From positions 4,320,001 through 4,384,000 of the forward strand of contig CM000150.2 of the NCBI GenBank assembly GCA_000004695.1: a stretch of DNA of 64,000 nucleotides, in the 5' to 3' direction. This document shows positions 1 through 64,000 of the stretch, one piece after another (positions within the stretch are counted from its first letter, which is position 1; every line of letters begins with the position of its first letter). Below the pieces are notes generated by a model, which saw only the letters and a program-made list of their open reading frames with translations, was not told the DNA's origin and searched no databases. The DNA is from Dictyostelium discoideum (lineage: Eukaryota). The position numbers and the translations under genes were made by a program.

Positions 1-1235
<1,235 letters not shown>

Positions 1236-1907
1236 TTTTAGTAAAAGCGTTTATATATATATAATAAATATATAATATATAAACTTTTTTTACACAAATA
1301 ATATTAAAATAAAAAAAATAAAAAAAATAAAAAAATAAAAAAAAAAAAACTAAAAAAAAATTAAAAAATTAAAAAATTTTTTAAAAAAAAAAAAAAAAAA
1401 AAAGGCAAAATATCTTCAAAAAAAAAAAAAAAAAAAATAAAATAAATAAAAAGAAAAATTGAAACAATTTTTGAAAATTCGGAATGTCAACCCCTTTTGT
1501 CAACACATTTTTTTAGTCAATTTTTTTTTATTTTGGTTAATCGCTCACAAATAAATATCAGATTGAGTTTATAAATAGGTTTTAAACATATAAGAGGGAC
1601 TTTAAAATAAAAAACAATTACAAAAAATGAATGATAAATAAATTCTAAAAATTTTTGATAAAAAAAAAAAAACAGAATGGTTACATTCATTTTTTTATAT
1701 TTTTATATATCATTTTGTGTATTTTTGAGTGCTCTATTTTTATATTCTATATTCATATTAAAAATAAAAAAAATTTAATCATTGTTTAAAAAAAAAAAAT
1801 TAATGAAAAAAAAAAAAAAAAAAATGAAAATCTCAGATTTCTTTTTGGTTTTTTTATTTTTTCCCCTCCTCCATATTAATTTTGAAATTATTGGATTTAT
1901 TTATTTA

Positions 1908-3986
1908 TTATTTTTGAATTAAAAATAATTCATCTAATTCAGATTTTGTAACAGTAGCAGGTGAAGAAGTCATTAATTCTTTACCACCAGAAGTTTTTGG
2001 AAAAGCAATAACATCACGAATTGAATTTGAATTTACTAATAGTGAACATAAACGATCAAAACCTAAAGCAATACCACCATGTGGTGGACAACCCATTGAA
2101 AGTGCAGTTAAAAGATGATTGAAACGTTGGACCATGTGTGGTTCCAATTTTAATACTTTTTCTAAAACACGTAATTGTACATCAGAGTTATGAATACGAA
2201 TTGAGCCACCACCCAATTCAACACCATTTATAACGATATCATAATGTTGGCCTCTAATCTTTGAATAATCAGATGGAGTTGATAATGGATTTAACAATAG
2301 ATCAATATCCTCTGGATGAGGAGCTGTGAATGGATGATGGGTTGATAATAGTGCTGATTGTTCATTCATGTAATCTGATGGAGTGAATAATGGGAAATCT
2401 ACAACCCACAAGAAATTGAATTGTTGTGGATCTAATTTTAATAAATTCAACTCTTTTAATAGATTTGCACAATAAATTCTAGTTTTACCAAGTGTTGATT
2501 CAACTTGGAATCTTGGACCAACACTAATTAATAAAACATCACCTTCTTTTAAATTCATTCTTTCAGTGATTAAAGTCTTTTCTTGTTCCGATATACTCTT
2601 TGAAATTAAAGATTTCCATTCATTATTTGATTTAATTTGTACAGTGATTATTGAATTTGATTCTGTAGTGATTTGATCAAGATGTTTGGATTTTAAAGTT
2701 GGTAAAACTTGATCTAATTTTATGCATTTAATGACAGGTTTAGATTCTTTGAAATTGTTTGATGCTTGAGATAATGCATTTTTAAATAGATTAATATTAG
2801 TTTCATCCTTATTGAAACAGTCTGTAATATCGACGAGTTTCATGTCATAACGAGTGTCAGGCTTATCAATACCATAGGTTGATAGAACTTGCTCATAGGT
2901 GTAGAATGGGAACTCATAGTCAATGTTGAAACCAGCCTCTTTCCAAAGTGTTTTAACCAATCCTTCAATGATACGATAAATCATTTGAGTATTTACAAAT
3001 GAAAGTTCCATATCGATTTGAGTGAATTCAGGTTGTCTATCTGAACGTAAATCTTCATCACGATAACAACGTGCCAATTGGAAATATCTGTCAATACCAC
3101 CTACCATAAGTAACTGTTTATATTGTTGGGGTGACTGTGGCAAGCTGTAGAATTGGCCTTGGTGTCTGGTTGGCACCAAATACTCTCTTGCACCCTCTGG
3201 TGTTGGTCTAAAGAGTGTTGGTGTTTCAACTTCAATGAATTGTTGATTGATTAAATAGTTTCTTGCTGCCATTGCTACCTTTGATCTTAATCTGATATTA
3301 CTTTGAACTTTGTCTCTTCTCAAATCAACATAACGATACTTTAATCTTAATTCCTCAGATACCGCAGTTGAATCATGTTCCACTGTAAATGGTAAATCCA
3401 CACAATTATTCAACAATTGTAATTGGTCAACTGAAATTTCAATTTCACCAGTTGACATATTCTTATTTACCATACGTTCTGGTCTTGCTATAACTTTACC
3501 TTTAATTGAAACAATTGATTCTAATTTAAAAAGTTTAATATTCTCTTCAATACTATTACGCTCATTTATATCAATATTTGGAACACTTGATTTTAATATA
3601 CATTGTTGTTTTAAATCAACATAACATTGAACTTTACCATGTCCATCTCTAATCACTAAAAATACGTTATCTCCTAAATTTCTTAATGAATTAATCCAAC
3701 CATAAATTATAACTTCTTTACCAATATCTTTACTTGTAATTTCACCACATGAATGACTTCTTTCAATAATATTTAAAATTTTATTATTTATATTTTCATT
3801 TTTATTATTATTTATGGTATTTGTAAAATTTCTTTTATTAAATTGATTAATTTGTTGATTTTTTATTATCGATGTGGTTGATGAAGTTGTGATATTTAAT
3901 AATGATAAACAATTTTTGTTTTTAATTATTGGTTTATTTAAAACATTTAAAAATATTTTAGAATCTTTTAATATTACTCGATTCAT
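1908..3986 (-). CDS. maspS: Aspartyl-tRNA synthetase, mitochondrial-type (bacterial-like class IIb), single exon, 692 aa
   Basis: Continuous ORF with ATG at 3986. Class II aaRS motifs are present: FRPTPEGAREYLVP, GGIDRYFQLARCYRDEDLRSDRQPEFTQIDMELSF, GGGSIRIH, GLAxGxDRL. An N-terminal OB-fold follows a basic Asn-rich presequence consistent with mitochondrial targeting. Confidence 0.9.
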   Translation of the reverse strand: MNRVILKDSKIFLNVLNKPIIKNKNCLSLLNITTSSTTSIIKNQQINQFNKRNFTNTINNNKNENINNKILNIIERSHSCGEITSKDIGKEVIIYGWINSLRNLGDNVFLVIRDGHGKVQCYVDLKQQCILKSSVPNIDINERNSIEENIKLFKLESIVSIKGKVIARPERMVNKNMSTGEIEISVDQLQLLNNCVDLPFTVEHDSTAVSEELRLKYRYVDLRRDKVQSNIRLRSKVAMAARNYLINQQFIEVETPTLFRPTPEGAREYLVPTRHQGQFYSLPQSPQQYKQLLMVGGIDRYFQLARCYRDEDLRSDRQPEFTQIDMELSFVNTQMIYRIIEGLVKTLWKEAGFNIDYEFPFYTYEQVLSTYGIDKPDTRYDMKLVDITDCFNKDETNINLFKNALSQASNNFKESKPVIKCIKLDQVLPTLKSKHLDQITTESNSIITVQIKSNNEWKSLISKSISEQEKTLITERMNLKEGDVLLISVGPRFQVESTLGKTRIYCANLLKELNLLKLDPQQFNFLWVVDFPLFTPSDYMNEQSALLSTHHPFTAPHPEDIDLLLNPLSTPSDYSKIRGQHYDIVINGVELGGGSIRIHNSDVQLRVLEKVLKLEPHMVQRFNHLLTALSMGCPPHGGIALGFDRLCSLLVNSNSIRDVIAFPKTSGGKELMTSSPATVTKSELDELFLIQK

Positions 3987-4264
3987 TTTTTTTTTTTTTT
4001 AAAAACAAAATAAATTGTTGAAACGAACGAAATGGTTGAATTTTATTTTTTTTTTTTTTTTTAATCACCCAACATTTTTTTTTTTTTTTTTTATTTTGAT
4101 TTTTTTTTTAATTTATTTATTTTTTTTTTTTTTTTTTTTTGGGAAAATTTTACTGAATTTGTGAATTCCCACATCATAATAATTATGTGTAATCCCAATG
4201 AATTTTACCAGGATAATAATGATTTTAATTAAATATTAATTATATTAATAATAAAAATAATAAA

Positions 4265-4270
<6 letters not shown>

Positions 4271-4343
<73 letters not shown>
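4271..4343. repeat. (AAT)n microsatellite
   Basis: Seen directly. It produces the spurious poly-Tyr ORF 4245..4448. Confidence 0.9.
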
Positions 4344-4345
<2 letters not shown>

Positions 4346-4793
4346 TAGTTTTTAAGTTATTTAAAAAAAAATAATATTTATGGGTTGCTTCAATAAATAA
4401 AAAACATAAAAAAAAAAAAAAAAATTCAAAATGTTTGGAAACAGACATAAATCAAATAAATAAATAATTTTTATTTTCCCACACAAAAAAAAAATTATTT
4501 AAAAATTTACTTTAATTATCTTTTTTTATTAAATCGCCGATTCTTCTGATTAATTTTCTGATTTAATTATTTTTTTCTTTTTTCTTTTTTCTTCATTTAA
4601 TTTTTTTATTTTTTTTATTTTTCCAATTTAAAATCTTCATCGTTACATATCTCATCTGCATTAATAAATCGATTTTTGAGAAACTCATCAATATGTTTTA
4701 AACTTTCCCTAAACTTTATAATCCTCTTTTTTTATTCAACATTTTTTTTTAAATCATTGATGATTCAATCCTGAAATGTATGGCGGTATTCCA

Positions 4794-4830
<37 letters not shown>

Positions 4831-5332
4831 TTAAATATAAAAATAATAAAAATAATAGTAATAATGATAATAATAAAAAATTAAAATAAAAAAATTAAAA
4901 AATAATAATAAATAAAAAAAAAAAAATAATAATAATAATAATTTAAAAAAAAAAAAATTAATATTAATTAATTAATAAAAGATAAGATAAATATATATAT
5001 ATCTTTTTTTTTTTTTTTAGAGTTGTTATTATCATCATCATCATCATCATCATCATCTCAATTTTTTTCTTTTTATGTTATGTATCTATATTGTGTTTTA
5101 AATCTCATGGGGGTCACATAGCATCATGATCAAATAAATTAAAATAAAAAAAAAAAATTAAAAGGGTATTTTTAAAAAAAAAACAAAATAAAATAAAATA
5201 AATAAAAAAAAAAGTAAATTAAAAAAATATTAACAATGTTATAAGATTCAGATTTGTCTAGTTTGGAACAATTATAATAATCAAACAATTAATTTTTATT
5301 GTCAAAAACATTCCCACACCCAATCAAACACA

Positions 5333-5366
<34 letters not shown>

Positions 5367-6131
5367 CTAAAATTATAACATGCCATTATTTTTATTTAAA
5401 AGTTATATTAAAATAATTCCTTTATTTAGGTCTTTCTTAATTTAAAAAAAAAAAAAATTCCTTTTTTTTTATTTTATTTTTTTTTTTTATTTATTTTTTT
5501 TTTTATGATTGTTGACACAATCGTACAAAAAATATGAATATATTTTTGTTTTTATTATTATAATGATATCAATAATTAATTAATTATATAATTAAAAAGA
5601 AAAAAAAAAAATAATAATAATAATAATAATAAAAAAGATTTCGAACTGGTATGATGATCAAATTTAATTTAACCCACTACCACTTATATATAACTACCAA
5701 CCACAGAATTGGAATATATATATACATATATCTATTTTTTTTTTAATTTTATTTTAATTTTTTTTCCTTTTTTTTCTTTTGTGGAATTACCCACACAATA
5801 TTGTGAATTAACCACACTCACTCACTCTCTATCATATCAACTACCTACTGTTGTTGTTCCCACCCAACCAAATTAATTTTTGAGTTAGTGAGGGTGGGTA
5901 TATGTTTTTTATTTTTAATTTTTATTTTTTTTTTATTTTTTTTTTATTTTCATTTTGTTGGAAAGATGGTAGTTTGTGTGTGTATGTGCCTCAAAAAAGT
6001 AAAATAATAAGTTTTTTATACACTCCCCTAATATATTAAAAAAATTGGTTATACAAATATACACCCACACTCTCTCAAACACACACTCTATTTTTTTTTT
6101 ATTCATTTAATTATATAATAATTATTTAATC

Positions 6132-6168
<37 letters not shown>

Positions 6169-6626
6169 CTAAACTAAATTAAAAAAAAAATAATAATAAA
6201 ATAATAAAAAAAAAAACATTAATTAATGGGTTTGTTGTAATTCTGTTAATTATTAAATAAATTAAATAATAAATAGTAACAATAAAAAAAAAAATAATAA
6301 AAATAATAATATCATCTCAATAAAGTTCATATATTAAAAAAAATAAAATAAAAAATAAAATAAAATAATTTAATTTAATTTAACATTGGCATTTATTATA
6401 TTATATTTTTTTTTAATTTATAATAAGCGCAGTGTCATATTTAACCAATTAATAGTATAAAATAATTTTTTTTTTTTTAAAAAAAAATAAATTTATAATT
6501 ATAAATACAATAACAATATAATTAGTATAGATAATCAAAAAAATCTTTAAAACAGTTGGTTTACTTTTTTTTTTTTTTTTTTTTAATTTCTTTATTTATT
6601 TGTTTTATTTTTTTTAACAAATATTG

Positions 6627-6668
<42 letters not shown>

Positions 6669-6855
6669 CACTTCATATACATACTTATATAAAAGTACAT
6701 ATAAGTAAATTTATTATATGTTAAAACATATTATTTATAAATTTTATTTATAAATTTTAAAAATTAAACAATTAATAAAAAAAATGGTTTATTTACATTC
6801 TACACACACACAAATACAAATAAATTCGCACACAAAAAAAAAAACACAGTATCCA

Positions 6856-6905
<50 letters not shown>

Positions 6906-7218
6906 ATAACAATAATAAAAAAAAAATTATATTATAATATTTGTGCCACATTAATAAAAAACTCAAGCAATAATAATAATAAAAAATAATAATAATAATA
7001 ATAATATTGAAAATAATAAAAATAATAAAAATAATAATATTTAATAATAAAACTATAATAATAACAAACCAAGGCCAAATATACTATACAATAAAAATTA
7101 TAATAATAAATAATATAATAAAATAATATAATAAATACTAATAATAATTTATTAGAAAATAGAATAAATAAAAAATAGATATTTAAATATTAAATAAAAA
7201 AAAAAATAAAAAAAAAAA

Positions 7219-8630
7219 ATGTATTATATAAATAACTCTACTGTTACAACGACACCAGCGCCAACACAAACCCCATACGACTCGAGAAGGTGTTACTGTG
7301 ATCCAGTATTTCAATTAGAAGAGGGAGAAGAATGTAACCCTGAAGGATGTTTAACATTATCAATTATATTTTTAATATTATATTTAATTCCAATTGTAAT
7401 TTGTATTTCTCGTTTCTATGAAATGAGAAATAGAAAAGATAGTGCATGGTCAATAGTTTCATTAGTTTTCTTATTTATAACAAGTTTGAGTATGTTTTTT
7501 TAAATAATAATTATTTTTCAAAAAAATTAAAAAAAAATTTATCTAAACACTTTTTTAGGTGAAAAAAAAAAAAAAAAAAAAAAAAAATTATCTGTAAAAA
7601 AAAAAAAATACTAATATTATTATTATTATTATTATTATTTAATAAAAAATTTATTATAGTTAGAATAATAAGATCAATATTATTAATAGTTAAATTTGAA
7701 AATTATTTAATTATGGGTCTTACATTTGTTTTACCTTTAGGTATTTTAATTTGTTCATATTTCAATACACTTTATGTTTGGGTTAAAATTATACATCACA
7801 TTAATTTTTCGAAGATGGTATCAAGAGTATTCCCATTCTTAGGTAAAGTTTTAATAGGTTCTCAAATTGTTTTAATGGTTTTATTAATTGCAACATGTTT
7901 AGCTGGTTGGTCGTTTTATGCAACAAATACACTTTTATTAGTTTTCTTGATTTATGGAGGGTAAAAAAAAAATTAAATATATATTATTTATTTTTAGAAT
8001 TATTCATATAGAATTTATATTTATTTATTAACATTTTATATTTATTTTTTTTAAAAAAAAAAAAAAAAAAAAATTAGTGTTGGATGTATTGTATTTGTAA
8101 AAATGATTTGGCAAGAATATAGAGATTTATCAGATAAAGATTGTGGTGTATTCAGTCAAACTAGTCATGAAAGAATTCAAAAAGTTTTAAAATTATCATC
8201 AACTGCAATCGTTATAACAATATTAACAGTTGGTATGGTAATTTGGAGTTTTAAACTTGAAGGTAAATTACCAATGTCTCAAATTTTAGCATATAATTTT
8301 ATTGGTCGTTTCATTGAAATCGTTTGGATTGGTGTAATGTTATTAGTATTAGCACCAAAATTGCAATCATGGGGTCAAAATTCCTCTTCAAGAACAAATA
8401 GAAACTCTAATCTCGATGATTTAAGTGATTCTTCAATTGACATTGAATCAAATGATGATTCTAGTAAAGAAAAAGATTTAACCTCTTGTAATAATAGCTC
8501 AAATTTAAATATTAATACAAATCATAATACTAGTTCAAGTCCAAATGTAAATAATAATTCAAATCAATCTTTAGAAGTTTCTGAAAATTTAAATAACAAA
8601 GATGATTTAATAGGTGGTGCTGATGTTTAA
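7219..8630 (+). CDS. Seven-transmembrane receptor-like membrane protein, about 370 aa; exons 7219..7489, 7660..7960, 8078..8630
   Basis: Three track ORFs join in frame through GTATGT (phase 1) and GTAAAA (phase 2) donors and the ttattatag and aaaattag acceptors. The product has a Cys-containing N-terminal ectodomain (RRCYCDPVFQLEEGEECNPEGC). Seven hydrophobic helices follow. The C-terminal tail is Ser/Asn-rich. Family is not identified. Confidence 0.55.
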
Positions 8631-8689
8631 ATATATAATTTAAATATATTTATTTCTTATTATTATTTTTTTTTTTTCTATATATCTAA

Positions 8690-8720
<31 letters not shown>

Positions 8721-8738
8721 GAAAATTTAAAATTAGAA

Positions 8739-8770
<32 letters not shown>

Positions 8771-8924
8771 AGTATAAAAAAAAAAAGAAAAAAAAAACAA
8801 AAGAAATAAACAAAAAGTAATTAAAAAAAAAAAAAAACTTTTAAACTAAATCAAATTAAGAAATTAAAGGAAATCTCTCTCTAACTCTCTCTCTCCTCCA
8901 ATAAAGATATTGTATTAAGAAAAG

Positions 8925-8969
<45 letters not shown>

Positions 8970-9079
8970 AACAAATTGTGTATATATATTTTTAATATTT
9001 ATTTATTTTTAGATTATTTTTTTTTTTTTTTTTAGATTTTTAGATTTTTAGATTTTTTTTTTAAAATTTTTTTTATTTT

Positions 9080-11224
9080 TTAATGGAACCATTTTTTCTT
9101 CTTTTGAGCATGTTCAGTTGGATTTGATTTATTTTTAAGATAATTATTTGCTAATTGATCAAATGATTCTTCAGATTTTCTTTTTTTAGAAGCAGCATCA
9201 ATAATATTTTGAGGTCTATTTAATAAAATTGATTTATCTTTAGGAATTGTAGTTGAAGTATGAATTGGTTTACCATTTATAAGTTGTTGTTTTTGTGGTG
9301 GTTTTTGTTGTTGTGGTTTTGATATAAATTGTTTAGTTGGTGGTTGTGGTTGTTGTTGTTGTTGTTTATGTTTTTTAATTAATTTTTCTTGAATTTTTTG
9401 AGTAATTTTTGGTTTTTTTGAATTCATATCTTTTAATTGTTGTTGTAATTTCTTCTTTTCAACTACTAATTGTTTTTGTTCATTTAAAGCATCGACATCA
9501 ACACCCTGTGATTCTAATTTAGCTCTTTGTTCTCTCTTCTTTTCTCTTTGTCTTTGACCTCTTGATAATTTCTTTTCAACTGGAATTGGTTTACCATTTT
9601 CATCTAGAGGTTGTTCTTTTCTTTGTTGTTTCTTTAAGATTGAACGTTCAATTTTTTGTTGTTGTTGTCTTTTAGCTTGTTTTTCTAAATAAATATTTTG
9701 TTTTTTAACAGCACGAGCATCTTCAACTGCAAATTGAGTGAATAAACGTTGACCTTTAGATTTTAAATTTGAAGGTGAAAAGAAGATCTTTGAATTGTTA
9801 TTGGTTTTATGAAGAATTTCAAGAGCACCTTGATGAGTTGAACATTCGATGAATGCGAAACCCTTGGATTTTGCTTTACCTTGAGCATTGACTCTTTCAT
9901 TGTCACAGGCTACTTTGGCAAATACAACCTTGTCTTTAATATTGGCAGTTTTTAATATTTTCATTGTGGCATTCTTTAAGATTGTATCGGTTACATGTAA
10001 TGGGAGATTTCTAATACATAAACGGGTTGGAGAAACGTAATAATTTGGATTAACTTTTAATTTTGTTTGATTCTCTTTATCAGCTTGGTTTCTTAATGCC
10101 CAATCTTTTTCATCCAATTCTTTACCTTCGGCAGAGTTTTGAATGATTTTACCAATGTTTAATAAATGTTTGTTCTTTTTATCGACATTTTCAACTTTCT
10201 TCTCTTTGTATGCTGTTGCTTGTTGATGATCAACTGCATAGCATACTACTAAACATCTACCATCCAACATGACACCACCTTGAAGTAATGATGAAACGGA
10301 TAATGAATTCTTTTTACTCTCTTTTTTACTATCCTTTTGATTTTTATTGATCTTGTCTTCCAATGATAAATCATATAATGGTGTACTTGAACATGCTTCA
10401 ACTGCTCTACGAGCATCATCTTGTTCATGATACTTTACAAATGCTTTACCTGTTGGTTTTTGTGTTAACTTATCCAATACTAATCTACAAAATACTAATT
10501 TACCATACTCTTCAAATTTAGCTCCTAAATCTTCTTCTTTTGTATCAAATGCCAAATTTCTAATAAATAATGTTTTTAATTCATCAACTTCTTTTTCTAA
10601 AAAAAAATAAATAAAAATAAATTAATAAATAAATATTTATTTTTAAATATATATATATACTTACTATTTCTAGTATGATCAATAGCCATTTTCTTTTTAA
10701 CATCTAATTTGCTTTCTTTTTTATCACCTTCACCATCTTCATCATCTTCATCATCTTCTCCTTCTTCCATATTATCATCATCTTCATCTTCTTCGTCATC
10801 TTCATCTTCATCATCATCATCAGTTTCTTCTTTCATTTCTTCATCTTCATTCTCATCTTTATTATCTTCTTTATCTTCATCTTCCTCATCTTCATCATCA
10901 TCATCATCATTATCTTTATTTTCTTTAGAATCTTGTTTTTGTTGTTGTTGTTTATCAAATTGTAATTGTTGATAATCATTTTGTTTAAGTGACCAATCAA
11001 TAACGATTTGTCTAGTGTGTATTTTTTCATTATTACATTCTTTAAGTACTTTTTCACTAGATTCTCTTTCTTTAAATGTTAAAAATGCAAAACCTCTTGG
11101 TGTATTTGTTCCTGGTTTTGTTGGTACTTTAACTAAAATTAATTGACCATAACTAGAAAATTTTTCAACAAGAAATTGAATATTTGTCTATTGGGAGGAG
11201 GAAGAGGGGTGAGAGGAAAATAAA

Positions 11225-11256
<32 letters not shown>

Positions 11257-11994
11257 AAAAAGAGAAATCTCTCTATTAATAAACTAAAATAAATAAATTA
11301 AAATAGTAATAATAATAATAAATAGACATACATTAAAACTTAAATTACGAATAATTAATTCATTTGCTTTTAAATTATCATTTTCGACAGCATATAAAAC
11401 TGATTTACCATTATTTTGTTTATTTTTAGTTAATTTTGTAACTACTTGTTTTAAATTTTCTTGATTTTCACAAACGATTCTAATTGCATCATTTGAATGT
11501 GGAATTGAATAAACTGCTTTAATAGTATCTTTCTTTAAACTAAGGAAATTTGAAACAAATACTTTCTCTGCAACTAAATTATTTGCAATTACTGAAAATT
11601 CTTTCTTTGTATTATATTGTTTAACTATTGGTTCTTCTGGTGTAGTGGTAGTAGTAGTAGTAGTTGCAGTTGTAGTATCTTTTGAATCTTTTGAATCTTT
11701 TGAATCTTTTGAATCTTTTGAATCTTTCTTTGATAATTTCTCTTTTGCAATAGAAACATGAATAATTTTACTTTTTAATTGTTTATTATTTTTTTCTTTA
11801 ATTGCTTTTTCAGCATGTTCAGCTAATGCATACCAAACGTATGCAATACCACTACAAACTTTTTCACCCTTTTCATTTTGTTTTGTAACTATAAAACATC
11901 TTTTTAATGGACCAATATCTGAAAAGAAATTTTCAAGATCTTCATTGGTTGTATCTGGTGTTAAACCTTTTACAAAAACTTGTTTATTATTCAT
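9080..11994 (-). CDS. Nucleolar multi-RRM RNA-binding protein (RBM28/Nop4-like); exons c(11332..11994), c(10665..11187), c(9080..10596)
   Basis: RRM1 (VFVKGLTPDTTNEDLENFFSDIGPLKRCFIV...GIAYVWYA), RRM2 (LIIRNLSFN|TNIQFLVEKFSSYGQLILVKV...RGFAFLTFKE), RRM3 (LFIRNLAFDTKEEDLGAKFEEYGKLVFCRLV...GKAFVKYHE) and RRM4 (KGFAFIECSTHQGA). An acidic D/E stretch and a Lys-rich C-terminus are also present. Introns are GTATGT...caatag (phase 0) and GTAAGT...ttttag (phase 1). Confidence 0.7.
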
Positions 11995-12328
11995 TATTAT
12001 TGATTTGATTTGATTTAATTTTGATTAATAATAATTATAATACTAATAATAAAAATAAAAACAATCGATAATTGGAATGAAAAAAAAAAAAAAATTAAAA
12101 AACGAAGCTTTCGTCGTGAATTTTATTTTTATTTTTTTTAATTTTAATTTTTTTTTATTTTTTATTTTTAATTTTTTTTTGTGTGAAAAAACGATGGGGA
12201 TTTTTTTATTTTTTATTTTTCCAACTTTTTTTTTTTTTTTTCCAACTTTTTTTTTTCCAAACAAATTTTATTATAAATTTGATTTGATTTTTTTTATCTT
12301 CTTTTTTTTTATTTTTTTTTTTTTATTT

Positions 12329-14911
12329 TTAAAAGAAATCTTCATAATCTTCATCTTTTGTTACGAGTGCATTTGGTTCGTTGTCATCATCATCATTGTC
12401 ATTAAATTTAATGGTTGAAGATGGTGGTATTGGTTGAGATTTTGAATTAATTGATGGTGATTTTGGTTTTGAAATTGGAATATTATCATCATCATCATCA
12501 TCTGAACTATCTATATTTTTTTTAACATGTGGATTAAAACTATCATCATCTGATTCTTCATCTTTAAATTTAACTGGTTTAGATTTTGGTTTTGAAATTT
12601 CTGTTGTTTGCTTTTTTACAATTGGTGGCATTATTGTTGTAGTTGTATTAATTTTTGGTGAAGATGATAAAGGAATTGGGTTCATCTTTGGTGAAGAAGA
12701 AGAAGAAGAGTTTGGTGACATTGGAGTAATTTTTGGTGAAGATGATAAAGGAATTGAATTCATTTTTGGTGATGATGACGGTTTTGGTGATAATGATGAT
12801 GTTGTTTGAGTTGAAGTTGGTGAATATGATAATTTTGGTGAGGGAGAAGAAGATTTAATTGGTGGTGATTTCTTTGTTACAGGTTTTTTAATTTCTTCAT
12901 CGTAATCAATATCTTTTGCAACTAAAGGGTTAAAATCATCTTCATCAGAATCATCATTAAATTTAATATTTGATGGTTTTTTATTATTATTATTACTATT
13001 ATTTACAAAACTATTATTTTTAAAGGCATCATCATCATCATCATCATCATCAAATTTAACTTCACTATTGCCAAACGGATTAAAATCATCTAAAGTTGAT
13101 GTATTTACTGATGATTTTTTATTACTATTTATTGTTGCCGTTGCTTTTGATGTCGATGGTGGTGGTGGTGTTGAAGTAACCTTTTTATCATCATCTTTTG
13201 GTTTAGATTGTGATGGTGAGGATTGACTTGAATTTGATGATGGTTTTTGTTGTGTAGAGGTTGTAGATGGAGATGTGGCAATTTTTGCTATTGATGGTTG
13301 TGGTTGTGATGATGTAGTGGAAGTAATTTTTTGTGATTGTTTTTGAGTTGTTGGTGGCGGTTTTTGTTGTGTAGTTTGTTGTTTCTTTTGTGATTTTGTT
13401 GGAGTTTTAGCTGAATAGAAATCATCTTCTTCTTTTGAAACCCAAGGATTATTATCACCATCATCATCGTCATCATCACTTCCAAATTTATCATTAAATT
13501 GTTGTTGTTGTTTATTTCCACCAGTAATAATATTCTTTAAGAAAGTAGTTTTTGAAGTTTTTTCACCATAGAAATCATCATCATCATATCCACCTGCAAC
13601 AAATTCATCAACACTTGATAATACTTTTGGCATTGCTGCAACTACTGATTTATTTTGTTGTATTTGTTTTTGCTGCTGCTGTTGTTGTTCTTGTTGTTGT
13701 TGTTGTTGTTGTTGCTGTTGTATTTGTTGTGAAGTTGACAAATTTGGTTCAGATTTTGAAAATAATCTTGAAAAGAAAGAACCTGATGAAGAAGTACTTG
13801 GTTGTGGTTGTTGTGGTGGTGATGATGAATTTGGTTTTGGTGTTGGTGATACTTGTGCAGGTGTTGGAGTTAGTTGTGATGGTATTGGTTGTGGTAATGG
13901 TATTGGTTGTGGTAATGGTTGATGTGGTTGCTGTATTTGTTGTGGTGGTTGTTGTTTTTGTTGTGTAATTCTCTTAATATGATTATTATAATCAGATTCT
14001 TTTAACATTATTGATAATTCATCTTTTGAAGATTGTAATTCAATTTTATTTCTTTCCAATTGTTGTATTAGTGATTTTCTTTGAATCTCTAGGAATGGTA
14101 TATTAAAGAATCTAACGATGTTTTGTAAACCATATGCATTTAACATTGAAGCTTCAATATGGGTGACATTATCCCTTGAATTGATTAATGTATCTATATC
14201 AGCATAAGTTACAATCGAATTCTTATCTTGAATATTATTATAAATTCCAATTGGATTTCTATCACGAAAGTTTGAAATTATTAAAATGAATTTATCAATT
14301 GGTACTTTATTAAACTCCTTTTCAATATATTTGAATGTCCATCGCTTTGATGGATCCATCATAAATATTACAGCATTAACATTTTTATATACATTAATGG
14401 TTTTTGAATCTAATCCACCAATTTTAAAACTACCTTTACCTTTAAATTTATTCATATCTGTTAATAATTTTGGATCGAATATATCTTCATTATTATTATT
14501 ATCATCATCATCATCATCATCATCAAAAAATGATTCATCAATTTTTTCATTATCATTATCATTATTATTATTATTTGATCTTTGTTGTGATTTATTTGAT
14601 GTTTTTAATGTGGTTGATGTTTTATTACTACTACTACTATTAGTGTTTGCAACATCTACTATATCCCAAATTTCAACATCTACAATATCATCTGTGTCTA
14701 TAAATATAATAATATTAATTAAAAAATGTTCATTCATATGAACTATTTATTATAAATAATAAATACAAACTTTTATAATCCCAATTAATATGTGATATTT
14801 GTATTTCTGGTGTTGGTGTATATAATTCTTTAAATGGTAATCCTTGAAGTCTATTAAATAATGATGTTTTGCCTGTATTTCTATCACCTTTAATAATAAA
14901 TTTCACTGTGA

Positions 14912-14986
<75 letters not shown>

Positions 14987-15232
14987 GTTATTATTATTAT
15001 TATTATTATTGTTGTTGTTGTTGTTATTATTTTTGATTAATAAAAAAAAAAAAAAAAGGAACATTGTATTAATATAAATTATTATTTCTTTATTATCATT
15101 ATTATTATTATTATTATAATTTAATTTTCGATTTGAAATTATTTACAATAATATTTAATTGATTTATTATTTAATTTCATTTTTAATTCAGGTTTCATTA
15201 TAGAAACATCTGAAGGTTTCATTTTTTATTTT
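12329..15232 (-). CDS. RABL6 (Rab-like 6 / Parf)-like atypical GTPase with a long low-complexity C-terminal extension; exons c(15147..15232), c(14771..14905), c(12329..14697)
   Basis: The spliced N-terminus reads [87 protein letters not shown]...FNIPFLEIQRKSLIQQLERN. It aligns with human RABL6 ([27 protein letters not shown]...[22 protein letters not shown]...FNIPFLQLQRETLLRQLETN). The P-loop is GDRNTGKT. The (ATT)n tract 14912..15030 is intronic. The exact start Met is uncertain. Confidence 0.75.
14912..15030. repeat. (ATT)n/(GTT)n microsatellite inside intron 1 of the RABL6-like gene
   Basis: Seen directly. Confidence 0.9.
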
Positions 15233-15300
15233 ATTTTATTTTATTTTTATTTTTATTTTTATTTGATGTATTAGTTTAATAGAAAATATGGGAATGAAAG

Positions 15301-15342
<42 letters not shown>

Positions 15343-15566
15343 TTTTGAAAATTTTTTTATTTTTCTTATATTTAATTTTTTATTTTTATATTTTTTATTT
15401 TTTTATTTTTATATTTTTTTTTGATATTTACAATGAAAGATCGTTCCACATTTTTAAAGTTTAAAATATCTAAAATTGATTATTATTTAAAAAATACCTA
15501 CAATTAAAATGGATGAAAATGATGAATCAGGCAATGAATCGGATGAACAAAGTATTTTTATTAATT

Positions 15567-15601
<35 letters not shown>

Positions 15602-15967
15602 CTGAATAGAGATATACTATTTTGGATTAATGACAAAAAAAAAAATATATATATTGGAGAAGTATTATATATAGAAATAATAAATATAAAAAAAAAAAAA
15701 CTAAAGAGAAAAAAAATATGGAAAGTTAAATATTTTTATAAAATTAATATCTTTATTATTTTTCCTATTACCAAAAAAGCATAAAAAAATAAGAAGCACA
15801 CAATTTTAGTAATTGATTTGTTTTATAAAAATAAAGATCACTAAAAATAAAATCAAAATATAACTCTTTTTTTTTTTTTTTTTTTATTATTATTTTATTA
15901 TTATAATTATTATCATTAATTATTTTTTATTATTTGAATAAAAATTTTTTATAAATTTATTTTTAGT

Positions 15968-15998
<31 letters not shown>

Positions 15999-16074
15999 TT
16001 TATAGTGGCAGTTATTTCAAAAGAAATGTTTAATATTTTTTTTTTTTATTTTTAAATTTCATTTGTTATATTTT

Positions 16075-17602
16075 TTATAGTTTTTTTGGATTTGACCAAA
16101 TATATAATAATTTATCATTACCACCAGAAATTAAGTATTTTGAATCGGGGGACCAAGCAATACTATTAACTTTTGCATGGTTATTACCTAAATGAATGGA
16201 ATCTATTAAATTACCATTTGAGAGATTAAAAAATCCAATAACATTTGTAGTTTGATTAACACCAGCAAATAAAGTACAATCAGGTGAAATTGAAATTATC
16301 TCTATAACACCAATTTCTGATGTAATTGAATATGTACATTCAGGATCAACTTCTAATTTATAATTTACATTTAAATTCCATAATCTAATACTACCATCTT
16401 TTGATGATGTTATAATTTTCAAACCATCTTTTGAAAAATCTATTGAATAAATACATGTCTTTTTATTTAAAATTAGTATAAATTTTATTTTATAATAATA
16501 ATCAATAATTAACTAATTAATAATAACAACATACTTTATAACCAGTTAAAGACATAACTCTTTTACATTCATTAACAGTACCATCTTTCTTTTTAATACA
16601 TTCATAAATTTTAACTTCAGAACTAAAAGAGGCAATAGCAAAGAATCTACCACATTGAGTCATAGCAGCCATATAGTTTTTAATTTGACCATTATTTATT
16701 GTTTGAATGATTTGACCTTTGAGATTAAATATTTTTAAGATTGTATCATCACCACTACATGTTAAAATATAAGGTGATTGAGAACTTGAACAAATTGATT
16801 TAATTCTTGATTTTATCTCTAAATTAACTGAAAATCCATCTTCATATGATTTACCAGTTTGTAAACTTTTCTATAGAATAATAAATTAAAATAAATTAAA
16901 ATTAAAATTTATATAAATTATTAATATTAAAATTAAAATACCTACTTGATCTAAAATATTAAAAGAAACTAATTTTTGAGATTCATTTAAAGTTGCATAA
17001 AGAGTTTTATTACCCCAAGAAATACAAGTTGCATTATCGAATGGAAGTTGAAGATTAAATGATTGTGGTACTTTTGAATTGATTAAACTATCAAATAAAT
17101 ACATTCTGATTAACCTTTCAGTACCACAGAATGATAAATATTTACCATCTTCACTAAATTTAATACAATCTATAACATCACCACCTCTAAAAACTTTAAA
17201 AAATAATTTATGTTCTTGAATTGTTAGTTGTGGTTGTTGTGATATAGAGATTGGGTTTGGTGATGATGATTCTGTATTATTAACTGTTGTTGTTGGTGGT
17301 GGTGGGGATGGAATTGGTGTATCAATATGTTGTTTTTGTTGATTTGATTTTGTTGTATTAGTATTACTAGTAGTTACTGTTGATTGTAATGTTGGAGAAG
17401 GATTCTTCTTTTTATTTTTTTTGTTTGATAATGATGAAGTTGGTGGTGATGATGATGTGGCAGTTACTGTTGTTGTAGGTTTTTTAAAACTTGAAATTAT
17501 AAAAGATACTGTTACAACTAAAAGTAAAATTGGTATTGTTATTAAATATACATTATTTTCAAACTTTAATTTAACAAATTTGATTATTTCATCAAATTCC
17601 AT
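16075..17602 (-). CDS. WD40-repeat protein with N-terminal signal-anchor (TBL2-like topology); exons c(16946..17602), c(16535..16870), c(16075..16458)
   Basis: ATG at 17602. An N-terminal hydrophobic segment (VYLITIPILLLVVTVSFIISSF) is followed by a Ser/Thr/Pro linker. WD repeats follow (FSEDGKYLSFCG..., SGDDTILKIFN, MSLTGYK|TCIYSIDFSKDGLKIITSSKDGSIRLWN, AWSPDSKYLISGGNDKLLYIW). Donors GTAGGT and GTATGT; acceptors ctatag and aaaaag; exon lengths keep phase 0. The specific orthology is a guess. Confidence 0.6.
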
Positions 17603-17830
17603 TATTCAATATCTATTGTATTTTTTTTTTTTTTTTCTCTGTTTGATGATCCAAATTTTTAATTAAATAATAAAAAAAAAAAAAAAAAAAAAAAAAAATA
17701 ATATTTTTTTTTTTTTTTTTTTTAAAATTAATATTTTTAATTTTTATTTTATTTTTACTTTTTTTTTTTTTTCCAAACATCATTTCATTTCCTCTCCACA
17801 TCGCTACCCCTTATTTTGAAAAAAAAAAAA

Positions 17831-17862
<32 letters not shown>

Positions 17863-17916
17863 AAATAAAATAAAAATATAAAAAAAAATTATTATTATTA
17901 AAAAAAAGGTACAAAA

Positions 17917-18637
17917 ATGAATGTTCAAAGAATTATAGGAGTTTGTGGATTAAATGCATCTGGTAAAAGTACAATTTGTAATTTTTATAAGAATAAAGGA
18001 TTTACTGTAATCTCATTATCTGATATAATAAGACAAACATTAAAAGAAAGAAATTCACCAGAAACTAGAGATAATTTAATTAATCTTGGAAATGAATTAA
18101 GAAATAGTAAATATCATAATTATTAATTATACTCAATTTTTAGAAAATCAATAATAAAATTAACCAATAAAGAATAATAAAATAATAATAATAATTATAA
18201 TAATATTATAAAATTAAAATTTATCATTAAAAAAAAGAGAAAGTGGTGCAGGAGTTTTAGCAAATTTAACAATTGAAAAATTAAATGAAAATACAAATTA
18301 TGTAATTGACTCAATTAGACATCCAGATGAAGTTACTTGTTTTAGAAATAAATTTAATAAAGATGGAAATAAAGTATTCAATTTAATTGGTATTGATAGT
18401 TCCGCAGAGAGTAGATTTCAAAGAACACAATCGAGAAAAAGAGAAGGTGATACAACAACTTTAGAGGAATTTATGTCTGTTGAAAAAAGAGAAATGAATA
18501 ATCCTGATCCAAAAGGTCAACAAGTTTCAAAGGTTTTAGAAATGTGTGATTATAAAATTTCAAATAATTTAGAACAAACTTTAGATGGTTTATTAAATGA
18601 ATTAAATAATTTAGAAATTAAATTAATTAAAAAATAA
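17917..18637 (+). CDS. Small P-loop nucleotide/nucleoside kinase-like protein (AAA_33/dephospho-CoA-kinase-like fold), about 200 aa; exons 17917..18106, 18240..18637
   Basis: Walker A is IIGVCGLNASGKST. The donor is AAATA|GTAAAT (phase 1) and the acceptor aaaaaagag|AA. The joined protein reads ...LGNELRNKSGAGVLANLTIEKLNENTNYVIDSIRHPDEV...RFQRTQSRKREGDTTTLEEF (LID-like Arg cluster). Substrate is unknown. Confidence 0.5.
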
Positions 18638-18907
18638 TTAATTTAATGAAATTAGTAAATAAAATAAGAATTTCCAAACAAGTTAAAATTTTTTTTTTTA
18701 TGAATTGGATAATTTTTGATGTCCTAAACAGTTAAATAAATTCTTTTTTTTTTGTGTTTTTTTTTATTATTCATTTCATTCTTTTTTTTTTTCTGGATGT
18801 GTCATTTTCAATAATTTTGCAATAAAAAACTTTTTTTTTTTTTTTTTTTTTTTTGAATTGCAATAAAAAACCCCTTTGAGCTATTTTTTTTAAAATTTCA
18901 TCGATCA

Positions 18908-18981
18908 GTTCGGATGGTGTAGTCGGTTATCACGAATCCTTAACACGGATTAGGTCGTGGGTTCGATTCCCGCTCTGAATA
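18908..18981 (+). tRNA. tRNA-Val (anticodon AAC)
   Basis: Cloverleaf readable. Acceptor GTTCGGA/TCTGAAT with two G-U pairs. Anticodon stem AATCC/GGATT with loop TTAACAC. T-arm GTGGG TTCGATT CCCGC (B box GGTTCGATTCC). Discriminator A. T5 Pol III terminator at 18993..18997. Confidence 0.85.
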
Positions 18982-19020
18982 CAAACAAACAGTTTTTAGA
19001 TATTGATGAATAGAATCGCA

Positions 19021-19031
19021 GGCTCGATTCC
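19021..19031 (+). promoter_or_regulatory. Extra B box (ex-B) about 40 bp downstream of the tRNA-Val gene
   Basis: GGCTCGATTCC is a one-mismatch copy of the intragenic B box GGTTCGATTCC. Such downstream ex-B boxes are characteristic of Dictyostelium tRNA genes. Confidence 0.4.
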
Positions 19032-19529
19032 CATAGTTGAAAGTAAATATCTAACATTTAGTTTATTATATATCTAATTAATTAATCATTAAAAAATATA
19101 AATATACATTCATAATTGGCCCATACTACTTTATTACCATTTTCATTTTCTTATAAACAACTGCCTAAATTATGATTTATTTGGGTTAAAAAATAAATTA
19201 AAAAAAAAAAAAAAAAAAACATTTTTATACACTGATATATAAATACAAACATTTCCATCCTCTTGAAGTATAAGTGGTTATCATATGTCCTGGTTATTGT
19301 AATAGTGAAATATTTAAAAAAATAAAACAAAATTTATTATTCTCATACAAATTCAATTATTTTAGTGGTAATTATTATTTTTGTCTTTGATTTATAGAAT
19401 TGTTGTGATTAGTCAATAATTTCTAATAAATTTTTTTTTTTATTTTTTATATACAATTAACTAATAAACTTAACAAGATTTTAATTTACAAAAAAAAAAA
19501 AAAAAAAAAAACCATTATTTTCCCAATTG

Positions 19530-20174
19530 ATGATCGGTAGTCCACAATCGTTGCCATTGGGATTGGGAGTTGGTGGATCAATGTTGTCCTTAATACTTTG
19601 CAATATGCAACAACCTACATATACAACTTATGACACCATTTGGGATGGTCCATTGGATTATAGTGTAAAGAAACCAATTTTAAAAAGTGTTGATAAAAGT
19701 GGTAAAAGTGTAATAGAGTTTGAAGAATTCAGTAAATCGGTTATACCAATTACAGTTGCCAATTATTCAACGTTACATAAAATGGCATTCGTTTCATTTT
19801 GTGTATTCAATGGAATTTCACTATCACCCGCTTTCGGATTACTCCCAGTATCTACAGTTTTGGGGGTCGCAGCTTTAAGTGTATTCGTTACTGGTGGTAG
19901 TGCTTTTGCTGCATTAAAGATGAAACCTGATAGTTTAACCAAATATAAACCAATACTCTATGGTAGCTTGTTTGGTCTTTTCGGATTGGGTTTGGTTTCA
20001 ATTGGTACTTCAATAATGATGGGTGAGAATACTTTCACCCATTTCGCTCAAGAGTTTGATCTCTATTTTGGTCTTGCTTTATTCACTGGTTTAACTGCTT
20101 TAGATACAATGCTGTCAAAACTTTTCAAGAGGGTAAACCAGATAACATTAGAGTTTCAATTGATCTATTTTTAG
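19530..20174 (+). CDS. Small multi-pass transmembrane protein, about 214 aa, family unknown
   Basis: ORF with a local GC rise and coding codon usage. About 4 predicted helices (FVSFCVFNGISLSPAFGLLPVSTVLGVAALSVFVTGG; ILYGSLFGLFGLGLVSIGTSIMM; YFGLALFTGLTALDTML). The true ATG is at 19530 (the track start is TTG). It may lack upstream exons. Confidence 0.45.
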   Translation: MIGSPQSLPLGLGVGGSMLSLILCNMQQPTYTTYDTIWDGPLDYSVKKPILKSVDKSGKSVIEFEEFSKSVIPITVANYSTLHKMAFVSFCVFNGISLSPAFGLLPVSTVLGVAALSVFVTGGSAFAALKMKPDSLTKYKPILYGSLFGLFGLGLVSIGTSIMMGENTFTHFAQEFDLYFGLALFTGLTALDTMLSKLFKRVNQITLEFQLIYF

Positions 20175-20227
20175 ATATTTTAAATATTTTTGTTAGACTT
20201 TTAAGAGCTAGATAGCAATAAGTAACC

Positions 20228-20267
<40 letters not shown>

Positions 20268-20830
20268 CTGTAGATAAAAAAAAAAAAAAAAAAAAAGAAA
20301 TAAAAAATATGGTATTAAAATTTGTAAATAAATAAAGTTGTAATTAAATTTAATCAAATAACAAATTTTATGGAAGAAGATATTTTCCAATTTTTTAAAA
20401 AACAAACAAAAAAAAAAAAAAAAAAAAATAAAAATTATTATGGATGCCAAAAATTGTTGGTTTATAAAATATTTTAAAAATTTTTTATCTTGGTTTAATT
20501 TAAATAATGTTTTGAATTGGTTTTATTAAAAAAAAAATTATTTTTTATTTTCAAAAGTTACATATAATTTTTTTTTTTTTGTTTTAAAATTAAAATGATT
20601 ATTTTAAAAAGTTTAAAGAAATTATCATGTGATTATTTTAAAATTAAATCAAAATAAAAGATATTTATTTTTTAAAAATATCTTTTTCGTCAAAAAAAAA
20701 AAAACCGTCGTTTGTGTAAAAAATAGAAAAAGGACATTATTTTTTAAAAAAAAAAAAAAAAAAAAAAAAGCATTTAATACATTTCGATAAAATTCAAAAT
20801 CAGAAAAAAAAGCTACCTTTTTAACAAAAA

Positions 20831-22379
20831 ATGACAGAAAAATATAAGGTAAACTTTTTTTATATTTTATTTTTATTTTATATTTTAAATTATAATTTCA
20901 ATGTTGTAATTTCAATTTTTCCAACATCATTTTCTCAAATTAATTCAACAAATGGGTTTTTAATATCAGAAGGCAGAAGTTTAATTTCAATTACACATGG
21001 AGACTTGAACGGTGATGGTAATGATGATTTGATATATGCTAAACATTCAGAAGGACTATATGTATTTTATGGGCCATTAGCAAGTAATTTTGATTTTCAA
21101 ACAGACATATCAAAAATCAACGGTTCAAATGGTTTTATTTTTTTAAATACTACTGTTCTAATGTATCGAATAGCTGTTGGTGATATAAATAATGATGGAT
21201 TTGACGATATTGCTTTTTTTTTAAATATTATGCCAGGAAAACTTTGTGTTATCTATGGTACTGATCAAATTATATCACCTTCTACTTTTTCCACAGTGAA
21301 TGGTAATAATGGTTTCTATATTTCTCACGTTTCGTCCTCTAATATTGCATTTGGGCTTGTAAGATCAATCATTGATTTCAATGGTGACTCAATTAAAGAT
21401 TTATTTGTAGGTACATATTTTTTTTATTTTTTTATTTTGTTTTAAAAGTATTGTTGTTAATACAACACATATTTTTTTTTTTTTTTTTTTTTAGGTCTCT
21501 GCAAGTATAGGAACTTATGTAAGTACAGGAACACCAATTTCATATATGATATTTGGTATAAACGGTGGTAAATTTCAAGTTAATTCACAATTTGAATTTG
21601 ACCCTTCAACATTAAATGGGAGTAATGGTTTTTTAATTAATAATTTCAATTCATATGCGGCTTATCCTTATGATATGAATAATGATGGGATTGGTGATAT
21701 AATTATAAATAGGGGACATATAGCAATCGATATTATTTATGGTAGCAGAGGTCCTTTTACCTCACCATATATCCCAGTTTATGATGGTGTCAAAGGTACC
21801 AGTTTCAGCTTTTTAGGTTGCTCAACAAATTATAATGCTCTTCCAAATGCTTTTGGAGATTTTAATAATGATGGACTAAATGATTTTGGTGTAATTTATT
21901 CTTTATTATTTTTTGATTATTCTTATTCTTTATTATCCTTTATTGTTATTATACTAATTTTTACATTTTATTAAATAATTTTAGATTCTTACAAAACATA
22001 CTTCGGGTGACTATATAGCTTTTTTGGTTTGGGGTAAAACAGAATATCCACCAACAACAACATTAAGTATAAATCTAAATCCATCGGATGGTTTGGTTAT
22101 AGCAGTTATTGGCAACACCTATAACTGGGCTTTTTCTCCTAGGTTAGGGGATATAAATAATGATGGATTTGCAGATTTTTTAATCAATGGTAACACTGAC
22201 CTCCCATTCACCATTTTGTATGGTAATAATAAAAATTATGCTTCAAATCCAATTTATTTAAAAGATCAAGTTGGTGATTGTTCAAAAATGTCAATTAATG
22301 GCTATGCTGAGGCTATTGATATTGGTGATTATAACTCTGATGGTATTGATGATATTGTAAGTAATATTATATTAAATCA

Positions 22380-22459
<80 letters not shown>

Positions 22460-24152
22460 CATTATTTTTAACTTTTAAATAACTCTATTCTATCAGACAG
22501 CAGCTATATTAGCAACAGGTTCATATTTAGATATTTATACAATATATGGTCAAACTTCGATTGGTTCAATTTCAATAATTAGTAAATTATTTCAACCAAA
22601 TCCAATGTCAAACTCAATTTATAAATTATTTGAAAATAATATTAATTCAGAAGTTGGACAATGCGCAATTAGAATTGTTACATTAACAATTGAAAATCCA
22701 GCAAATGAAGATCAATTTATTATTAATCCTAGTTTCGATAGTTCAATATATTCAATAACATTTAATAATAATACAAGAGTTAGAATTGAATTAATATTAT
22801 TTGGTGATGAGAGTAAATCAATTGCAAATGATGTTTTACCAAAAATAACAGTTTCATTGTCACCTCAGCTATTTAATAGAACTATATTAATGAAATATGG
22901 TAATCAAGTACAATCAATTAAATTCATTGGTCAACCAAATGCAAATTGTGATACAAAATGTTTAAATGGAGGTACTTGTAATCCACTCACTGGTTGCCAA
23001 TGTATAAATGATCATTATGGTGATTATTGTGAATTAAAAGATTGTACAGTTCCACAATGTTTAAATGGTGGTTCATGTAATACAACAGTTGGTGAATGTT
23101 CATGCACTCAAGGTTATGAAGGTACGGATTGCAGTGGTATTAGTTGTTCAGCTTCATGTTCAAATGGTGGTTCATGTAATACTACAGTTGGTGAATGTTC
23201 ATGTCCTCAAGGTTATGAAGGTGTAGATTGCAGTGGTATTAGTTGTTCAATTTCATGTTTAAATGGTGGTTTATGTAATACTACAGTTGGTGAATGTTCA
23301 TGTATTAATGGCTTTTATGGTGATGATTGTGATACAAAGGATTGTACAGTTCCACAATGTTTAAATGGTGGTTCATGTAATACTACAGTTGGTGAATGTT
23401 CATGCACTCAAGGTTATGAAGGTATAGATTGTAGTGGTATTAGTTGTTCAGTTTCATGTTTAAATGGTGGTTTATGTAATACTACAGTTGGTCAATGTCA
23501 ATGTATAAATGACTTTTATGGTGATAATTGTGGTACAAAGGATTGTGCAGTTCCACAATGTTCAAATGGTGGTTCATGTAATACTACAGTTGGTGAATGT
23601 TCATGCACTCAAGGTTATGAAGGTATAGATTGTAGTGGTATTAGTTGTTCAGTTTCATGTTTAAATGGTGGTTCATGTAATACAACAGTTGGTCAATGTC
23701 AATGTATAAATGACTTTTATGGTGATAATTGTGGTACAAAGGATTGTACAGTTCCACAATGTTTAAATGGTGGTTCATGTAATACTACAGTTGGTGAATG
23801 TTCATGCACTCAAGGTTATGAAGGTATAGATTGTAGTGGTATTAGTTGTTCGGTTTCATGTTTAAATGGTGGTTTATGTAATACTACAGTTGGTCAATGT
23901 CAATGTGTTGAAGATTATGATGGCGATGGTTGTGGTTCTGATAATAAAAAGAAAACAAATATTGGTGTTATCATTGGCCCAATTCTAGGTGGTCTTGCAC
24001 TAATTGCAATTATTGTTGTTGCAATTGTTTTAATTAAAAAGAAGAAGAATGGAAATTCAAAAAAAAATACAAATAACATTGAATTAAGACCTCAAGGTTC
24101 CACTGTTGATATTCAAATGGGTGGTAGAATTAAAAATCTTGATAAATTTTAA
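20831..24152 (+). CDS. Type I membrane protein with an FG-GAP (integrin-alpha-like) beta-propeller followed by about 10 tenascin-type EGF repeats, a TM helix and a short tail, about 1000 aa; exons 20831..21406, 21495..21890, 21985..22356, 22497..24152
   Basis: The four track ORFs join in phase 0 via GTAGGT/GTAATT/GTAAGT donors and ttag/tttag/tatcag acceptors. There is an N-terminal signal peptide. Repeated Ca-binding FG-GAP motifs are present: GDLNGDGNDDLIY, GDINNDGFDDIAF, DMNNDGIGDII, GDFNNDGLNDFGV, GDINNDGFADFLI, GDYNSDGIDDI. The EGF modules repeat CLNGGSCNTTVGECSCTQGYEGxDCSGISC. TM is IGVIIGPILGGLALIAIIVVAIVLI. The (TTA)n tract 22381..22459 is intronic. Confidence 0.75.
22381..22459. repeat. 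(TTA)n microsatellite in intron 3 of the FG-GAP/EGF gene
   Basis: Seen directly. It generates the spurious poly-Leu tail of ORF 22024..22482. Confidence 0.9.
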
Positions 24153-24455
24153 ATTTAAAAAGAGATTATTTTAAATCAATTCTGTTGTATTATTATTGTT
24201 TTTTACTTCCAAAAAAAAAAAAAAAAAAAATTTTTGATCAAAATGATTATAATAAAAACCGCAGGGGTTATTTTTAAAAATAATTTGAAAAAATTCAGTG
24301 ATTTCATTTTATTATTATTTTTTTTTTTTTCTTATTTTTTTTTTTGTTTTTTTTTTTTTTTTTTTTTAATAATTTTGTAAAATAAAAATAACTCTTATAA
24401 ATTACATGTTGTATTATTATTTTAAAATTTGTAAATAAATAAATAAATAAATAAA

Positions 24456-24493
<38 letters not shown>

Positions 24494-24497
24494 ATAC

Positions 24498-24548
<51 letters not shown>

Positions 24549-25086
24549 TGATGGGAAAACTAATTTTATCATGGGGTGGATTTTTAAAAAAGATGATTTT
24601 GTCCTAGGTTGGATTTAGAATGGCAATTAAAAAATATTTAATTTTTTTAAAAAAAATTGGTTTAATAATTAATGAATTATATTGGTTGTTTTATAATATT
24701 TTTTTTTTTTTTTTTTTATTTTTTATATCATCATTTAAATTTAATTTCTCTATTGGTTTTCAATAACGTTATATATGTATTGGAAATTCAAACAAGTATA
24801 AAAATTAAATTAAAAGAATTTTATTTTATTTAAAAAAATCTTATTAAAAATTTAAAAAATATCTGAAAATCCAACACACTCCCATTTTATTTAAAATTTA
24901 ATTTTATTTGTTTATTATTTATTTAAAATAAGTTTTTTGTAATGAATTAAAAAAAAAAAAAAAAAAAAAAAATATTACAAAATAAATTGAATTTTTTTTT
25001 TTATTTATTAATTATTAATAAATTTTTAAAAAATATAAAACTTATTTTGTTTAAAAAGAAAAAAAAAAAAAAATAATCAAATTATT

Positions 25087-26771
25087 ATGAAAATGGAAAT
25101 TTGGAAAGTAATATTTTCAATTTGGTTTTTGTTATTCCAAAATTTTGTTTTAAGTGCCAAAAACGATGATAAGTAAATATGAAAATCTTTTTGTTTGATT
25201 AAAATTGGAGTTTGTTTTTAATAAATATTTATTAATAATTTTTATTTAGTAAATTAAAAGTTATAAGAGGAAGAAATGTAATTTATAATGGAAACGTTAT
25301 ACCATTATCAATTTTAATAAGGTATTTATTGAAAAAATGAAAAAAAAAAAAGTTTTAATTGTTAATTGTTTATTTATTTAAAATTTTTAGAAATGGTAAA
25401 ACAATAGGTATTAAAGATTATTCATTTAATCCTAAAAAATTGAATGAAAATTATGAAATTTTATATGATGATCGTGAATGTAATAATAATGAAGATTTTA
25501 TTATAATGGGTGGTTTAGTTGATAGTCATGTTCATGTTAATGAACCAGGTAGAACTGAGTGGGAGGGATTTGAAAGTGCAACAAGTGCAGCAGCAGCTGG
25601 TGGTGTTACTACAATTGTTGATATGCCATTAAACAGTTCACCAGTAACTACAAGCTTTAAAAATTTACTTGATAAAATTGAATCTATGAAAGGTAAATTA
25701 AGAGTAGATGTTGGATTATTGGGTGGTATAGTTCCAGGAAATTCAAAAGAAATAAAAAAAATGGTTTTACAAGGTGGGGTATTAGGATTTAAATCATTTT
25801 TATTACCATCTGGAATTGATGAATTTCCTCCAGTAAATGAGAATGATATTCAAGAAGCAATGAATGAAATGAAATTATTAAAATGTCAATATAATAATTC
25901 AGATGTAATTATGATGTTTCATGCAGAAGTTGAAGAACCAATTAAAGAAGCAACTGTTAGATTAAAAAATGAAAATGCCGATCCAAAATTATATAAAACC
26001 TATTTAGATAGTAGACCTAAAATATCAGAAAATCAAGCAATTTCTAAATTAATTGATATAACTAGACAAAACCAAATCGTATCAACACATATCGTTCATT
26101 TATCATCAAGTGAATCAATTGAACAAATTAGAGAAGCAATGGATCAAGGTGTACCAATTTCCGCAGAAACTACATATAATTATTTACATTTAACTTCTGA
26201 ATCAGTACCTTATGGAAACACATTATTTAAAAGTGCACCACCAGTTAGAGAACATGAAAATAAAGAATTGTTATGGAATGCTATTATTAATGGTACAATA
26301 AAATTAATTGTTTCAGATCATTCACCATGTACAATTAATTTGAAACAATTGAAAGAAGATAATCAATCAATTGGTGATTTCTTAAAAGCATGGGGTGGTA
26401 TTTCATCATTGGAATTAGGTTTACCAATAATTTGGACAGAATGTAAAAATAGAGGTATTCCAATTACACAACTCTCTGAATGGTTATCAAATGGACCATC
26501 TAAATTAGTTGGTTTAAATGATAGAAAAGGTTCAATTGAAATAGGTAGAGATGCTGATTTTGTAATTTTCAATCCAAATGAATCATTCATTGTAAATGAA
26601 AAGAAATTATTTTTAAAAAATAAATTCTCTGCATATAATGGTGAAAAATTATTTGGAGTAGTTTATGAAACAATTTTAAGAGGTAATTCAATTTTTAAAA
26701 AAGGTGATAATAAAATTAAAAAAATTATTGGTCAACGTTTAATTAAATCAAATTTAATAAATAAAAAATAA
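25087..26771 (+). CDS. Allantoinase (cyclic amidohydrolase superfamily); exons 25087..25172, 25250..25321, 25391..26771
   Basis: Main exon has [56 protein letters not shown] and GIS motifs. Two short 5' exons are predicted (GTAAAT phase 2; GTATTT phase 2). They add a hydrophobic N-terminus, [24 protein letters not shown]. These 5' exons are less certain than the catalytic exon. Confidence 0.8.
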
Positions 26772-26792
26772 AAAAATAAAAAAAAAACATAA

Positions 26793-26826
<34 letters not shown>

Positions 26827-26843
26827 GATTTATTTTTTTTTTT

Positions 26844-27837
26844 TTAAAATCTACCTTTAACATTTGAAGAAATATCTCTTAAGAAATTATAAAATGATGG
26901 ACCAGCATTATTTTCTTCATCAATTAAAAATTTAGTGAATTCAATTGGATTTTCAATTAATTTACCTTTAAGATATTGAATTTCTGGTACAATTAAACGA
27001 TCTTGTTTACTATTTGAAATGGTTTGACGAATTAAACTTTCAGGTGGTGGTGGGAATTGATGATGTGAAGAAACCTCTTGAAGATTATAGAAAACCACAA
27101 GTTGATCAAAACTATCAACTAAATAGATATGAGATGTACTTGTGAGTATTGTATTTTGAGATAATGGTAAATATTTTGAAGCTAAATTATTTGGTGCACC
27201 ATAACTATACAATACTGGATAGATTGAACGATGTAATAAACGTGGCTCTAGTGTTGAATATAAACATTGATGATAAATCCATTCATCAGATTTCTTCTTT
27301 ATGGTTGATGCTTCAATATCGGTTGTTAGTTCCCTAAGTATTGGTGATTTCATCAATGCAAATACGTATCTTGGTAATGGTCTTAAATGAGAGACTTGTG
27401 AAAAGTTTACATCAATAGATGAAGTTACCGATGACAATATTACAACGTTTTCGTTATATTTTGTAATGATATTCTTTAACCAATCAACTAGTGAAATTCT
27501 TGCCTCTGAAATACCTTTTTCTAAAGTTTCTCTTATTATCTTATTTGTAAGTAATGAAATGGTTGTCTCTAAATCAATTGAATTAAATACTTCAATTGGT
27601 GTATCTGCAACTGGTACTCTAATATTAAATATATGTAATCTTTTCTCTATAATTCTATCAGAATTGCTTGTTGAATTAATAGCACTACTACTATTACCAC
27701 TTGATTTTAAAATATTATTATTTGATGAAAATAAAGTTGGTGATATATTATTTTGTTGTTGATCATTTGATGATCCAATTGGTGGTAAATATGAATAAGA
27801 AAATGCAATTTGTATATTTGGTGAAAAATCCTTACTA

Positions 27838-27879
<42 letters not shown>

Positions 27880-28775
27880 ATTAATAATTGTTTATAATTT
27901 ATTTATATATATATATATATATATATTTAAATATTTATTTAACTTACTCTTGAAAACCTGAAGAATTATTAAATTTAAATTCAAAAGCAATACTTGTAAA
28001 TGGATTAGATGCTTCAATATGGTATAAATTATCATATTGTTTACTTGCAATTGCAGGTCCATATGAACAATCAACAGAGAATTGTTTACTTGTTCTAATT
28101 CTTAATAAACCATGAAATCCCCATCCATATGAAATTAATTTATATCTTTAAAAATAAAAATAAAAAAAAAAAGATTAATAATAATAATAATTATAATAAT
28201 AATTATAATAGATTTATAAAATTATAATACATACATATCTTGTGGTAAAGTACAAGTTGGTAAAAGTTTATTATATCTATAAATTTGACCACCAGTTATT
28301 GTTGAAAGGAATTTTATTGAATCAAAACCAAAAAATTTATCACCTACTGCAAATATATCGAAATGAGCACCAACTTCAATTGCACGTTCTGCTAATTTCC
28401 TATAGATATTAGTTGTTGGTTTAAAAAATTCTTTTTTGCCATAACTATTTGATAAATCTTCAAGTGATGAAAAATTATTTTCAATTGGACTTTCTGAAAT
28501 AAATAATCCAATTTTAACTATTATATATATATTTTTTTTTTTTTAATAATAAAATTAGAATTATTAATTGAATATATAATATATTATATAAATATAAATT
28601 GAGAAATACTATACCATTTAATTTAAATAAATCAATTGATAAATAATCCATTAATAATTTAAGTGTATCAGATAATGCAACAGATTTTAATTTCTTTGAT
28701 ATAGTTTCATTAATTAAAGGTATTGATTGAATTGCTTTAATTATATTTGATTCATTTTTTCCTTTCTATAAAGTT

Positions 28776-28829
<54 letters not shown>

Positions 28830-29738
28830 TAATAATGTAACGATAATAACAATAATAATGATAATAATATTTTAAAATATTATATATCTTACATTTACTA
28901 AAAACTTTTCAATTGATAAAATATCAGAGAAATTAAAATCATTAATATTTTCAACGAATTTAATTAAAGGTGTTGAAGTATTTAAATTGTATAAACCTAT
29001 TCTTGTTGAATAAGTTATTAAACCAAATAATGCGTTATTTGGTAATGCATGTATCAATGCTTCTAATCCTTGTGTGATTGCATCATGTTGTTCTTCATTA
29101 CCTGAATAATCTACAACTGCAATATAAATTGGATTATTTATCAATGGTATCATTGAATATGGTATTGAATCTGGTAATGATGATGACGATGATGATTCTT
29201 GTTGAGTATTATCATAATCACCACCACCACCACTACTACTACCATCAAATTGGTCTTGATCAACTAATAATTCAATTGAATAATTTGATAATTCTGGTAA
29301 TGATTCTCTATTTGGTCTTGCATATCTTGATATTTGTTGTTGTTGTTGTTGTTGATTGTATTGGTTATTATTATAATTATCATTATCACTATCATTATCA
29401 TTATCATTATCAATATTAAAACCTGTATAATTTATCTTATTTAATGATTCACATATATTACATCTCCAACCACCACGTTCAAATTTCACTAAATTATTTA
29501 TATAAGCAAAACATTTTTTACATCTACCTATGTTTTTTGAATTTTCTTGATACCTAAAATTGTTTTTAAATGGTTGAATTACACATCCAAATATTGATCC
29601 TGATCCCTCTTTTACCTCTACTATAAATTAAATTGTTTTTTTTTCTATTAGTAACTTTTGAAACTATATTGTTATTATATTGTACCATTTATATTTACAA
29701 TTAACAGGGAATCTTTGAGAGGAGAATCTAACATTCAT
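26844..29738 (-). CDS. Sec23/Sec24-family COPII coat protein, Sec23-like divergent paralogue; at least 7 exons. 5' exon c(29699..29738); Zn-finger/trunk exon c(28893..29620); later exons only approximately mapped
   Basis: N-terminus MNVRFSSQRFPVN|LEVKEGSGSIFGCVIQPF. Zn finger RCKKCFAYINNLVKFERGGWRCNICESLN. Trunk IYIAVVDYSGNEE...LPNNALFGLITYSTRIGLYNL (compare Sec23 LPPNALIGLITYG). Further trunk FYRKLAERAIEVGAHFDIFAVGDKFFGFDSIKFLSTITGGQIYRY. Beta-sandwich exon RYKLISYGWGFHGLLRIRTSKQFSVDCSYGP. Gelsolin-like C-terminus TSHIYLVDSFDQLVVFYNL (compare Sec23 ILLLDTFFHILIYHG). A D/N/Q low-complexity insert follows the Zn finger. Confidence 0.65.
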
Positions 29739-30289
29739 CAGATTTTTATCTTATTAAACAGTGCACAAACACTTCAATTAAATTTAAAATTTAAAATTAA
29801 AAAAAAAAAAAAAAAAAAAAAATTTCATTTTTTTTTTTTTTTTTTTTTTTTAATATTACAAAAATTAAATCATAATATTTAATTTTAAAATAAATATTTA
29901 TTTGGTATTAAAAATTGAAATAATGGTTCCAAAATAAATTTTAATATTATAACTTTAAAAGACTTATTTATTTATTTGTGTTTGGGGAAAATAAAAAAAA
30001 AAAAAAAAAAAAAAAAAATGAAAATAAATAATATTAACTGTATAATTTTTTTATTCTTTTTTAATTTTATCTTAAATGTAATAAACTCAATATTTCTTTT
30101 AAACTTTTATTTTATTTTATTATTTTAAAAAAAAAAATTAATATCTTTTCCTTTTATCATTTCAATAAATTAGAATTTAGCCCTTTTTTAAATATTCAAT
30201 TTTCAAAGGTTATAAATATATTGTATATAATTTCAAAGAAATTATCAATAACATCAAATGACCAATAACAATAAAGTCAAGTTAAAAAA

Positions 30290-30320
<31 letters not shown>

Positions 30321-30713
30321 CTCTATATTTTTTAAATTAATTATAAAAGCCAGATATCGAATACAATTAAACTCCAAATTAATAAAAAAAGAATCTTTCG
30401 ATTCTAAAAAATCGATTAACCTTATAATCACTATAGATATTTAAAATAAAATTAAATACCTAGCAAAGATTTGTGAAATTTATTTTCAACTTGCACCAAA
30501 TTGTCAAAGATTGGATTTTTTTTTTTTTTTTTTTTTTTTTATAAAATATATTATTTTATTTTGAAATATTAAAATATTAATAAAAAAAAAATAAAAAAAA
30601 AGAAAAAAATCAAAAAGTATGGATTTTTTTTTTTATTAATTATATTTTACTAATACATAAAAAAACCAATTTAATTTTATTACATTTTAATTCAAATAAT
30701 AAACAAAAAAAAA

Positions 30714-30986
30714 ATGGCCAAATGTGAAGCTTGTGGTGGTATTGCATCTGTTACTTGTGGTGTAACTGGTTGTGGAAATAAAGGATGTCTTAATTGTCCA
30801 TATATGACAGCAGTTTCAAGATTTACAAATACTTTCAATGCAAGAAATGTTACAAATACAATTAATCGTAATTCTCCATTCGGTGCAAACATGTCAAATA
30901 CTATGTTTGAATGTGGCGATTGTAGAAATGCTTCCAACACCTCTTCTTCCAACAACTCCACTTCATCTTCTTCTGATGACTCTTAA
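30714..30986 (+). CDS. Small Cys-rich protein, 90 aa, copy 1 of a tandem pair
   Basis: ORF with locally raised GC and ATG in good context. Eight Cys arranged CxxC-x7-C-x4-C-x4-C-x2-C ... CxxC. The Ser/Asn tail ends in acidic residues. It is 85-90 % identical to the copy at 32624..32878. The antisense ORF 30692..30961 is an artefact. Confidence 0.5.
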   Translation: MAKCEACGGIASVTCGVTGCGNKGCLNCPYMTAVSRFTNTFNARNVTNTINRNSPFGANMSNTMFECGDCRNASNTSSSNNSTSSSSDDS

Positions 30987-31275
30987 TAAAATAATAAATT
31001 AAACTCCAAATAATTCCATATTAATAAAAAATAAAACTAACTTGGTTATACTATTTAAAAAATTAACAAAAAAAAAAAAAAAATTTAAAAAAAAAATAAA
31101 CAAAAACTAGAATTTTTTATTAAAATTAATAATGTTTTTGGAAATAAATTAATACTTTTATTTATAAAGCAATAAAAAAAAAATGAAAAGGTTTTTATTT
31201 TTTCATTTTTTTTTTATTTTTTTTTTTTAATTTTTATTTTTTTATTTTTTTTTTTTTTCCCTAATAGCGCCACTT

Positions 31276-31365
31276 GGTGGTGCAACGTTGCGATATTCAT
31301 TAAATTTTGACTCTAAAACGATTTCTTTGAAAATTAATATCGCAACGTTGCACCAAAACAAAAAA
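31276..31365. repeat. Perfect 20-bp inverted repeat (TGGTGCAACGTTGCGATATT ... AATATCGCAACGTTGCACCA) with about 47-bp spacer; predicted long hairpin about 290 bp downstream of Cys-rich gene copy 1
   Basis: Seen directly. The arms are exact reverse complements. The GC content is unusual for the flanking sequence. Each arm contains a palindromic AACGTT core. The homologous site in copy 2 (about 33105..33175) keeps only a mutated left arm. Confidence 0.7.
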
Positions 31366-32623
31366 TCTCCATTGATTTCCAAAATAATTATTTTAATTTT
31401 TTTTTTTTTTTTTTTTTTTAATTTAATTGGTGGGTATTATTGGTTGGTTCAATTTCAATTAAAAAAACACTAAAAACTAAGAAAAAAAAAAGGCACCTAT
31501 TAGTGAATGATTTTATTTTATTTTTTTATTTTTAGCTTTGTAGTTTTTTAAATTTATTAATATTACCTTATAATTTCTTAATATTAGCGGAATCATTTTA
31601 CAGGATTAAAACAACTTTTTTTTTTTGTTTTAATTTTATTTAATTTTTTAAATTTGTTGAACTTGAGGGATAAATACATCGGTCCCTCTTTGAAATACTT
31701 GACGATCATGCGAACGAAGAACATCACTATCTCTTTGAGAATCTTCTTTCCAAGCTTCAAATATTTAGTCTACAAAATATTTAAATAATATTTATTCCAC
31801 CATTGTATATATTTTTGTTACCCCTTTTTTTTTTTTTTATTTTTATACACAATTGCAGGGATGTGTATTCATGATAAATTTAATTTTTCAAAAAGAAGGA
31901 AGTTGTAGATCATTTGCTGTTATTCGTGAACTCATAACCGGTCAAAAATAATAAAAATCTTTTAAAAAGGAAGAAATAATATTTTTATTTATATTTTCAA
32001 ACTTTTTTTTTTTTTTTTTTTTTGGTTTTGTTTTTTGTTTTATTTATAATAATTTTTAATTTTTACATTGATTTTGACCCACATATATAATGTTCACTAT
32101 GATTTTGAGAAAAATTAATATCTTTTCCAGTAATCAATTCAATAAAATAAAATTTAGACCTTTTCCAAATATTCAATTTTCAAAGAAATTATCATTGACA
32201 TCAGATGACCAATCACAATAAATTCATCAAAAAAACCCATTTTTTTTTTTTTTTTTTTTTTTATAAAAGCCAGATATCGATTCCAATTAAACTCCACATA
32301 AAAAAAAAATTTGTTGATTCTAAAAAAAAATGATTAACTTAACTTATAATCACTAAAGATATTTTATATATATAAAAATAAATTAAATACCTATCTAAGA
32401 TTTATGAAATTTATTTTCAATTTGCACCAAATCGCCAAAGAATGGATTTTTTTTTTTTTTTTTTTATTTTGAAATAATAAAATATTAATAAAAAAAAAAA
32501 AAAAACAACAAAATCAAAAAGTATAAATAACTGGATTTTTTTTAAATTTTTTATATTTTACTTATACTTTTATAAATTAATTTAATTTTATTACATTTTA
32601 ATTCAAATAATAAGCAAAAAAAA

Positions 32624-32878
32624 ATGGCCAATTGTGAAGGTTGTGGTGGTACTGCCTCTGTTACTTGTGGTGTAACTGGTTGTGGAAATAAAGGATGTCT
32701 TGGGGCTGATTGTTCATTCATGACAGCTGTTTCAAGATTTACAAATACTTTCAATGCAAGAAATGTTACAAATACAATTAATCGTAATTCTCCATTCGGT
32801 GCAAACATGTCAAATACTATGTTTGAATGCAGTGATTGTAGAAATGCCAACTCTTCTTCATCTTCTGAAGACTCATAA
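32624..32878 (+). CDS. Small Cys-rich protein, 84 aa, copy 2 of the tandem pair
   Basis: Paralogue of 30714..30986 (MANCEGCGGTASVTCGVTGCGNKGCL...TAVSRFTNTFNARNVTNTINRNSPFGANMSNTMFEC). About 400 bp of upstream and 300 bp of downstream flank are conserved. Confidence 0.5.
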   Translation: MANCEGCGGTASVTCGVTGCGNKGCLGADCSFMTAVSRFTNTFNARNVTNTINRNSPFGANMSNTMFECSDCRNANSSSSSEDS

Positions 32879-33247
32879 AAATATTAAACTTCAAATAATA
32901 ATTCCATATTCACAAGAAATAAAACTAACTTGGTTATACTATTTAAAAAATTAATTAATATTAATTAATAAAAAAAATAAAAATAAACAAGAAGTAGAAT
33001 TTTTTATTAAAATTAATTTTTAATTATGTTTTTGGAAATAAATTAATACTTTTATTTATAAAGAAATAATTTTTTTTATTTTTATTTTTAATTCCTTAAT
33101 ATCGCCCCACTTGGTGGTAAAACATTGCGATATTCATTAAATTTTGACTAAAACGATTTCTTTGAAAATTATTGTTTCTTTTTTTTTTTTATTTAAATAA
33201 ACAATAAAAAAAACTTCTTGTCAAATCTAGATTGATTTCCAAAAAAA

Positions 33248-33294
<47 letters not shown>

Positions 33295-34336
33295 ATTGAT
33301 GGATATTATTTGTTCAATTTCAATTAAAAAATACTAAACCCTAAAAAAAAAAAAAAAAAAAGCGCCTAATGGTGAAAGATTTTTTATTTTTAGCTTTCTA
33401 GTTTTTTTTTTAAAAATTTAATATTGCCTTATTATTTTTTAATATTAATCACAGATTAAAACAAAATTGTTGATTGTTTCTATGACATTCATCATAATAT
33501 TTATTATTGATTATTTGAATTTGAAAATCACAGTTGATTACCTAAAATTATTTAATTCTAATTTCTTTTTTTTTTTTTTTTATTTTTAAATTATTTGTTT
33601 TTTATTATTATTCCATTCTTTTTGTTTTGATACTTACACATTAAGTGAAATTTAGGAATGAAAACAAAAAAAAAAAAAATTAAAAAAAGTATCTTTTCAC
33701 TTTTTTATTTTTTTTTTTTTTTAATTTCACTTTTTTTATTTTTTTTTTATTTTTTATTTTTTTTTTCGTCAATTGAATCTTAATTTTATTTCTTTATTTG
33801 AACAGATTTTAAAAAAAAAAAAAAAAACAAAATAAAAATTTGAAATTTAAATTATAATAATAAAAATTAAAATAAAATTGATTTTCAATTGAAATTAATT
33901 GAAAATAAATCGTATTACAACAACAATAATAAAACCAAATAATATTATAAAAAAAGAAAAAAAAATTAAAAAAAAAATTTAAAAAAAAAAAAAATTAAAA
34001 GAAATAAAAAATAAAAAATAAAAAAATTTTAATATTAATGTTAATGTCACTATTATTTTTATTATTAAATTTGATTTGAATAATAAAAAAAAAAAAAAAA
34101 AAAAAAAATTAAAATAATAAAAATAAATTTTCAAAAAAAAAAAAAAAAACAAAATAAAACAAAAAAAAAAAAAAAATATAAATAAATAAATAAATAAATA
34201 ATATATATATATATAATAATTTAAATGTTACTTTATTATTTTTATTATAACCAATTACTACTATTATTATCATCAAAAATATTAAAAATCTTTTAAAAAG
34301 GTAGAAATTGTAAATATTATTTTTATTTTTAAACTT

Positions 34337-34368
<32 letters not shown>

Positions 34369-34997
34369 TTTTTGTTTTGTTTTTTGTTTTGTTTTTTGTT
34401 TTTTGTTTTATTTATAATATTTTTTAATTTTTACATTTTATTTTAACCCACATATATAATGTTCACTATGATTTAGAGGAAAATGTATAAAAAAAAACTA
34501 TAAAACATACATTATATGTAATTTCTCTCCCACAATTTTCAATGTGTTTTTACATTTTTAAATTTTTAATTTTTTTTGTTTTTTTATTGAAATTGAAATA
34601 AAAGAATAATAGTTATCCACCACTTACCCACCACACATTAACACTAAAAAAAGGTATGTCTTTTTTAAAGACAATGCATAGAGTTTCGGAAATTTTGTTA
34701 AATTATAATTTATTTTAATAAAATTAAATAAAATAGAATTTTTAATGTAAAATAATAAAATTTAAATTGATGTTACTCATAGTATTAAAATTTTTTTTTT
34801 TTTTTTTTTATTTTTATTTTTTTATTTTAATTTATTAATTTTATTTTATTTTTTTTAAACTAAAAAAAATAATAAAAAATAATAAAAATAATTTCAATCT
34901 AAAAAAATTAATTATAATAAATATAAATATTATAATATTATAATATAAATTAATAATAATAATAAAAAAAACTAAAAATGTAAGAATTAATTAATTA

Positions 34998-35053
<56 letters not shown>

Positions 35054-35305
35054 ATATTTTATTTAATAATAAGATTTTATATTTTCAATTAATTATAATC
35101 AAAATTATACAATTAAAAAAAAAAGAAAATTTACTCAATATGGAATAATTGCAACACATTTAACCACTTTCACACTCGTTTTTTTTTTTTATTTATTTTT
35201 TATAAAAAAGTTTTATTGTATTTTTATTTGTGTACAAAATCAATGTAGTTTACCCGTACCCAATATTTTTATATGTTTATAATTTTTAATAATAATAATT
35301 TAACA

Positions 35306-35342
<37 letters not shown>

Positions 35343-35700
35343 AAATTAAAATAAATAATTAAATTTTATTGTTAAATTTTAATTATTATGGTGATATAAT
35401 AATGTGTGGTTGTATTTATTATTTTTAGTGTGTGATAGAAAAAATGAAATCTATTTGTTTTTTTGTAAATCTCAAAATTATTAAAATTTTTATAATTTTA
35501 TAATTTTAATTTTGGGTTTATTTGTTTTTGTTTTTTTTTTTTGTTTTATTTTTTTTTTTTTTTTTTTTTAGGGCTTGGTTTATGATAATAAAAAATATTA
35601 ATAATAAAAATAATAATAATATAAATAATTATAAAAAATATTACCTTTGTGGTCCATTTACTTTTGCGAATTTCAAATAAATGTATTAATGTGTAAAAAT

Positions 35701-35744
<44 letters not shown>

Positions 35745-35969
35745 GTTTAAAGTGGAGTTTTAATATGTTACATTAATTACTGTTTTAAAATTTTGTTGTT
35801 GTTTTTGTTCTTAATTGTTATGATAAATGGTTTAAAAAATACATTTATTACCTGTTTATTTTTCAATGTTATTATATATGTTAAAAAAAAAAAAAAAAAA
35901 AAAAAAACAAAAAAAAAAAAAAAAAAAAAATTATTAAAAAAAAAAAAAAAAAAATATTAAAAAGTTAAA

Positions 35970-36002
<33 letters not shown>

Positions 36003-36103
36003 GTTAAAAAAAGATACCAATTAATTCAATAAAATAATATTGTTTGTTGTTATCATATCAAAAAATAATAATATACTTAATAATAACAATAAAATAATAT
36101 TAC

Positions 36104-36158
<55 letters not shown>

Positions 36159-36269
36159 GTTTTAATATTAAAAATAAAAATTATATGTATAATAGTAATA
36201 AAAATAGTAACAATAATTTTAAATTTTAATTAAATTTAAATAATTAAATAATTAAAAATAAAATAAAAG

Positions 36270-36301
<32 letters not shown>

Positions 36302-36678
36302 ACCTTAATCAAATTAGGGAAATTGTTTATCTTTGTTAAATAGGATATTTGTTTTTTTTTGTCCAAAATTTTATATAAACATTTTTATTATATTTTAGAA
36401 TTCTTCTAACAATTTTAAATAAAAAAATAAATATAAAAAAAAAAAAAAAAAAAAAAGAATTATAGCCAAAAAGATTGAAAACAACTAATAAGGAAAAAGA
36501 AAAAAAAAATAAAAGAAAAAAAAAAAAAGAAAAAAAAAATAATAGAATTTTAATTTATTCTAATACTCAATAAACTTTTGTTAAAATACTATTTATTAAA
36601 TTAAAAAACAAAGAAAAGAATAAAAAAAAAAATTAAAAAAAAAACAAAAACAAAAACAACAAATATTATTTATAAAAA

Positions 36679-38223
36679 ATGATTGATGATTCTTTAGCAA
36701 ATGTTTGGCAATTAATACCAACACGTAGATCACAAATGATCATAAACTATCAACAAGAGGTTATCCATTCTCCAACACCAATTGCCTCAATATCAAATAA
36801 AAATGATACAAATCAACAATTACAACCACAACTACAACCACAACAACCACAACAATTATCACCAAATGTTGATCAACATATGCAATTGGAACAACAATTA
36901 CATTACCAATTACAACAACAAGCTTTACAACAACAACAAGCTTTGCAACAACAACAACAACAACAACAACAAATACAACCATCATCAATTATTTCAACAA
37001 CACAAGAAACAACCGGATTTTTCCCAGTTGAAAGACATGGTCATACAACTTGTTTATATAAAAATAAAGTGATTTTATTTGGTGGTACACCTGATGGTTC
37101 ACATGGTTTAAGTGATTTATATTTTCTTTATTTAGGTAATTATTTTTATAATTATTTAAAAAAATAATTTATAAAATTTAAAATTATTAATTTATTTTTT
37201 ATTTTTTATTGATTTTTTGAAGATACATATTCTTGGGTTGAAATTAAAACAAAAGGAAATGCACCAAATGGTAGATATAGACATAGTGCAATTATAATAG
37301 AAGATAAAATGTATATATTCGGAGGATATAGGTCAAAATGTTTAAATGATTTACATGTATTAGATTTAGAGACATTTACATGGTCAGAACCAATTTGTAT
37401 TGGAGAAGCACCATCGGCACGTTCATCACATTCAGTTTGTTGTGTTGGAAAGATGATGATATTATTTGGAGGTAGTGGAGCACGTTACTCTAATGAATTG
37501 TTTTCATTGGACACTGTTACGATGCGTTGGACTAAACATGATGTATTGGGAACACCTCCCTCAGAGAGATGGTGTCATACAATGTGCAGTTTCGGTAAGA
37601 AGGTGGTTACATTTGGTGGCTCAAACGATAAGAGAAAAGATAATAAAGTTTATATATTGGATACCGATACGATGGAATGGTCGCAACCTCCCACCTCTGG
37701 AAACTGTCCAATACCCAGACAGTTGCATACTGCAGTGGCAATCGGCGAGAGTATGATCGTTTTCGGAGGCTGGGGTAAACATCAGGAATTGAATGACCTC
37801 TACATACTCAATACTCGTACTATGAAATGGGTTTGTCCAAAGATTGACAATGTCATACCTTGTTGTCGTCAACTTCATTCCGCTTGGGTATACAATGGTA
37901 AAATGTATACTTTGGGTGGCTATTTTAAAAACAAAAGAATGATCGATGTTTATTGTTTCACACCCGAACAAACCGTTTCAACTCTACGTGAATTTTGTAT
38001 TGAAACCATTGTCGAAGATGTTTTCAAATATGTACCAATGTTTAATCATTTCCCAGAGGAAATACTATATCAAATTTTCTCAAGATTATCTCAAGCTGGA
38101 AAATTAATACCACTTCAATTGGATTATTTAATTAGAAAATCTTATTTAGCCGACCAAGTTGCTTTAGTTTTATCTACCAATAAGAATGGTGGTACAATTG
38201 AAGAAACTCCAAATCCAATTTAA
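36679..38223 (+). CDS. Kelch-repeat (6-blade beta-propeller) protein with Gln-rich N-terminus and C-terminal helical region; exons 36679..37135, 37223..38223
   Basis: Donor TTAG|GTAATT (phase 1); acceptor ttttgaag|AT. Kelch blades: HGHTTCLYKNKVILFGG, RYRHSAIIIEDKMYIFGG, RSSHSVCCVGKMMILFGG, RWCHTMCSFGKKVVTFGG, RQLHTAVAIGESMIVFGG, RQLHSAWVYNGKMYTLGG. The segment 37460..37980 has GC far above the rest of the gene. Confidence 0.75.
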
Positions 38224-38266
38224 AAATATTAATTAAATAATAAATAATTTTAATAAATAATAAATA

Positions 38267-38333
<67 letters not shown>

Positions 38334-38662
38334 TAAAAATTTATAAATAACAATCAGAAAAAAATAAAAATATTTTAAAAAATAAAATAAATTCTTTTTA
38401 ATTATAAATATCCGTTTCTATTTATTTGGAATTAAATTATTTTTATGGGTTTAATGTTTTTATTTCCGCCTTTTTCCATTTTTTCATTTTTCCCCTTTTT
38501 TTTTTTTTTTTTTTTTTTTATTTATTTTTATTTTTTGTTTTTTTATTTTTTTTTATTTTTTTTTTTTTTTCATTTTTTGTGAAATTTTCTTTTTTTTTTT
38601 TTTTATTTTTTTTTTTAATTACGCAAAAGAAAAAAAAAAATAAAAAAAAAAAAACCAACAAC

Positions 38663-39392
38663 ATGACTGTGAAAACCATTACAAAGAAATTGATAACAGT
38701 ATTATGTTTAAAAGGTTGCCATGGTAAGTAATTTTAAATCCTTTTTATATATTTATTAAAAAATCATTTTATAAGAATAAAAAAAAAAAATAAAAAATAA
38801 AAAAAAAAAAAAATATAAAAAAAAAAAAATAAAAAAAACAATAATAATAATGATAATAATAATAATAATAATATATGAATAAATAATTTAAATATTTTAA
38901 TTTTATTTATTTTTTTTTTATTTATTTTTTTTATTTAATTTTATTTTTTTAATTTTTTTTTTTATTTATTTTTATTTTTTTAATTTTTTAAATTTTTTTT
39001 TTTTTTTTTTTTTCACAATTTAAATTGTGTTGTGTGAGGATTTGTTTTCATTCACACTGTTTAAAATATGTAAATTTATTCAAAGTTACACATACACATA
39101 AAAATTAATAAAAAACAAATCCGTTTTTTTTTTTTTTTTTTATAATATAATAACAATAAATTTTAACATACTAACCTATTTTTTTTTTTTTCAAAAAAAA
39201 AATATTTTATTTTTAGGTTCGGGTAAGACTGAATTATGTAAATACTTTTCAAAAGTTGGGTTTACTGTCTTAGATGAAGCATTTTTAGACATGCCAACTT
39301 TTTCTATACCAAATCAATCACTAACCATGGAAACCGTTTGGGTCTCAAATTGGTTTCAAAGATTACTAAAGATGGAGTTAATTGAAAATTCA

Positions 39393-39424
<32 letters not shown>

Positions 39425-39839
39425 TAATAATAACCACAATATTAATAAATTTGATAACCAACATCATAAAGTTTTTATTGCTGACCGATCTCCATTTTCA
39501 GCTATTTTATATTCACAAAATAACGGTCATTATTTAGATCCAATCATAAGTGAACAAATTAAAGAATTAAAAAAATATACCAATATAGATATAAAAACCG
39601 TTTATTTAAGAGTTGAAAAAGATGTACTATGGGAAAGAATTCAAAAAAGATTACAAGAACAACCTGAAAGGAAAAAATATAATGAAGATAATTACCAGTG
39701 GATGCACGATACTGTCAACTTTTACGACTCTCGTAAATGGGATTATGTCATTGAAAATAACACCTTTTCCCCTGAATCAATTTTCACTCAATTAACAACT
39801 CCAATTTTAGAAAAACAAGAACAACAACAACAAAAATAA
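38663..39839 (+). CDS. Deoxynucleoside-kinase-like P-loop kinase; exons 38663..38723, 39217..39839
   Basis: First exon MTVKTITKKLITVLCLKGCHG|GTAAGT (phase 1) joins ttttag|GT to give the Walker A LKGCHGSGKTELC. Downstream FIADRSPFSAILY (dNK ERS-like motif) and a LID-like YLRVEKDVLWERIQKR. Asn-rich insert. Substrate unknown. Confidence 0.55.
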
Positions 39840-39851
39840 TTATGGTATTTA

Positions 39852-39901
<50 letters not shown>

Positions 39902-40052
39902 ATAACAGTAATAATTTTTATTATTATTTTTTAAGATTATATTAAATTAAATAATATAATATATTTAATTATCATTTTAATTTAAAGATAAATTTAAAAA
40001 AACTGGAATTAAAATTTAAAATTTCCAAGAAAAAAACCAAAAAAAAAAAAAT

Positions 40053-40093
<41 letters not shown>

Positions 40094-40096
40094 TAG

Positions 40097-40130
<34 letters not shown>

Positions 40131-40750
40131 AAAAAAAAAAAAAAATCAAAAAAAAATTATCCAATATTTGTTGTGATATAATTGCAACTGAGTTGGGAAA
40201 AAAAAAAAAAAAAAGCTTTTAAAAAGAAAAAAAAAAAAAAAGGGCGCCACAAGTGTCGGTTATAATTTTTTATTTTTTTTAAATTTTTATTTTTTTCAAT
40301 TTTTTTTTTTTTTGTATTTTTTTATTTTTTTTTTATTTTTTTATTTTTTTTTTTTTTTATAATTTTTTTTTTTGAATTTTTTTTTTTTATATAAATTTTT
40401 AATTTTTTTTTTTTTATTTTTTTTTTTTTTTTATTTTTTTTTATTTCCAAATTTTTTTTGGTGACTTAATTTTTAACACACTAAATTTGTGCCACAAAAA
40501 CAAATTCACTCATTAAAAAGTTTTTTTTATTTTTCAAAAAAATTTTTTTTTTTATTTTTTTTTAATTTTTTTTTTTTTTTTTTATAAATTTTCTAGACAG
40601 TTATAAAAAACAATAAAATAATAGTTATAATAATTAAAAATAATAATAATAAAATAACAAAAAATAGAATAAATTATTATTATTATAATATTTGTTTTTA
40701 TATTTATATATACAATCTATCAAATAATAATTTTATATAAATAAATAAAT

Positions 40751-40791
<41 letters not shown>

Positions 40792-40880
40792 TTTATTTTA
40801 TTTTTTTAATTTAAAAAAAAAATAATAGTAAATTAAATATAAATATAAATATTTTTTATTTTTTTTTTAAAAAAAAAAAA

Positions 40881-41880
40881 ATGTCATTAGAACAACAGGA
40901 TGAAACAGTAGTTGAAGAAGAAACAAAAACAAGTTTTGAAACAAATAATTCAACTGCCAATAATACCAACAACAATACAGATAATACATATAAGGAGGAA
41001 ATTTTAAAGAGTACCGAATCTATAACTCGAAATGATGATAAAGTTGATCCCACTTCAGCAACAGCATTAGAAAAAGATATAATAAATAATGGTGAATATA
41101 GTGGAAGTAGCAGTAGTAGTGGTAATAATAATATTAATGGTAGTAATAATATAAAAAATATAGTTATTGAAAAAGTTGAGCAATTAGAAAGAGTGGTTGT
41201 TAATAATAATAATGGTGATGAGAATAATAAAGATATTCACGATAGTAGCAACAATACTGAAGATATTGATATTAGCAAGTCACATATTATAAAATACGAT
41301 AAAGATGAAATGTCAACTATATCTACAATACACTATTCAGATGATGAAAGTTCAAAAGAAAAACAAGATAACATTAATAGTAATAATAATAATAATAAAA
41401 ATAAAAATGAACAAATTATAAATAGTGAGAATATATTAGATACTCCTATGACAGAAGCTTCAGATCAAACAACTCCTTCTGATACACCACCAACTTTAAC
41501 AAATAACACATCATCAACAACTACTACTACTACCACCAACAATACAACAACTGCTGCAACTACTACAACCAATAGCAGAAGAAAACGAAATTCTCTTAGT
41601 ACACCTTCTAGGTATGTACCTTAATATATATATATATATTTTTTTAATATTACATTCTTTTTATACCTTTTCCTTTCTCTTTTTTTTCTTTTTTTCTTTT
41701 TTTTTTTTTTTCTTTTTTTTTTTCAATATATTAAATGGAATAAAGACAAATAAATAAAACTTTTTTTAAAAAAAAACAAAAAAAACAAAACAAACCAAAA
41801 AAACCAAAAAAAAAAACAAAAACCAAAAAAAAACAAAATCAATTTCAAGTGAATTTTATTTTTATTTTATTATATTTCCT

Positions 41881-41925
<45 letters not shown>

Positions 41926-44077
41926 AGTTTATATTTTTACATACTTTTTTAAAAGATTATATATTTATTCAATTTTTTTATTTTTATTTTTATTTTTTTT
42001 TTTAGTGAAATGGATCCAGTATTAGATTCAACATCAGAAAATAATACAACTAGAAAGACTAGAGGTTCAAGAAATTCTAAAAAAGAACCAGAAGAACTTT
42101 TACTAACACCAGAACAAGCAAAAGAATTATCAAATAAAAGTAAAAAATGGATATATGTCCCAATTATTGAAGCAGAAGCCAAAAAAGAAGAAGTTCTTCC
42201 TGCAAAGAGAGATAGAAAACAAGTATTTAACGAAAATATATTTTCATCATCAAGAAAATCAACAACAAAAGGTGGTGAAAAGAAAAATGATACAGCATCA
42301 ACAACCAATACACCAATTATAACAGCACAACAAAATACTACACCATTATCACCAACACAAACAACAACAACAACAACAACACCAACAACAACCACTGCAC
42401 AACAAAATACACCAGCACAAACAGAATCAAAACCACCAACAACCATTTCAATAAATATTAAAGGATCAAAATCACCAAAAACAACTGGTGGTAAACAACA
42501 GAAACCAACTCCACCTTCACCAGTGGTTATATCACAACCAGTAGTCCCATCTACACCAGTAGTTGCTACTACTAAAAAAACAAATAGTAGATCTAAAAGG
42601 TCAACTGCAAACAACAACAGTGAAACCACACAAACACCAGAAGTTGTTATTTCAGCACCAACTACAACTACGGCTGCCATTACAACACCAATAAATATAA
42701 CACCATCTTCTGATTCTGCAACTATTCAACAATTACAACAATCAATTTCAATGTTGGAGGATAAAATAAGATTAATTAGCTCAAATAATAAAGTAGCAAC
42801 CGAAATTTTAAATAATACAATAACAACAACTACAACAACAGCAGCAACATCAGCAATAAAAGATGAAGAAATTATCGAAAATACAGAATTACAAACAACT
42901 TTTACAAAAAGTTCAACTTTAGCACCACCTTCATCAGAAAGAAAATATTCAAATTTATATAGCGATGACGAAGACGATACTGAAATGGTAGATGTCTCTG
43001 TATCAATACCAATACCAATACCAATACCAACACCAACTCAAACCACAACTAAAAAAACAACTTTATCAAAAAAAAGAAAATCGAATACATCAACTATAAT
43101 ACCCACAACAACAATACAACAAGAACAAGGACAAGAACAAGGGCAACAACAACCACCACAACAACAACAACCACCACAACAACAACAACCACCACAACAA
43201 CAACAACCACCACAACAACAACCACCACAACAATCAACTTCACCATCAAAAACACAACAAGAAAATACATCATCAACCACTACTACAACAACCACTACTA
43301 CAACAACAACAAATACAGAAGATACAACAACTGTTATAGATAAAAAGCCAAAAAAGAAACCAAGACATTCAGCTCCATTGATACCACAAATAAAACCAAG
43401 ACTTCCATTGAACGGAGGTTCAAGTGAAAGAGCACAAAGATCATCAAGAGGTAGAATGGGTAAGGCAATGAGAGATGTTGTTTTAACACCAGTATTTAAG
43501 AGATGTTTAGATCTCTTGGAAGAACTTTTTGAACATCAACATTCTCCACCTTTTCTCGTTGCTGTGGATCCATACGCATTGGGAATCTTGGATTACTTTG
43601 ACGTCATCAAGCATCCAATGGATCTTGGAACTATTAAAGCCTCACTTATAGGTGGAGGTTACGATACCATTGATAAATTTGCCGAGGATTGTCGTTTGGT
43701 ATTTTCAAATGCTAAAACCTATAATCCTTCAACAAACCCTGTACATATTATGGCACAAAGCCTCGAAGATGTTTTTGAAAAAGGATTCCCAAAGGTTTTA
43801 ATTGAACCACCTTCACCACCACCAAAGAATGTCGATCAAGAAAAAATTGAAAAACTTTCAAATGATTTAAAAAATGTTACAAAAGAATTGGAAAAATTTA
43901 AAAAAGATGATAGTAATAGTATTAATAATAATAATAACAATAATAATAATTATAATAATAATAATAATAATAACAATAATAATAGTAGCAGTAGTAGTAG
44001 TAGATCTTCAAGTAGAAAGAGTCATAGTAGTGGTAGCAGTAGTAGTCATAGAAGTGGATCAAGTCGTTCAAGTCGTG

Positions 44078-44117
<40 letters not shown>

Positions 44118-44976
44118 CAGTAGTAGTAGTAGTAGCAGCAGCAGCAGTAGTAATAATAAAAAATATCCAAAGGTTACAACTGAAGAGAAAACAAAATTAG
44201 GTGCTGAAATTACTCAATTACCTGTAGATTTATTACCATCGATTCTCCAAATCATTCATAATACCAATTCATTACCTGAGCAAAAACCAGGTAGTGAAGT
44301 TGTTATTGATTTAATGAAATTTGATGACGATATATTAAGAAGATTGAGTAAATTTGTTGAACAATATAAAAATGGCGAAATACCACAACATGCCTTACCA
44401 TTGTCTGCTCCATCCTCTACTCACAGTAGCCATAGTAGTAGTCATGATTCAAGTAGTAACATTAGAGAAATTGAAAAACTTCAAAAACAACTCGATCGTT
44501 TGGGTAAAGGTCAACAAAATAGTAGTAGTAGTAGTAGCAGTAGTTCACACAGTAAAAGAATTTCAAAACCAATTTCAAAAGCTCGTGGTCGTAAAGTAAT
44601 TTCAACTAGCTCTTCAAATTTAAATAATAGTAGTAATAATATTAATAATAATAATAATAATATTAATAATTATAATAATAATAATAATTATAATAACAAT
44701 AATAATAATAATTTAAATAATAACAATAACAATAATATTAATAGCAACCTAAATAATAATTTAAATAATAATAATAACAAAGATGATATTGTAATTGATG
44801 GTTTCAAAAAAGAAAATTTCTCGTCTATCCCTGAAAAGGATGTAGAGACTGATATAAGTGAGTCTAGTGATAGTGAAAGTGATAGTGAAAGTGGCTCATC
44901 CGATTCAAGTAGTTCATATTCTGATTCTGATTTTAGTGATAGTGATAATGATAGACGTAGAAATTATAATAATAGT

Positions 44977-45013
<37 letters not shown>

Positions 45014-45935
45014 GTAGTAATAATTTCAATAATCAAAATAATAGTTATAATAATAGTAACAATAATAATAATAATAATAGTAGTAATAATAATAATAATA
45101 ATAACAATAATAATAGCAATAATAATAATAGTAATAACAATAATAATAATGTTAATAATAATAATAATAATCATAATAATAATAATCATAATAATAATAT
45201 TAATAATAATAATAATAATATAAATAATAATACAACTCAACCATCGCCATCACAACAATCTACATCACTAACAAATGAACCAATCAAACCACCAACCATC
45301 TTACAAACAGTTAAAAAACCTGCACTTCCGGTGACTGGTTCTGTTGCATCATGGAGTTTTGATCCAACAAATAATAAAGAATCTTCCTCATCATCATCTA
45401 CATCATCCACATCATCTACATCGAATACAACTTTAACACCAATCATTCAACAATCATCACTTACACATGCATCATCACCAATTTCTTCTTCAACATTTGT
45501 TTCCTTTTCATCTTCATCCTCAACCCCACCAACTAATAACTTATCTCCACCATCACCAGGTCTCCCAAATTCACCATCTATTAATTCACCATCCTCTCCA
45601 AGTGCAAATAATAATAATACCGATTCAGCATGGAACCATTTTAAAGCAAAGAATATTACATTAAAACAAAAGGAGAAAGAACGTGTTTTACAAGAAGAGG
45701 TATTAAGAAAAGAAAGAGAAGAAAAAGAAGAAGAACTTAAAAAAGAAGAAGAAAAGAAAAGAATTGAGATGGAAGAAATTAAAAGATTGGCAAAGGAGAA
45801 AGAAGAAAGAGAAGCTGAAGAAACAAGAAAACAAATTGAGTCTGAAAGAGCTGCTGCTAGAGAAGCAAGGGAAAAAGAAAAAGTATATTTTTATTTATAT
45901 AAATATACATATATATTTTTGTGAAAATCCACTAA

Positions 45936-45966
<31 letters not shown>

Positions 45967-46105
45967 ATTATTTTAGTTAAATAATTCCAAAGGAAACATG
46001 TCTTTTCAATATCAAATGGATGTGATGGCTTCTTTTGAGGACAATATCGATTCATCAGGTTCACTCTTAAACTTACAACTCAAACCTATTGAAGATCCGT
46101 TGTAA
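40881..46105 (+). CDS. BET-family-like bromodomain protein with ET/NET domain and extensive homopolymer tracts, about 1590 aa; exons 40881..41611, 42006..45882, 45977..46105 (last exon tentative)
   Basis: Exon 1 (Ser/Asn/Thr-rich) ends TCTAG|GTATGT (phase 2) and joins tttag|T in frame with MDPVLDS. Bromodomain: FLVAVDPYALGILDYFDVIKHPMDLGTIKASLIGGGYDTIDKFAEDCRLVFSNAKTYNPSTNPVHIMAQSLEDVFEKGF. ET domain: EEKTKLGAEITQLPVDLLPSILQIIHNTNSLPEQKPGSEVVIDLMKFDDDILRRLSKFVEQY. Lys/Glu coiled-coil tail. Poly-T, (QQQPP)n, poly-S and poly-N runs. Possible final 43-codon exon after AAA|GTATAT. Confidence 0.75.
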
Positions 46106-46267
46106 AACTATCAATCAAGATTTGGTTTTTTAAAAAAAAAAAAATATAAAAAAAAATATAAAAAAAAATATAAAAAAAAAAGAAAAAATACAAAAAGAAG
46201 GTCCATTAAAAAAAAAGAATAATTAAATAATAATAATAATAATTATATAAAAAAAGATAACAACTTC

Positions 46268-46300
<33 letters not shown>

Positions 46301-46497
46301 GCCTCATTCAAATTTATTTCTTCTATCAAATTAGGTGGTTTTTATTGGGTAATTTTTTTTTTTTTTTTTTTTTTACCTTTTTCTTCTTTTTAGTGATCCA
46401 ATGGACCAAAAAAAAAAAAAATATCAACCTTTTTTTCACAAATTATATATACATTGTTTAAATTATATTTATCTAAAATAAACTATTTTTTTTTTTT

Positions 46498-46914
46498 TCA
46501 CTTTAAAATTTTTTCAATAAAATCTTGGATTATTTTAATTGCTTTCTTTTCCCTATCTTCATAAGAACCATCCAATAAATTATATTCTATTTCAAATTCT
46601 TTACATTTTTCAATTAATTTAGATTGAAATAATTCTCTTTCTTTTTCTTCTGGAATTAATCTAAGTTCGTCACTTTTTAAAAAATAAAATAAAGATTAAT
46701 ATTTAATTTTTCAGTAATAAATAAATAATAAATAATAAATAATAAAACTATAATTATTTTTTAATTTCTTACTTTACCCATTTAGTTTTATAATCTAAAA
46801 ATAGATATAAGTCATATTTACTTTCTTTTGCAATTTTTAGTAATTCATTGGAATAATATCCAATTAATTTATCACTCCACTTTTTTTGTTTTTTTTTTTC
46901 AAAAAATTTATTTA

Positions 46915-46948
<34 letters not shown>

Positions 46949-47403
46949 GTTAATAATGGTAAATAATTTTCTGTTTTAAAAAAAAAAATTAAAAAAAATA
47001 ATATTTACAAGTAAAGTTACTAAAGGACATGTATCACAGATTAAAAAATTTGGATTATTATTTCTATCTATTGATAACTTTTCTAAATCTAATTGACCAT
47101 TCGCAACATTTAAAAAATCACTTTCGCCTATTTATAGTTTAAAAAAGAAAAATTGTTATTAGAACGAAATTAAAATTTTTAATAAAAAAAAAAAAAATAA
47201 AAAAAATAAAAAAAATAAAAAAAATAAAAAAAAACAATAATTAAAGACTTACAAAATGGATTTTTATCAAAATCTCTATTTTTAAAATATTCAATTGCAT
47301 ATTCCTCAACCCAAGGGCGATTAAAATATTTTGATAAACTTTTTGAAATTGTTGTTTTAAATGTTGATTCACCACCAATAATACAAATTTTTTTGGTTTT
47401 CAT
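46498..47403 (-). CDS. NadR/AAA_28-family P-loop ATPase (putative nicotinamide riboside/nucleotide kinase-like); exons c(47253..47403), c(47009..47127), c(46773..46879), c(46498..46672)
   Basis: MKTKKICIIGGESTFKTTISKSLSKYF (GGESxGKT-type Walker A). Donors GTAAGT, GTAAAT, GTAAGA with phase-consistent joins. Reads ...NPFCESDFLNVANGQLDLEKLSIDRNNNPNFLICDTCPLVTLL|WSDKLIGYYSNELLKIAKESKYDLYLFLDYKTKWVN|DELRLIPEEKERELF... Exon 3 acceptor is the least certain. Confidence 0.5.
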
Positions 47404-48121
47404 TTATTTTTTTGGTTTGAATGTGTGTTGGTGAAATAAAGAAGAAAAAAAAAAAAAAAAAAAAAAAAGGATTGTGAATGGGTGTCTATTAATATGATTA
47501 TTGATTTATATTGTTTTGTTTATTGATGGCGAAAAATGAAAAAAAAAAAATTGAAAAAAATTAAAAAACGAAAAATAAAAAAAAGATATTTTTTTAGTTT
47601 TGAGAAATGGGTTGTGTTTTTTTAAAAAAAAAAAAAGTGGGAATAAAATTATTACTAAACATAACAAAAGAAGTTTTTTTTTTTAACACACCTAAATTTT
47701 TATTTAAGAGATTCAAATATTAACTATTCGTTTTTTGACAGATTCAAATATTAACTATTCGTTTTTTTTTTTTTTTTTTTTTTTTTTTCAAAGTCAGGTC
47801 GGAAAATGTAAATGAATTTTTAAAAATCTCCTTTAGACCAAAAAAAATAAAATGGTAATGGTCCCATTACCCCCGATTAATAAAATTTTTTTTTTTTTTC
47901 AGTTTTTTTTTTTTTATTTTTCAACAATTTTTTATTTTTTTTTTTTTATTTTTTTTTTTTTTCTCTCTTTATTTCACCAACACACATTCAAACCACACAA
48001 ATACATATATATATTTTTTTTTTATTTCTAAAAATATTACTTTTATTTTTTTAAAAATAAAAAAAAAAAAAAAAAATAAAAAAATAAAAAAATAATAAAA
48101 TAAAAATAATAATAATAATAA

Positions 48122-48155
<34 letters not shown>

Positions 48156-48157
48156 TA

Positions 48158-48757
48158 ATGCAAGAATCTAAATACCAAGAATTACAAAAACAAGCAGAAA
48201 AATCAGTTAAGGAATCAATGACATTATTCCAGGATTGGCCAAATAAAGGTGTTGGATTTCAAGATATTTCAAATCTATTTTTATGTTATGATAAATTTTC
48301 AGATGTTTTAGATTATTATGAACATAGATTTAGTGATGTTGATTTAGTAGTGGGACTTGAAGCTAGAGGTTTCATATTGGGTACAGCATTTGCACAACGT
48401 ATGAAATTACCAATGATGATGATTAGAAAGAAGGGAAAATTACCAGGTCCATGTTTCCGTGAATCTTATAAAAAGGAGTATGGAACTGATGAATTTGAAG
48501 TTCAAGAGAAAGCTTTATCAAAAGTTGTAGTAAAACCTTCTAAAAAATATCACGTATTAATCATGGACGATATTTTGGCCCCTGGTGGTACAATGGCTGC
48601 TTCCATAGAGTTGACAAAAAAAGTATTAATAAATAATGGAATTAAAGATTTCAAAATTTCAACTTCTCTCATCAGTAGTATTAAAGTATTAAATGGTAAA
48701 GAAAAAATTTATGAAAAATATAATGATGTCAGTGTTGATATTATAATTGAAATGTAA
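48158..48757 (+). CDS. aprt: Adenine phosphoribosyltransferase
   Basis: Single ORF. PRTase type I motifs: VVGLEARGFILGTAFAQRMKLPMMMIRKKGKLPGP, HVLIMDDILAPGGTMAASIEL (PRPP-binding). Colinear with APRT. ATG at 48158. Confidence 0.9.
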   Translation: MQESKYQELQKQAEKSVKESMTLFQDWPNKGVGFQDISNLFLCYDKFSDVLDYYEHRFSDVDLVVGLEARGFILGTAFAQRMKLPMMMIRKKGKLPGPCFRESYKKEYGTDEFEVQEKALSKVVVKPSKKYHVLIMDDILAPGGTMAASIELTKKVLINNGIKDFKISTSLISSIKVLNGKEKIYEKYNDVSVDIIIEM

Positions 48758-48765
48758 ATAAGAAT

Positions 48766-48801
<36 letters not shown>

Positions 48802-49392
48802 AAAAATGAATTAAAAAATAAATTTTTAAAAAAAAAAAAAATAATCAAACCAAAATGAAAAAAAAATTATTTCAAAACAATCATCCTTTTTTTTTTTTGA
48901 CTTTTTTTTTATTTTGATTTTTTTTTTTTTTTTTTTTGTGAAATTTTATTTGAATAAAAGGAACACTGAAAATTTTTTTTTTTTTATTTTATTTTATTTT
49001 TATTTTTTTTTTTTATTAAATTTTTTTTTTTTTTTTATTATTTTCCAAAACACAACAAAAAAAATAGATCTTTTCTTTCTTTCTTTTTTTATATTTTTAT
49101 TTTTTTTTTTTTCTTTTCTATTTATATGTGAAATTTAGTAACTATCATCCAATTTGGATCGGGTTTAAGGATATTTTTAAAGTTAGATTGCCCAAAAAAA
49201 AAGACAAAAAATTTAATTTAATTTTTATTTTAAATTTTTTTTTTTTTTTTGAAAAAAAAAAAAAAAAAAAAAAAATCTTGCAATAATAAAAAAAGAAAAA
49301 AAGAGAAAAAAAAGAAATAGATTGTTGTATTATTAATTTTTTTAAATATAAAATCTTTTATTTTTAGTATTTTTTTTTTTTTTTCACATTCT

Positions 49393-49439
<47 letters not shown>

Positions 49440-49702
49440 TATTAACACACCACACTAAAAATAAAAAACAACCCAGCACTTGTATTATTATATCATTTTC
49501 AATTATTATTTTCACACACTAAATTTGTATGTAAAATTTTTTTTTTTTTTTTTTTTTTAATAAAATATCATTAACAAGAAAAAAAGGGACAAAAAAAAAA
49601 AAAAAAAAAAAAAAAGATATTAGATATAACTAAAAATATTGTATTATTAAAAAACAAAAACAAATAAAAACACCCAAATAAAAAATTGTACACCAAAAAA
49701 AA

Positions 49703-49734
<32 letters not shown>

Positions 49735-49736
49735 AA

Positions 49737-54066
<4,330 letters not shown>

Positions 54067-54175
54067 AAAAATAATAATTTAAATTAAAATAATTAAATAA
54101 ATAATAAATAAATAAAATAAATAAATAAAATAAATAATAAATAATAAATAATAAATAATAAATAATAAATAAAAT

Positions 54176-54283
<108 letters not shown>

Positions 54284-54787
54284 GATCATAATTACATTAA
54301 TATGATAATATATATATTTATATAGGAATACTAATAAACTTTAAAAAATAAAAAAAAAAACTCCAAGTTTTTTTTTTTAAGATATATATTTATAAATTTA
54401 ACTTTTAAGGGGTGTATCATTAAATTTTTTTTTTCATTAATTTTTTTTTTTTTTAAATTAAAAAAACCTTTTGCTAATTAATTTTTTATTTAATTTATGT
54501 TTTTTTAAGTTAAGTTTAAAATGTTGAGTGTTTAATAGTTGTGTGGGTGGCCCATGGAAGGTGATTATCCATTCATCGTTTCTCGTTGTTATAATGTAGT
54601 TAACGGTTGAATTAGATTTATCAAAACAATATCCATTTGAGGAGGATGATGCTTAATTAATTATTTGCGAGATCTAGATTTAGATATTTGCAATAGTAGA
54701 TGAATATTTAGATTTTTTTTTTATTTTTATAAGATTAACTAATTAAATAAATAACAAAACTAAATGATTAAATAATAATATTAAAAA

Positions 54788-54821
<34 letters not shown>

Positions 54822-55991
54822 GGATATTCATTGTAATTATTTTAATTTAATTATTCTAATTTAAAATTCTAATAGAATTGTTGGTACCCATCACCAGTAA
54901 GAAGAGAGTAGGTGACAGTGGATCACTTGTTTTACTCCTGTCACTACAATAGTTTGTTTCATCTATTAAAAATCTTCATGTTACGAGTCCTTTCTGATTA
55001 TTGTTAACAATTTTTGGGAGATAGGATATTAGTTTATTATTGCTTTAGATTGGATTTTGTATATACAGTTTGCCAAAGTCATCGGCTTCCGATTTTAAAT
55101 TGATTCTTTGGAATTGTGATAATCAGCCCTTCTTTATATTGGTTTTTAATGATAAGTGGATTCTTTATTGCATCATTGAAAGTTGATGCATGAACTTTGT
55201 TGTTGTAAATAGATTGCTCCTAAGGTATTTTCCCAGAGGAAGACCATTGGTATGATGCAATGGTCCATTGAGTCAACAAATTGGATGATTTAGAAATGCA
55301 CAAGAAAAATAAAAGAATTTAAAAAATGGACAGTTGACGAAGGTTTTCTTTGAATGTAAGGAAATGTGAGAATTGCTGTAAGGTCAACTTATTTGTTATT
55401 CACATCTACAAATTATATATAAAATAATTTTAAAAGGAAATTATAATTTAAAAAAAACTTTATGGGATTTTATTTCTTAACCATTTTCCCCTTAATCTCA
55501 AAAAAAAAAATAAAATTTTTTTTTTTTATTCTTTGAAATTTATTTCTCAAATATTTATTAGAAAACAGATTAACATAACAAAAACATGATAGATTTAATC
55601 TATGCAAAACATGGGTTAAAAATCTAAATTTAGTAAAATAAAAATTTTTAAAATAAAAAAGTATGAAAAAATGGGAAGTTTTTAAAATTCTTAAAACCAT
55701 AAACTCAAACCTAAAATCTCAAATGTCTTTTTTTATTACCTAATTAAAAAAAAAAAAAATTTCTTATTGTAAATAATGAAACTAATATTAAGTTAAAAAT
55801 TAATATTTTATATTTGAGCAATTTATTTTTTAAAAAAAAAAAAAATTTAAAAATATTTTTAATTATTAATTATTAATTATTATTATTATTAATTATTAAT
55901 TATTGATTATTAATTATTAATTATTATTAATTATTATTAATTATTATTAATTATTTATTATTTATTAATTATTAATTTTTTTTTTTTTTTT

Positions 55992-57095
55992 TTAAGGAAT
56001 CCAAATTGATAAACATTTATCATAAAATGAACAGCAACCAATGAATTGTTTATCAAAATTATTTTTATTAAAAGACCAATCAACACCATATGCAATAGAT
56101 TTATGAGGACCATTATAGGATTGTTCAATTTGTAATGTTGAGAAATCATTTATATTTTCAGGATCAGTTGATAAGATATGAAAACCACCACCCATACAAG
56201 CGGTAACTAATTTATTTTTTTGAAAAGGATGCCATTTAATACGCCAAATTCCACCACCTAAAGAATCTGTTGTTATTATTGGTTGTTTTAAAGATTTTAA
56301 ATCCCAAATTCTTAAACATTCATCATAACTACCAACTGCAATTAAATTTTCAATAGTTGGATGACAATGAATTGAAGTTACACCCATATCACATCTTTTG
56401 GTAAATTTTGGAGTTGGTGGTATACCAATGTCGTCGTCGTTATGATTCAACAATTGATTTAAATCCCAAATTTTAAATTTACAATCATCACCACCTGAAA
56501 ATACTATTGATTCATCATGATAATTGAATGCACAAATCCAAGCTTCATAATCATGTGCTTTCCATCTTTTCTCTTCTGTTACTTTTGAATAATCTTTTGT
56601 CACTTTAAATAAACCAATATTCCCATCACTAAAACTACAAATTAATTTATCACCACTTTTATTCCAATCTAATGATAATGATAATATATCATTTGATAAT
56701 GAAATTTCTGTTGAACTTTTTAATTCTAATTTCTTTTCAACTTCATCATATTGATAAATATTTAATTCACCTTTTGACATTACAACACCAAGTATTCTAT
56801 CTTTATTATTATTCCATTTCATATCTAAAATACCACTATTAAAATTAATATTTTGAATTTCTTTAAATAATTTATTATTATTATTATTTTCATTATTATT
56901 ATCATTTTCTTTTTGTTGTTGTTCTTCTTCAATTTCAAATAAATATAATTTCCCTTTTCTTCTTTCTTTATATTCTGTATCACCTTTTTCAATTTCATAT
57001 GTACCACATACAAATATATTATTATTAAATGGATAAAATTCAACACTATCTGATGTATAATCTAAATATTTAGTATTTTTTATTATTTCTGTCAT
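55992..57095 (-). CDS. WD40-repeat protein, DPH7/WDR85-like (diphthamide biosynthesis) - tentative orthology; single exon, 367 aa
   Basis: ATG at 57095. N-terminus LDYTSDSVEFYPFNNNIFVCGTYEIEKGDTEYKERRKGKLYLFEI resembles the DPH7 N-terminal signature. WD repeats (FSDGNIGLFKV, FSGGDDCKFKIWDL, AVGSYDECLRIWDL). An acidic/Asn insert is present. Confidence 0.55.
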   Translation of the reverse strand: MTEIIKNTKYLDYTSDSVEFYPFNNNIFVCGTYEIEKGDTEYKERRKGKLYLFEIEEEQQQKENDNNNENNNNNKLFKEIQNINFNSGILDMKWNNNKDRILGVVMSKGELNIYQYDEVEKKLELKSSTEISLSNDILSLSLDWNKSGDKLICSFSDGNIGLFKVTKDYSKVTEEKRWKAHDYEAWICAFNYHDESIVFSGGDDCKFKIWDLNQLLNHNDDDIGIPPTPKFTKRCDMGVTSIHCHPTIENLIAVGSYDECLRIWDLKSLKQPIITTDSLGGGIWRIKWHPFQKNKLVTACMGGGFHILSTDPENINDFSTLQIEQSYNGPHKSIAYGVDWSFNKNNFDKQFIGCCSFYDKCLSIWIP

Positions 57096-57186
57096 TTTTT
57101 TATTTTTATAATTTCGTTCGTTTTTTGGTGGAATTGAATATAAAATAAAAAAAAAAAAATAATAAAAAAAAGATCCTTTTTCTGAA

Positions 57187-57217
<31 letters not shown>

Positions 57218-57382
57218 TTTTTTTATTCCAATCACAACGCTTTGTCTAAAAAAAAAAAAAAAAAATTCATTGTTTTAAAAAAAAAGAATCAAATTATATT
57301 CAACCCTTTTTTATTTTTATTTATTATTTTTTTTTTCTGTACATATATAAATTCAATTTGTGTTTATTTTTTTAAAAAACAA

Positions 57383-57413
<31 letters not shown>

Positions 57414-57431
57414 AAAATAAAATAAAAAAAA

Positions 57432-57910
57432 ATGTGTAAACATATTCTTGTAAGTTAAAAACCAAAAATTTAATTATTAAAGAATTATAATTCTAAAGTA
57501 AAATAATTAAATTTATATATAAATATATAAAATAATTAATTTTTCTATTTTTTATATTTATATATATATAGAATACACAAGTATCAATTAGAGCAAAATG
57601 TTGTAATAAATGGTTTGATTGTGCAGATTGTCATAGAGAAGTATCAGATCATGATATTTATAAAAGTGATGAAATGATATTTGCATGTAAAAAATGTAAA
57701 AAAGTATTTAGAAAAACTATATCAACATTTGAAGAAGCAGATGAATATTGCCCACATTGTGATAATCATTATTATTTAGAAGCCGTAAAACCACAACCAA
57801 AAATTTCAATTGAATTAGATGGTGATGAAAGACTTGAAACTTTAATGTTAGATCCAAGACAAAAAAGATTAGATAAATCAATGTATGATGGTCAAGAATA
57901 TGAACAATAA
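57432..57910 (+). CDS. Small CHY/Zn-ribbon-like zinc-finger protein, about 119 aa; exons 57432..57449, 57572..57910
   Basis: Six-codon first exon ATGTGTAAACATATTCTT|GTAAGT. Acceptor tatatatag|AAT, in frame. Product is MCKHILNTQVSIRAKCCNKWFDCADCHREVSDHDIYKSDEMIFACKKCKKVFRKTISTFEEADEYCPHCDNHYY, with regularly spaced Cys/His pairs. Confidence 0.5.
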
Positions 57911-57986
57911 AAGAAAAAAAAAAAAAATTTTAAAAATTTATTATTATTTATTTTATTTTTATTTTTTATTTTTTTTATTTTTTATT

Positions 57987-59075
57987 TTAAAGAACTTCAT
58001 ATAAATGAATTTCTTGATAATCTGGAAAAGTTGGATCATCTTGTGGTACAGGTGAATCTAATTGAATTTTTTTAATCCAACCTTTTAATTTTAAAGGTAT
58101 TTTATTATTTTTAAAAGATTCTTCTAATGAAGGTATAGTTAAGATTTTTAAACCTTTTTTTGATTTTGTTTGATTTTGAATGAATTGCCAAAATTCGATA
58201 TGTTTCTTTTTATCTTGTTGAAAGAATTCTAAAACATTATTCATATAGATGATATCAGATTGTTGAATTAACTGTTGATTATCTATGATATTACCATGAA
58301 CAATTTCAATACGGTCAGTCATTTTATAACGGTTGATCATTGATTTTTGAAGATCAGAAAAGTATTGATTAATTTCACAACCAATTAATTTCTTTGTATC
58401 ACTAAATAGATAACCAGTGTATAACAATGCACCCAATCTCGAGCCGATGTCCAAGATAGTGGACTGTTTTAAATTACAGTTACCACCAAGTACATCACTA
58501 CTAAACATATATTTCAATTGGTTTGGTGTAGTTGAATGAGATATGAAATTAATTGGTTGAATTGATTTCGATGCGCAATCTAAACAATAGTTATTCTTTA
58601 ATTCACCAGATTCTATCAAATCGTCGATATCCTCTTCGGTGTATAGAAATCCATCGACATTGATAGTATTCTCTTTGGTATATCCTTCGAATGATGTATT
58701 CTTTGGTATTGTTATCTTTTCATTTGGTGCTTCAGTTGTTATACTTGGTAATTGATCTTTTAAATCTTGAATTATAGTTTGTAATATACTATCTTGTTTC
58801 GATTCTTTATTAACTGCTTTAATTGGTTCAATATTTACATTCAATTGTTCACATACAAAACTAATAAATTCAATCTTTTCTTCTTCATCTTTAATTAATC
58901 TATAAAGATCTTTAAATCTTTTTTTTAAAATTTCAATTTCAACTTTTTCTTCATTTTTAATTATTGTATCGTAATCATCATCGTCATCATCTTTATCATT
59001 TTTATTTCCTAAATTTTCATTTGATTGAATTGGTATTTCTTCTTCTTTTTTTCTTTTATTACTTTTTTGTGTCAT
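57987..59075 (-). CDS. Putative class I SAM-dependent methyltransferase-like protein, 362 aa, single exon
   Basis: Continuous ORF. Candidate SAM-binding motif ILDIGSRLGALL, followed by an acidic loop and IIYMNNV. Acidic N-terminus. Function is not established from sequence alone. Confidence 0.45.
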   Translation of the reverse strand: MTQKSNKRKKEEEIPIQSNENLGNKNDKDDDDDDYDTIIKNEEKVEIEILKKRFKDLYRLIKDEEEKIEFISFVCEQLNVNIEPIKAVNKESKQDSILQTIIQDLKDQLPSITTEAPNEKITIPKNTSFEGYTKENTINVDGFLYTEEDIDDLIESGELKNNYCLDCASKSIQPINFISHSTTPNQLKYMFSSDVLGGNCNLKQSTILDIGSRLGALLYTGYLFSDTKKLIGCEINQYFSDLQKSMINRYKMTDRIEIVHGNIIDNQQLIQQSDIIYMNNVLEFFQQDKKKHIEFWQFIQNQTKSKKGLKILTIPSLEESFKNNKIPLKLKGWIKKIQLDSPVPQDDPTFPDYQEIHLYEVL

Positions 59076-59265
59076 ATTTTATTTAATATGTGTATGTGTG
59101 TGTGTTTATAATATTTATTAAAAAAAAAAAAAGGAAATAAGAATTTTTTTTTTTTTTTTTTTACCGAAAAACGATGGATATTTTTTTTATATAAAAAAAA
59201 AAAAAAAAAAAAAATAATTTTAATTTTATTTTTATTTTTATTATAATTTTAATTTTTTTTTTAAT

Positions 59266-60433
<1,168 letters not shown>

Positions 60434-60507
60434 TGTATTTTTATCTTCAATGTTTATTAAAACTTAAAAAAAAAGAAAAAAAAAAAGAAAAAAAAACCCT
60501 TCTGAAA

Positions 60508-60552
<45 letters not shown>

Positions 60553-60633
60553 TTTTTTTTATTTTTTTTTTTTATTTTTATAAATTTTTTTGACTAAAAA
60601 CGATTACAAACTGATAGAACTAAAGTTTATTTA

Positions 60634-60664
<31 letters not shown>

Positions 60665-61023
60665 TTTTGACATTTATTAATCATTCTATTCTATTCTTTT
60701 TTTTTTTTTTTTTTTTTTTTATTTAAACAAAAATTTTATTTTTAGAATTAAATTCTAAGAATTTAAAAAAATTTGTAATTGTTTTTTTTTTTTTATTTCA
60801 AAGAACAAATAGGGAATAAATTTTTATTTTTATTTTTATTTTTATTTTTTATTTTTAATTTTTTAATTTTTAAATCAAAGAAATAATTGAATTAAAATTG
60901 GATTATTTTTTTATTTAATATATTTGTTGTTGGGAGATTACCAAAAAATCATTAAATTCAACCCCCACCCACATGTTTTTTTCGATTTATATAACAAATA
61001 TTACTATTTTTTTTTTTTTTTAC

Positions 61024-61058
<35 letters not shown>

Positions 61059-61271
61059 GGGTTGAATTTTCCTGTTTAGTTGTTTTTTTAAAAAAATGAA
61101 ATCTTTTTTTTTTTTTAAAATATCTTGAAAAATATTATAATCGAATACAAAAATAAAAATATAAAAATAAAAATATAAAAATAAAAATATTAAAATAAAA
61201 ATATAAAAATAAAAATATAAAAATAAAAATAAAAAAAAAAATAAAAAAAATATAAAAAGAAATTAATTAAA

Positions 61272-61856
61272 ATGATGATGAAATATTTTCATGGTGGTAT
61301 AGATGAAATTGTATTATTTAAAACATGGATAACATATGATTTAGGTTCATTTATTGGAACTTGGTTTGCAATTTTTGCATTTTCATTTTTTTATGAATTT
61401 TTCAAGACTTTTAGAAGTATTATAGAAATTAATTGGAGAAGAAATAATAATAATAATGATAATAATAATAATAATAATAATATTAAACAAGATGAAGAAA
61501 TAAATATGAATAAAATTTCATTTTCATTTTTAAAAGGATCATATCCTTCATTTACTTATAAAGAAATAATTGTAAGTTTTTTTTTAATTTTTTTTAATTT
61601 TTTTTTTTATTATTATTTTTTTTATTATTATTTTTTTTTTTTCAAACAAAATGATTAAATTAAATTATTAAAAATTATAATTTAGGGAGGCATATTTTAT
61701 GGAATTGAAACTGGAATGAGTTTAATTTTAATGCTAATTGTAATGTTATTTAATACCGCTTTATTCTTTTCAATTTTAATGGGAATTGTTTGTGGAAATA
61801 TTTGTTTCGGAAGATTTAATCAATTTAAACCAAAATCATCATCATCTTGTTGTTAA
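61272..61856 (+). CDS. Ctr-family (SLC31) copper transporter, about 157 aa; exons 61272..61571, 61686..61856
   Basis: MMMKYFHGGIDEIVLFKTWIT (Met-rich N-terminus). TM1 GSFIGTWFAIFAFSFFYEF. After GTAAGT...tttag, TM2-3 with the Ctr GxxxG motif (MLIVMLFNTALFFSILMGIVCG) and a C-terminal Cys-Cys. Confidence 0.75.
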
Positions 61857-62127
61857 AGAATTAAGGAGGAGGGGTTGAGTGTAATTTAATTTGGAAAAAA
61901 AAAAAAAAAAAAAAAAAAAAATAATAAAAAAAAATATAAAATTAAAAATAATTGAAAATTTTTTTTTTTTTTTTTTAAAATTTTTTTTTTTTAATTTTTT
62001 TATTTTTTTTTTTTTAAATTAAAATTTGTCAACTTCATCATTTTTTTTTTATAATTTTTTTTTTTTTTCCACACACTACATAAACATATTTTTTTCATTA
62101 TACATATAAACAAATAAATCAAATACC

Positions 62128-63279
62128 ATGGATGAAAGTATTAAAAAGTTACCAGATTTAGCTATTGCTGATTTAATTTTCACTGTTAAATTAGAAGGTA
62201 AAACTGGTACTGAATCATATAATAAATTAATTAAAGAAATTGAAACACACAGTAAGTAATATTAATAGTAATAATAGTATTAATAATAATAATAATAATA
62301 GATATTTTTAAATTATTATTATTATTGTTATTATTTTTTTTTTTAAAAAAAAAAATAACTTATTTTAATTTTTAATTTTTTTTTTTTTTTTTTAAAAAAA
62401 AAGAAATGTTACCATTATATAAAATACTTGTAGAACAATTAAAATGGACAGAAGATCAAGGATTAGTATCAAAATTAAAAGCTGAAAATGAAAGTGAATT
62501 AAAAGCATTAGATAATAAAATTACTGATAGTGTTGAAAATTTTGGTGAGTCTGAAATTAGAGAAGCATATTTAGCAAAATCTGATTTCTATTGTCGTATC
62601 GGTGATAAAGTAAATATATAAATATATAAATATTTAAATTTTATTTTATAAAATTATTTAATTATTAATTTTTTTTTTTTTTTTTTTTATTCTTATTTTT
62701 TTATTTTATTTTATTTTATTTTTTTTAAAAAAAAAGGATACAGCAGTTGAAATGTATAGACAAACGTTTGAAAAAACAGTACCATTGGGTCAAAAATTAG
62801 ATATTGTTTTTACATTAATTAGAATGGGTATTTTTTGGATGGATCATGATATTGTAACAAGAAATTTAGAGAAAGCTCAATCATTAGTTGAAGAAGGTGG
62901 TGATTGGGATAGAAAGAATCGTTTGAAAACATATGAAGCAGTTTATAAAATGTCCATTAGACAATTTAAAGAAGCCTCCGATCTCTACTTGGAAACTGTT
63001 GCAAGTTTCACTTCAACTGAATTTATCGATTATAGTAGATTCATTCAATATTTAATTTTCACTTCATTACTTCATTTGGATAGAGTTTCCTTAAAACAAA
63101 AAGTTATCGATTCACCAGATGTACTCTCTGTTATTAATGACACTCCAAAACTTCAAGATTTATTACAATCTTTCTATAATGGTGATTATGCTAATTTCTT
63201 TGGTGCTTTAGGTAATTATTTATTTATTTATTAAAAAATTGATTTTTAATTTATACTAATTTTTTTATTATTTTTTATT

Positions 63280-63311
<32 letters not shown>

Positions 63312-63766
63312 TTCAATTAGCTCATTTCTCTGATTCAATTAAAGGCGATAGATATTTAGCTGAACATTCACGTTTCTTTACTAGAGAAATGAGAATTTTG
63401 GCTTATAATCAATTTTTAGAATCTTATTCATCTGTAAAATTAGAATCAATGTCAAATCAATTTGGTGTATCTTATGATTTTATTGATAGGTTTGTTGTTT
63501 ATTATTATTATTATTAATATTTTATTTATATTTTTTTTTAATATTAATAAATTTTCTTTTTTTTTTTTTTTTTTTTTTTTTTAATCTTCAGAGAATTATC
63601 ACGTTTTGTAGCAGCAGGTCGTTTAAATTGTAAAATTGATAAAGTTTCAGGTGTCATTGAAACTACCAGAAGTGATGCAAAGAATCATTTATACAAAACT
63701 ACACTTCAACAAGGTGATAACTTATTAAATAGAGTTCAAAAATTATCTCGTGTAATAAATGTTTAA
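62128..63766 (+). CDS. psmD6: 26S proteasome non-ATPase regulatory subunit 6 (RPN7/PSMD6), PCI domain; exons 62128..62251, 62404..62609, 62737..63211, 63321..63489, 63592..63766
   Basis: Spliced product is colinear with human PSMD6: ...[42 protein letters not shown] | [67 protein letters not shown]... | [35 protein letters not shown]... | [24 protein letters not shown]...[14 protein letters not shown]. Donors GTAAGT, GTAAAT, GTAATT, GTTTGT. All exon phases are consistent. Confidence 0.9.
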
Positions 63767-64000
63767 ATTCATAATAACTTTTCCAACAATATTTTGTGGA
63801 AAAAAAAAAAATTACAAAAAAAAAAAAAAAAGTTAAATAAATAAAAAAAAAGATAAAAATAAAAAAAATTATTGATTGTAAATATCAAAAAAAAAAAAAA
63901 AAAGTATTTATCAGTGATTGGAAAAAAAAAAAAAGAAAGAATATTATATTTAATAAAAGAAAAAAAAATTATTTTTTAAAAATAGAAAATGAAAAAAAAA

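Follow-up and report, generated by a model that had tools for sequence, protein, structure and literature searches.

Does Dictyostelium, an amoeba that reviews describe as being without integrins, encode a receptor with an integrin-like head? This question is raised by a locus in a 64,000-nucleotide stretch of the D. discoideum genome (GenBank assembly GCA_000004695.1, contig CM000150.2, positions 4,320,001 to 4,384,000; hereafter the window). From the DNA letters, a first-pass annotation had proposed here a gene with three phase-0 introns, encoding one type I membrane protein in which an integrin-alpha-like FG-GAP propeller is followed by tenascin-like EGF modules, a transmembrane helix and a short cytoplasmic tail. 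The gene is present as described, with four exons on the forward strand and GT..AG introns, and its spliced 999-aa product showed 100% identity over 100% of its length to DDB_G0271042 (P0002) of strain AX4 (Table 1). The assignment to an amoebozoan was also right. The domains were likewise confirmed by Pfam scores exceeding the curated cut-offs. Thus, the overall reading is supported, with the term "integrin-alpha-like" fitting the FG-GAP propeller fold only.

A gene model of this kind might nevertheless be an artefact in which FG-GAP exons and an EGF exon from separate transcripts have been joined, and two deposited models from other strains are clearly wrong: P0001 merges two tandem copies, and P0010 merges a dehydrogenase with a family fragment. 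However, blade 7 is interrupted by intron 3, which falls between the calcium loop and the following strand, so that exon 4 completes the propeller. In addition, all of the introns are in phase 0, with canonical sites and a very low GC content (7-14%, vs. 26-32% in the exons and 21% in the window overall). The head and the anchor are also joined by single ORFs in two other species: in D. purpureum, one unbroken ORF runs from blades 6-7 through the middle domain and four EGFs to the transmembrane helix and tail, while the orthologue gene of Tieghemostelium lacteum has no introns. The same architecture is predicted in at least eight relatives. The artefact explanation is therefore close to refuted, and the FG-GAP and EGF exons form one coding unit, as the annotation had claimed. 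The exon boundaries recur in three other rebuilt D. discoideum-clade copies, and the three intron positions were found again in other copies. Intron 3 contains an (ATT)n microsatellite of approximately 30 units (22380-22470), and its length is 136-208 nt across the other gene copies. No damage is seen in the 999 codons of the reading frame or in any of the six splice sites, and cleavage of the signal peptide is predicted at aa 35.

Table 1. Features of the DDB_G0271042 locus; positions are those of the window.
Feature	Residues (aa)	Position	Strand	Basis or remark
Segmental duplication of ~5 kb common to the DDB_G0285585 locus, 90-94% identity		19516..24548	+	blastn, window vs L002
Whole gene DDB_G0271042, start to stop codon		20831..24152	+	predicted 999-aa type I membrane protein
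Exon 1: signal peptide, blades 1-3	1-192	20831..21406	+	
Intron 1, phase 0, GT..AG, 88 nt		21407..21494	+	13.6% GC
Exon 2: blades 3-5	193-324	21495..21890	+	
Intron 2, phase 0, GT..AG, 94 nt		21891..21984	+	11.7% GC
Exon 3: blades 5-7 as far as the seventh calcium loop	325-448	21985..22356	+	
Intron 3, phase 0, GT..AG, 140 nt, inside blade 7		22357..22496	+	7.1% GC
Exon 4: end of blade 7, middle domain, ten EGFs, transmembrane helix, tail, stop	449-999	22497..24152	+	
Predicted signal peptide	1-35	20831..20935	+	hydrophobic N-terminus, Kyte-Doolittle 1.85 over aa 12-30
Seven-bladed FG-GAP beta-propeller	36-468	20936..22556 (introns 1-3 included)	+	
Calcium-loop motif 1, DLNGDGNDD	58-66	21002..21028	+	invariant in alignments A1 and A4
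Calcium-loop motif 2, DINNDGFDD	118-126	21182..21208	+	motif match
Calcium-loop motif 3, DFNGDSIKD	182-190	21374..21400	+	motif match
Calcium-loop motif 4, DMNNDGIGD	252-260	21672..21698	+	motif match
Calcium-loop motif 5, DFNNDGLND	314-322	21858..21884	+	motif match
Calcium-loop motif 6, DINNDGFAD	380-388	22150..22176	+	motif match
Calcium-loop motif 7, DYNSDGIDD	439-447	22327..22353	+	motif match
Middle ("neck") domain, orphan eight-strand beta-sandwich	469-598	22557..22946	+	AlphaFold2 model
Tenascin/teneurin-type EGF array, ten modules of six cysteines each, types running B A A B A B A B A B	599-931	22947..23945	+	
Near-perfect tandem repeat, 201-bp two-EGF unit, 3.7 copies, 96% matches		23156..23906	+	Tandem Repeats Finder
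Transmembrane helix, IGVIIGPILGGLALIAIIVVAIVLI, two consecutive GxxxG motifs	937-961	23961..24035	+	Kyte-Doolittle 3.04
Cytoplasmic tail, 38 aa, KKKKNGNSKKNTNNIELRPQGSTVDIQMGGRIKNLDKF	962-999	24036..24149	+	motif scan

The propeller proved richer in calcium loops than the "at least six" first counted: seven matches to D-x-[ND]-x-D-[GS]-x-x-D were found at a spacing of 59-70 residues, compared with a mean of 0.006 expected by chance in residue shuffles. Their spread over three exons was correct (three, two and two in exons 1, 2 and 3). Pfam scores for FG-GAP_3 (64.1 bits, cut-off 26.9) and FG-GAP (49.9 bits, cut-off 22.1) lie over the gathering thresholds and place the head in the FG-GAP repeat superfamily (PF01839/PF13517). 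Because every blade carries a canonical calcium-binding hairpin, the propeller is predicted to bind calcium, and its fold probably needs up to seven of these ions. A Foldseek comparison of the propeller with the PDB, the one structure collection used, returned ITFG2 (1.6e-8) and CRTAC1 (8.8e-8) as the top matches, at a sequence identity of 11-12%. A single-sequence search of PDB sequences with head and neck gave nothing at E up to 1, while the best matches in a profile search of the same sequences were the calcium-binding blades of integrin alphaV, alpha5 and alpha4.

Pfam found no match in the middle domain or in the cytoplasmic tail. The neck was poorly resolved in the first AlphaFold2 run (pLDDT 30-45) and was resolved only once divergent T. 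lacteum paralogues had entered the alignment. A match noticed by eye ("..ATVxITN..E.L...YQQVLRSITY..") had made the domain that follows cyanobacterial propellers a candidate counterpart; this was rejected, being unsupported by BLASTP and obtaining an hhalign probability of 0.3 (E 0.2). The register picked by hhalign was the same as that of the by-eye match.

Next to the neck stands the EGF rod, for which "about ten near-identical" modules had been proposed. The number is exactly ten, but the modules are of two types, which share only 68-77% DNA identity with each other. Identity is 94-100% among type A modules 2, 5, 7 and 9 (100% for modules 5 and 9) and 90-98% among type B modules 4, 6 and 8, while module 1 shows 58-70% identity to each other module. 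All ten fit the pattern C-x(2-5)-C-x(3-6)-C-x(4-9)-C-x-C-x(6-10)-C, and nine of them (modules 2-10) each carry an N-T-T glycosylation sequon. These contiguous six-cysteine modules belong to the tenascin/teneurin type, with Pfam matches to EGF_TEN (133 bits, cut-off 65, 1.4e-38) and EGF_2 (99 bits, nine matched stretches); the Pfam search, run to E of 1, gave no match to the calcium-binding profile EGF_CA. Because the two types alternate, the near-perfect DNA repeat is the two-EGF unit, pairs 5-6 and 7-8 being 98% identical, whereas a 99-bp period gave only 74% matches in Tandem Repeats Finder. The nearly perfect tandem array placed at 23040..23900 is thus near-perfect indeed, with its unit and limits now as in Table 1. 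Its attribution to recent unequal crossing-over agrees with the identical DNA of modules 5 and 9 and with EGF numbers of 4-10 among close, group-4 relatives. The T. lacteum orthologue P0124 agrees in head, neck, transmembrane helix and DKF tail but carries a Thr/Ser-rich stretch in place of the EGFs, so that the rod probably acts as a spacer.

The transmembrane helix was confirmed, but the tail, previously given as 45 aa, is shorter. The two GxxxG motifs suggest that the helix may associate with another helix, and its G-V-I-x-G-P-I core is kept in D. purpureum and T. lacteum. The tail has a polybasic start followed by ..ELRPQGST..GGxIxxLDKF at the C-terminus, and a motif scan found neither GFFKR nor NPxY in it. 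The AX4 paralogue has exactly the same tail, and conservation of Q..S...I..GG.I...DKF extends to T. lacteum. This deep conservation of helix and tail implies a fixed intracellular partner, and the tail may signal.

DDB_G0271042 is one of two recently duplicated D. discoideum genes in a dictyostelid-restricted family. The duplicated segment comprises the 3' exon of the upstream Bax1-I gene, intergenic DNA, the whole of DDB_G0271042 with its introns and approximately 400 bp of 3' flank, and tblastx placed a sharp edge at window position 19515. Two other members are damaged: the L004/P0004 copy has a frameshift in exon 3, and DDB_G0285753 is a family fragment fused to a dehydrogenase gene model. 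Among the matches listed, family members came only from group 3-4 dictyostelids, and no match from group 1-2 dictyostelids or other Amoebozoa appeared among the best 120.

This distribution would fit a bacterial origin, in which the head, perhaps with the neck, was acquired by horizontal transfer in the ancestor of group 3-4 dictyostelids and a eukaryotic stalk, anchor and tail were added. The best named non-dictyostelid matches were cyanobacterial, Bacteroidota and other bacterial FG-GAP proteins (approximately 27-33% identity, E 1e-40 to 1e-92), and many more were unnamed metagenomic sequences. Flavobacterial secreted proteins of ~666 aa align over seven blades with all calcium loops in register, and each blade bears the signature "NGxNGF ... 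GDxNxDGxDD", as in bacterial proteins. The intron number also rises from 0 in T. lacteum to 1 in D. purpureum and 3 in D. discoideum. However, the similarity is mostly at the level of the repeat, with shifting registers, so that the E-values are inflated and no donor is clear. The searched database consisted mostly of bacteria, and like repeats occur in eukaryotic-looking proteins, namely, the MMETSP transcript P0211 and P0066 and P0072, which combine FG-GAP repeats with a transmembrane helix and a kinase. Moreover, the hhalign match between the neck and the cyanobacterial domain is not significant, and the exons, at 26-32% GC in a window of 21%, carry no residual signal of foreign composition, as expected if a transfer was old. 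We regard a bacterial origin of the head as rather unlikely; it is a question of descent and is compatible with a receptor function.

A second alternative is that the product is a true integrin alpha orthologue, retained in Dictyostelium, whose propeller and GxxxG helix would bind a beta-like partner, for instance a Sib protein, in an integrin-type heterodimer. The N-terminal seven-bladed FG-GAP propeller, the integrin blades returned by the profile search, the beta-sandwich placed like a thigh domain directly after the propeller, and the type I topology with GxxxG motifs all agree with this scenario. Several observations argue against it. First, cation hairpins occur in all seven blades, as in bacterial FG-GAP proteins, rather than in the last three or four only. 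Second, no Integrin_alpha2, Integrin_A_Ig or other leg-domain Pfam match for thigh, calf-1 or calf-2 was obtained at E up to 1, and the tail has no GFFKR-like match to the integrin KxGFFKR. Third, the integrin matches span two or three blades only and are out of register, whereas fold matches at least as good come from ITFG2, CRTAC1 and bacterial propeller lectins. Fourth, the nearest non-dictyostelid sequences among the matches listed are bacterial, the family was seen there only in group 3-4 dictyostelids, and dictyostelids are reported to have no integrin beta (ITGB), only Sib proteins. Finally, a beta subunit would have to dock on the hypervariable face of the propeller, which argues against a conserved partner and ranks the Sib reading low. 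By these features the product is not an integrin alpha orthologue, and we consider the opposite very improbable. Of the label "integrin-alpha-like", the propeller fold is retained, while leg domains, GFFKR and calcium-loop placement are not.

This variability was examined by dividing the propeller into a variable face (4-1 and 2-3 loops) and an opposite face (calcium loops and 3-4 linkers), loops being assigned from AlphaFold2 secondary structure, blade topology and integrin precedent rather than from inspected coordinates. Across seven copies from the D. discoideum clade, the variable face differs at 73% of its sites, and at 42% three or more residues are seen; the corresponding values for the calcium loops and 3-4 linkers are 10% and 0% (Fisher p 1.5e-24). 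The L004/P0004 copy was left out of the dN/dS analysis because its frameshift prevented the coding sequence from being rebuilt. Against the AX4 paralogue, the variable face gave a dN of 0.234 and a dN/dS of 1.3, and the opposite face a dN of 0.005 and a dN/dS of 0.12; dN/dS was 0.31 for the neck and 1.0 for the whole propeller. Against copy L006, the variable face reached a dN/dS of 2.7 (p 0.016). Among D. discoideum-clade copies its value was ~1-2.7, exceeding 1 with nominal significance in only one of three pairs; as dS is elevated on this face too, part of the signal could stem from patchy gene conversion or from relaxed constraint. The density of non-synonymous differences on the variable face is 55-62 times that on the opposite face (p about 1e-19), and dN/dS for the opposite face and neck was 0.07-0.31. 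Judged by these ratios, the parts other than the variable face are under purifying selection. In the modelled topology, the face opposite the calcium loops is the likely ligand-binding face, and its variation between copies resembles that of recognition receptors.

The same variation might instead reflect relaxed constraint in a redundant, decaying duplicate that is barely expressed. DDB_G0271042 transcripts are few: the highest counts, 21-33 raw reads, come from growing cells (0 h in suspension), and levels drop on starvation, the gene being in the "suspension_DOWN" lists of PMC4403905. For most of filter development, samples of axenic AX4 have counts near zero (0-7 raw reads each). The whole-propeller dN/dS of 1.0 and the visible damage to L004 and DDB_G0285753 are also what decay would predict. 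However, the frame and splice sites of this gene are intact, and change is concentrated on one propeller face, with the opposite face and neck strongly conserved and the tail identical. Decay is therefore improbable. The gene id was absent from the supplements of a life-cycle proteome paper and of a bacteria-response RNA-seq paper, both weak negatives as the files may be incomplete. Literature searches (gene id; FG-GAP with Dictyostelium) found no study naming it. DDB_G0271042 is annotated as "hypothetical", and the family, although it has been in the annotation ever since genome publication, has apparently gone unstudied.

Taken together, we favor, with moderate confidence, the reading that DDB_G0271042 encodes a dictyostelid-restricted type I membrane glycoprotein, not orthologous to integrin alpha, that serves growing cells as a calcium-dependent surface receptor for recognition or adhesion of a diversifying ligand. 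Its architecture makes an adhesion or recognition function most likely, and surface location and N-glycosylation are predicted. In such a receptor, the propeller, with a calcium-binding hairpin per blade, would be outermost, and the family-specific beta-sandwich neck would sit between it and the rod. Ten EGFs, nine with a sequon, would lift the head well above the membrane, and unequal crossing-over inside the 201-bp repeat would shift the length of the stalk. The head would bind an external ligand by its 4-1 and 2-3 loops, the integrin ligand face, opposite the calcium loops, while the conserved tail ending in LDKF would presumably dock a cytosolic partner. A bolder proposal, which we hold to be unlikely at present, is that the family is a second polymorphic recognition-receptor system in Dictyostelium, FG-GAP-based, with a ligand face diversifying between paralogues and strains under selection and a stalk tuned by EGF gain and loss. 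If so, its target might be self/non-self, a mating partner or the variable surfaces of prey and pathogenic bacteria, and an amoeba described as integrin-free would possess a propeller-based equivalent of immune-type or allorecognition receptors. The short catalogue of Dictyostelium receptors for substrate, prey and partner cells comprises SadA, the Sib proteins, TM9/Phg1 and the Tgr proteins. To these the family would add a calcium-propeller receptor with a hypervariable putative binding face and a stalk whose length is driven by recombination and which is exchangeable for a mucin-like stretch in another species.

Among known systems, bacterial FG-GAP proteins (cyanobacterial RTX-type giants and the ~666-aa Bacteroidota proteins) share the NGxNGF ... 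GDxNxDGxDD ... YVxFG arrangement of each blade, and the single-propeller Bacteroidota proteins, which have a T9SS sorting domain, align blade for blade. Unlike the present protein, they are secreted or carry bacterial export or anchor modules, without an EGF rod, a eukaryotic transmembrane helix and tail or a detectable counterpart of the neck. CRTAC1 also joins an FG-GAP-type propeller to an EGF-like domain; it is secreted, with one calcium-binding EGF and a UnbV_ASPIC region, and ITFG2 is cytosolic. Although the CRTAC1 fold matches, the product is not CRTAC1-like, having no UnbV_ASPIC Pfam match and 12% identity. Tenascin and teneurin arrays likewise consist of contiguous six-cysteine modules of ~31-34 aa without linkers, but tenascins are secreted oligomeric matrix proteins, whereas the present modules make up the stalk of a single-pass receptor. 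TgrB1 and TgrC1, the allorecognition receptors of D. discoideum, are single-pass surface proteins with Ig-like (IPT/TIG) domains. Their likeness is in behavior only, the folds being unrelated, and Tgr genes are strongly induced in development, whereas DDB_G0271042 is lowly expressed and falls on starvation. The extracellular binding region of TgrB1/TgrC1 is described as highly variable between strains (PMC12142906). The substrate-adhesion receptor SadA has three tenascin-like EGF repeats (PMC2173991, PMC9197732) but differs in having nine transmembrane segments and no propeller.

Metazoan integrin alpha subunits (alphaV, alpha5, alphaIIb) share the seven-bladed propeller with D-x-N-x-D-G-x-x-D hairpins, the beta-sandwich right after it, and the type I topology with a short tail and a GxxxG helix. 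They differ in having Ig-like legs where an EGF rod stands here, with no thigh, calf or genu detectable, and the present head is much more similar to FG-GAP proteins of bacteria than to integrins. Kang et al. (bioRxiv 10.1101/2020.04.29.069435) reported no ITGA in Dictyostelium species and classed Flabellula citata paralogue 1, whose head is followed on the C-terminal side by an EGF-like domain, as a Type II ITGA. None of their amoebozoan proteins was among the best matches to our product. Their operational Type II definition (three or more FG-GAP blades that bear cation motifs, together with a signal peptide, a single transmembrane helix or both, and a non-canonical flanking domain) formally takes in DDB_G0271042 on architecture alone, although its ten EGFs, orphan neck and family-specific tail set it apart. 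Loose architecture-based definitions of "integrin alpha" thus admit this protein and stricter ones exclude it, and the choice between them affects how the history of integrins in Amoebozoa is read.

Four plus-strand open reading frames in this AT-rich eukaryotic DNA (21% GC over the window) were spliced through three GT..AG introns, every one of phase 0, with lengths of 88, 94 and 140 nt and a GC content of 7-14%, compared with 26-32% in the exons. The spliced translation of 999 aa showed 100% identity over its full length to the deposited AX4 protein of DDB_G0271042; thus, the gene model derived here independently is the same as the deposited one, and the coordinates and phase-0 introns of the first-pass annotation were borne out. 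Database names for this gene go no further than 'hypothetical protein' or 'EGF-like domain-containing protein'. Intron 3 carries an (ATT)n microsatellite of approximately 30 units; in three other copies this intron measures 176, 136 and 208 nt. The other large ORFs of the window encode ordinary eukaryotic domains with no relation to the propeller-EGF family, whose member is solitary at this locus.

Positions of the features discussed, in window coordinates
Feature	Position	Strand	Basis
DDB_G0271042, exon 1	20831-21406	+	ORFs and splice sites
DDB_G0271042, exon 2	21495-21890	+	ORFs and splice sites
DDB_G0271042, exon 3	21985-22356	+	ORFs and splice sites
DDB_G0271042, exon 4	22497-24152	+	ORFs and splice sites
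Microsatellite in intron 3	22380-22470		
201-bp tandem repeat	23156-23906		Tandem Repeats Finder
Segment shared with the DDB_G0285585 locus	19516-24548		
Bax1-I (Bax inhibitor-like), last exon	19516-20174	+	
Class II aminoacyl-tRNA synthetase ORF	1908-3986	-	domain content
Amidohydrolase ORF, immediate downstream neighbour of DDB_G0271042	25359-26771	+	domain content
Kelch-repeat protein ORF	37309-38223	+	domain content
Bromodomain/BET protein ORF	42010-45924	+	domain content
LRR-PP2C phosphatase ORF	50956-54066	+	domain content
WD40 protein ORF	55992-57095	-	domain content

Pfam searches placed FG-GAP and FG-GAP_3 in the N-terminal half of the protein and EGF_TEN, EGF_2 and hEGF in the C-terminal half, all over the curated cut-offs. 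The calcium-loop motif D-x-[ND]-x-D-[GS]-x-x-D occurred seven times (aa 58, 118, 182, 252, 314, 380 and 439; a mean of 0.006 in shuffled sequences) at a regular spacing of 59-70 residues, each time behind an 'NGxNGF'-type strand. Exactly 10 six-cysteine EGF modules (aa 599-931) were followed by a strongly hydrophobic transmembrane segment (aa 937-961) holding G-V-I-I-G-P-I-L-G-G, in which two GxxxG motifs follow one another, and by a 38-aa tail that starts with KKKK and ends with LDKF. Nine of the 15 N-glycosylation sequons are the N-T-T of EGF modules 2-10. An AlphaFold2 model of aa 36-645, built from an alignment of 8 dictyostelid family members and 9 bacterial single-propeller proteins, contained a propeller of approximately 28 strands with pLDDT mostly 70-92. 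The best Foldseek matches of this model in the PDB were ITFG2 (1.6e-8) and CRTAC1 (8.8e-8), and further matches included a Streptomyces UmbA4 complex as well as integrins alpha5 and alphaIIb; the sequence profile matched the calcium-binding blades of integrin alphaV (E 6e-13) over 2-3 blades, with the register shifted. From this ranking and the partial, out-of-register integrin match it follows that the modelled head is an FG-GAP-type seven-bladed propeller and not an integrin head in particular.

To describe variation within the family, coding sequences were rebuilt for 7 copies from the D. discoideum clade, and propeller positions were classed by model strands and blade topology, with the calcium hairpin taken as the 1-2 loop by integrin homology. 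In a four-strand meander with a 1-2 hairpin of this kind, the 2-3 and 4-1 loops must lie on the face away from the calcium hairpin. At these loops 73% of the sites were variable and 42% had three or more residues, versus 10% and 0% in the calcium loops and 3-4 linkers of the opposite face (Fisher p = 1.5e-24 between faces, protein level) and 13% and about 1% in the neck, the orphan domain behind the propeller. Nei-Gojobori estimates between the window gene and its AX4 paralogue, DDB_G0285585, gave dN 0.234, dS 0.177 and dN/dS 1.3 for the variable face, 0.005, 0.036 and 0.12 for the opposite face, and 0.020, 0.063 and 0.31 for the neck. Against L006, another family copy, the variable face reached a dN/dS of 2.7 (dN 0.257, dS 0.096; non-synonymous excess p = 0.016). 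Per site, non-synonymous differences were 55-62 times denser on the variable face than on its counterpart (p about 1e-19 to 1e-21). Positive selection on the variable face is not formally established; since dS is also higher on this face, the pattern may owe something to patchy gene conversion or old allelic lineages. The tails of the two AX4 paralogues were identical.

The window gene and DDB_G0285585 lie in a duplicated segment with 90-94% identity, which extends over the introns and 3' flank and, upstream, over the final exon of Bax1-I. Its left boundary is sharp: homology ends abruptly at 19515, which places the boundary inside the Bax1-I gene. The Bax1-I exon and the copy of it beside DDB_G0285585, which are part of this segmental duplication of approximately 5 kb, showed about 98% protein identity. 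Bax1-I is also upstream of the D. citrinum family member, and the genes flanking the D. purpureum member are unrelated. Tandem second copies were present in other strains, for example at L006 5442-5984 in one strain, and copy number and arrangement vary among strains, as seen with the proteins P0001, P0010 and P0126. P0001 (1452 aa) is a deposited model merging two tandem copies, and the gene models of AX4 DDB_G0285753 and P0010 join a short-chain dehydrogenase to a family-member fragment. One copy, P0004 (L004 2300-3300, D. discoideum strain assembly GCA_054883475.1), is 92% identical to the window protein, and its exon 3 contains a frameshift of 1 nt, which the deposited model skips with the loss of 20 residues of blade 5; the copy is a pseudogene unless the frameshift stems from an error of assembly. 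Such a copy might suggest that the window gene is itself a decaying duplicate, an explanation that we consider improbable next to its intact reading frame and the low dN/dS of the opposite face.

The EGF array proved to consist of two module types in the order B A A B A B A B A B, with type A carrying C-T-V-P-Q-C..T-Q-G-Y-E-G-I-D-C-S-G-I-S and type B C-S-V-S-C..I-N-D-F-Y-G-D-N-C-G-T-K-D. Modules 5 and 9 were identical across 102 bp of DNA and module pairs 5-6 and 7-8 shared 98% DNA identity, while types A and B differed by approximately 25-30%. Tandem Repeats Finder returned a period of 201 bp with 96% matches. The near-perfect tandem array at the DNA level that was noticed at first is thus real, yet the alternating types and the 201-bp period show its unit to be a two-EGF cassette rather than a single EGF. 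D. purpureum had 4 EGF modules, D. citrinum 5-7 and D. dimigraforme 9; full-length D. discoideum-clade copies had 6-10, with the maximum in DDB_G0271042.

The full architecture was shared by relatives in D. discoideum strains and in three further species, D. citrinum, D. dimigraforme and D. purpureum (the last at 43% identity), and profile searches added Tieghemostelium lacteum (group 3). The T. lacteum orthologue P0124 could be aligned from end to end, including the 7 calcium loops, the neck and the cysteine that is invariant in it, a transmembrane core G-V-I-V-G-P-I and a tail end GGKIETIDKF, with a Thr/Ser-rich stretch in place of the group-4 EGFs. The T. lacteum gene had no intron, that of D. 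purpureum had one, and those of the D. discoideum clade had three at identical positions. Beside these relatives, the idea that a mis-joined gene model created the multi-exon architecture is scarcely credible. T. lacteum locus L003 encodes the membrane-anchored orthologue. In at least 12 further paralogues of this species (P0224-P0268, annotated 'tenascin X'), the head and neck lead into a C-terminal region rich in cysteine; no C-terminal hydrophobic segment was seen in their sequences, and these paralogues resemble a secreted branch of the propeller family.

Neither profile search had a group 1-2 dictyostelid or other amoebozoan protein among its best 120 matches. Named matches outside the family were FG-GAP proteins of bacteria, among them cyanobacteria and Bacteroidota (27-33% identity), and many more were unnamed metagenomic sequences. 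Most of these aligned at the level of repeats in shifting registers, except for flavobacterial proteins of approximately 666 aa, which aligned blade for blade; eukaryotic-looking proteins with the same repeat type were also found. A bacterial source of the propeller head is possible but unproven, and we hold it to be rather doubtful; it would be compatible with receptor function. Three eukaryotic-looking proteins from metagenome or read-archive assemblies (P0066, P0072 and P0013) combine this FG-GAP repeat type with a single transmembrane helix, and two of them have a cytoplasmic protein kinase domain; they are reminiscent of the 'Type II ITGA' with a kinase described by Kang et al. (bioRxiv 10.1101/2020.04.29.069435).

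In the PMC4403905 supplements, DDB_G0271042 had 0-7 raw reads per sample during filter development, apart from one replicate with 21 at 18 h and 20 at 20 h; its counts in suspension fell from 21-33 reads at 0 h to 0-3 later, and the gene was among the suspension-down genes. This low, growth-peaked expression, with its small counts, points to a feeding-stage role rather than developmental cohesion. Neither gene identifier, DDB_G0271042 or DDB_G0285585, was found in the main text of the literature searched.

The best-supported reading is that DDB_G0271042 is a single-pass surface receptor. Its putatively calcium-stabilised propeller head would bind an external ligand through the variable face, the conserved neck would lie between the head and the probably glycosylated EGF rod, and the conserved transmembrane helix and tail would couple to a partner. 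The rod would probably act as a spacer of adjustable length, a reading supported by the mucin-like stretch in its place in T. lacteum and by the changes in module number. The points of most note are the hypervariable face and the interchangeable stalk.

According to Kang et al., ITGA is absent from Dictyostelium species, and a 2022 review states that 'Dictyostelium lacks integrins' and gives SadA, Sib proteins and TM9 proteins as adhesion receptors. Pfam detected no integrin-alpha leg domains in DDB_G0271042, its cation sites are not restricted to the last blades, and a motif scan of its tail found neither GFFKR nor NPxY. That it is a true integrin alpha is thus very improbable despite the similar head, and the initial label 'integrin-alpha-like' holds for the propeller fold and fails for family membership. 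The gene is real, annotated and unstudied, and it belongs with the FG-GAP propeller surface proteins. It has the looser architecture of 'Type II ITGA', though Kang et al. scored Dictyostelium as ITGA-negative. In integrins, the face with the 2-3 and 4-1 loops is the ligand face, and the same face is variable among the D. discoideum-clade copies; DDB_G0271042 would work like an integrin-alpha-type head on a stalk, yet from outside the integrin-alpha family.

Follow-up and report, generated by a model that had tools for sequence, protein, structure and literature searches.

Two neighbouring genes on chromosome 1 of Dictyostelium discoideum AX4, DDB_G0270164 (gene A) and DDB_G0270166 (gene B), arose by one recent tandem duplication on the D. 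discoideum branch, once D. firmibasis had split off. They are immediate-early starvation genes, with an mRNA peak 1–2 h after food removal. Both copies are real intron-less protein-coding genes, already annotated as hypothetical but unstudied, and have no gene name in published tables. Together with the D. firmibasis orthologue they match no known family and are lineage-specific. As a whole, the locus is probably best explained as a pair of recent tandem paralogues whose ~9-kDa product has Cys4 sites and an immediate-early role in starvation. Coordinates are listed in Table 1 and refer to the window, i.e. the whole 64-kb stretch of DNA analysed.

Table 1 Features of the duplicated locus
Feature	Position	Strand	Evidence
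Gene A, DDB_G0270164 (XP_646592, Q55C89)	30714..30986	+	ORF; exact NCBI/UniProt match
Gene B, DDB_G0270166 (XP_646594, Q55C87), paralogue of gene A	32624..32878	+	ORF; exact NCBI/UniProt match
Duplication unit 1, ~1.98 kb: alignable body U (30133–31613), spacer S, end element H1	30133..32107		blastn, MAFFT, junction alignment
Duplication unit 2, ~2.38 kb: body U' (32108–33470), spacer T, end element H2	32108..34484		blastn, MAFFT, junction alignment
H1, end element of unit 1 (initially taken as the 'far-upstream flank' of copy B)	31936..32115		three-way alignment
H2, end element of unit 2 (initially taken as a 'third partial copy')	34270..34484		blastn, three-way alignment
Spacer S, unique to unit 1, richer in G + C	31614..31935		GC by phase, translations
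Spacer T of unit 2, ~0.8 kb, low complexity, 3–17% G + C	33471..34269		GC profile
Perfect 20-bp inverted repeat, unit 1 only	31278..31355		self-hits 31278–31297 vs 31336–31355

Sequence features of the two genes

Gene A is a single exon with a GC content by codon position of 0.31/0.59/0.19, and its product ends in a Ser/Asn/Asp tail, which is shorter in gene B. The net difference in length between gene A (273 nt, 90 aa) and gene B (255 nt, 84 aa) is in frame, since both ORFs are intact. An initial annotation made from the sequence alone, which correctly took the organism for a dictyostelid, had described two ORFs of about 90 aa with 85–90% identity; their positions were exact, and BLASTP yielded 66/75 identities (88%, E = 3e-46) between the two proteins. 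The CDS cores are 94.5% identical.

The product of gene A contains eight cysteines (C4, C7, C15, C20, C25, C28, C67 and C70). The spacing CxxC-x7-C-x4-C-x4-C-x2-C...CxxC, originally assigned to both proteins, fits copy A exactly; in copy B, two extra codons before Cys6 widen the spacing at this sixth cysteine to x4. Cysteines make up 9% of the residues (8 in 84–90); Phe and Tyr are present, and C-C and C-x-C motifs are absent. When inspected by eye, without a predictor, the N-terminus (MAKCEACGG...) has no visible hydrophobic signal. Several N-x-S/T sequons occur in the D. discoideum copies.

Architecture of the tandem duplication

A blastn self-comparison revealed collinear blocks of unit 1/unit 2 at 30133–30208/32110–32185, 30231–30315/32178–32262, 30341–31175/32261–33069 (the main block, 81.5% over 866 nt), 31237–31336/33071–33171 and 31388–31586/33257–33447. 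The same collinearity was seen with MAFFT, and blastn found no other copies of these blocks elsewhere in the 64-kb window. Two adjacent direct units with coding and noncoding collinearity and a single novel junction identify the arrangement as a tandem segmental duplication. The earlier proposal of a duplicated unit of about 1.9 kb is correct as to the tandem duplication and the offset between matching points (1.91–1.98 kb), but only ~1.35–1.48 kb per unit can be aligned.

The duplication junction was located at ~32105–32110, between ...GATTTTGAG and AAAAATTAATATC..., and displays poly-A microhomology. In a three-way alignment, H1 matches H2 as far as 'GAGRAAAAT', while for the sequence preceding unit A the match to H1/U' starts only at 'AAAAATTAATATCTTTTCC'. 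No copy of the H element, the 'far-upstream flank' of the initial reading, stands before unit A in this alignment. The recurrence behind the supposed third copy is real: positions 32003–32115 recur at 34369–34484 (90.5% over 116 nt, E = 2e-37, blastn), and in the three-way alignment the homology of H1 and H2 reaches back to ~31936/34270. However, this copy is best taken as the 3' end of unit 2, which leaves two units, not three. H2 carries an expanded (T)nG microsatellite.

The duplicated segment was about 2 kb in length and comprised the gene, element H and the 3' intergenic DNA; its breakpoints lie at ~30133 and ~34484, and the junction is at ~32107. Since S and T cannot be aligned with each other, a one-step duplication requires a later insertion, deletion or replacement. 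Direct units, collinearity, a microhomology junction, neutral divergence and unequal expression of the copies are all as in ordinary young tandem duplicates. Only the spacers of the A and B units, remodelled past alignment, differ from this pattern.

Orthologue, selection and age of the flanks

The D. firmibasis orthologue P0004 (RB653_006708) is 76 aa in length, syntenic and adjoins a Sec23/24-like gene. It shares 45% identity with the D. discoideum proteins, compared to 65–98% for nine neighbouring ORF pieces, and keeps 8/8 Cys and the RNSP.G motif. No second copy is present within ± 10 kb of the orthologue. Comparison of genes A and B resulted in a dN/dS of 0.31 overall (Fisher p = 0.04) and of 0.06 in the C-terminal half (p = 0.007). 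Since synonymous differences persist in the C-terminal half, the low value there is not due to gene conversion. Omega against D. firmibasis is 0.3–0.46, and dN/dS is below 1 in every comparison made. We regard purifying selection, lineage restriction and fast evolution as established. The suggestion of a lineage-specific family is borne out: the D. firmibasis protein is the sole true homologue among 1.84 billion representative proteins. 'Rapidly duplicating' is not supported, as the gene was duplicated once in D. discoideum and is single-copy in D. firmibasis.

The noncoding identity between the units is 85.2%, with 241 gap columns, and dS(A,B) is 0.137; compared with dS, the flank identity equals the neutral expectation. 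A comparison with the syntenic interval of D. firmibasis revealed no counterpart of the flank elements. The flanks, previously called conserved, can indeed be aligned at ~85% identity, but this value is explained by the youth of the duplication: it fits a dS of 0.14, and D. firmibasis lacks a counterpart, which marks the flanks as young, not functional.

Expression

Published data (PMC4403905, Additional file 2) give raw reads for DDB_G0270164 of 10/24 at 0 h, 192/803 at 1 h and 204/730 at 2 h, down to 8/23 by 7 h. For DDB_G0270166, raw reads rise from 2/10 to 57/89 at 1 h. According to Tables S1, S3 and S5 of PMC11367525, the mRNA of DDB_G0270164 has a logFC of + 5.9 at 2 h of starvation (~60-fold, adjusted p 5e-100). 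Its protein is listed in the whole-cell LC-MS/MS proteome tables of that study; the direction of the protein change is uncertain, because LFQ replicates (~48, 48, 48, 16, 13) contradict a logFC of + 4.3 to + 4.7. The protein of DDB_G0270166 was not found among the LC-MS/MS table rows examined. In stalk cells, DDB_G0270164 reaches 147–267 TPM and DDB_G0270166 at most 1.3 TPM (PMC6198379). Gene B is transcribed below the level of gene A. With CDS cores that are 94.5% identical, some of the short reads and peptides may have been attributed to the wrong copy. The RNA-seq check proposed at the outset is answered by these data: both copies are expressed and regulated by starvation. Transcripts, DDB_G0270164 peptides and purifying selection together characterise an expressed protein-coding gene.

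According to PMC12750705, citing Sasaki et al. 2008, srsA (starvation-responsive small gene A) of D. discoideum encodes a small protein and belongs to the immediate-early genes that are switched on when starvation sets in. DDB_G0270164 shares this expression class with srsA, but a profile search found no sequence relationship of srsA to either gene.

As it stands, the result is routine: an annotated orphan gene with a young tandem copy. Few transcripts rise as sharply as that of DDB_G0270164 during the first two hours of starvation, and its product is also seen as protein; the gene is nameless, domainless and without homologue beyond the closest sister species. It could prove to be a further component of the immediate-early response to starvation, which is poorly understood, or, alternatively, serve as a case study for the recruitment of young orphan genes into a developmental programme. 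Knockout, tagging and metal-binding assays should be easy here, because the duplicated gene is short and intron-less and encodes eight invariant cysteines.

Family searches and predicted product

Neither protein matched a Pfam family at its cut-off, and no zinc-finger family passed. The best match was PF23451 Zn_ribbon_PaaD with 15.7 bits (A) and 16.9 bits (B) (E = 0.005–0.012), below the cut-off of 27 bits; it covers the C-terminal knuckle region (22 residues, profile positions 26–47 of 53). MYND, HIT, AN1, B-box and DnaJ-CR were absent from hmmscan at E ≤ 10, a setting at which HMMER filters discard most matches above E ~0.1; the proteins have no His ligands and only one CxxCGG, where DnaJ-CR would have four CxxCxGxG repeats. 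The profile search of PDB sequences gave no significant match, the best (TIM-3 Ig domain, E = 0.52) being at chance level. Among 1.84 billion representative proteins, the profile search found a single true relative besides the query cluster itself, namely the orthologue of D. firmibasis. Five other matches are repeat proteins caught by the FNA.N[VI].NT stretch and were rejected as relatives. No similarity to SrsA, hssA/2C/7E and other D. discoideum small-protein families was found in the same 1.84 G representatives. The family, not recognised on first reading, thus has no Pfam match above cut-off, no PDB match and one true homologue. AlphaFold2 models built on the 3-sequence alignment were unusable (pLDDT 42 and 36).

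Metal binding or a zinc-ribbon fold, proposed on first reading, is an inference, and so are the pairing of the cysteines and any role in the starvation response. The product would be an intracellular protein of ~9 kDa with no apparent signal peptide. All eight of its cysteines are invariant, and two Cys4 metal (zinc) sites are their most likely arrangement. This is suggested by 8/8 Cys invariant at 45% identity, terminal CxxC motifs that look like zinc knuckles and the sub-threshold Zn_ribbon_PaaD match. The Cys content of just 9%, the low pLDDT of the models and the lack of a zinc-finger Pfam family above cut-off speak against it. A conserved 36-residue loop (T.VS[RK]...R[ND]V[ST].T[IV].RNSP[FL]G), the putative interaction surface, would be clamped by the CxxCG knuckle at the N-terminus, the C-x4-C-x4-C-x2-C cluster and the CxxC knuckle at the C-terminus. 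Such a product would probably act when growth gives way to development, as a small module for binding or regulation that is stabilised by zinc.

Both proteins resemble two-knuckle Cys4 mini-domains of the Zn_ribbon_PaaD type in the N-terminal CxxCG, the C-terminal CxxC, the 'FG' before the second knuckle, the small size and the lack of a visible signal peptide. Unlike these, they add four invariant cysteines (C-x4-C-x4-C-x2-C) and the 36-residue conserved loop between the knuckles. Cross-brace zinc fingers (MYND, HIT, AN1, B-box) offer a lead only, with eight metal-ligand-like residues and a similar rhythm of the first six (C-x2-C-x7-C-x(n)-C-x4-C-x2-C). They differ in the third spacing (x4 in A and B, not x1–2), in the last pair, which lies 38 residues off in A and B, and in the absence of His ligands from A and B. 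A more far-reaching version, in which a newly born, Group-4-restricted and fast-evolving family adopts a new two-metal fold and acts as an immediate-early zinc, redox or sulfur switch or sensor at the growth-to-development transition, appears quite improbable to us. If true, the step into multicellularity would be governed by a microprotein found in this lineage alone.

Alternative explanations

The strong transient induction in the first 1–2 h of starvation and the richness in cysteine would also suit a buffer for metal, redox or sulfur, of metallothionein-like or Fe-S type, at starvation onset, which sequesters metal or cysteine or senses redox and forms no binding module. The N-terminal C-x2-C-x7-C spacing recalls anamorsin-type Fe-S motifs, again as a lead only. 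We consider such a buffer rather unlikely, given only 8 Cys per 84–90 residues, the absence of metallothionein and Fe-S families from the Pfam scan at E ≤ 10 and the strongly constrained non-Cys loop (omega 0.06), which points to a specific surface and not to bulk buffering. A metallothionein proper was rejected, as 9% Cys falls short of the ~20–30% required; with aromatics present and C-C or C-x-C runs absent, A and B are unlike metallothioneins. Small size, an even number of invariant cysteines and fast divergence (45% vs 65–98% for neighbours) are typical of secreted Cys-rich peptides, and early starvation is the time when Dictyostelium releases density and starvation factors. Disulfide-knotted signal or antimicrobial peptides with four disulfides instead of metal sites, which leave the cell by non-classical export, would agree with this and with the sequons of the D. 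discoideum copies. However, these sequons are not kept in D. firmibasis (RDVSSTVSRNSP), no hydrophobic N-terminal signal is visible, CxxC at both ends plus the CxxCG knuckle is more typical of metal ligands, and the whole-cell proteome tables of PMC11367525 include quantification of the DDB_G0270164 protein. A secreted product is thus unlikely.

It is very unlikely that the ORFs are passengers of functional flanks, i.e. of a regulatory or ncRNA module or a three-copy mobile element that includes the recurring 'head'. The head does contain ACCCACAT, which resembles the DUSE promoter motif, and a perfect TCCCACAA lies at 34528–34535, but matches to the DUSE pattern occur in the window at chance frequency (8 found vs 10.1 expected). 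A weak C/D-box snoRNA match at 32187–32236 (23.4 bits, E = 0.29) falls far short of the gathering score of 48, and unit A lacks its box-like sequences; the perfect inverted repeat is confined to one unit. Moreover, the flank elements are absent from the syntenic D. firmibasis interval and from the rest of the window, their identity is at the neutral expectation, and the junction analysis requires just two units. The idea that the ORFs are chance or decaying frames without function could draw on the annotation as 'hypothetical', the missing domain match and the near silence of copy B in mature cell types, but it is almost certainly wrong. Missing transcripts together with frameshifted orthologous loci had been named as grounds for it; instead, both copies are transcribed and the D. 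firmibasis ORF is intact with all cysteines. In addition, dN/dS is below 1 throughout, and both ORFs remained intact while the flanks accumulated gap columns. For copy A, also listed in the LC-MS/MS proteome, it is refuted by transcripts, this listing, the intact orthologue and dN/dS. Recent paralogues with a putative Cys4-site protein remain our preferred explanation.

Spacers and minor elements

The best score of an S vs T alignment fell inside the range of shuffled controls, and spacer S has no match in unit 2, D. firmibasis or the protein database. It shows a coding-like 3-base periodicity with GC by phase of 0.65/0.15/0.30. One frame on the minus strand reads IFEAWKEDSQRDSDVLRSHDRQVFQRGTDVFIPQVQQI up to a stop, and one on the plus strand, after a 'ttgcag' site, reads GCVFMINLIFQKEGSCRSFAVIRELITGQK up to two stops; these frames look like orphan exon-like fragments. 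The arms of the inverted repeat in unit 1 (tggtgcaacgttgcgatatt / aatatcgcaacgttgcacca) enclose a 38-nt loop, and in the MAFFT alignment unit 2 keeps the left arm alone (33107–33171).

Duplicated genes and structure of the tandem units

Within the very AT-rich window, which belongs to chromosome 1 of D. discoideum AX4 and so bears out the presumed dictyostelid origin, tblastn detects two coding copies of the gene, A and B, and only these. DDB_G0270164 (A) and DDB_G0270166 (B) are already present in the annotation, as hypothetical proteins only, and their proteins share 88% identity across 75 aligned residues. The initial annotation had described two small eight-cysteine ORFs in duplicated units, which is borne out by the ORF coordinates, the protein identity, the blastn blocks and a MAFFT alignment of both units, in which the motifs quoted at the time are also visible. 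The cysteine pattern given for both copies holds for copy A, but not for copy B, in which the spacing at the sixth cysteine is C-x4-C instead of C-x2-C because of a 6-nt insertion. Long antisense open frames of 89 and 99 aa (30692-30961 and 32551-32850, both on the minus strand; GTG/TTG starts, bacterial code) overlap both genes. These frames result from the codon composition of the sense strand and are not separate genes.

Features of the duplicated region and of other parts of the window (window coordinates)
Feature	Position	Strand	Description
Gene A, DDB_G0270164 (XP_646592, Q55C89)	30714-30986	+	90 aa; exact database match, D. discoideum AX4
Gene B, DDB_G0270166 (XP_646594, Q55C87)	32624-32878	+	84 aa; exact database match, D. 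discoideum AX4
Unit 1	30133-32107		gene near 5' end, element H at 3' end
Unit 2	32108-34484		gene near 5' end, element H at 3' end
Spacer S (unit 1)	31614-31935		22-29% G+C (GC profile)
Spacer T (unit 2)	33471-34269		3-17% G+C, low-complexity DNA (GC profile)
tRNA-Val(AAC)	18908-18981		in extra D. discoideum DNA of synteny gap
Bax1-I-like ORF	19527-20174		in extra D. discoideum DNA of synteny gap
FG-GAP ORF	20831-21445		in extra D. discoideum DNA of synteny gap
EGF-repeat ORF	22605-24152		in extra D. discoideum DNA of synteny gap
Dictyostelium Class I RNA gene	55331-55388	-	Rfam RF01414, 54 bits; start GTTGACCTTACAGCAA

Comparison of the region with the entire window by dust-filtered blastn yielded collinear blocks at about 30133-31586 and 32110-33447 (80-88% identity) and a separate matching pair at 32003-32115 and 34369-34484 (90.5% identity), while comparable copies of the duplicated blocks were not found elsewhere in the 64 kb. 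The alignable part of each unit amounts to only about 1.35-1.48 kb. A three-way alignment was made of the sequence before unit 1, the stretch comprising the spacer, H1 and unit 2, and H2 with its downstream sequence. Homology between the end elements H1 (about 31936-32115) and H2 (about 34270-34484) extends to ...GATTT[T/A]GAG[A/G]AAAAT, and that of the sequence ahead of unit 1 to unit 2 starts only at AAAAATTAATATCTTTTCC. One homology gives way to the other over a few bases, inside a poly-A microhomology (about 32105-32110), which indicates a single tandem duplication of a segment that starts at about 30133 and extends through H. Since each unit ends with H, there are two units and not three. 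The proposed duplication thus stands, whereas the 'third partial copy' corresponds to the 3' end of unit 2, and the 'far-upstream flank' thought to lie ahead of every unit is missing before unit 1. The duplication itself is of an ordinary kind.

The best local score between the spacers S and T falls inside the range of shuffled controls. The two spacers have diverged past alignment since the duplication, for which later insertion, deletion or slippage has to be assumed. Spacer S is unique to unit 1 and has a strong 3-base periodicity (GC 0.65/0.15/0.30). Its minus-strand frame has typical Dictyostelium codons and ends with TAA (IFEAWKEDSQRDSDVLRSHDRQVFQRGTDVFIPQVQQI); a plus-strand frame follows an acceptor-like site 'ttgcag' and ends with TAATAA (GCVFMINLIFQKEGSCRSFAVIRELITGQK). 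Searches of the window and the syntenic D. firmibasis locus L001 (tblastn) and of the protein database (word-index search, best frame) gave no homologue of spacer S. The frames may be captured exon fragments or belong to an unannotated or decayed gene.

Selection, flanks and distribution of the gene family

Both ORFs are intact (A 273 nt, B 255 nt), with a net in-frame difference made up of a 6-nt and a 24-nt indel. The core of the coding sequence is 94.5% identical between the copies, compared to 85% for the flanks. Between A and B, 7 nonsynonymous and 6 synonymous differences give a Nei-Gojobori dN/dS of 0.31 (Fisher p = 0.04), which drops to 0.06 in the C-terminal half (1 versus 4; p = 0.007), where the synonymous differences show that conservation results from selection and not from gene conversion. 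Among 1.84 billion representative proteins, an exhaustive profile search with HMMER returned one true relative (P0004, 76 aa, E = 2e-11), identified by word-index search as RB653_006708 of D. firmibasis. It lies in a syntenic position downstream of a Sec23/24-like gene and is the sole copy within +/-10 kb. Identity to the D. discoideum proteins is only 45%, with all eight cysteines, VTC..V..CGN..CL and RNSP.G kept (omega 0.3-0.46, dS > 1), whereas nine neighbouring ORF pieces share 65-98% identity between the two species. The gene's rate of evolution is therefore far above that of the surrounding genes, with its scaffold retained. That the two ORFs exist by chance is hardly conceivable; the genes are real, as the transcripts described below also attest, and this conclusion, jointly with the core of the duplication model, is practically certain.

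A further alternative is that the noncoding flanks are functional in themselves, or form a three-copy element. The aligned flanks share 85.2% substitution identity (241 gap columns), and their distance is about the synonymous divergence of the genes (dS = 0.137). In D. firmibasis, the genes on either side of the syntenic interval can be aligned (74-88% nucleotide identity), and the interval itself, with the small gene (window 29894-37137 versus L001 7780-14452), does not align between the species. Each flank element was sought in that locus and in the rest of the window, and none was found (word size 7, information-content/low-complexity filter); results from permissive blastn settings were swamped by AT-rich low-complexity matches at this locus and were discarded. 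Regarding a promoter role of the 'head' H, its DUSE-like motif is an imperfect one, and matches to the pattern WCCCAYAA are as frequent as chance predicts (8 found, 10.1 expected; consensus and position according to PMC7919456). Regarding a noncoding RNA, Rfam detects nothing in the duplicated region at the gathering threshold, and at E <= 10 only a 23-bit C/D snoRNA-like match that is not conserved in unit 1. Functional flanks or a three-copy element are thus considered very unlikely. The youth of the duplication accounts for the conservation of the flanks between the units.

An inverted repeat with perfect 20-bp arms (31278-31297 and 31336-31355, 38-nt loop) is present downstream of gene A alone; its core, GCAACGTTGC, is itself palindromic. 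Unit 2 keeps only the left arm, so that gain or loss of the right arm postdates the duplication.

The profile search also returned five large repeat proteins (P0003 and P0005-P0008), which were rejected as spurious. They are matched through many weak similarities of FNAQ.IANT helical repeats to FNARNVTNT, and summing 11 weak repeat matches is enough for E = 5e-19. The rejection rests on the lack of conservation of FNARNVTNT in the orthologue from D. firmibasis. The segment AVSRFTNTFNARNVTNTINR (30810-30870) resembles the repeat unit AVQRQLHAFNQQDIANTVWALA of P0003, P0006 and P0007, a likeness that is probably coincidental. A metagenome scan revealed no further relatives. The family is an orphan, confined, as far as the searched collections show, to D. 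discoideum and D. firmibasis.

Expression

Gene, protein and UniProt identifiers of A and B are not mentioned in the paper texts searched, and the data stem solely from supplementary tables. Genes and expression values are already public in databases and tables, and neither gene has been named or studied so far. Both are among the 8,040 expressed genes of Rosengarten et al. (2015, PMC4403905). During filter development in that study, raw reads of A in two replicates at 0, 1, 2, 3, 4 and 7 h were 10/24, 192/803, 204/730, 81/497, 28/166 and 8/23, respectively, and did not exceed 44 thereafter up to 24 h. For B, 2/10 reads were counted at 0 h, 57/89 at 1 h and about 40-125 to 6 h, followed by lower values with minor late rises. 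In the suspension series, with the column order inferred from the design described in the paper, A increases from 80-208 to 452-6218 in the next three columns (PMC4403905).

A second dataset (PMC11367525, Table S1) gives values for A of 5-10, 133-411 and 24-82 rpm at 0, 2 and 4 h, respectively, and baseline levels from 6 h, with an mRNA logFC of +5.93 at 2 h (adj p 5e-100). Protein A (Q55C89) is listed in the LC-MS/MS tables of the same study with logFC values between +4.3 and +4.7 over the 2-10 h points (adj p 4e-4). In the text version of Table S3, per-replicate LFQ values of A go from about 48 (0-4 h) to 12-20 (8-10 h), at odds with the printed logFC; rows cotA and DDB_G0295799 have the same mismatch, which may stem from imputation, normalisation or column order. 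Because of this disagreement, only 'detected and quantified' is solid for protein A, and conclusions on its time course are limited. According to Kin et al. (2018, PMC6198379), TPM values of A are 147-267 for stalk, 57-70 for cup, 18-25 for vegetative and 1-6 for spore cells, while B stays at or below 1.3 TPM throughout. The expression tables indicate that A dominates and that B is a co-regulated paralogue with weak expression.

Protein features

A CxxCG knuckle (residues 4-8) and a CxxC knuckle (67-70) enclose a C-x4-C-x4-C-x2-C cluster, and all eight cysteines are invariant at 45% identity between the two species. This arrangement is most simply read as two predicted Cys4 metal sites holding a conserved 36-residue loop. 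The putative sites may be nested (a zinc ribbon with a second site inserted) or form a cross-brace of the MYND, HIT or AN1 type. Membership of the zinc-ribbon, MYND, HIT or AN1 families was not found with hmmscan. All Pfam matches stayed below threshold; the best, of the C-terminal knuckle region to Zn_ribbon_PaaD, reached 15.7 and 16.9 bits (cut-off 27). A PDB sequence search returned nothing. Two AlphaFold2 runs on a 3-sequence alignment gave models with pLDDT 42.4 and 36.5, too poor for fold comparison, since matches to such models would be meaningless. By profile comparison, the cysteine pattern lies outside every curated profile. The family comprises small Cys-rich, probably zinc-binding proteins, with A and B as young tandem duplicates.

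We consider it reasonably probable that the gene encodes a lineage-restricted, fast-evolving, intracellular two-zinc microprotein. It would be made as part of the immediate-early starvation response, from a gene duplicated once and recently, with most expression carried by copy A. The cysteines could instead form disulfides in a secreted peptide; an N-terminal signal is not visible in the sequence, and this option is improbable. A role as metal, redox or sulfur buffer, or as an Fe-S protein, is unlikely. In the literature, the closest functional analogue of the candidate microprotein is srsA, likewise a small, immediate-early starvation gene, but it is not a homologue according to the exhaustive profile search. 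Unsurprising in themselves, A and B are sensible knockout candidates for Dictyostelium workers.

Additional observations

[quoted passage not shown] A synteny gap measures about 6.4 kb in D. discoideum (window 18634-25030) and about 1.2 kb in D. firmibasis (L001 1673-2908). In the latter species, a two-exon gene call of 41 aa downstream of the orthologue (L001 12502-12759, minus strand) consists of low-complexity sequence (CACACA, AT runs). This call has the look of an artefact of ab initio prediction and is unrelated to the content of the D. discoideum interval.

Follow-up and report, generated by a model that had tools for sequence, protein, structure and literature searches.

A perfect 20-bp hairpin between tandem orphan genes of Dictyostelium discoideum as a possible young by-product of template switching

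Template switching, in which a nascent strand may fold on itself or jump to the other strand, has been described in models of Ripley-type quasi-palindrome correction and in the four-point model of Löytynoja and Mönttinen, and such events have been proposed as a source from which animals gain new miRNA genes. In mammals, template-switch mutations have been recognised as inverted fragments that are 15 nt or longer, share 80% identity or more with their source, differ from the parent by at least five mismatches and are not of low complexity, and the hairpins classed there as 'miRNA-like' need a stem of 30-55 nt (PMC10710096). In D. discoideum, according to two studies (PMC6161686 and PMC11014262), miRNA precursors are mostly intergenic hairpins that depend on DrnB and RbdB. 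Amoebozoan pre-miRNAs are typically 75-125 nt in size, and Dictyostelium miRNAs are called on a folding energy below -0.2 kcal/mol/nt together with at least 10 reads per arm that share a 5' end, a 3' overhang of 2 nt and dependence on DrnB. The locus described here, a perfect 20-bp hairpin-forming inverted repeat in AT-rich spacer DNA between two tandem orphan genes on chromosome 1 of D. discoideum AX4, resembles template-switch mutations (PMC10710096) in that 19-20 nt appear to be replaced by an exact reverse complement from ~40 nt away, with a cluster that is unalignable with the nearest relative, microhomology at the switch point and a stem that would have been perfect at once. However, the parent state was given there by a phylogeny with outgroups, whereas here it is represented by a paralogous tandem copy; furthermore, the host is an amoebozoan of about 78% AT, and the stem is 20 bp instead of 30-55 nt.

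The inverted repeat was examined within the window, that is, the whole 64-kb stretch of DNA analysed. Its left arm, TGGTGCAACGTTGCGATATT, lies at 31278-31297 (+), and its right arm, AATATCGCAACGTTGCACCA, lies at 31336-31355 (+) and reproduces the left arm in reverse complement with 0 mismatches, as had been quoted in the original prediction; however, the spacer given there as 47 bp measures 38 nt (31298-31335, +). The whole element is thus 78 nt, and the range 31276-31365 first assigned to it gave the right location but padded the element. The loop is AT-rich, the right arm contains 9 G/C in 20 nt, and the GC content over 31259-31355 is 38% compared to 9% and 16% in the flanks, in agreement with the earlier remark that local GC exceeds that of the AT-rich surroundings. 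The AACGTT hexamer noted earlier is indeed present in each arm, where it sits inside a 10-bp perfect palindrome, GCAACGTTGC, which reads alike on both strands; this palindrome occupies 31282-31291 in the left arm and 31342-31351 in the right arm, 60 bp apart from centre to centre. Larger terminal repeats, CNCTAATAG at 31259 and 31496, were considered and rejected, being 9 bp long, AT-rich and at chance level.

The repeat is exceptional for its surroundings. Perfect inverted repeats 12 nt or longer number 1235 in the 64-kb window, and nearly all of them are composed of A/T only; when at least four G/C in the arm and a loop of at most 150 nt were required, only the 20-bp repeat and one 12-mer were left. 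The longest G/C-containing inverted repeat in 200 block shuffles was 16 nt, with a mean of 0.1 such repeats per window, and the 20-mer was expected 0.00 times (100 shuffles). Likewise, both occurrences of CAACGTTG in the 64-kb window lie in the two arms, against 0.15 expected. These data indicate that the 20-bp repeat is real and far beyond chance for AT-rich DNA. RNA folding, which had been proposed along with the original prediction, confirmed a strong hairpin at -36 kcal/mol on the forward strand (z -6.2) and -39.8 kcal/mol on the reverse strand (z -4.9), and the DNA fold of the region reached -25.1 kcal/mol (z -7.5). Over the 78 nt the fold amounts to about -33 kcal/mol, or -0.42 kcal/mol/nt, and in a sliding 100-nt fold scan of both strands across the 64 kb the hairpin was the most stable structure on either strand. 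Next in stability among the 100-nt folds of the window, at about -32 and -33 kcal/mol, were 29161-29260 (-), within an ORF whose product is codon-repeat-rich (Asp/Asn, His/Tyr), and 37681-37780 (+), in a stretch of 53% GC.

The genes on either side of the hairpin are a Cys-rich orphan pair, copy 1 being DDB_G0270164 (90 aa; 30714-30986, +; 100% identical) and copy 2 being DDB_G0270166 (84 aa; 32624-32878, +; 88% identical). Both carry CxxC and CGxxGC motifs and a Ser-rich tail; no Pfam domain was found in the pair above threshold, and no further family members were found among 5.8 billion proteins. Look-ups by exact protein returned no record in a further assembly or transcript contig for the two Cys-rich proteins, nor for the two ORFs that overlap the hairpin, and full-text literature searches gave no mention of the gene IDs or the arm sequences. 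There are no annotated genes between the two paralogues. A coding exon running through the hairpin was considered and rejected, as the 46-aa minus-strand ORF in question is broken by a 2-nt indel in copy 2. The hairpin does lie downstream of copy 1, as originally described, with the stop codon 292 nt before the left arm; this stop codon directly precedes AATAAA motifs. Because the element is ~290 nt past the stop codon and these signals follow immediately, it probably falls outside the mature mRNA.

The two genes belong to a tandem duplication, in which unit 1 (30133-31586, +) has its counterpart in unit 2 (32110-33447). BLAST matched the units in three blocks, i.e., 30341-31175 with 32261-33069 (81.5% identical including indels), 31237-31336 with 33071-33171 (88% identical) and 31388-31586 with 33257-33447 (80% identical). 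At well-aligned non-coding sites the units differ at 53 of 641 positions (8.3%), and change at G/C sites is several times faster than at A/T sites, reaching roughly 12% per lineage at G/C. A segment located 5' of unit 2 (31942-32120; ...aaaatcttttaaaaagg...cccacatatataatgttcactatgatt) is repeated ~2.3 kb downstream at 34273-34489, with a core that is 91% identical (32003-32109 compared to 34369-34478); since no third Cys-rich gene follows it, this repeated segment is the remnant of a longer tandem array.

Comparison of the two units at the hairpin revealed that the left arm and the whole spacer lie inside the duplicated unit and are 88-89% identical to copy 2, the spacer being common to both copies except for a 2-nt indel, whereas the right arm lies outside the homology shared by the units. 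The GC-rich block has its homologue at 33098-33134 (+) in copy 2, where TGGTAAAACATTGCGATATT at 33115-33134 corresponds to the left arm with three mismatches (17/20). The homology detected by BLAST stops at 31336/33171, where the right arm has its first base. The 24 nt immediately before 31336 are identical between the units (24/24); homology restarts at or directly after AAACAA, past the right arm. In place of the right arm, copy 2 carries a specific 27-nt T-rich segment (33172-33198, +) with no similarity to it, and the 19 nt that are specific to copy 1, ATATCGCAACGTTGCACCA (31337-31355), are a 100% reverse complement of 31278-31296. Furthermore, when all poorly aligned blocks of the 1.5-kb unit were scanned, 31337-31355 alone had a complex inverted copy nearby, the other matches being homopolymers. 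The original prediction was right that copy 2 lacks the hairpin; however, its description of the hairpin as decayed in copy 2 holds for the left-arm palindrome, which shows three GC-to-AT changes, and not for the right arm, of which copy 2 has no trace. Because the homology breaks exactly at the arm boundary and no trace of a right arm exists in copy 2, gain in copy 1 is favoured over loss in copy 2, a direction of change that we infer from the paralogue.

The left arm itself is an older constituent of the duplicated unit and the presumed template of the inverted copy. Its three differences from copy 2, at 31282, 31283 and 31287, are all G/C in copy 1 and A/T in copy 2, and all of them fall within GCAACGTTGC, with the 11 nt upstream and the 19 nt downstream of the palindrome being identical. 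Because mutation is AT-biased, the palindrome was probably ancestral and decayed in copy 2. Conservation of the GC-rich block (35-37/40) is not above that of other complex non-coding segments of the unit (34-38/40), so that special constraint on the left arm or loop is not supported. Copy 2 also contains an 8-bp inverted repeat of its own, in which AATATCGC (33098-33105) is the pairing partner of GCGATATT (33127-33134), which closes the left-arm homologue at its 3' end; the copy-1 homologue of AATATCGC is degraded (AATAGCGC; 31263-31270, +). The paired 8-mer occurs four times in the window, each time at this locus, against 0.37 expected. The different partner of GCGATATT in copy 2 could have come about through template switches that recurred where the sequence is prone to palindromes, or it could have been selected for pairing.

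The reading that we prefer, to which we assign a probability of about one half, is that the hairpin arose in one step as a young by-product of template switching (a fold-back error in DNA replication or repair) in copy 1, after the duplication, and has no dedicated function. An older GC-rich block, consisting of CCACTTGGTGGTGCAACGTTGCGATATT and what is now the AT-rich loop sequence, would already have been present in both units. During synthesis of the forward strand, the nascent 3' end ...AAATTA (31331-31336) would have folded back onto T/CATT (31297-31301), with pairing at four of five bases including the terminal one; extension would then have copied 31296 back to 31278, thereby writing ATATCGCAACGTTGCACCA, and the strand would have rejoined its normal template near AAACAA. 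The inverted copy would in this way have replaced an AT-rich stretch resembling the 27 nt still seen in copy 2. The short pairing on which this scheme depends, AATTA (31332-31336) with TCATT (31297-31301), joins four of five bases, the terminal A-T pair included, and is present in both copies; the microhomology is therefore older than the event.

Judged by the mammalian criteria (PMC10710096) and with copy 2 as proxy for the parent, the right arm qualifies as a template-switch product. The inverted fragment matches at 20 of 20 positions, 19 nt being specific to copy 1, and its source is 38 nt away (17/20 against the copy-2 version of that source); 31337-31355 is without an alignable counterpart in copy 2 and is not a homopolymer. 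Copy 2, a paralogue and the sole comparison, keeps the source sequence and lacks the right arm. The perfect arms fit a young event given the 8.3% divergence of the units at well-aligned non-coding sites: from the divergence rates of the units, a neutral hairpin that predated the duplication is estimated to have had a probability of only about 0.06 of remaining perfect over its 40 nt. Precise loss of an ancestral right arm, with an unrelated 27-nt filler in copy 2, is a more contrived history, because the breakpoints would have to coincide with the arm boundary. However, it should be noted that copy 2 is a paralogue and not an ancestor, and that the right-hand junction falls in low-complexity AAACAAA, its placement being uncertain by up to 7 nt. 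Selection on the hairpin would likewise give perfect complementarity; in addition, the G/C-to-A/T pattern in the palindrome could be constraint in copy 1 with relaxation in copy 2, and the other 8-bp partner for GCGATATT in copy 2 could hint that pairing matters.

Selection of this kind is central to a rather unlikely alternative, namely that the hairpin is an ancestral functional RNA element that predates the duplication, was selected in copy 1 and was lost in copy 2, and that could act as a DrnB-dependent small-RNA precursor or as a hairpin that stabilises or terminates read-through transcripts of DDB_G0270164. The very stable fold, the best in the window, suits such a role, as its energy per nucleotide is well beyond the miRNA threshold, its 78 nt fall within the pre-miRNA size range, and its intergenic position is that of most Dictyostelium miRNA loci; furthermore, the arms are perfect despite the 8% divergence of the units. 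However, the stem is barely one miRNA duplex long and, lacking a basal extension and closed by a large loop of 38 nt, would only just accommodate a 21-nt duplex with overhangs of 2 nt, and the homology break at the arm boundary, with no right-arm trace in copy 2, does not suggest an ancestral arm. The hairpin is also absent from the searched portions of the supplementary miRNA lists of PMC6161686 and PMC11014262, and Rfam gave no match at the hairpin, either at the gathering threshold in a search of the whole window or at E<=5 over 31000-35000. No DUSE, the motif [AT]CCCA[CT]AA expected about 60 nt upstream of class I RNAs and snRNAs, was found within reach of the hairpin on either strand. The same approach recovered, as a positive control, a class I RNA gene of known kind (Rfam RF01414, 54 bits; 55331-55388, -) with a canonical DUSE, TCCCATAA, about 72 nt upstream (55460-55467, -), which, like the tRNA-Val gene of the window, is in keeping with D. 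discoideum. A scan for bacterial-type promoters and terminators, which is irrelevant to a eukaryote, gave nothing. The suggestion of a small structured RNA was thus not borne out, and these results, together with a copy 2 ORF that is intact despite the absence of the hairpin, support the view that the element has no dedicated function. As regards a 3'-end or terminator hairpin, which was also suggested, the poly(A) signals and the position of the element make a place within the mRNA unlikely; if read-through transcripts cross the site, they are predicted to form a very stable RNA hairpin. Much more speculative is a reading in which a proto-miRNA, born by template switching as a 20-bp stem in the read-through region of a recently duplicated orphan gene, is processed by DrnB into small RNAs; the other partner of GCGATATT in copy 2 would then represent repeated structural turnover at one site.

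A protein-binding role of the palindrome, with hairpin formation being irrelevant, has likewise been weighed against the young template switch. ACGT-core palindromes are bound by dimeric factors such as bZIP proteins, and AACGTT is of the 'T-box' type in plant nomenclature. The ancestral dyad in the left arm, a 10-bp perfect palindrome with an ACGT core that now occurs twice, could be a candidate protein-binding site, and GCAACGTTGC would then be a cis-regulatory element of the Cys-rich unit that was doubled by the second copy; to our knowledge, no Dictyostelium factor binds GCAACGTTGC. The presence of a G/C-containing perfect palindrome in a spacer of about 10-15% GC speaks for such a site, as do the restriction of CAACGTTG to the two arms in 64 kb, the retention of the whole GC-rich block in both units, and the confinement of the three differences to the palindrome between identical flanks, as though a discrete element were intact in one copy. 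However, the block is no better conserved than non-coding sequence elsewhere in the unit, the palindrome is lost in the paralogous unit with its ORF still intact, and the second palindrome is fully explained as a passenger of the inverted copy, and we regard this role as improbable. Far less probable still is an origin from a foldback or MITE-like transposon, or from the excision of one, in which the arms would be terminal inverted repeats. Short terminal inverted repeats around a non-coding core are indeed shared with MITEs and thug-type foldback repeats of D. discoideum, the element having perfect ones of 20 bp around a short AT-rich core, 78 bp in total, and thug-S repeats are the source of some Dictyostelium miRNAs; however, its flanks (...CTTGG / AAACA...) are unrelated and show no target-site duplication, no further copy apart from the tandem paralogue was found in 64 kb at word size 9, and one arm is lineage-specific. 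Moreover, because the left arm and the full spacer are kept in copy 2, that copy is not an empty site, and this arrangement would not result if a unit element had inserted or been excised, so that the footprint envisaged in the original prediction finds no support at the locus. In collections without Dictyostelium, the 20-mer had 0 matches in GTDB genomes and one chance match, without an inverted partner, in a GC-rich bacterial metagenome contig. An artefact of cloning or assembly in the reference sequence is just as implausible. Palindromes readily rearrange when cloned in E. coli, and the reference is a shotgun assembly of very AT-rich DNA; however, such errors usually delete palindromes and do not create short perfect ones, the junction microhomology is ordinary, and the flanks are collinear with copy 2.

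Should the hairpin have arisen by template switching, it would be a clean example from a social amoeba of one replication error writing a perfect hairpin into AT-rich spacer DNA, with the tandem paralogue as a built-in 'before' picture of hairpin birth. Dictyostelium miRNAs are mostly young and lineage-specific, and for this reason an example of template switching in this organism would be relevant to miRNA origins. The hairpin is best explained, on the evidence of the two units, as a further instance of an already known mutational mechanism, and the repeat itself may have no sequence-specific function; its value would lie mainly in the mutational footprint and in the caution that it offers against reading function into a striking palindrome.

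Several other features of the window were observed in the course of the analysis. A weak box C/D snoRNA-like match in unit 2 (32187-32236, -; RF00530, 23 bits, E 0.19), in which the UGAUGA and CUGA boxes are only about 20 nt apart, is probably due to chance and was rejected because the corresponding stretch of copy 1 (30231-30290) does not preserve these boxes. A DUSE-like motif, TCCCACAA, at 34528-34535 (+) is followed ~70 nt on by a GC-richer patch at 34600-34690 (ccaccacttacccaccacacatt...), for which Rfam gave no match at E<=5; since such motifs are about as frequent in the window as expected by chance, this one may mean nothing. Between the tandem units, another GC-richer patch at 31593-31925 (-) is readable as a two-exon spliced minus-strand ORF of 66 aa, considered as a convergent gene ending at 31593. 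Its product has a sub-threshold match to DUF5409 (E 0.025), a search of 5.8 billion proteins gave no homologue, and the patch is probably a decayed, unannotated gene remnant. Finally, a tRNA-Val (AAC) gene lies at 18908-18981 (+) and was the only match of the tRNA scan.

What the first reader, a model, noticed from the sequence alone, without database searches (positions are those of the whole stretch)
54480..55450. About 0.9-kb GC-elevated, ORF-free block between two convergent genes
Two stretches (54480..54720 and 54840..55440) have GC of about 35-40 %, against below 15 % for typical intergenic DNA here. No frame has an ORF of 60 aa or more, and stop codons occur in all six frames. Local stem-forming inverted repeats are present (e.g. 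GGTGACAGTG...CCTGTCACTAC at 54920..54950). In this genome, GC-richer non-coding DNA usually means a structured ncRNA gene, a decayed transposable-element fragment or a pseudogene.
Basis: seen in the sequence. Interest (0 to 1): 0.5.

Follow-up and report, generated by a model that had tools for sequence, protein, structure and literature searches.

The report
Known small RNA gene plus unexplained spacer
The right edge of this block is DdR-30, an already catalogued and highly expressed Dictyostelium small RNA gene with its promoter; the other ~0.8 kb is non-coding DNA missing from a sister species, probably an inserted relic, so the finding is largely ordinary.

Summary
The window is Dictyostelium discoideum chromosome 1 (window position + 4,320,000). 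The block is real but overstated. Its two stretches have 26.6% and 29.6% GC (cores about 32%), not 35-40%, against 6-12% in the flanking spacer. It is the only ~1-kb GC-elevated, ORF-poor block in the 64 kb.

Window 55388..55331 (- strand) matches the published Class I RNA gene DdR-30 at 58 of 58 bases (Rfam RF01414, 54.2 bits). It has a DUSE box (TCCCATAA) 72 nt upstream, a TGTG-box variant 13 nt upstream and a T6 terminator. Published data report it as abundantly expressed.

The remaining ~0.8 kb (54520-54700 and 54879-55302, joined by an AT/T29 linker) is non-coding:
- no period-3 or codon-usage signal;
- no protein homologue on either strand;
- no Rfam hit and no fold-energy signal.

Neither this DNA nor DdR-30 is found in the orthologous spacer of D. 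dimigraforme. The alignable anchor there ends at about window 54455.

My best reading is a lineage-specific insertion that has not yet decayed to AT-richness. It would be a non-coding mobile-element relic or a flank copied along with DdR-30. An unannotated lncRNA is the main rival. A BLAST against the D. discoideum genome and repeat library, which I could not run, would decide.

The parts
55460..55467 (-). DUSE promoter element TCCCATAA of DdR-30. Its 3' end is 72 nt upstream of the RNA 5' end.
   Evidence: One search finds an exact WCCCAYAA match. It is the only one within 150 nt upstream of the Class I hit; the window-wide count of 8 is at chance level, so position is what matters. Kjellin 2021 Table S2/S3 lists the same motif and the distance 72 for DdR-30.
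55401..55407 (-). TGTG-box variant AGATGTG, 13 nt upstream of the RNA start and 59 nt downstream of the DUSE.
   Evidence: Read from the sequence. The identical motif and the distances 13 and 59 are listed for DdR-30 in Kjellin 2021. The role of the box, promoter element or precursor start site, is unknown according to that paper.
55331..55388 (-). Class I RNA gene DdR-30 (r30), 58 nt. It has a 6-bp terminal stem, the 11-nt motif CCTTACAGCAA and a CUG(U) end.
   Evidence: Rfam RF01414 scores 54.2 bits against a gathering score of 41.5, matching the full model. The sequence is a 58/58 exact match to DdR-30 in ddi_curated.fa. The published position is chr1 4375329-4375388, minus strand. The terminal stem appears in the MFE fold.
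55321..55326 (-). T6 run five bases after the end of the Rfam match (separated by TCCA). This is a Pol III-type terminator signal.
   Evidence: Read from the sequence. Kjellin 2021 notes T-runs downstream of many Class I genes. That it acts as a terminator here is inferred.
54879..55302 (.). Main GC-elevated non-coding segment, about 424 bp and about 32% GC. The - strand is A+C-rich (A 0.39, C 0.20). Origin unresolved.
   Evidence: Composition is. There is no period-3 signal and codon-usage scores equal the shuffled null. No protein homologue was found on either strand. No Rfam hit at E<=10. Fold z-scores are -0.59 and +0.18. It has no counterpart in the D. dimigraforme spacer. The boundaries are my post-hoc TGT...ACA reading and are not established.
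54793..54821 (.). T29 homopolymer (A29 on the - strand) inside the AT-rich linker between the two GC-elevated segments.
   Evidence: It could be a retroposition poly(A) tail on the - strand, or an ordinary Dictyostelium homopolymer. Runs of 10-14 are common nearby.
54520..54700 (.). Small GC-elevated non-coding segment, about 180 bp and 32.6% GC.
   Evidence: Composition is. It contains most of the longest stop-free stretch (54652..54464, - strand), which has no homologue among 1.84 billion representative proteins. The fold z-score is -2.2 on the - strand. One 150-nt window (start 54579) has GC-phase chi2 9.4, but in a phase inconsistent with that stop-free frame.
54290..54453 (.). Spacer stretch orthologous to D. 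dimigraforme. It marks the left limit of the D. discoideum-specific DNA.
   Evidence: The local alignment to L001 11637-11789 scores 73, against 30 +/- 4.4 (maximum 54) in shuffles.

Best explanation
The block is two things.

(1) Shown: its right edge is the known Class I RNA gene DdR-30 on the - strand. The layout is DUSE (55467..55460), then the TGTG-box variant (55407..55401), then the 58-nt RNA (55388..55331), then a T6 run. Published work reports it as an abundant, developmentally regulated small RNA whose transcription depends on the DUSE.

(2) Inferred: the remaining ~0.8 kb (54520-54700, an AT/T29 linker, and 54879-55302) is DNA with no coding capacity and no detectable RNA structure. 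It entered this spacer in the D. discoideum lineage after the split from D. dimigraforme. It still has exon-like GC because it is too young to have decayed to the ~10% GC of neutral Dictyostelium spacer.

The most likely source is a non-coding piece of a mobile element: an LTR-like or UTR fragment, or a retroposed non-coding RNA ending in the A29 run on the - strand. Another possible source is flanking DNA that was copied to this site together with DdR-30 when the Class I family expanded. On this reading the 0.8 kb has no function of its own.

Part (1) is near certain. The confidence figure given is for part (2).
For: DdR-30:
- Rfam RF01414 scores 54.2 bits against a gathering score of 41.5.
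- The sequence is 58/58 identical to DdR-30.
- The DUSE and TGTG box sit at exactly the published distances of 72, 13 and 59 nt.
- Published read counts are 195k-519k per library, and the Northern blot column is flagged 1.

The remainder is non-coding:
- GC-by-phase chi2 is mostly below 4 in the block, against 7-25 in every window of the two flanking genes.
- The best-of-six-frames codon score is -1.17 to -0.18 bits per codon. The shuffled null is -0.60 +/- 0.21. Held-out real genes score +0.07 to +0.80.
- No protein hit at E<=10 on either strand in 5.8 billion proteins, a set that includes the D. discoideum AX4 proteome.
- No hit for the longest stop-free stretch among 1.84 billion representatives.

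The remainder is not a known or strongly folded RNA:
- No other Rfam hit at E<=10.
- Fold z-scores are -0.59 and +0.18 for the main segment.
- No box C/D candidates.

Lineage-specific:
- The D. dimigraforme orthologous spacer is ~910 bp, against 1926 bp here. It has no GC-rich block and no Class I RNA even at E<=10.
- Alignable orthologous spacer stops at window ~54455, right at the block's left edge.
- The D. purpureum and P. violaceum DPH7 loci also lack a Class I gene.
- Published work says retrotransposons expanded specifically in D. discoideum, and that Class I genes expanded mainly after speciation.

Retroposon-like layout on the - strand: an A+C-rich segment, then an AT-rich tail, then A29.
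Against: - No second copy of the block was seen anywhere I could look: the rest of the 64-kb window, the first 400 kb of chr1 and of the D. firmibasis assembly (12 GC-rich 14-mers), and JGI metagenomes. These cover only about 1% of the genome, so they are weak tests.
- No convincing terminal repeats or target-site duplication; only AT-rich low-complexity matches.
- My TGT...ACA / AGAAT-AGAAA reading of 54879-55302 is post hoc. Its 424 bp matches none of the published D. discoideum LTR lengths of 390, 265 and 208 bp.
- Most of a Dictyostelium transposon is coding, so a random 0.8-kb relic would usually show ORF homology. None is seen.
- Long A/T runs are common in this genome, so A29 need not be a retroposition tail.
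- Absence in D. dimigraforme could equally be a deletion there.
- Retention of 32% GC could also reflect selection, for example on a transcript.
Confidence: 0.4

Rival explanations
1. The ~0.8 kb is an unannotated long non-coding RNA gene, or two short ones, transcribed by Pol II from the spacer. Selection on the transcript or its transcription keeps the GC near 30%. It may be functionally or regulatorily linked to the adjacent DdR-30.
For: - Published D. discoideum lncRNAs are richer in GC than silent spacer (median 17% against 13%), with a median length of 628 bp, close to this block's size.
- The block keeps 30-33% GC with no coding signal.
- The small segment folds somewhat better than shuffles on the - strand, z -2.2.
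- TATA-like and T-run sequences lie upstream on the + strand at 54385-54455, and an AATAAA lies at 55308-55313 (by eye).
Against: - The 621-entry lncRNA list of Rosengarten et al., held uncut, has no chr1 model with a start or end coordinate between 4,374,300 and 4,375,699. That covers the whole block, 4,374,480-4,375,450. Their filter excluded models contiguous with an annotated neighbour, so an abundant r30 next door could have masked one.
- 30% GC is far above the lncRNA median.
- No fold-energy signal in the main segment.
- No counterpart at the orthologous D. dimigraforme site.
- I have no expression data.
Confidence: 0.27
2. The block is a decayed pseudogene, or the remains of short spliced exons of a protein-coding gene, most likely on the - strand where the stop-free fragments look more protein-like.
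For: - GC equals that of exons here.
- The - strand fragments have Dictyostelium-like residue composition, for example 54652..54464 (63 aa) and 55219..55082 (46 aa).
- An AT-rich linker between the two segments could be read as an intron, with an AG just before 54652 on the - strand.
Against: - No period-3 GC signal.
- Codon-usage scores equal the shuffled null in all six frames.
- Stop density is about as expected by chance for this composition.
- No homologue on either strand at E<=10, although the D. discoideum proteome is in the database.
- No hit with exhaustive phmmer.
- No similarity to anything in the window or the related loci.
- Loss of the codon signal should go together with loss of GC, which has not happened.
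Confidence: 0.06
3. The main segment (about 54879-55302) is a retroelement fragment, a solo LTR or a 5'-truncated non-LTR 3' end. It was targeted to the region about 30 bp downstream of DdR-30 because Class I genes carry a Pol III transcription complex, as TRE3 and Skipper-2 elements are targeted downstream of tRNA genes.
For: - The segment begins 18 nt after the T6 run of DdR-30 and lies on the same strand axis.
- Read on the - strand, it is followed by an AT-rich tail and A29.
- It has TGT...ACA ends with AGAAT/AGAAA flanks (post hoc).
- Published elements insert 8-23 bp (Dd Skipper-2) or ~100 bp (TRE3) downstream of Pol III genes.
Against: - No reverse-transcriptase, ORF2 or gag homology.
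- The length matches no published D. discoideum LTR.
- The termini and TSD were chosen after the fact in AT-rich DNA.
- Targeting of Class I genes by these elements is not reported in the papers read. In those papers the targeting signals for the best-studied element, TRE5-A, are internal B boxes and TFIIIB/TFIIIC, and Class I genes use an external DUSE promoter.
- The sequence could not be compared with TRE3, Skipper or DGLT-A.
Confidence: 0.1

Closest known systems
Dictyostelium Class I RNA genes (Rfam RF01414; DdR-21 to DdR-67). This one is DdR-30 / r30.
   Same: Window 55331-55388 is identical to DdR-30. It has the 6-bp terminal stem, the CCTTACAGCAA motif, a start at G after AA, and a CUG(U) end. 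It also has a DUSE at 72 nt, a TGTG-box variant at 13 nt and a T-run terminator.
   Different: Nothing differs for the gene itself. It accounts for only about 6% of the flagged block, or about 15% with promoter and terminator. It is a singleton here, whereas many Class I genes sit in clusters.
Solo LTRs and non-coding fragments of D. discoideum retrotransposons (Skipper-1/2, DGLT-A 'H3R', TRE3/TRE5 UTR modules)
   Same: Non-coding, a few hundred bp, richer in GC than spacer, lineage-specific, and next to a probable Pol III gene. It has possible TGT...ACA ends and an A-run on one strand.
   Different: The length of 424 bp does not match the 390, 265 or 208 bp LTRs. There is no clear TSD and no second copy in the small part of the genome I could search. 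Sequence identity to any element is untested.
Intergenic lncRNAs of D. discoideum (Rosengarten et al. 2016/2017, 621 models)
   Same: Intergenic, ORF-free, 0.2-1 kb, and richer in GC than untranscribed spacer.
   Different: It is not in their list at these coordinates. Its GC of ~30% is well above their 17% median. I have no expression evidence.

Membership tests
Class I RNA (RF01414), specifically DdR-30 | Covariance-model score at or above the Rfam gathering score, over the full model | tested here: met
   54.2 bits against 41.5, model positions 1-56 of 56, E 4.8e-9. The match also passes in the whole-window scan.
Class I RNA (RF01414), specifically DdR-30 | Short stem joining the 5' and 3' ends, the adjacent 11-nt motif CCUUACAGCAA, and a CUG(U) 3' end | tested here: met
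   The 6-bp stem GUUGAC/GUCAAC appears in the CM alignment and in the MFE fold. The motif is exact and unique in the window. The sequence ends CTG followed by T.
Class I RNA (RF01414), specifically DdR-30 | DUSE ([A/T]CCCA[C/T]AA) about 60 nt upstream of the start site or of a TGTG box | tested here: met
   TCCCATAA lies at 55467..55460, and AGATGTG lies at 55407..55401. The spacing is 59 nt from DUSE to TGTG box and 13 nt from TGTG box to RNA. Kjellin 2021 lists identical values for DdR-30.
Class I RNA (RF01414), specifically DdR-30 | Sequence identity to the catalogued gene, and its genomic position | tested here: met
   58/58 identity to DdR-30. The published position, chr1 4375329-4375388 minus, fits the window offset of 4,320,000.
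Class I RNA (RF01414), specifically DdR-30 | Expression as a ~58-nt RNA | not testable with these tools
   Taken from the literature only: 195k-519k small-RNA reads per library, with the read-coverage and Northern blot columns flagged 1 in Kjellin 2021 Tables S2/S3.
Protein-coding gene or pseudogene | Open frame, three-base periodicity and codon usage typical of the genome | tested here: not met
   The longest stop-free run is 63-64 codons, with a median of 38. GC-phase chi2 is mostly below 4, against 7-25 in real genes. Codon scores equal the shuffled null.
Protein-coding gene or pseudogene | Detectable homologue or parent gene | tested here: not met
   No hit at E<=10 on either strand. No phmmer hit among 1.84 billion representatives for the longest stretch. 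Nothing by tblastn in the window or L001; L002 was not in that database.
Transposable-element relic (LTR, non-LTR or DNA element) | Homology to element-encoded proteins (RT, IN, gag, transposase) | tested here: not met
   Searches gave no hits. This excludes a coding part of an element, not a non-coding part.
Transposable-element relic (LTR, non-LTR or DNA element) | Several related copies in the genome, or a match to a repeat consensus | not testable with these tools
   No D. discoideum genome or repeat library was available. Partial negatives only: the rest of the window and 14-mers against the first 400 kb of chr1 and of D. firmibasis.
Transposable-element relic (LTR, non-LTR or DNA element) | Structural ends: TIRs or LTR TG...CA termini with a target-site duplication, or a poly(A) tail with a TSD | tested here: inconclusive
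   Only low-complexity repeats were found. There is a post-hoc TGT...ACA reading with AGAAT/AGAAA flanks, and an A29 run on the - strand. The length matches no published LTR.
Structured ncRNA covering the block (any Rfam family, snoRNA) | Covariance-model match, or folding energy well below shuffles | tested here: not met
   No Rfam match at E<=10 other than DdR-30. Main-segment z-scores are -0.59 and +0.18. There are no box C/D candidates. Only the 221-nt small segment reaches z -2.2, on the - strand.
Intergenic lncRNA | A discrete transcript in RNA-seq | not testable with these tools
   There is no entry at these coordinates in the published 621-model list. That list's filters could have excluded a model abutting r30.

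The most novel reading that the evidence does not exclude
The ~0.8 kb next to DdR-30 is a D. discoideum-specific long non-coding RNA gene, held at exon-like GC by selection and functionally coupled to the adjacent Class I RNA. An alternative novel reading is a retroelement fragment showing that Class I genes are recognised as Pol III targets, as tRNA genes are.
Probability: 0.15. Interest if true: 0.5.

Novelty: already known. Interest (0 to 1): 0.22.

Why it matters
The one functional element that can be identified, DdR-30, has been catalogued since 2004 and re-validated in 2021, so it adds nothing new.

The leftover 0.8 kb is a modest curiosity. It is exon-like in GC but has no coding or structural signal, and it is absent from a sister species. 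If it proves to be a mobile-element fragment at a fixed distance downstream of a Class I gene, that would support Pol III transcription of Class I genes and suggest how the family spread. If it proves to be a transcribed lncRNA, it would be an unusually GC-rich, species-specific one. Either outcome is a small addition, not a surprise.

Tried and rejected
- Protein homology of all stop-free fragments of 20 aa or more, plus two shorter + strand ones, with one query per strand: nothing at E<=10.
- Exhaustive phmmer of the longest stop-free stretch: nothing.
- tblastn and blastn of the block against the rest of the window; blastn also against the D. dimigraforme and D. purpureum loci, tblastn against D. 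dimigraforme only. Only AT-rich low-complexity matches.
- Exact-product look-ups of D. discoideum proteins to fetch more D. discoideum DNA. The species is not in the positional index.
- JGI metagenome scans for a generic Class I pattern and for a block 24-mer: zero matches.
- Twelve GC-rich 14-mers, six sites in both orientations, against the truncated chr1 and D. firmibasis FASTA files in the Kjellin supplement: zero matches.
- Published lncRNA list: no entry at these coordinates.
- The one stored miRNA supplement: no matching number strings for the main segment, 4,374,800-4,375,399. Whether that file gives coordinates at all is unknown.
- The dictyBase GFF in the Kjellin supplement is truncated before this region.
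- A second Class I gene or a degenerate copy in the block: rejected.
- Box C/D snoRNA scan: none.
- Terminal inverted or direct repeats: only low complexity.
- The bacterial-type promoter and terminator scan is irrelevant here and was at chance level.
- A fragment of rRNA or another Rfam-catalogued RNA: unlikely, since no rRNA, intron or other Rfam hit appeared at E<=10.
Full report
**Where the window comes from.** The - strand ORF at 55992..57095 is 100% identical to the D. discoideum AX4 WD40/DPH7 (diphthine methyltransferase/methylhydrolase) protein. The Class I RNA described below is catalogued at chr1 (DDB0232428) 4375329-4375388. Window position + 4,320,000 therefore gives the chromosome 1 position.

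**Checking the observation.**
- The block lies in a 1926-bp spacer between convergent genes. A + strand LRR/PP2C ORF ends at 54066, and the - strand DPH7 ORF ends at 55992.
- GC is 26.6% for 54480-54720 and 29.6% for 54840-55440. The cores (54520-54700 and 54880-55400) are 32.6% and 32.4%. No 200-nt window exceeds 33.5%.
- The contrast with the surroundings is real. The flanking spacer is 6.1% and 11.5% GC, the internal linker is 7.6%, and the neighbouring coding sequences are 23.5-24.6%.
- The largest ORF inside the block is 38 aa. The longest stop-free run is 63-64 codons with no start codon.
- Among 41 blocks of at least 27% GC in the 64 kb, this is the only ~1-kb one without a long open frame. 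The other four ORF-poor blocks are 214-394 bp, and one of them is the tRNA-Val locus.
Hairpins are not enriched overall: fold-energy z-scores for 54860-55330 are -0.59 (- strand) and +0.18 (+ strand).

**What can be identified: DdR-30.**
- An Rfam scan of 53500-56500 at E<=10 gives one real hit. It is RF01414 (Dictyostelium Class I RNA) at 55388..55331 on the - strand, scoring 54.2 bits against a gathering score of 41.5, over the full model. The hit is also significant in the whole-window scan.
- The 58 nt are identical to DdR-30 in the curated FASTA of Kjellin et al. 2021 (PMC7919456).
- On the - strand the layout is canonical for D. discoideum:
  - DUSE TCCCATAA at 55467..55460;
  - the TGTG-box variant AGATGTG at 55407..55401;
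  - AAG at the start, the 6-bp stem GUUGAC/GUCAAC, the 11-nt motif CCUUACAGCAA and a CUG-U end;
  - then CCA and a T6 run at 55326..55321.
- The distances are 72 nt from DUSE to RNA, 13 nt from TGTG box to RNA, and 59 nt from DUSE to TGTG box. These are exactly the values tabulated for DdR-30. The same table gives 195k-519k small-RNA reads per library and flags the Northern blot column 1.
- WCCCAYAA occurs 8 times in the window against about 10 expected by chance. It is the position, not the occurrence, that carries weight.
- This gene is already known. With its promoter and terminator it spans 55321-55467, about 15% of the flagged region.

**The other ~0.8 kb is not coding.**
- GC counted by codon phase in 150-nt windows gives chi2 mostly below 4 across 54400-55450. 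Every window of the two flanking genes gives 7-25.
- I trained a codon-usage log-odds score on the window's long ORFs and normalised it to local base composition. Over the block, the best of six frames scores -1.17 to -0.18 bits per codon. Shuffled block sequence scores -0.60 +/- 0.21, which is indistinguishable. Held-out DPH7 and PP2C windows score +0.07 to +0.80, always in the true frame.
- Stop-free fragments of the - strand and of the + strand were concatenated and searched against 5.8 billion proteins. That set includes the AX4 proteome. Nothing was found at E<=10.
- The longest stop-free stretch (54652..54464, - strand) finds nothing among 1.84 billion representatives with exhaustive phmmer.
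- A pseudogene, hidden exons, or the coding part of a transposon are therefore not supported.

**It is not a recognisable or strongly structured RNA.**
- No other Rfam family reaches E<=10.
- No second Class I motif is present.
- There is no box C/D architecture.
- There is no global folding signal. The one exception is a modest z of -2.2 for the 221-nt small segment on the - strand.

**It is lineage-specific.**
- Through the DPH7 orthologues I fetched three syntenic loci: D. dimigraforme (84% identity, L001), D. purpureum (69%, L002) and P. violaceum (56%, L003).
- Only D. dimigraforme keeps the convergent partner. I take its 1378-aa gene to be the LRR/PP2C orthologue on the basis of synteny and the alignable spacer next to it, not a direct protein comparison.
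- Its spacer is ~910 bp and stays at or below 27% GC in 100-nt windows. It has no Class I RNA at the gathering score or at E<=10. It has nothing similar to the block.
- One stretch of spacer does align. Window 54453..54290 matches L001 11637..11789 with score 73, against 30 +/- 4.4 in shuffles. That stretch runs into a shared (AAT)n microsatellite.
Everything from ~54455 towards DPH7, including DdR-30 and the block, has no counterpart. The right-hand boundary cannot be placed, because the remaining alignments are driven by poly(A).
- The D. purpureum and P. violaceum DPH7 loci have different downstream neighbours and no Class I gene.
- This agrees with two published conclusions. Class I genes expanded mainly after speciation. 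Retrotransposons expanded specifically in D. discoideum.

**Best reading of the remainder.** Neutral spacer in this genome sits near 10% GC. A 32% GC stretch with no coding or structural signal is therefore either young or under selection. It is absent from a close relative and no functional signature was found. I favour young inserted DNA, from one of two sources:
- a non-coding piece of a mobile element;
- flanking DNA that moved with DdR-30.

On the - strand the order is: DdR-30, T6, an A+C-rich 424-bp segment (A 0.39, C 0.20), about 57 nt of AT-rich sequence, A29, then the second 180-bp segment. This resembles a retroposed unit.

The segment 54879-55302 can also be read as TGT...ACA with AGAAT/AGAAA flanks. 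I found these features after the fact, in AT-rich DNA. The 424-bp length matches none of the published D. discoideum LTRs, which are 390, 265 and 208 bp. No clean repeats flank the block.

I could not compare the block with the D. discoideum genome or its repeat library. The partial substitutes were all negative but cover only about 1% of the genome:
- the rest of the window;
- 12 GC-rich 14-mers against the first 400 kb of chr1 and of D. firmibasis held in a supplement;
- two metagenome scans.

I put this reading at about 0.4.

**Main rival: an unannotated lncRNA.** Published D. discoideum lncRNAs are richer in GC than silent spacer and are of similar length. However, no model in the 621-entry list has a start or end coordinate in or next to this block, and 30% GC is far above their 17% median. 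That list's filters could have dropped a model abutting the abundant r30. I put this at about 0.27.

**Lesser rivals.**
- A retroelement specifically targeted downstream of a Pol III-like Class I gene is an attractive sub-case but untested, about 0.1.
- A pseudogene is largely refuted, about 0.06.

**Verdict.**
- Its suggested checks (Rfam and DUSE) recover a known gene, DdR-30, at the block's edge.
- The bulk of the block remains an unassigned, species-specific, non-coding stretch, most likely inert inserted DNA.
- A single BLAST against the D. discoideum genome and repeat set, plus a look at RNA-seq coverage, would settle it.
- Interest is low.

Noticed in passing
window 54100-54285; L001 11760-11945: A long (AAT)n microsatellite lies directly after the LRR/PP2C stop codon. 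It is present at the same place in D. dimigraforme, as (ATT)n in that locus's orientation. The repeat tract has been kept at the orthologous position although most of the spacer no longer aligns.
   Followed up: partly
window 54290-54453 vs L001 11637-11789: An island of alignable spacer (score 73 against 30 +/- 4.4 in shuffles) sits in an otherwise unalignable intergenic region, next to the 3' end of the LRR/PP2C gene. It may be a 3' UTR or polyadenylation region.
   Followed up: partly
L001 11380-11480: The D. dimigraforme spacer carries about five copies of an AAAAGTGAAAA(T) motif within ~100 bp. There is no counterpart in D. discoideum. Meaning unknown.
   Followed up: no
window 18908-18982 (+): A tRNA-Val(AAC) gene (ARAGORN; Rfam 57.9 bits) lies in a 394-bp GC-elevated, ORF-poor block (18762-19155). 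I did not check for TRE-type retroelement fragments beside it.
   Followed up: no
window 55840-55975: A ~120-bp run of TTATTAA/ATTATTA-type simple repeats followed by T18 lies directly after the DPH7 stop codon. An AT-only 76-aa ORF at 55470..55700 (-) is almost certainly spurious.
   Followed up: no
window 5664-6028, 61675-61888, 63571-63807: Three further short (214-365 bp) GC-elevated blocks have maximum stop-free runs of only 58-71 codons. They are probably short exons but were not examined.
   Followed up: no
window 57674-57910 (+) / 55992-57095 (-); L001, L002, L003: A small gene sits head-to-head with DPH7 in D. discoideum. In D. dimigraforme, D. purpureum and P. violaceum the gene at that position is a zf-CHY gene, so this divergent pair appears conserved. 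I did not run a domain scan on the D. discoideum ORF itself. The gene downstream of DPH7 differs in D. purpureum and P. violaceum; D. dimigraforme keeps the convergent partner seen in D. discoideum.
   Followed up: partly
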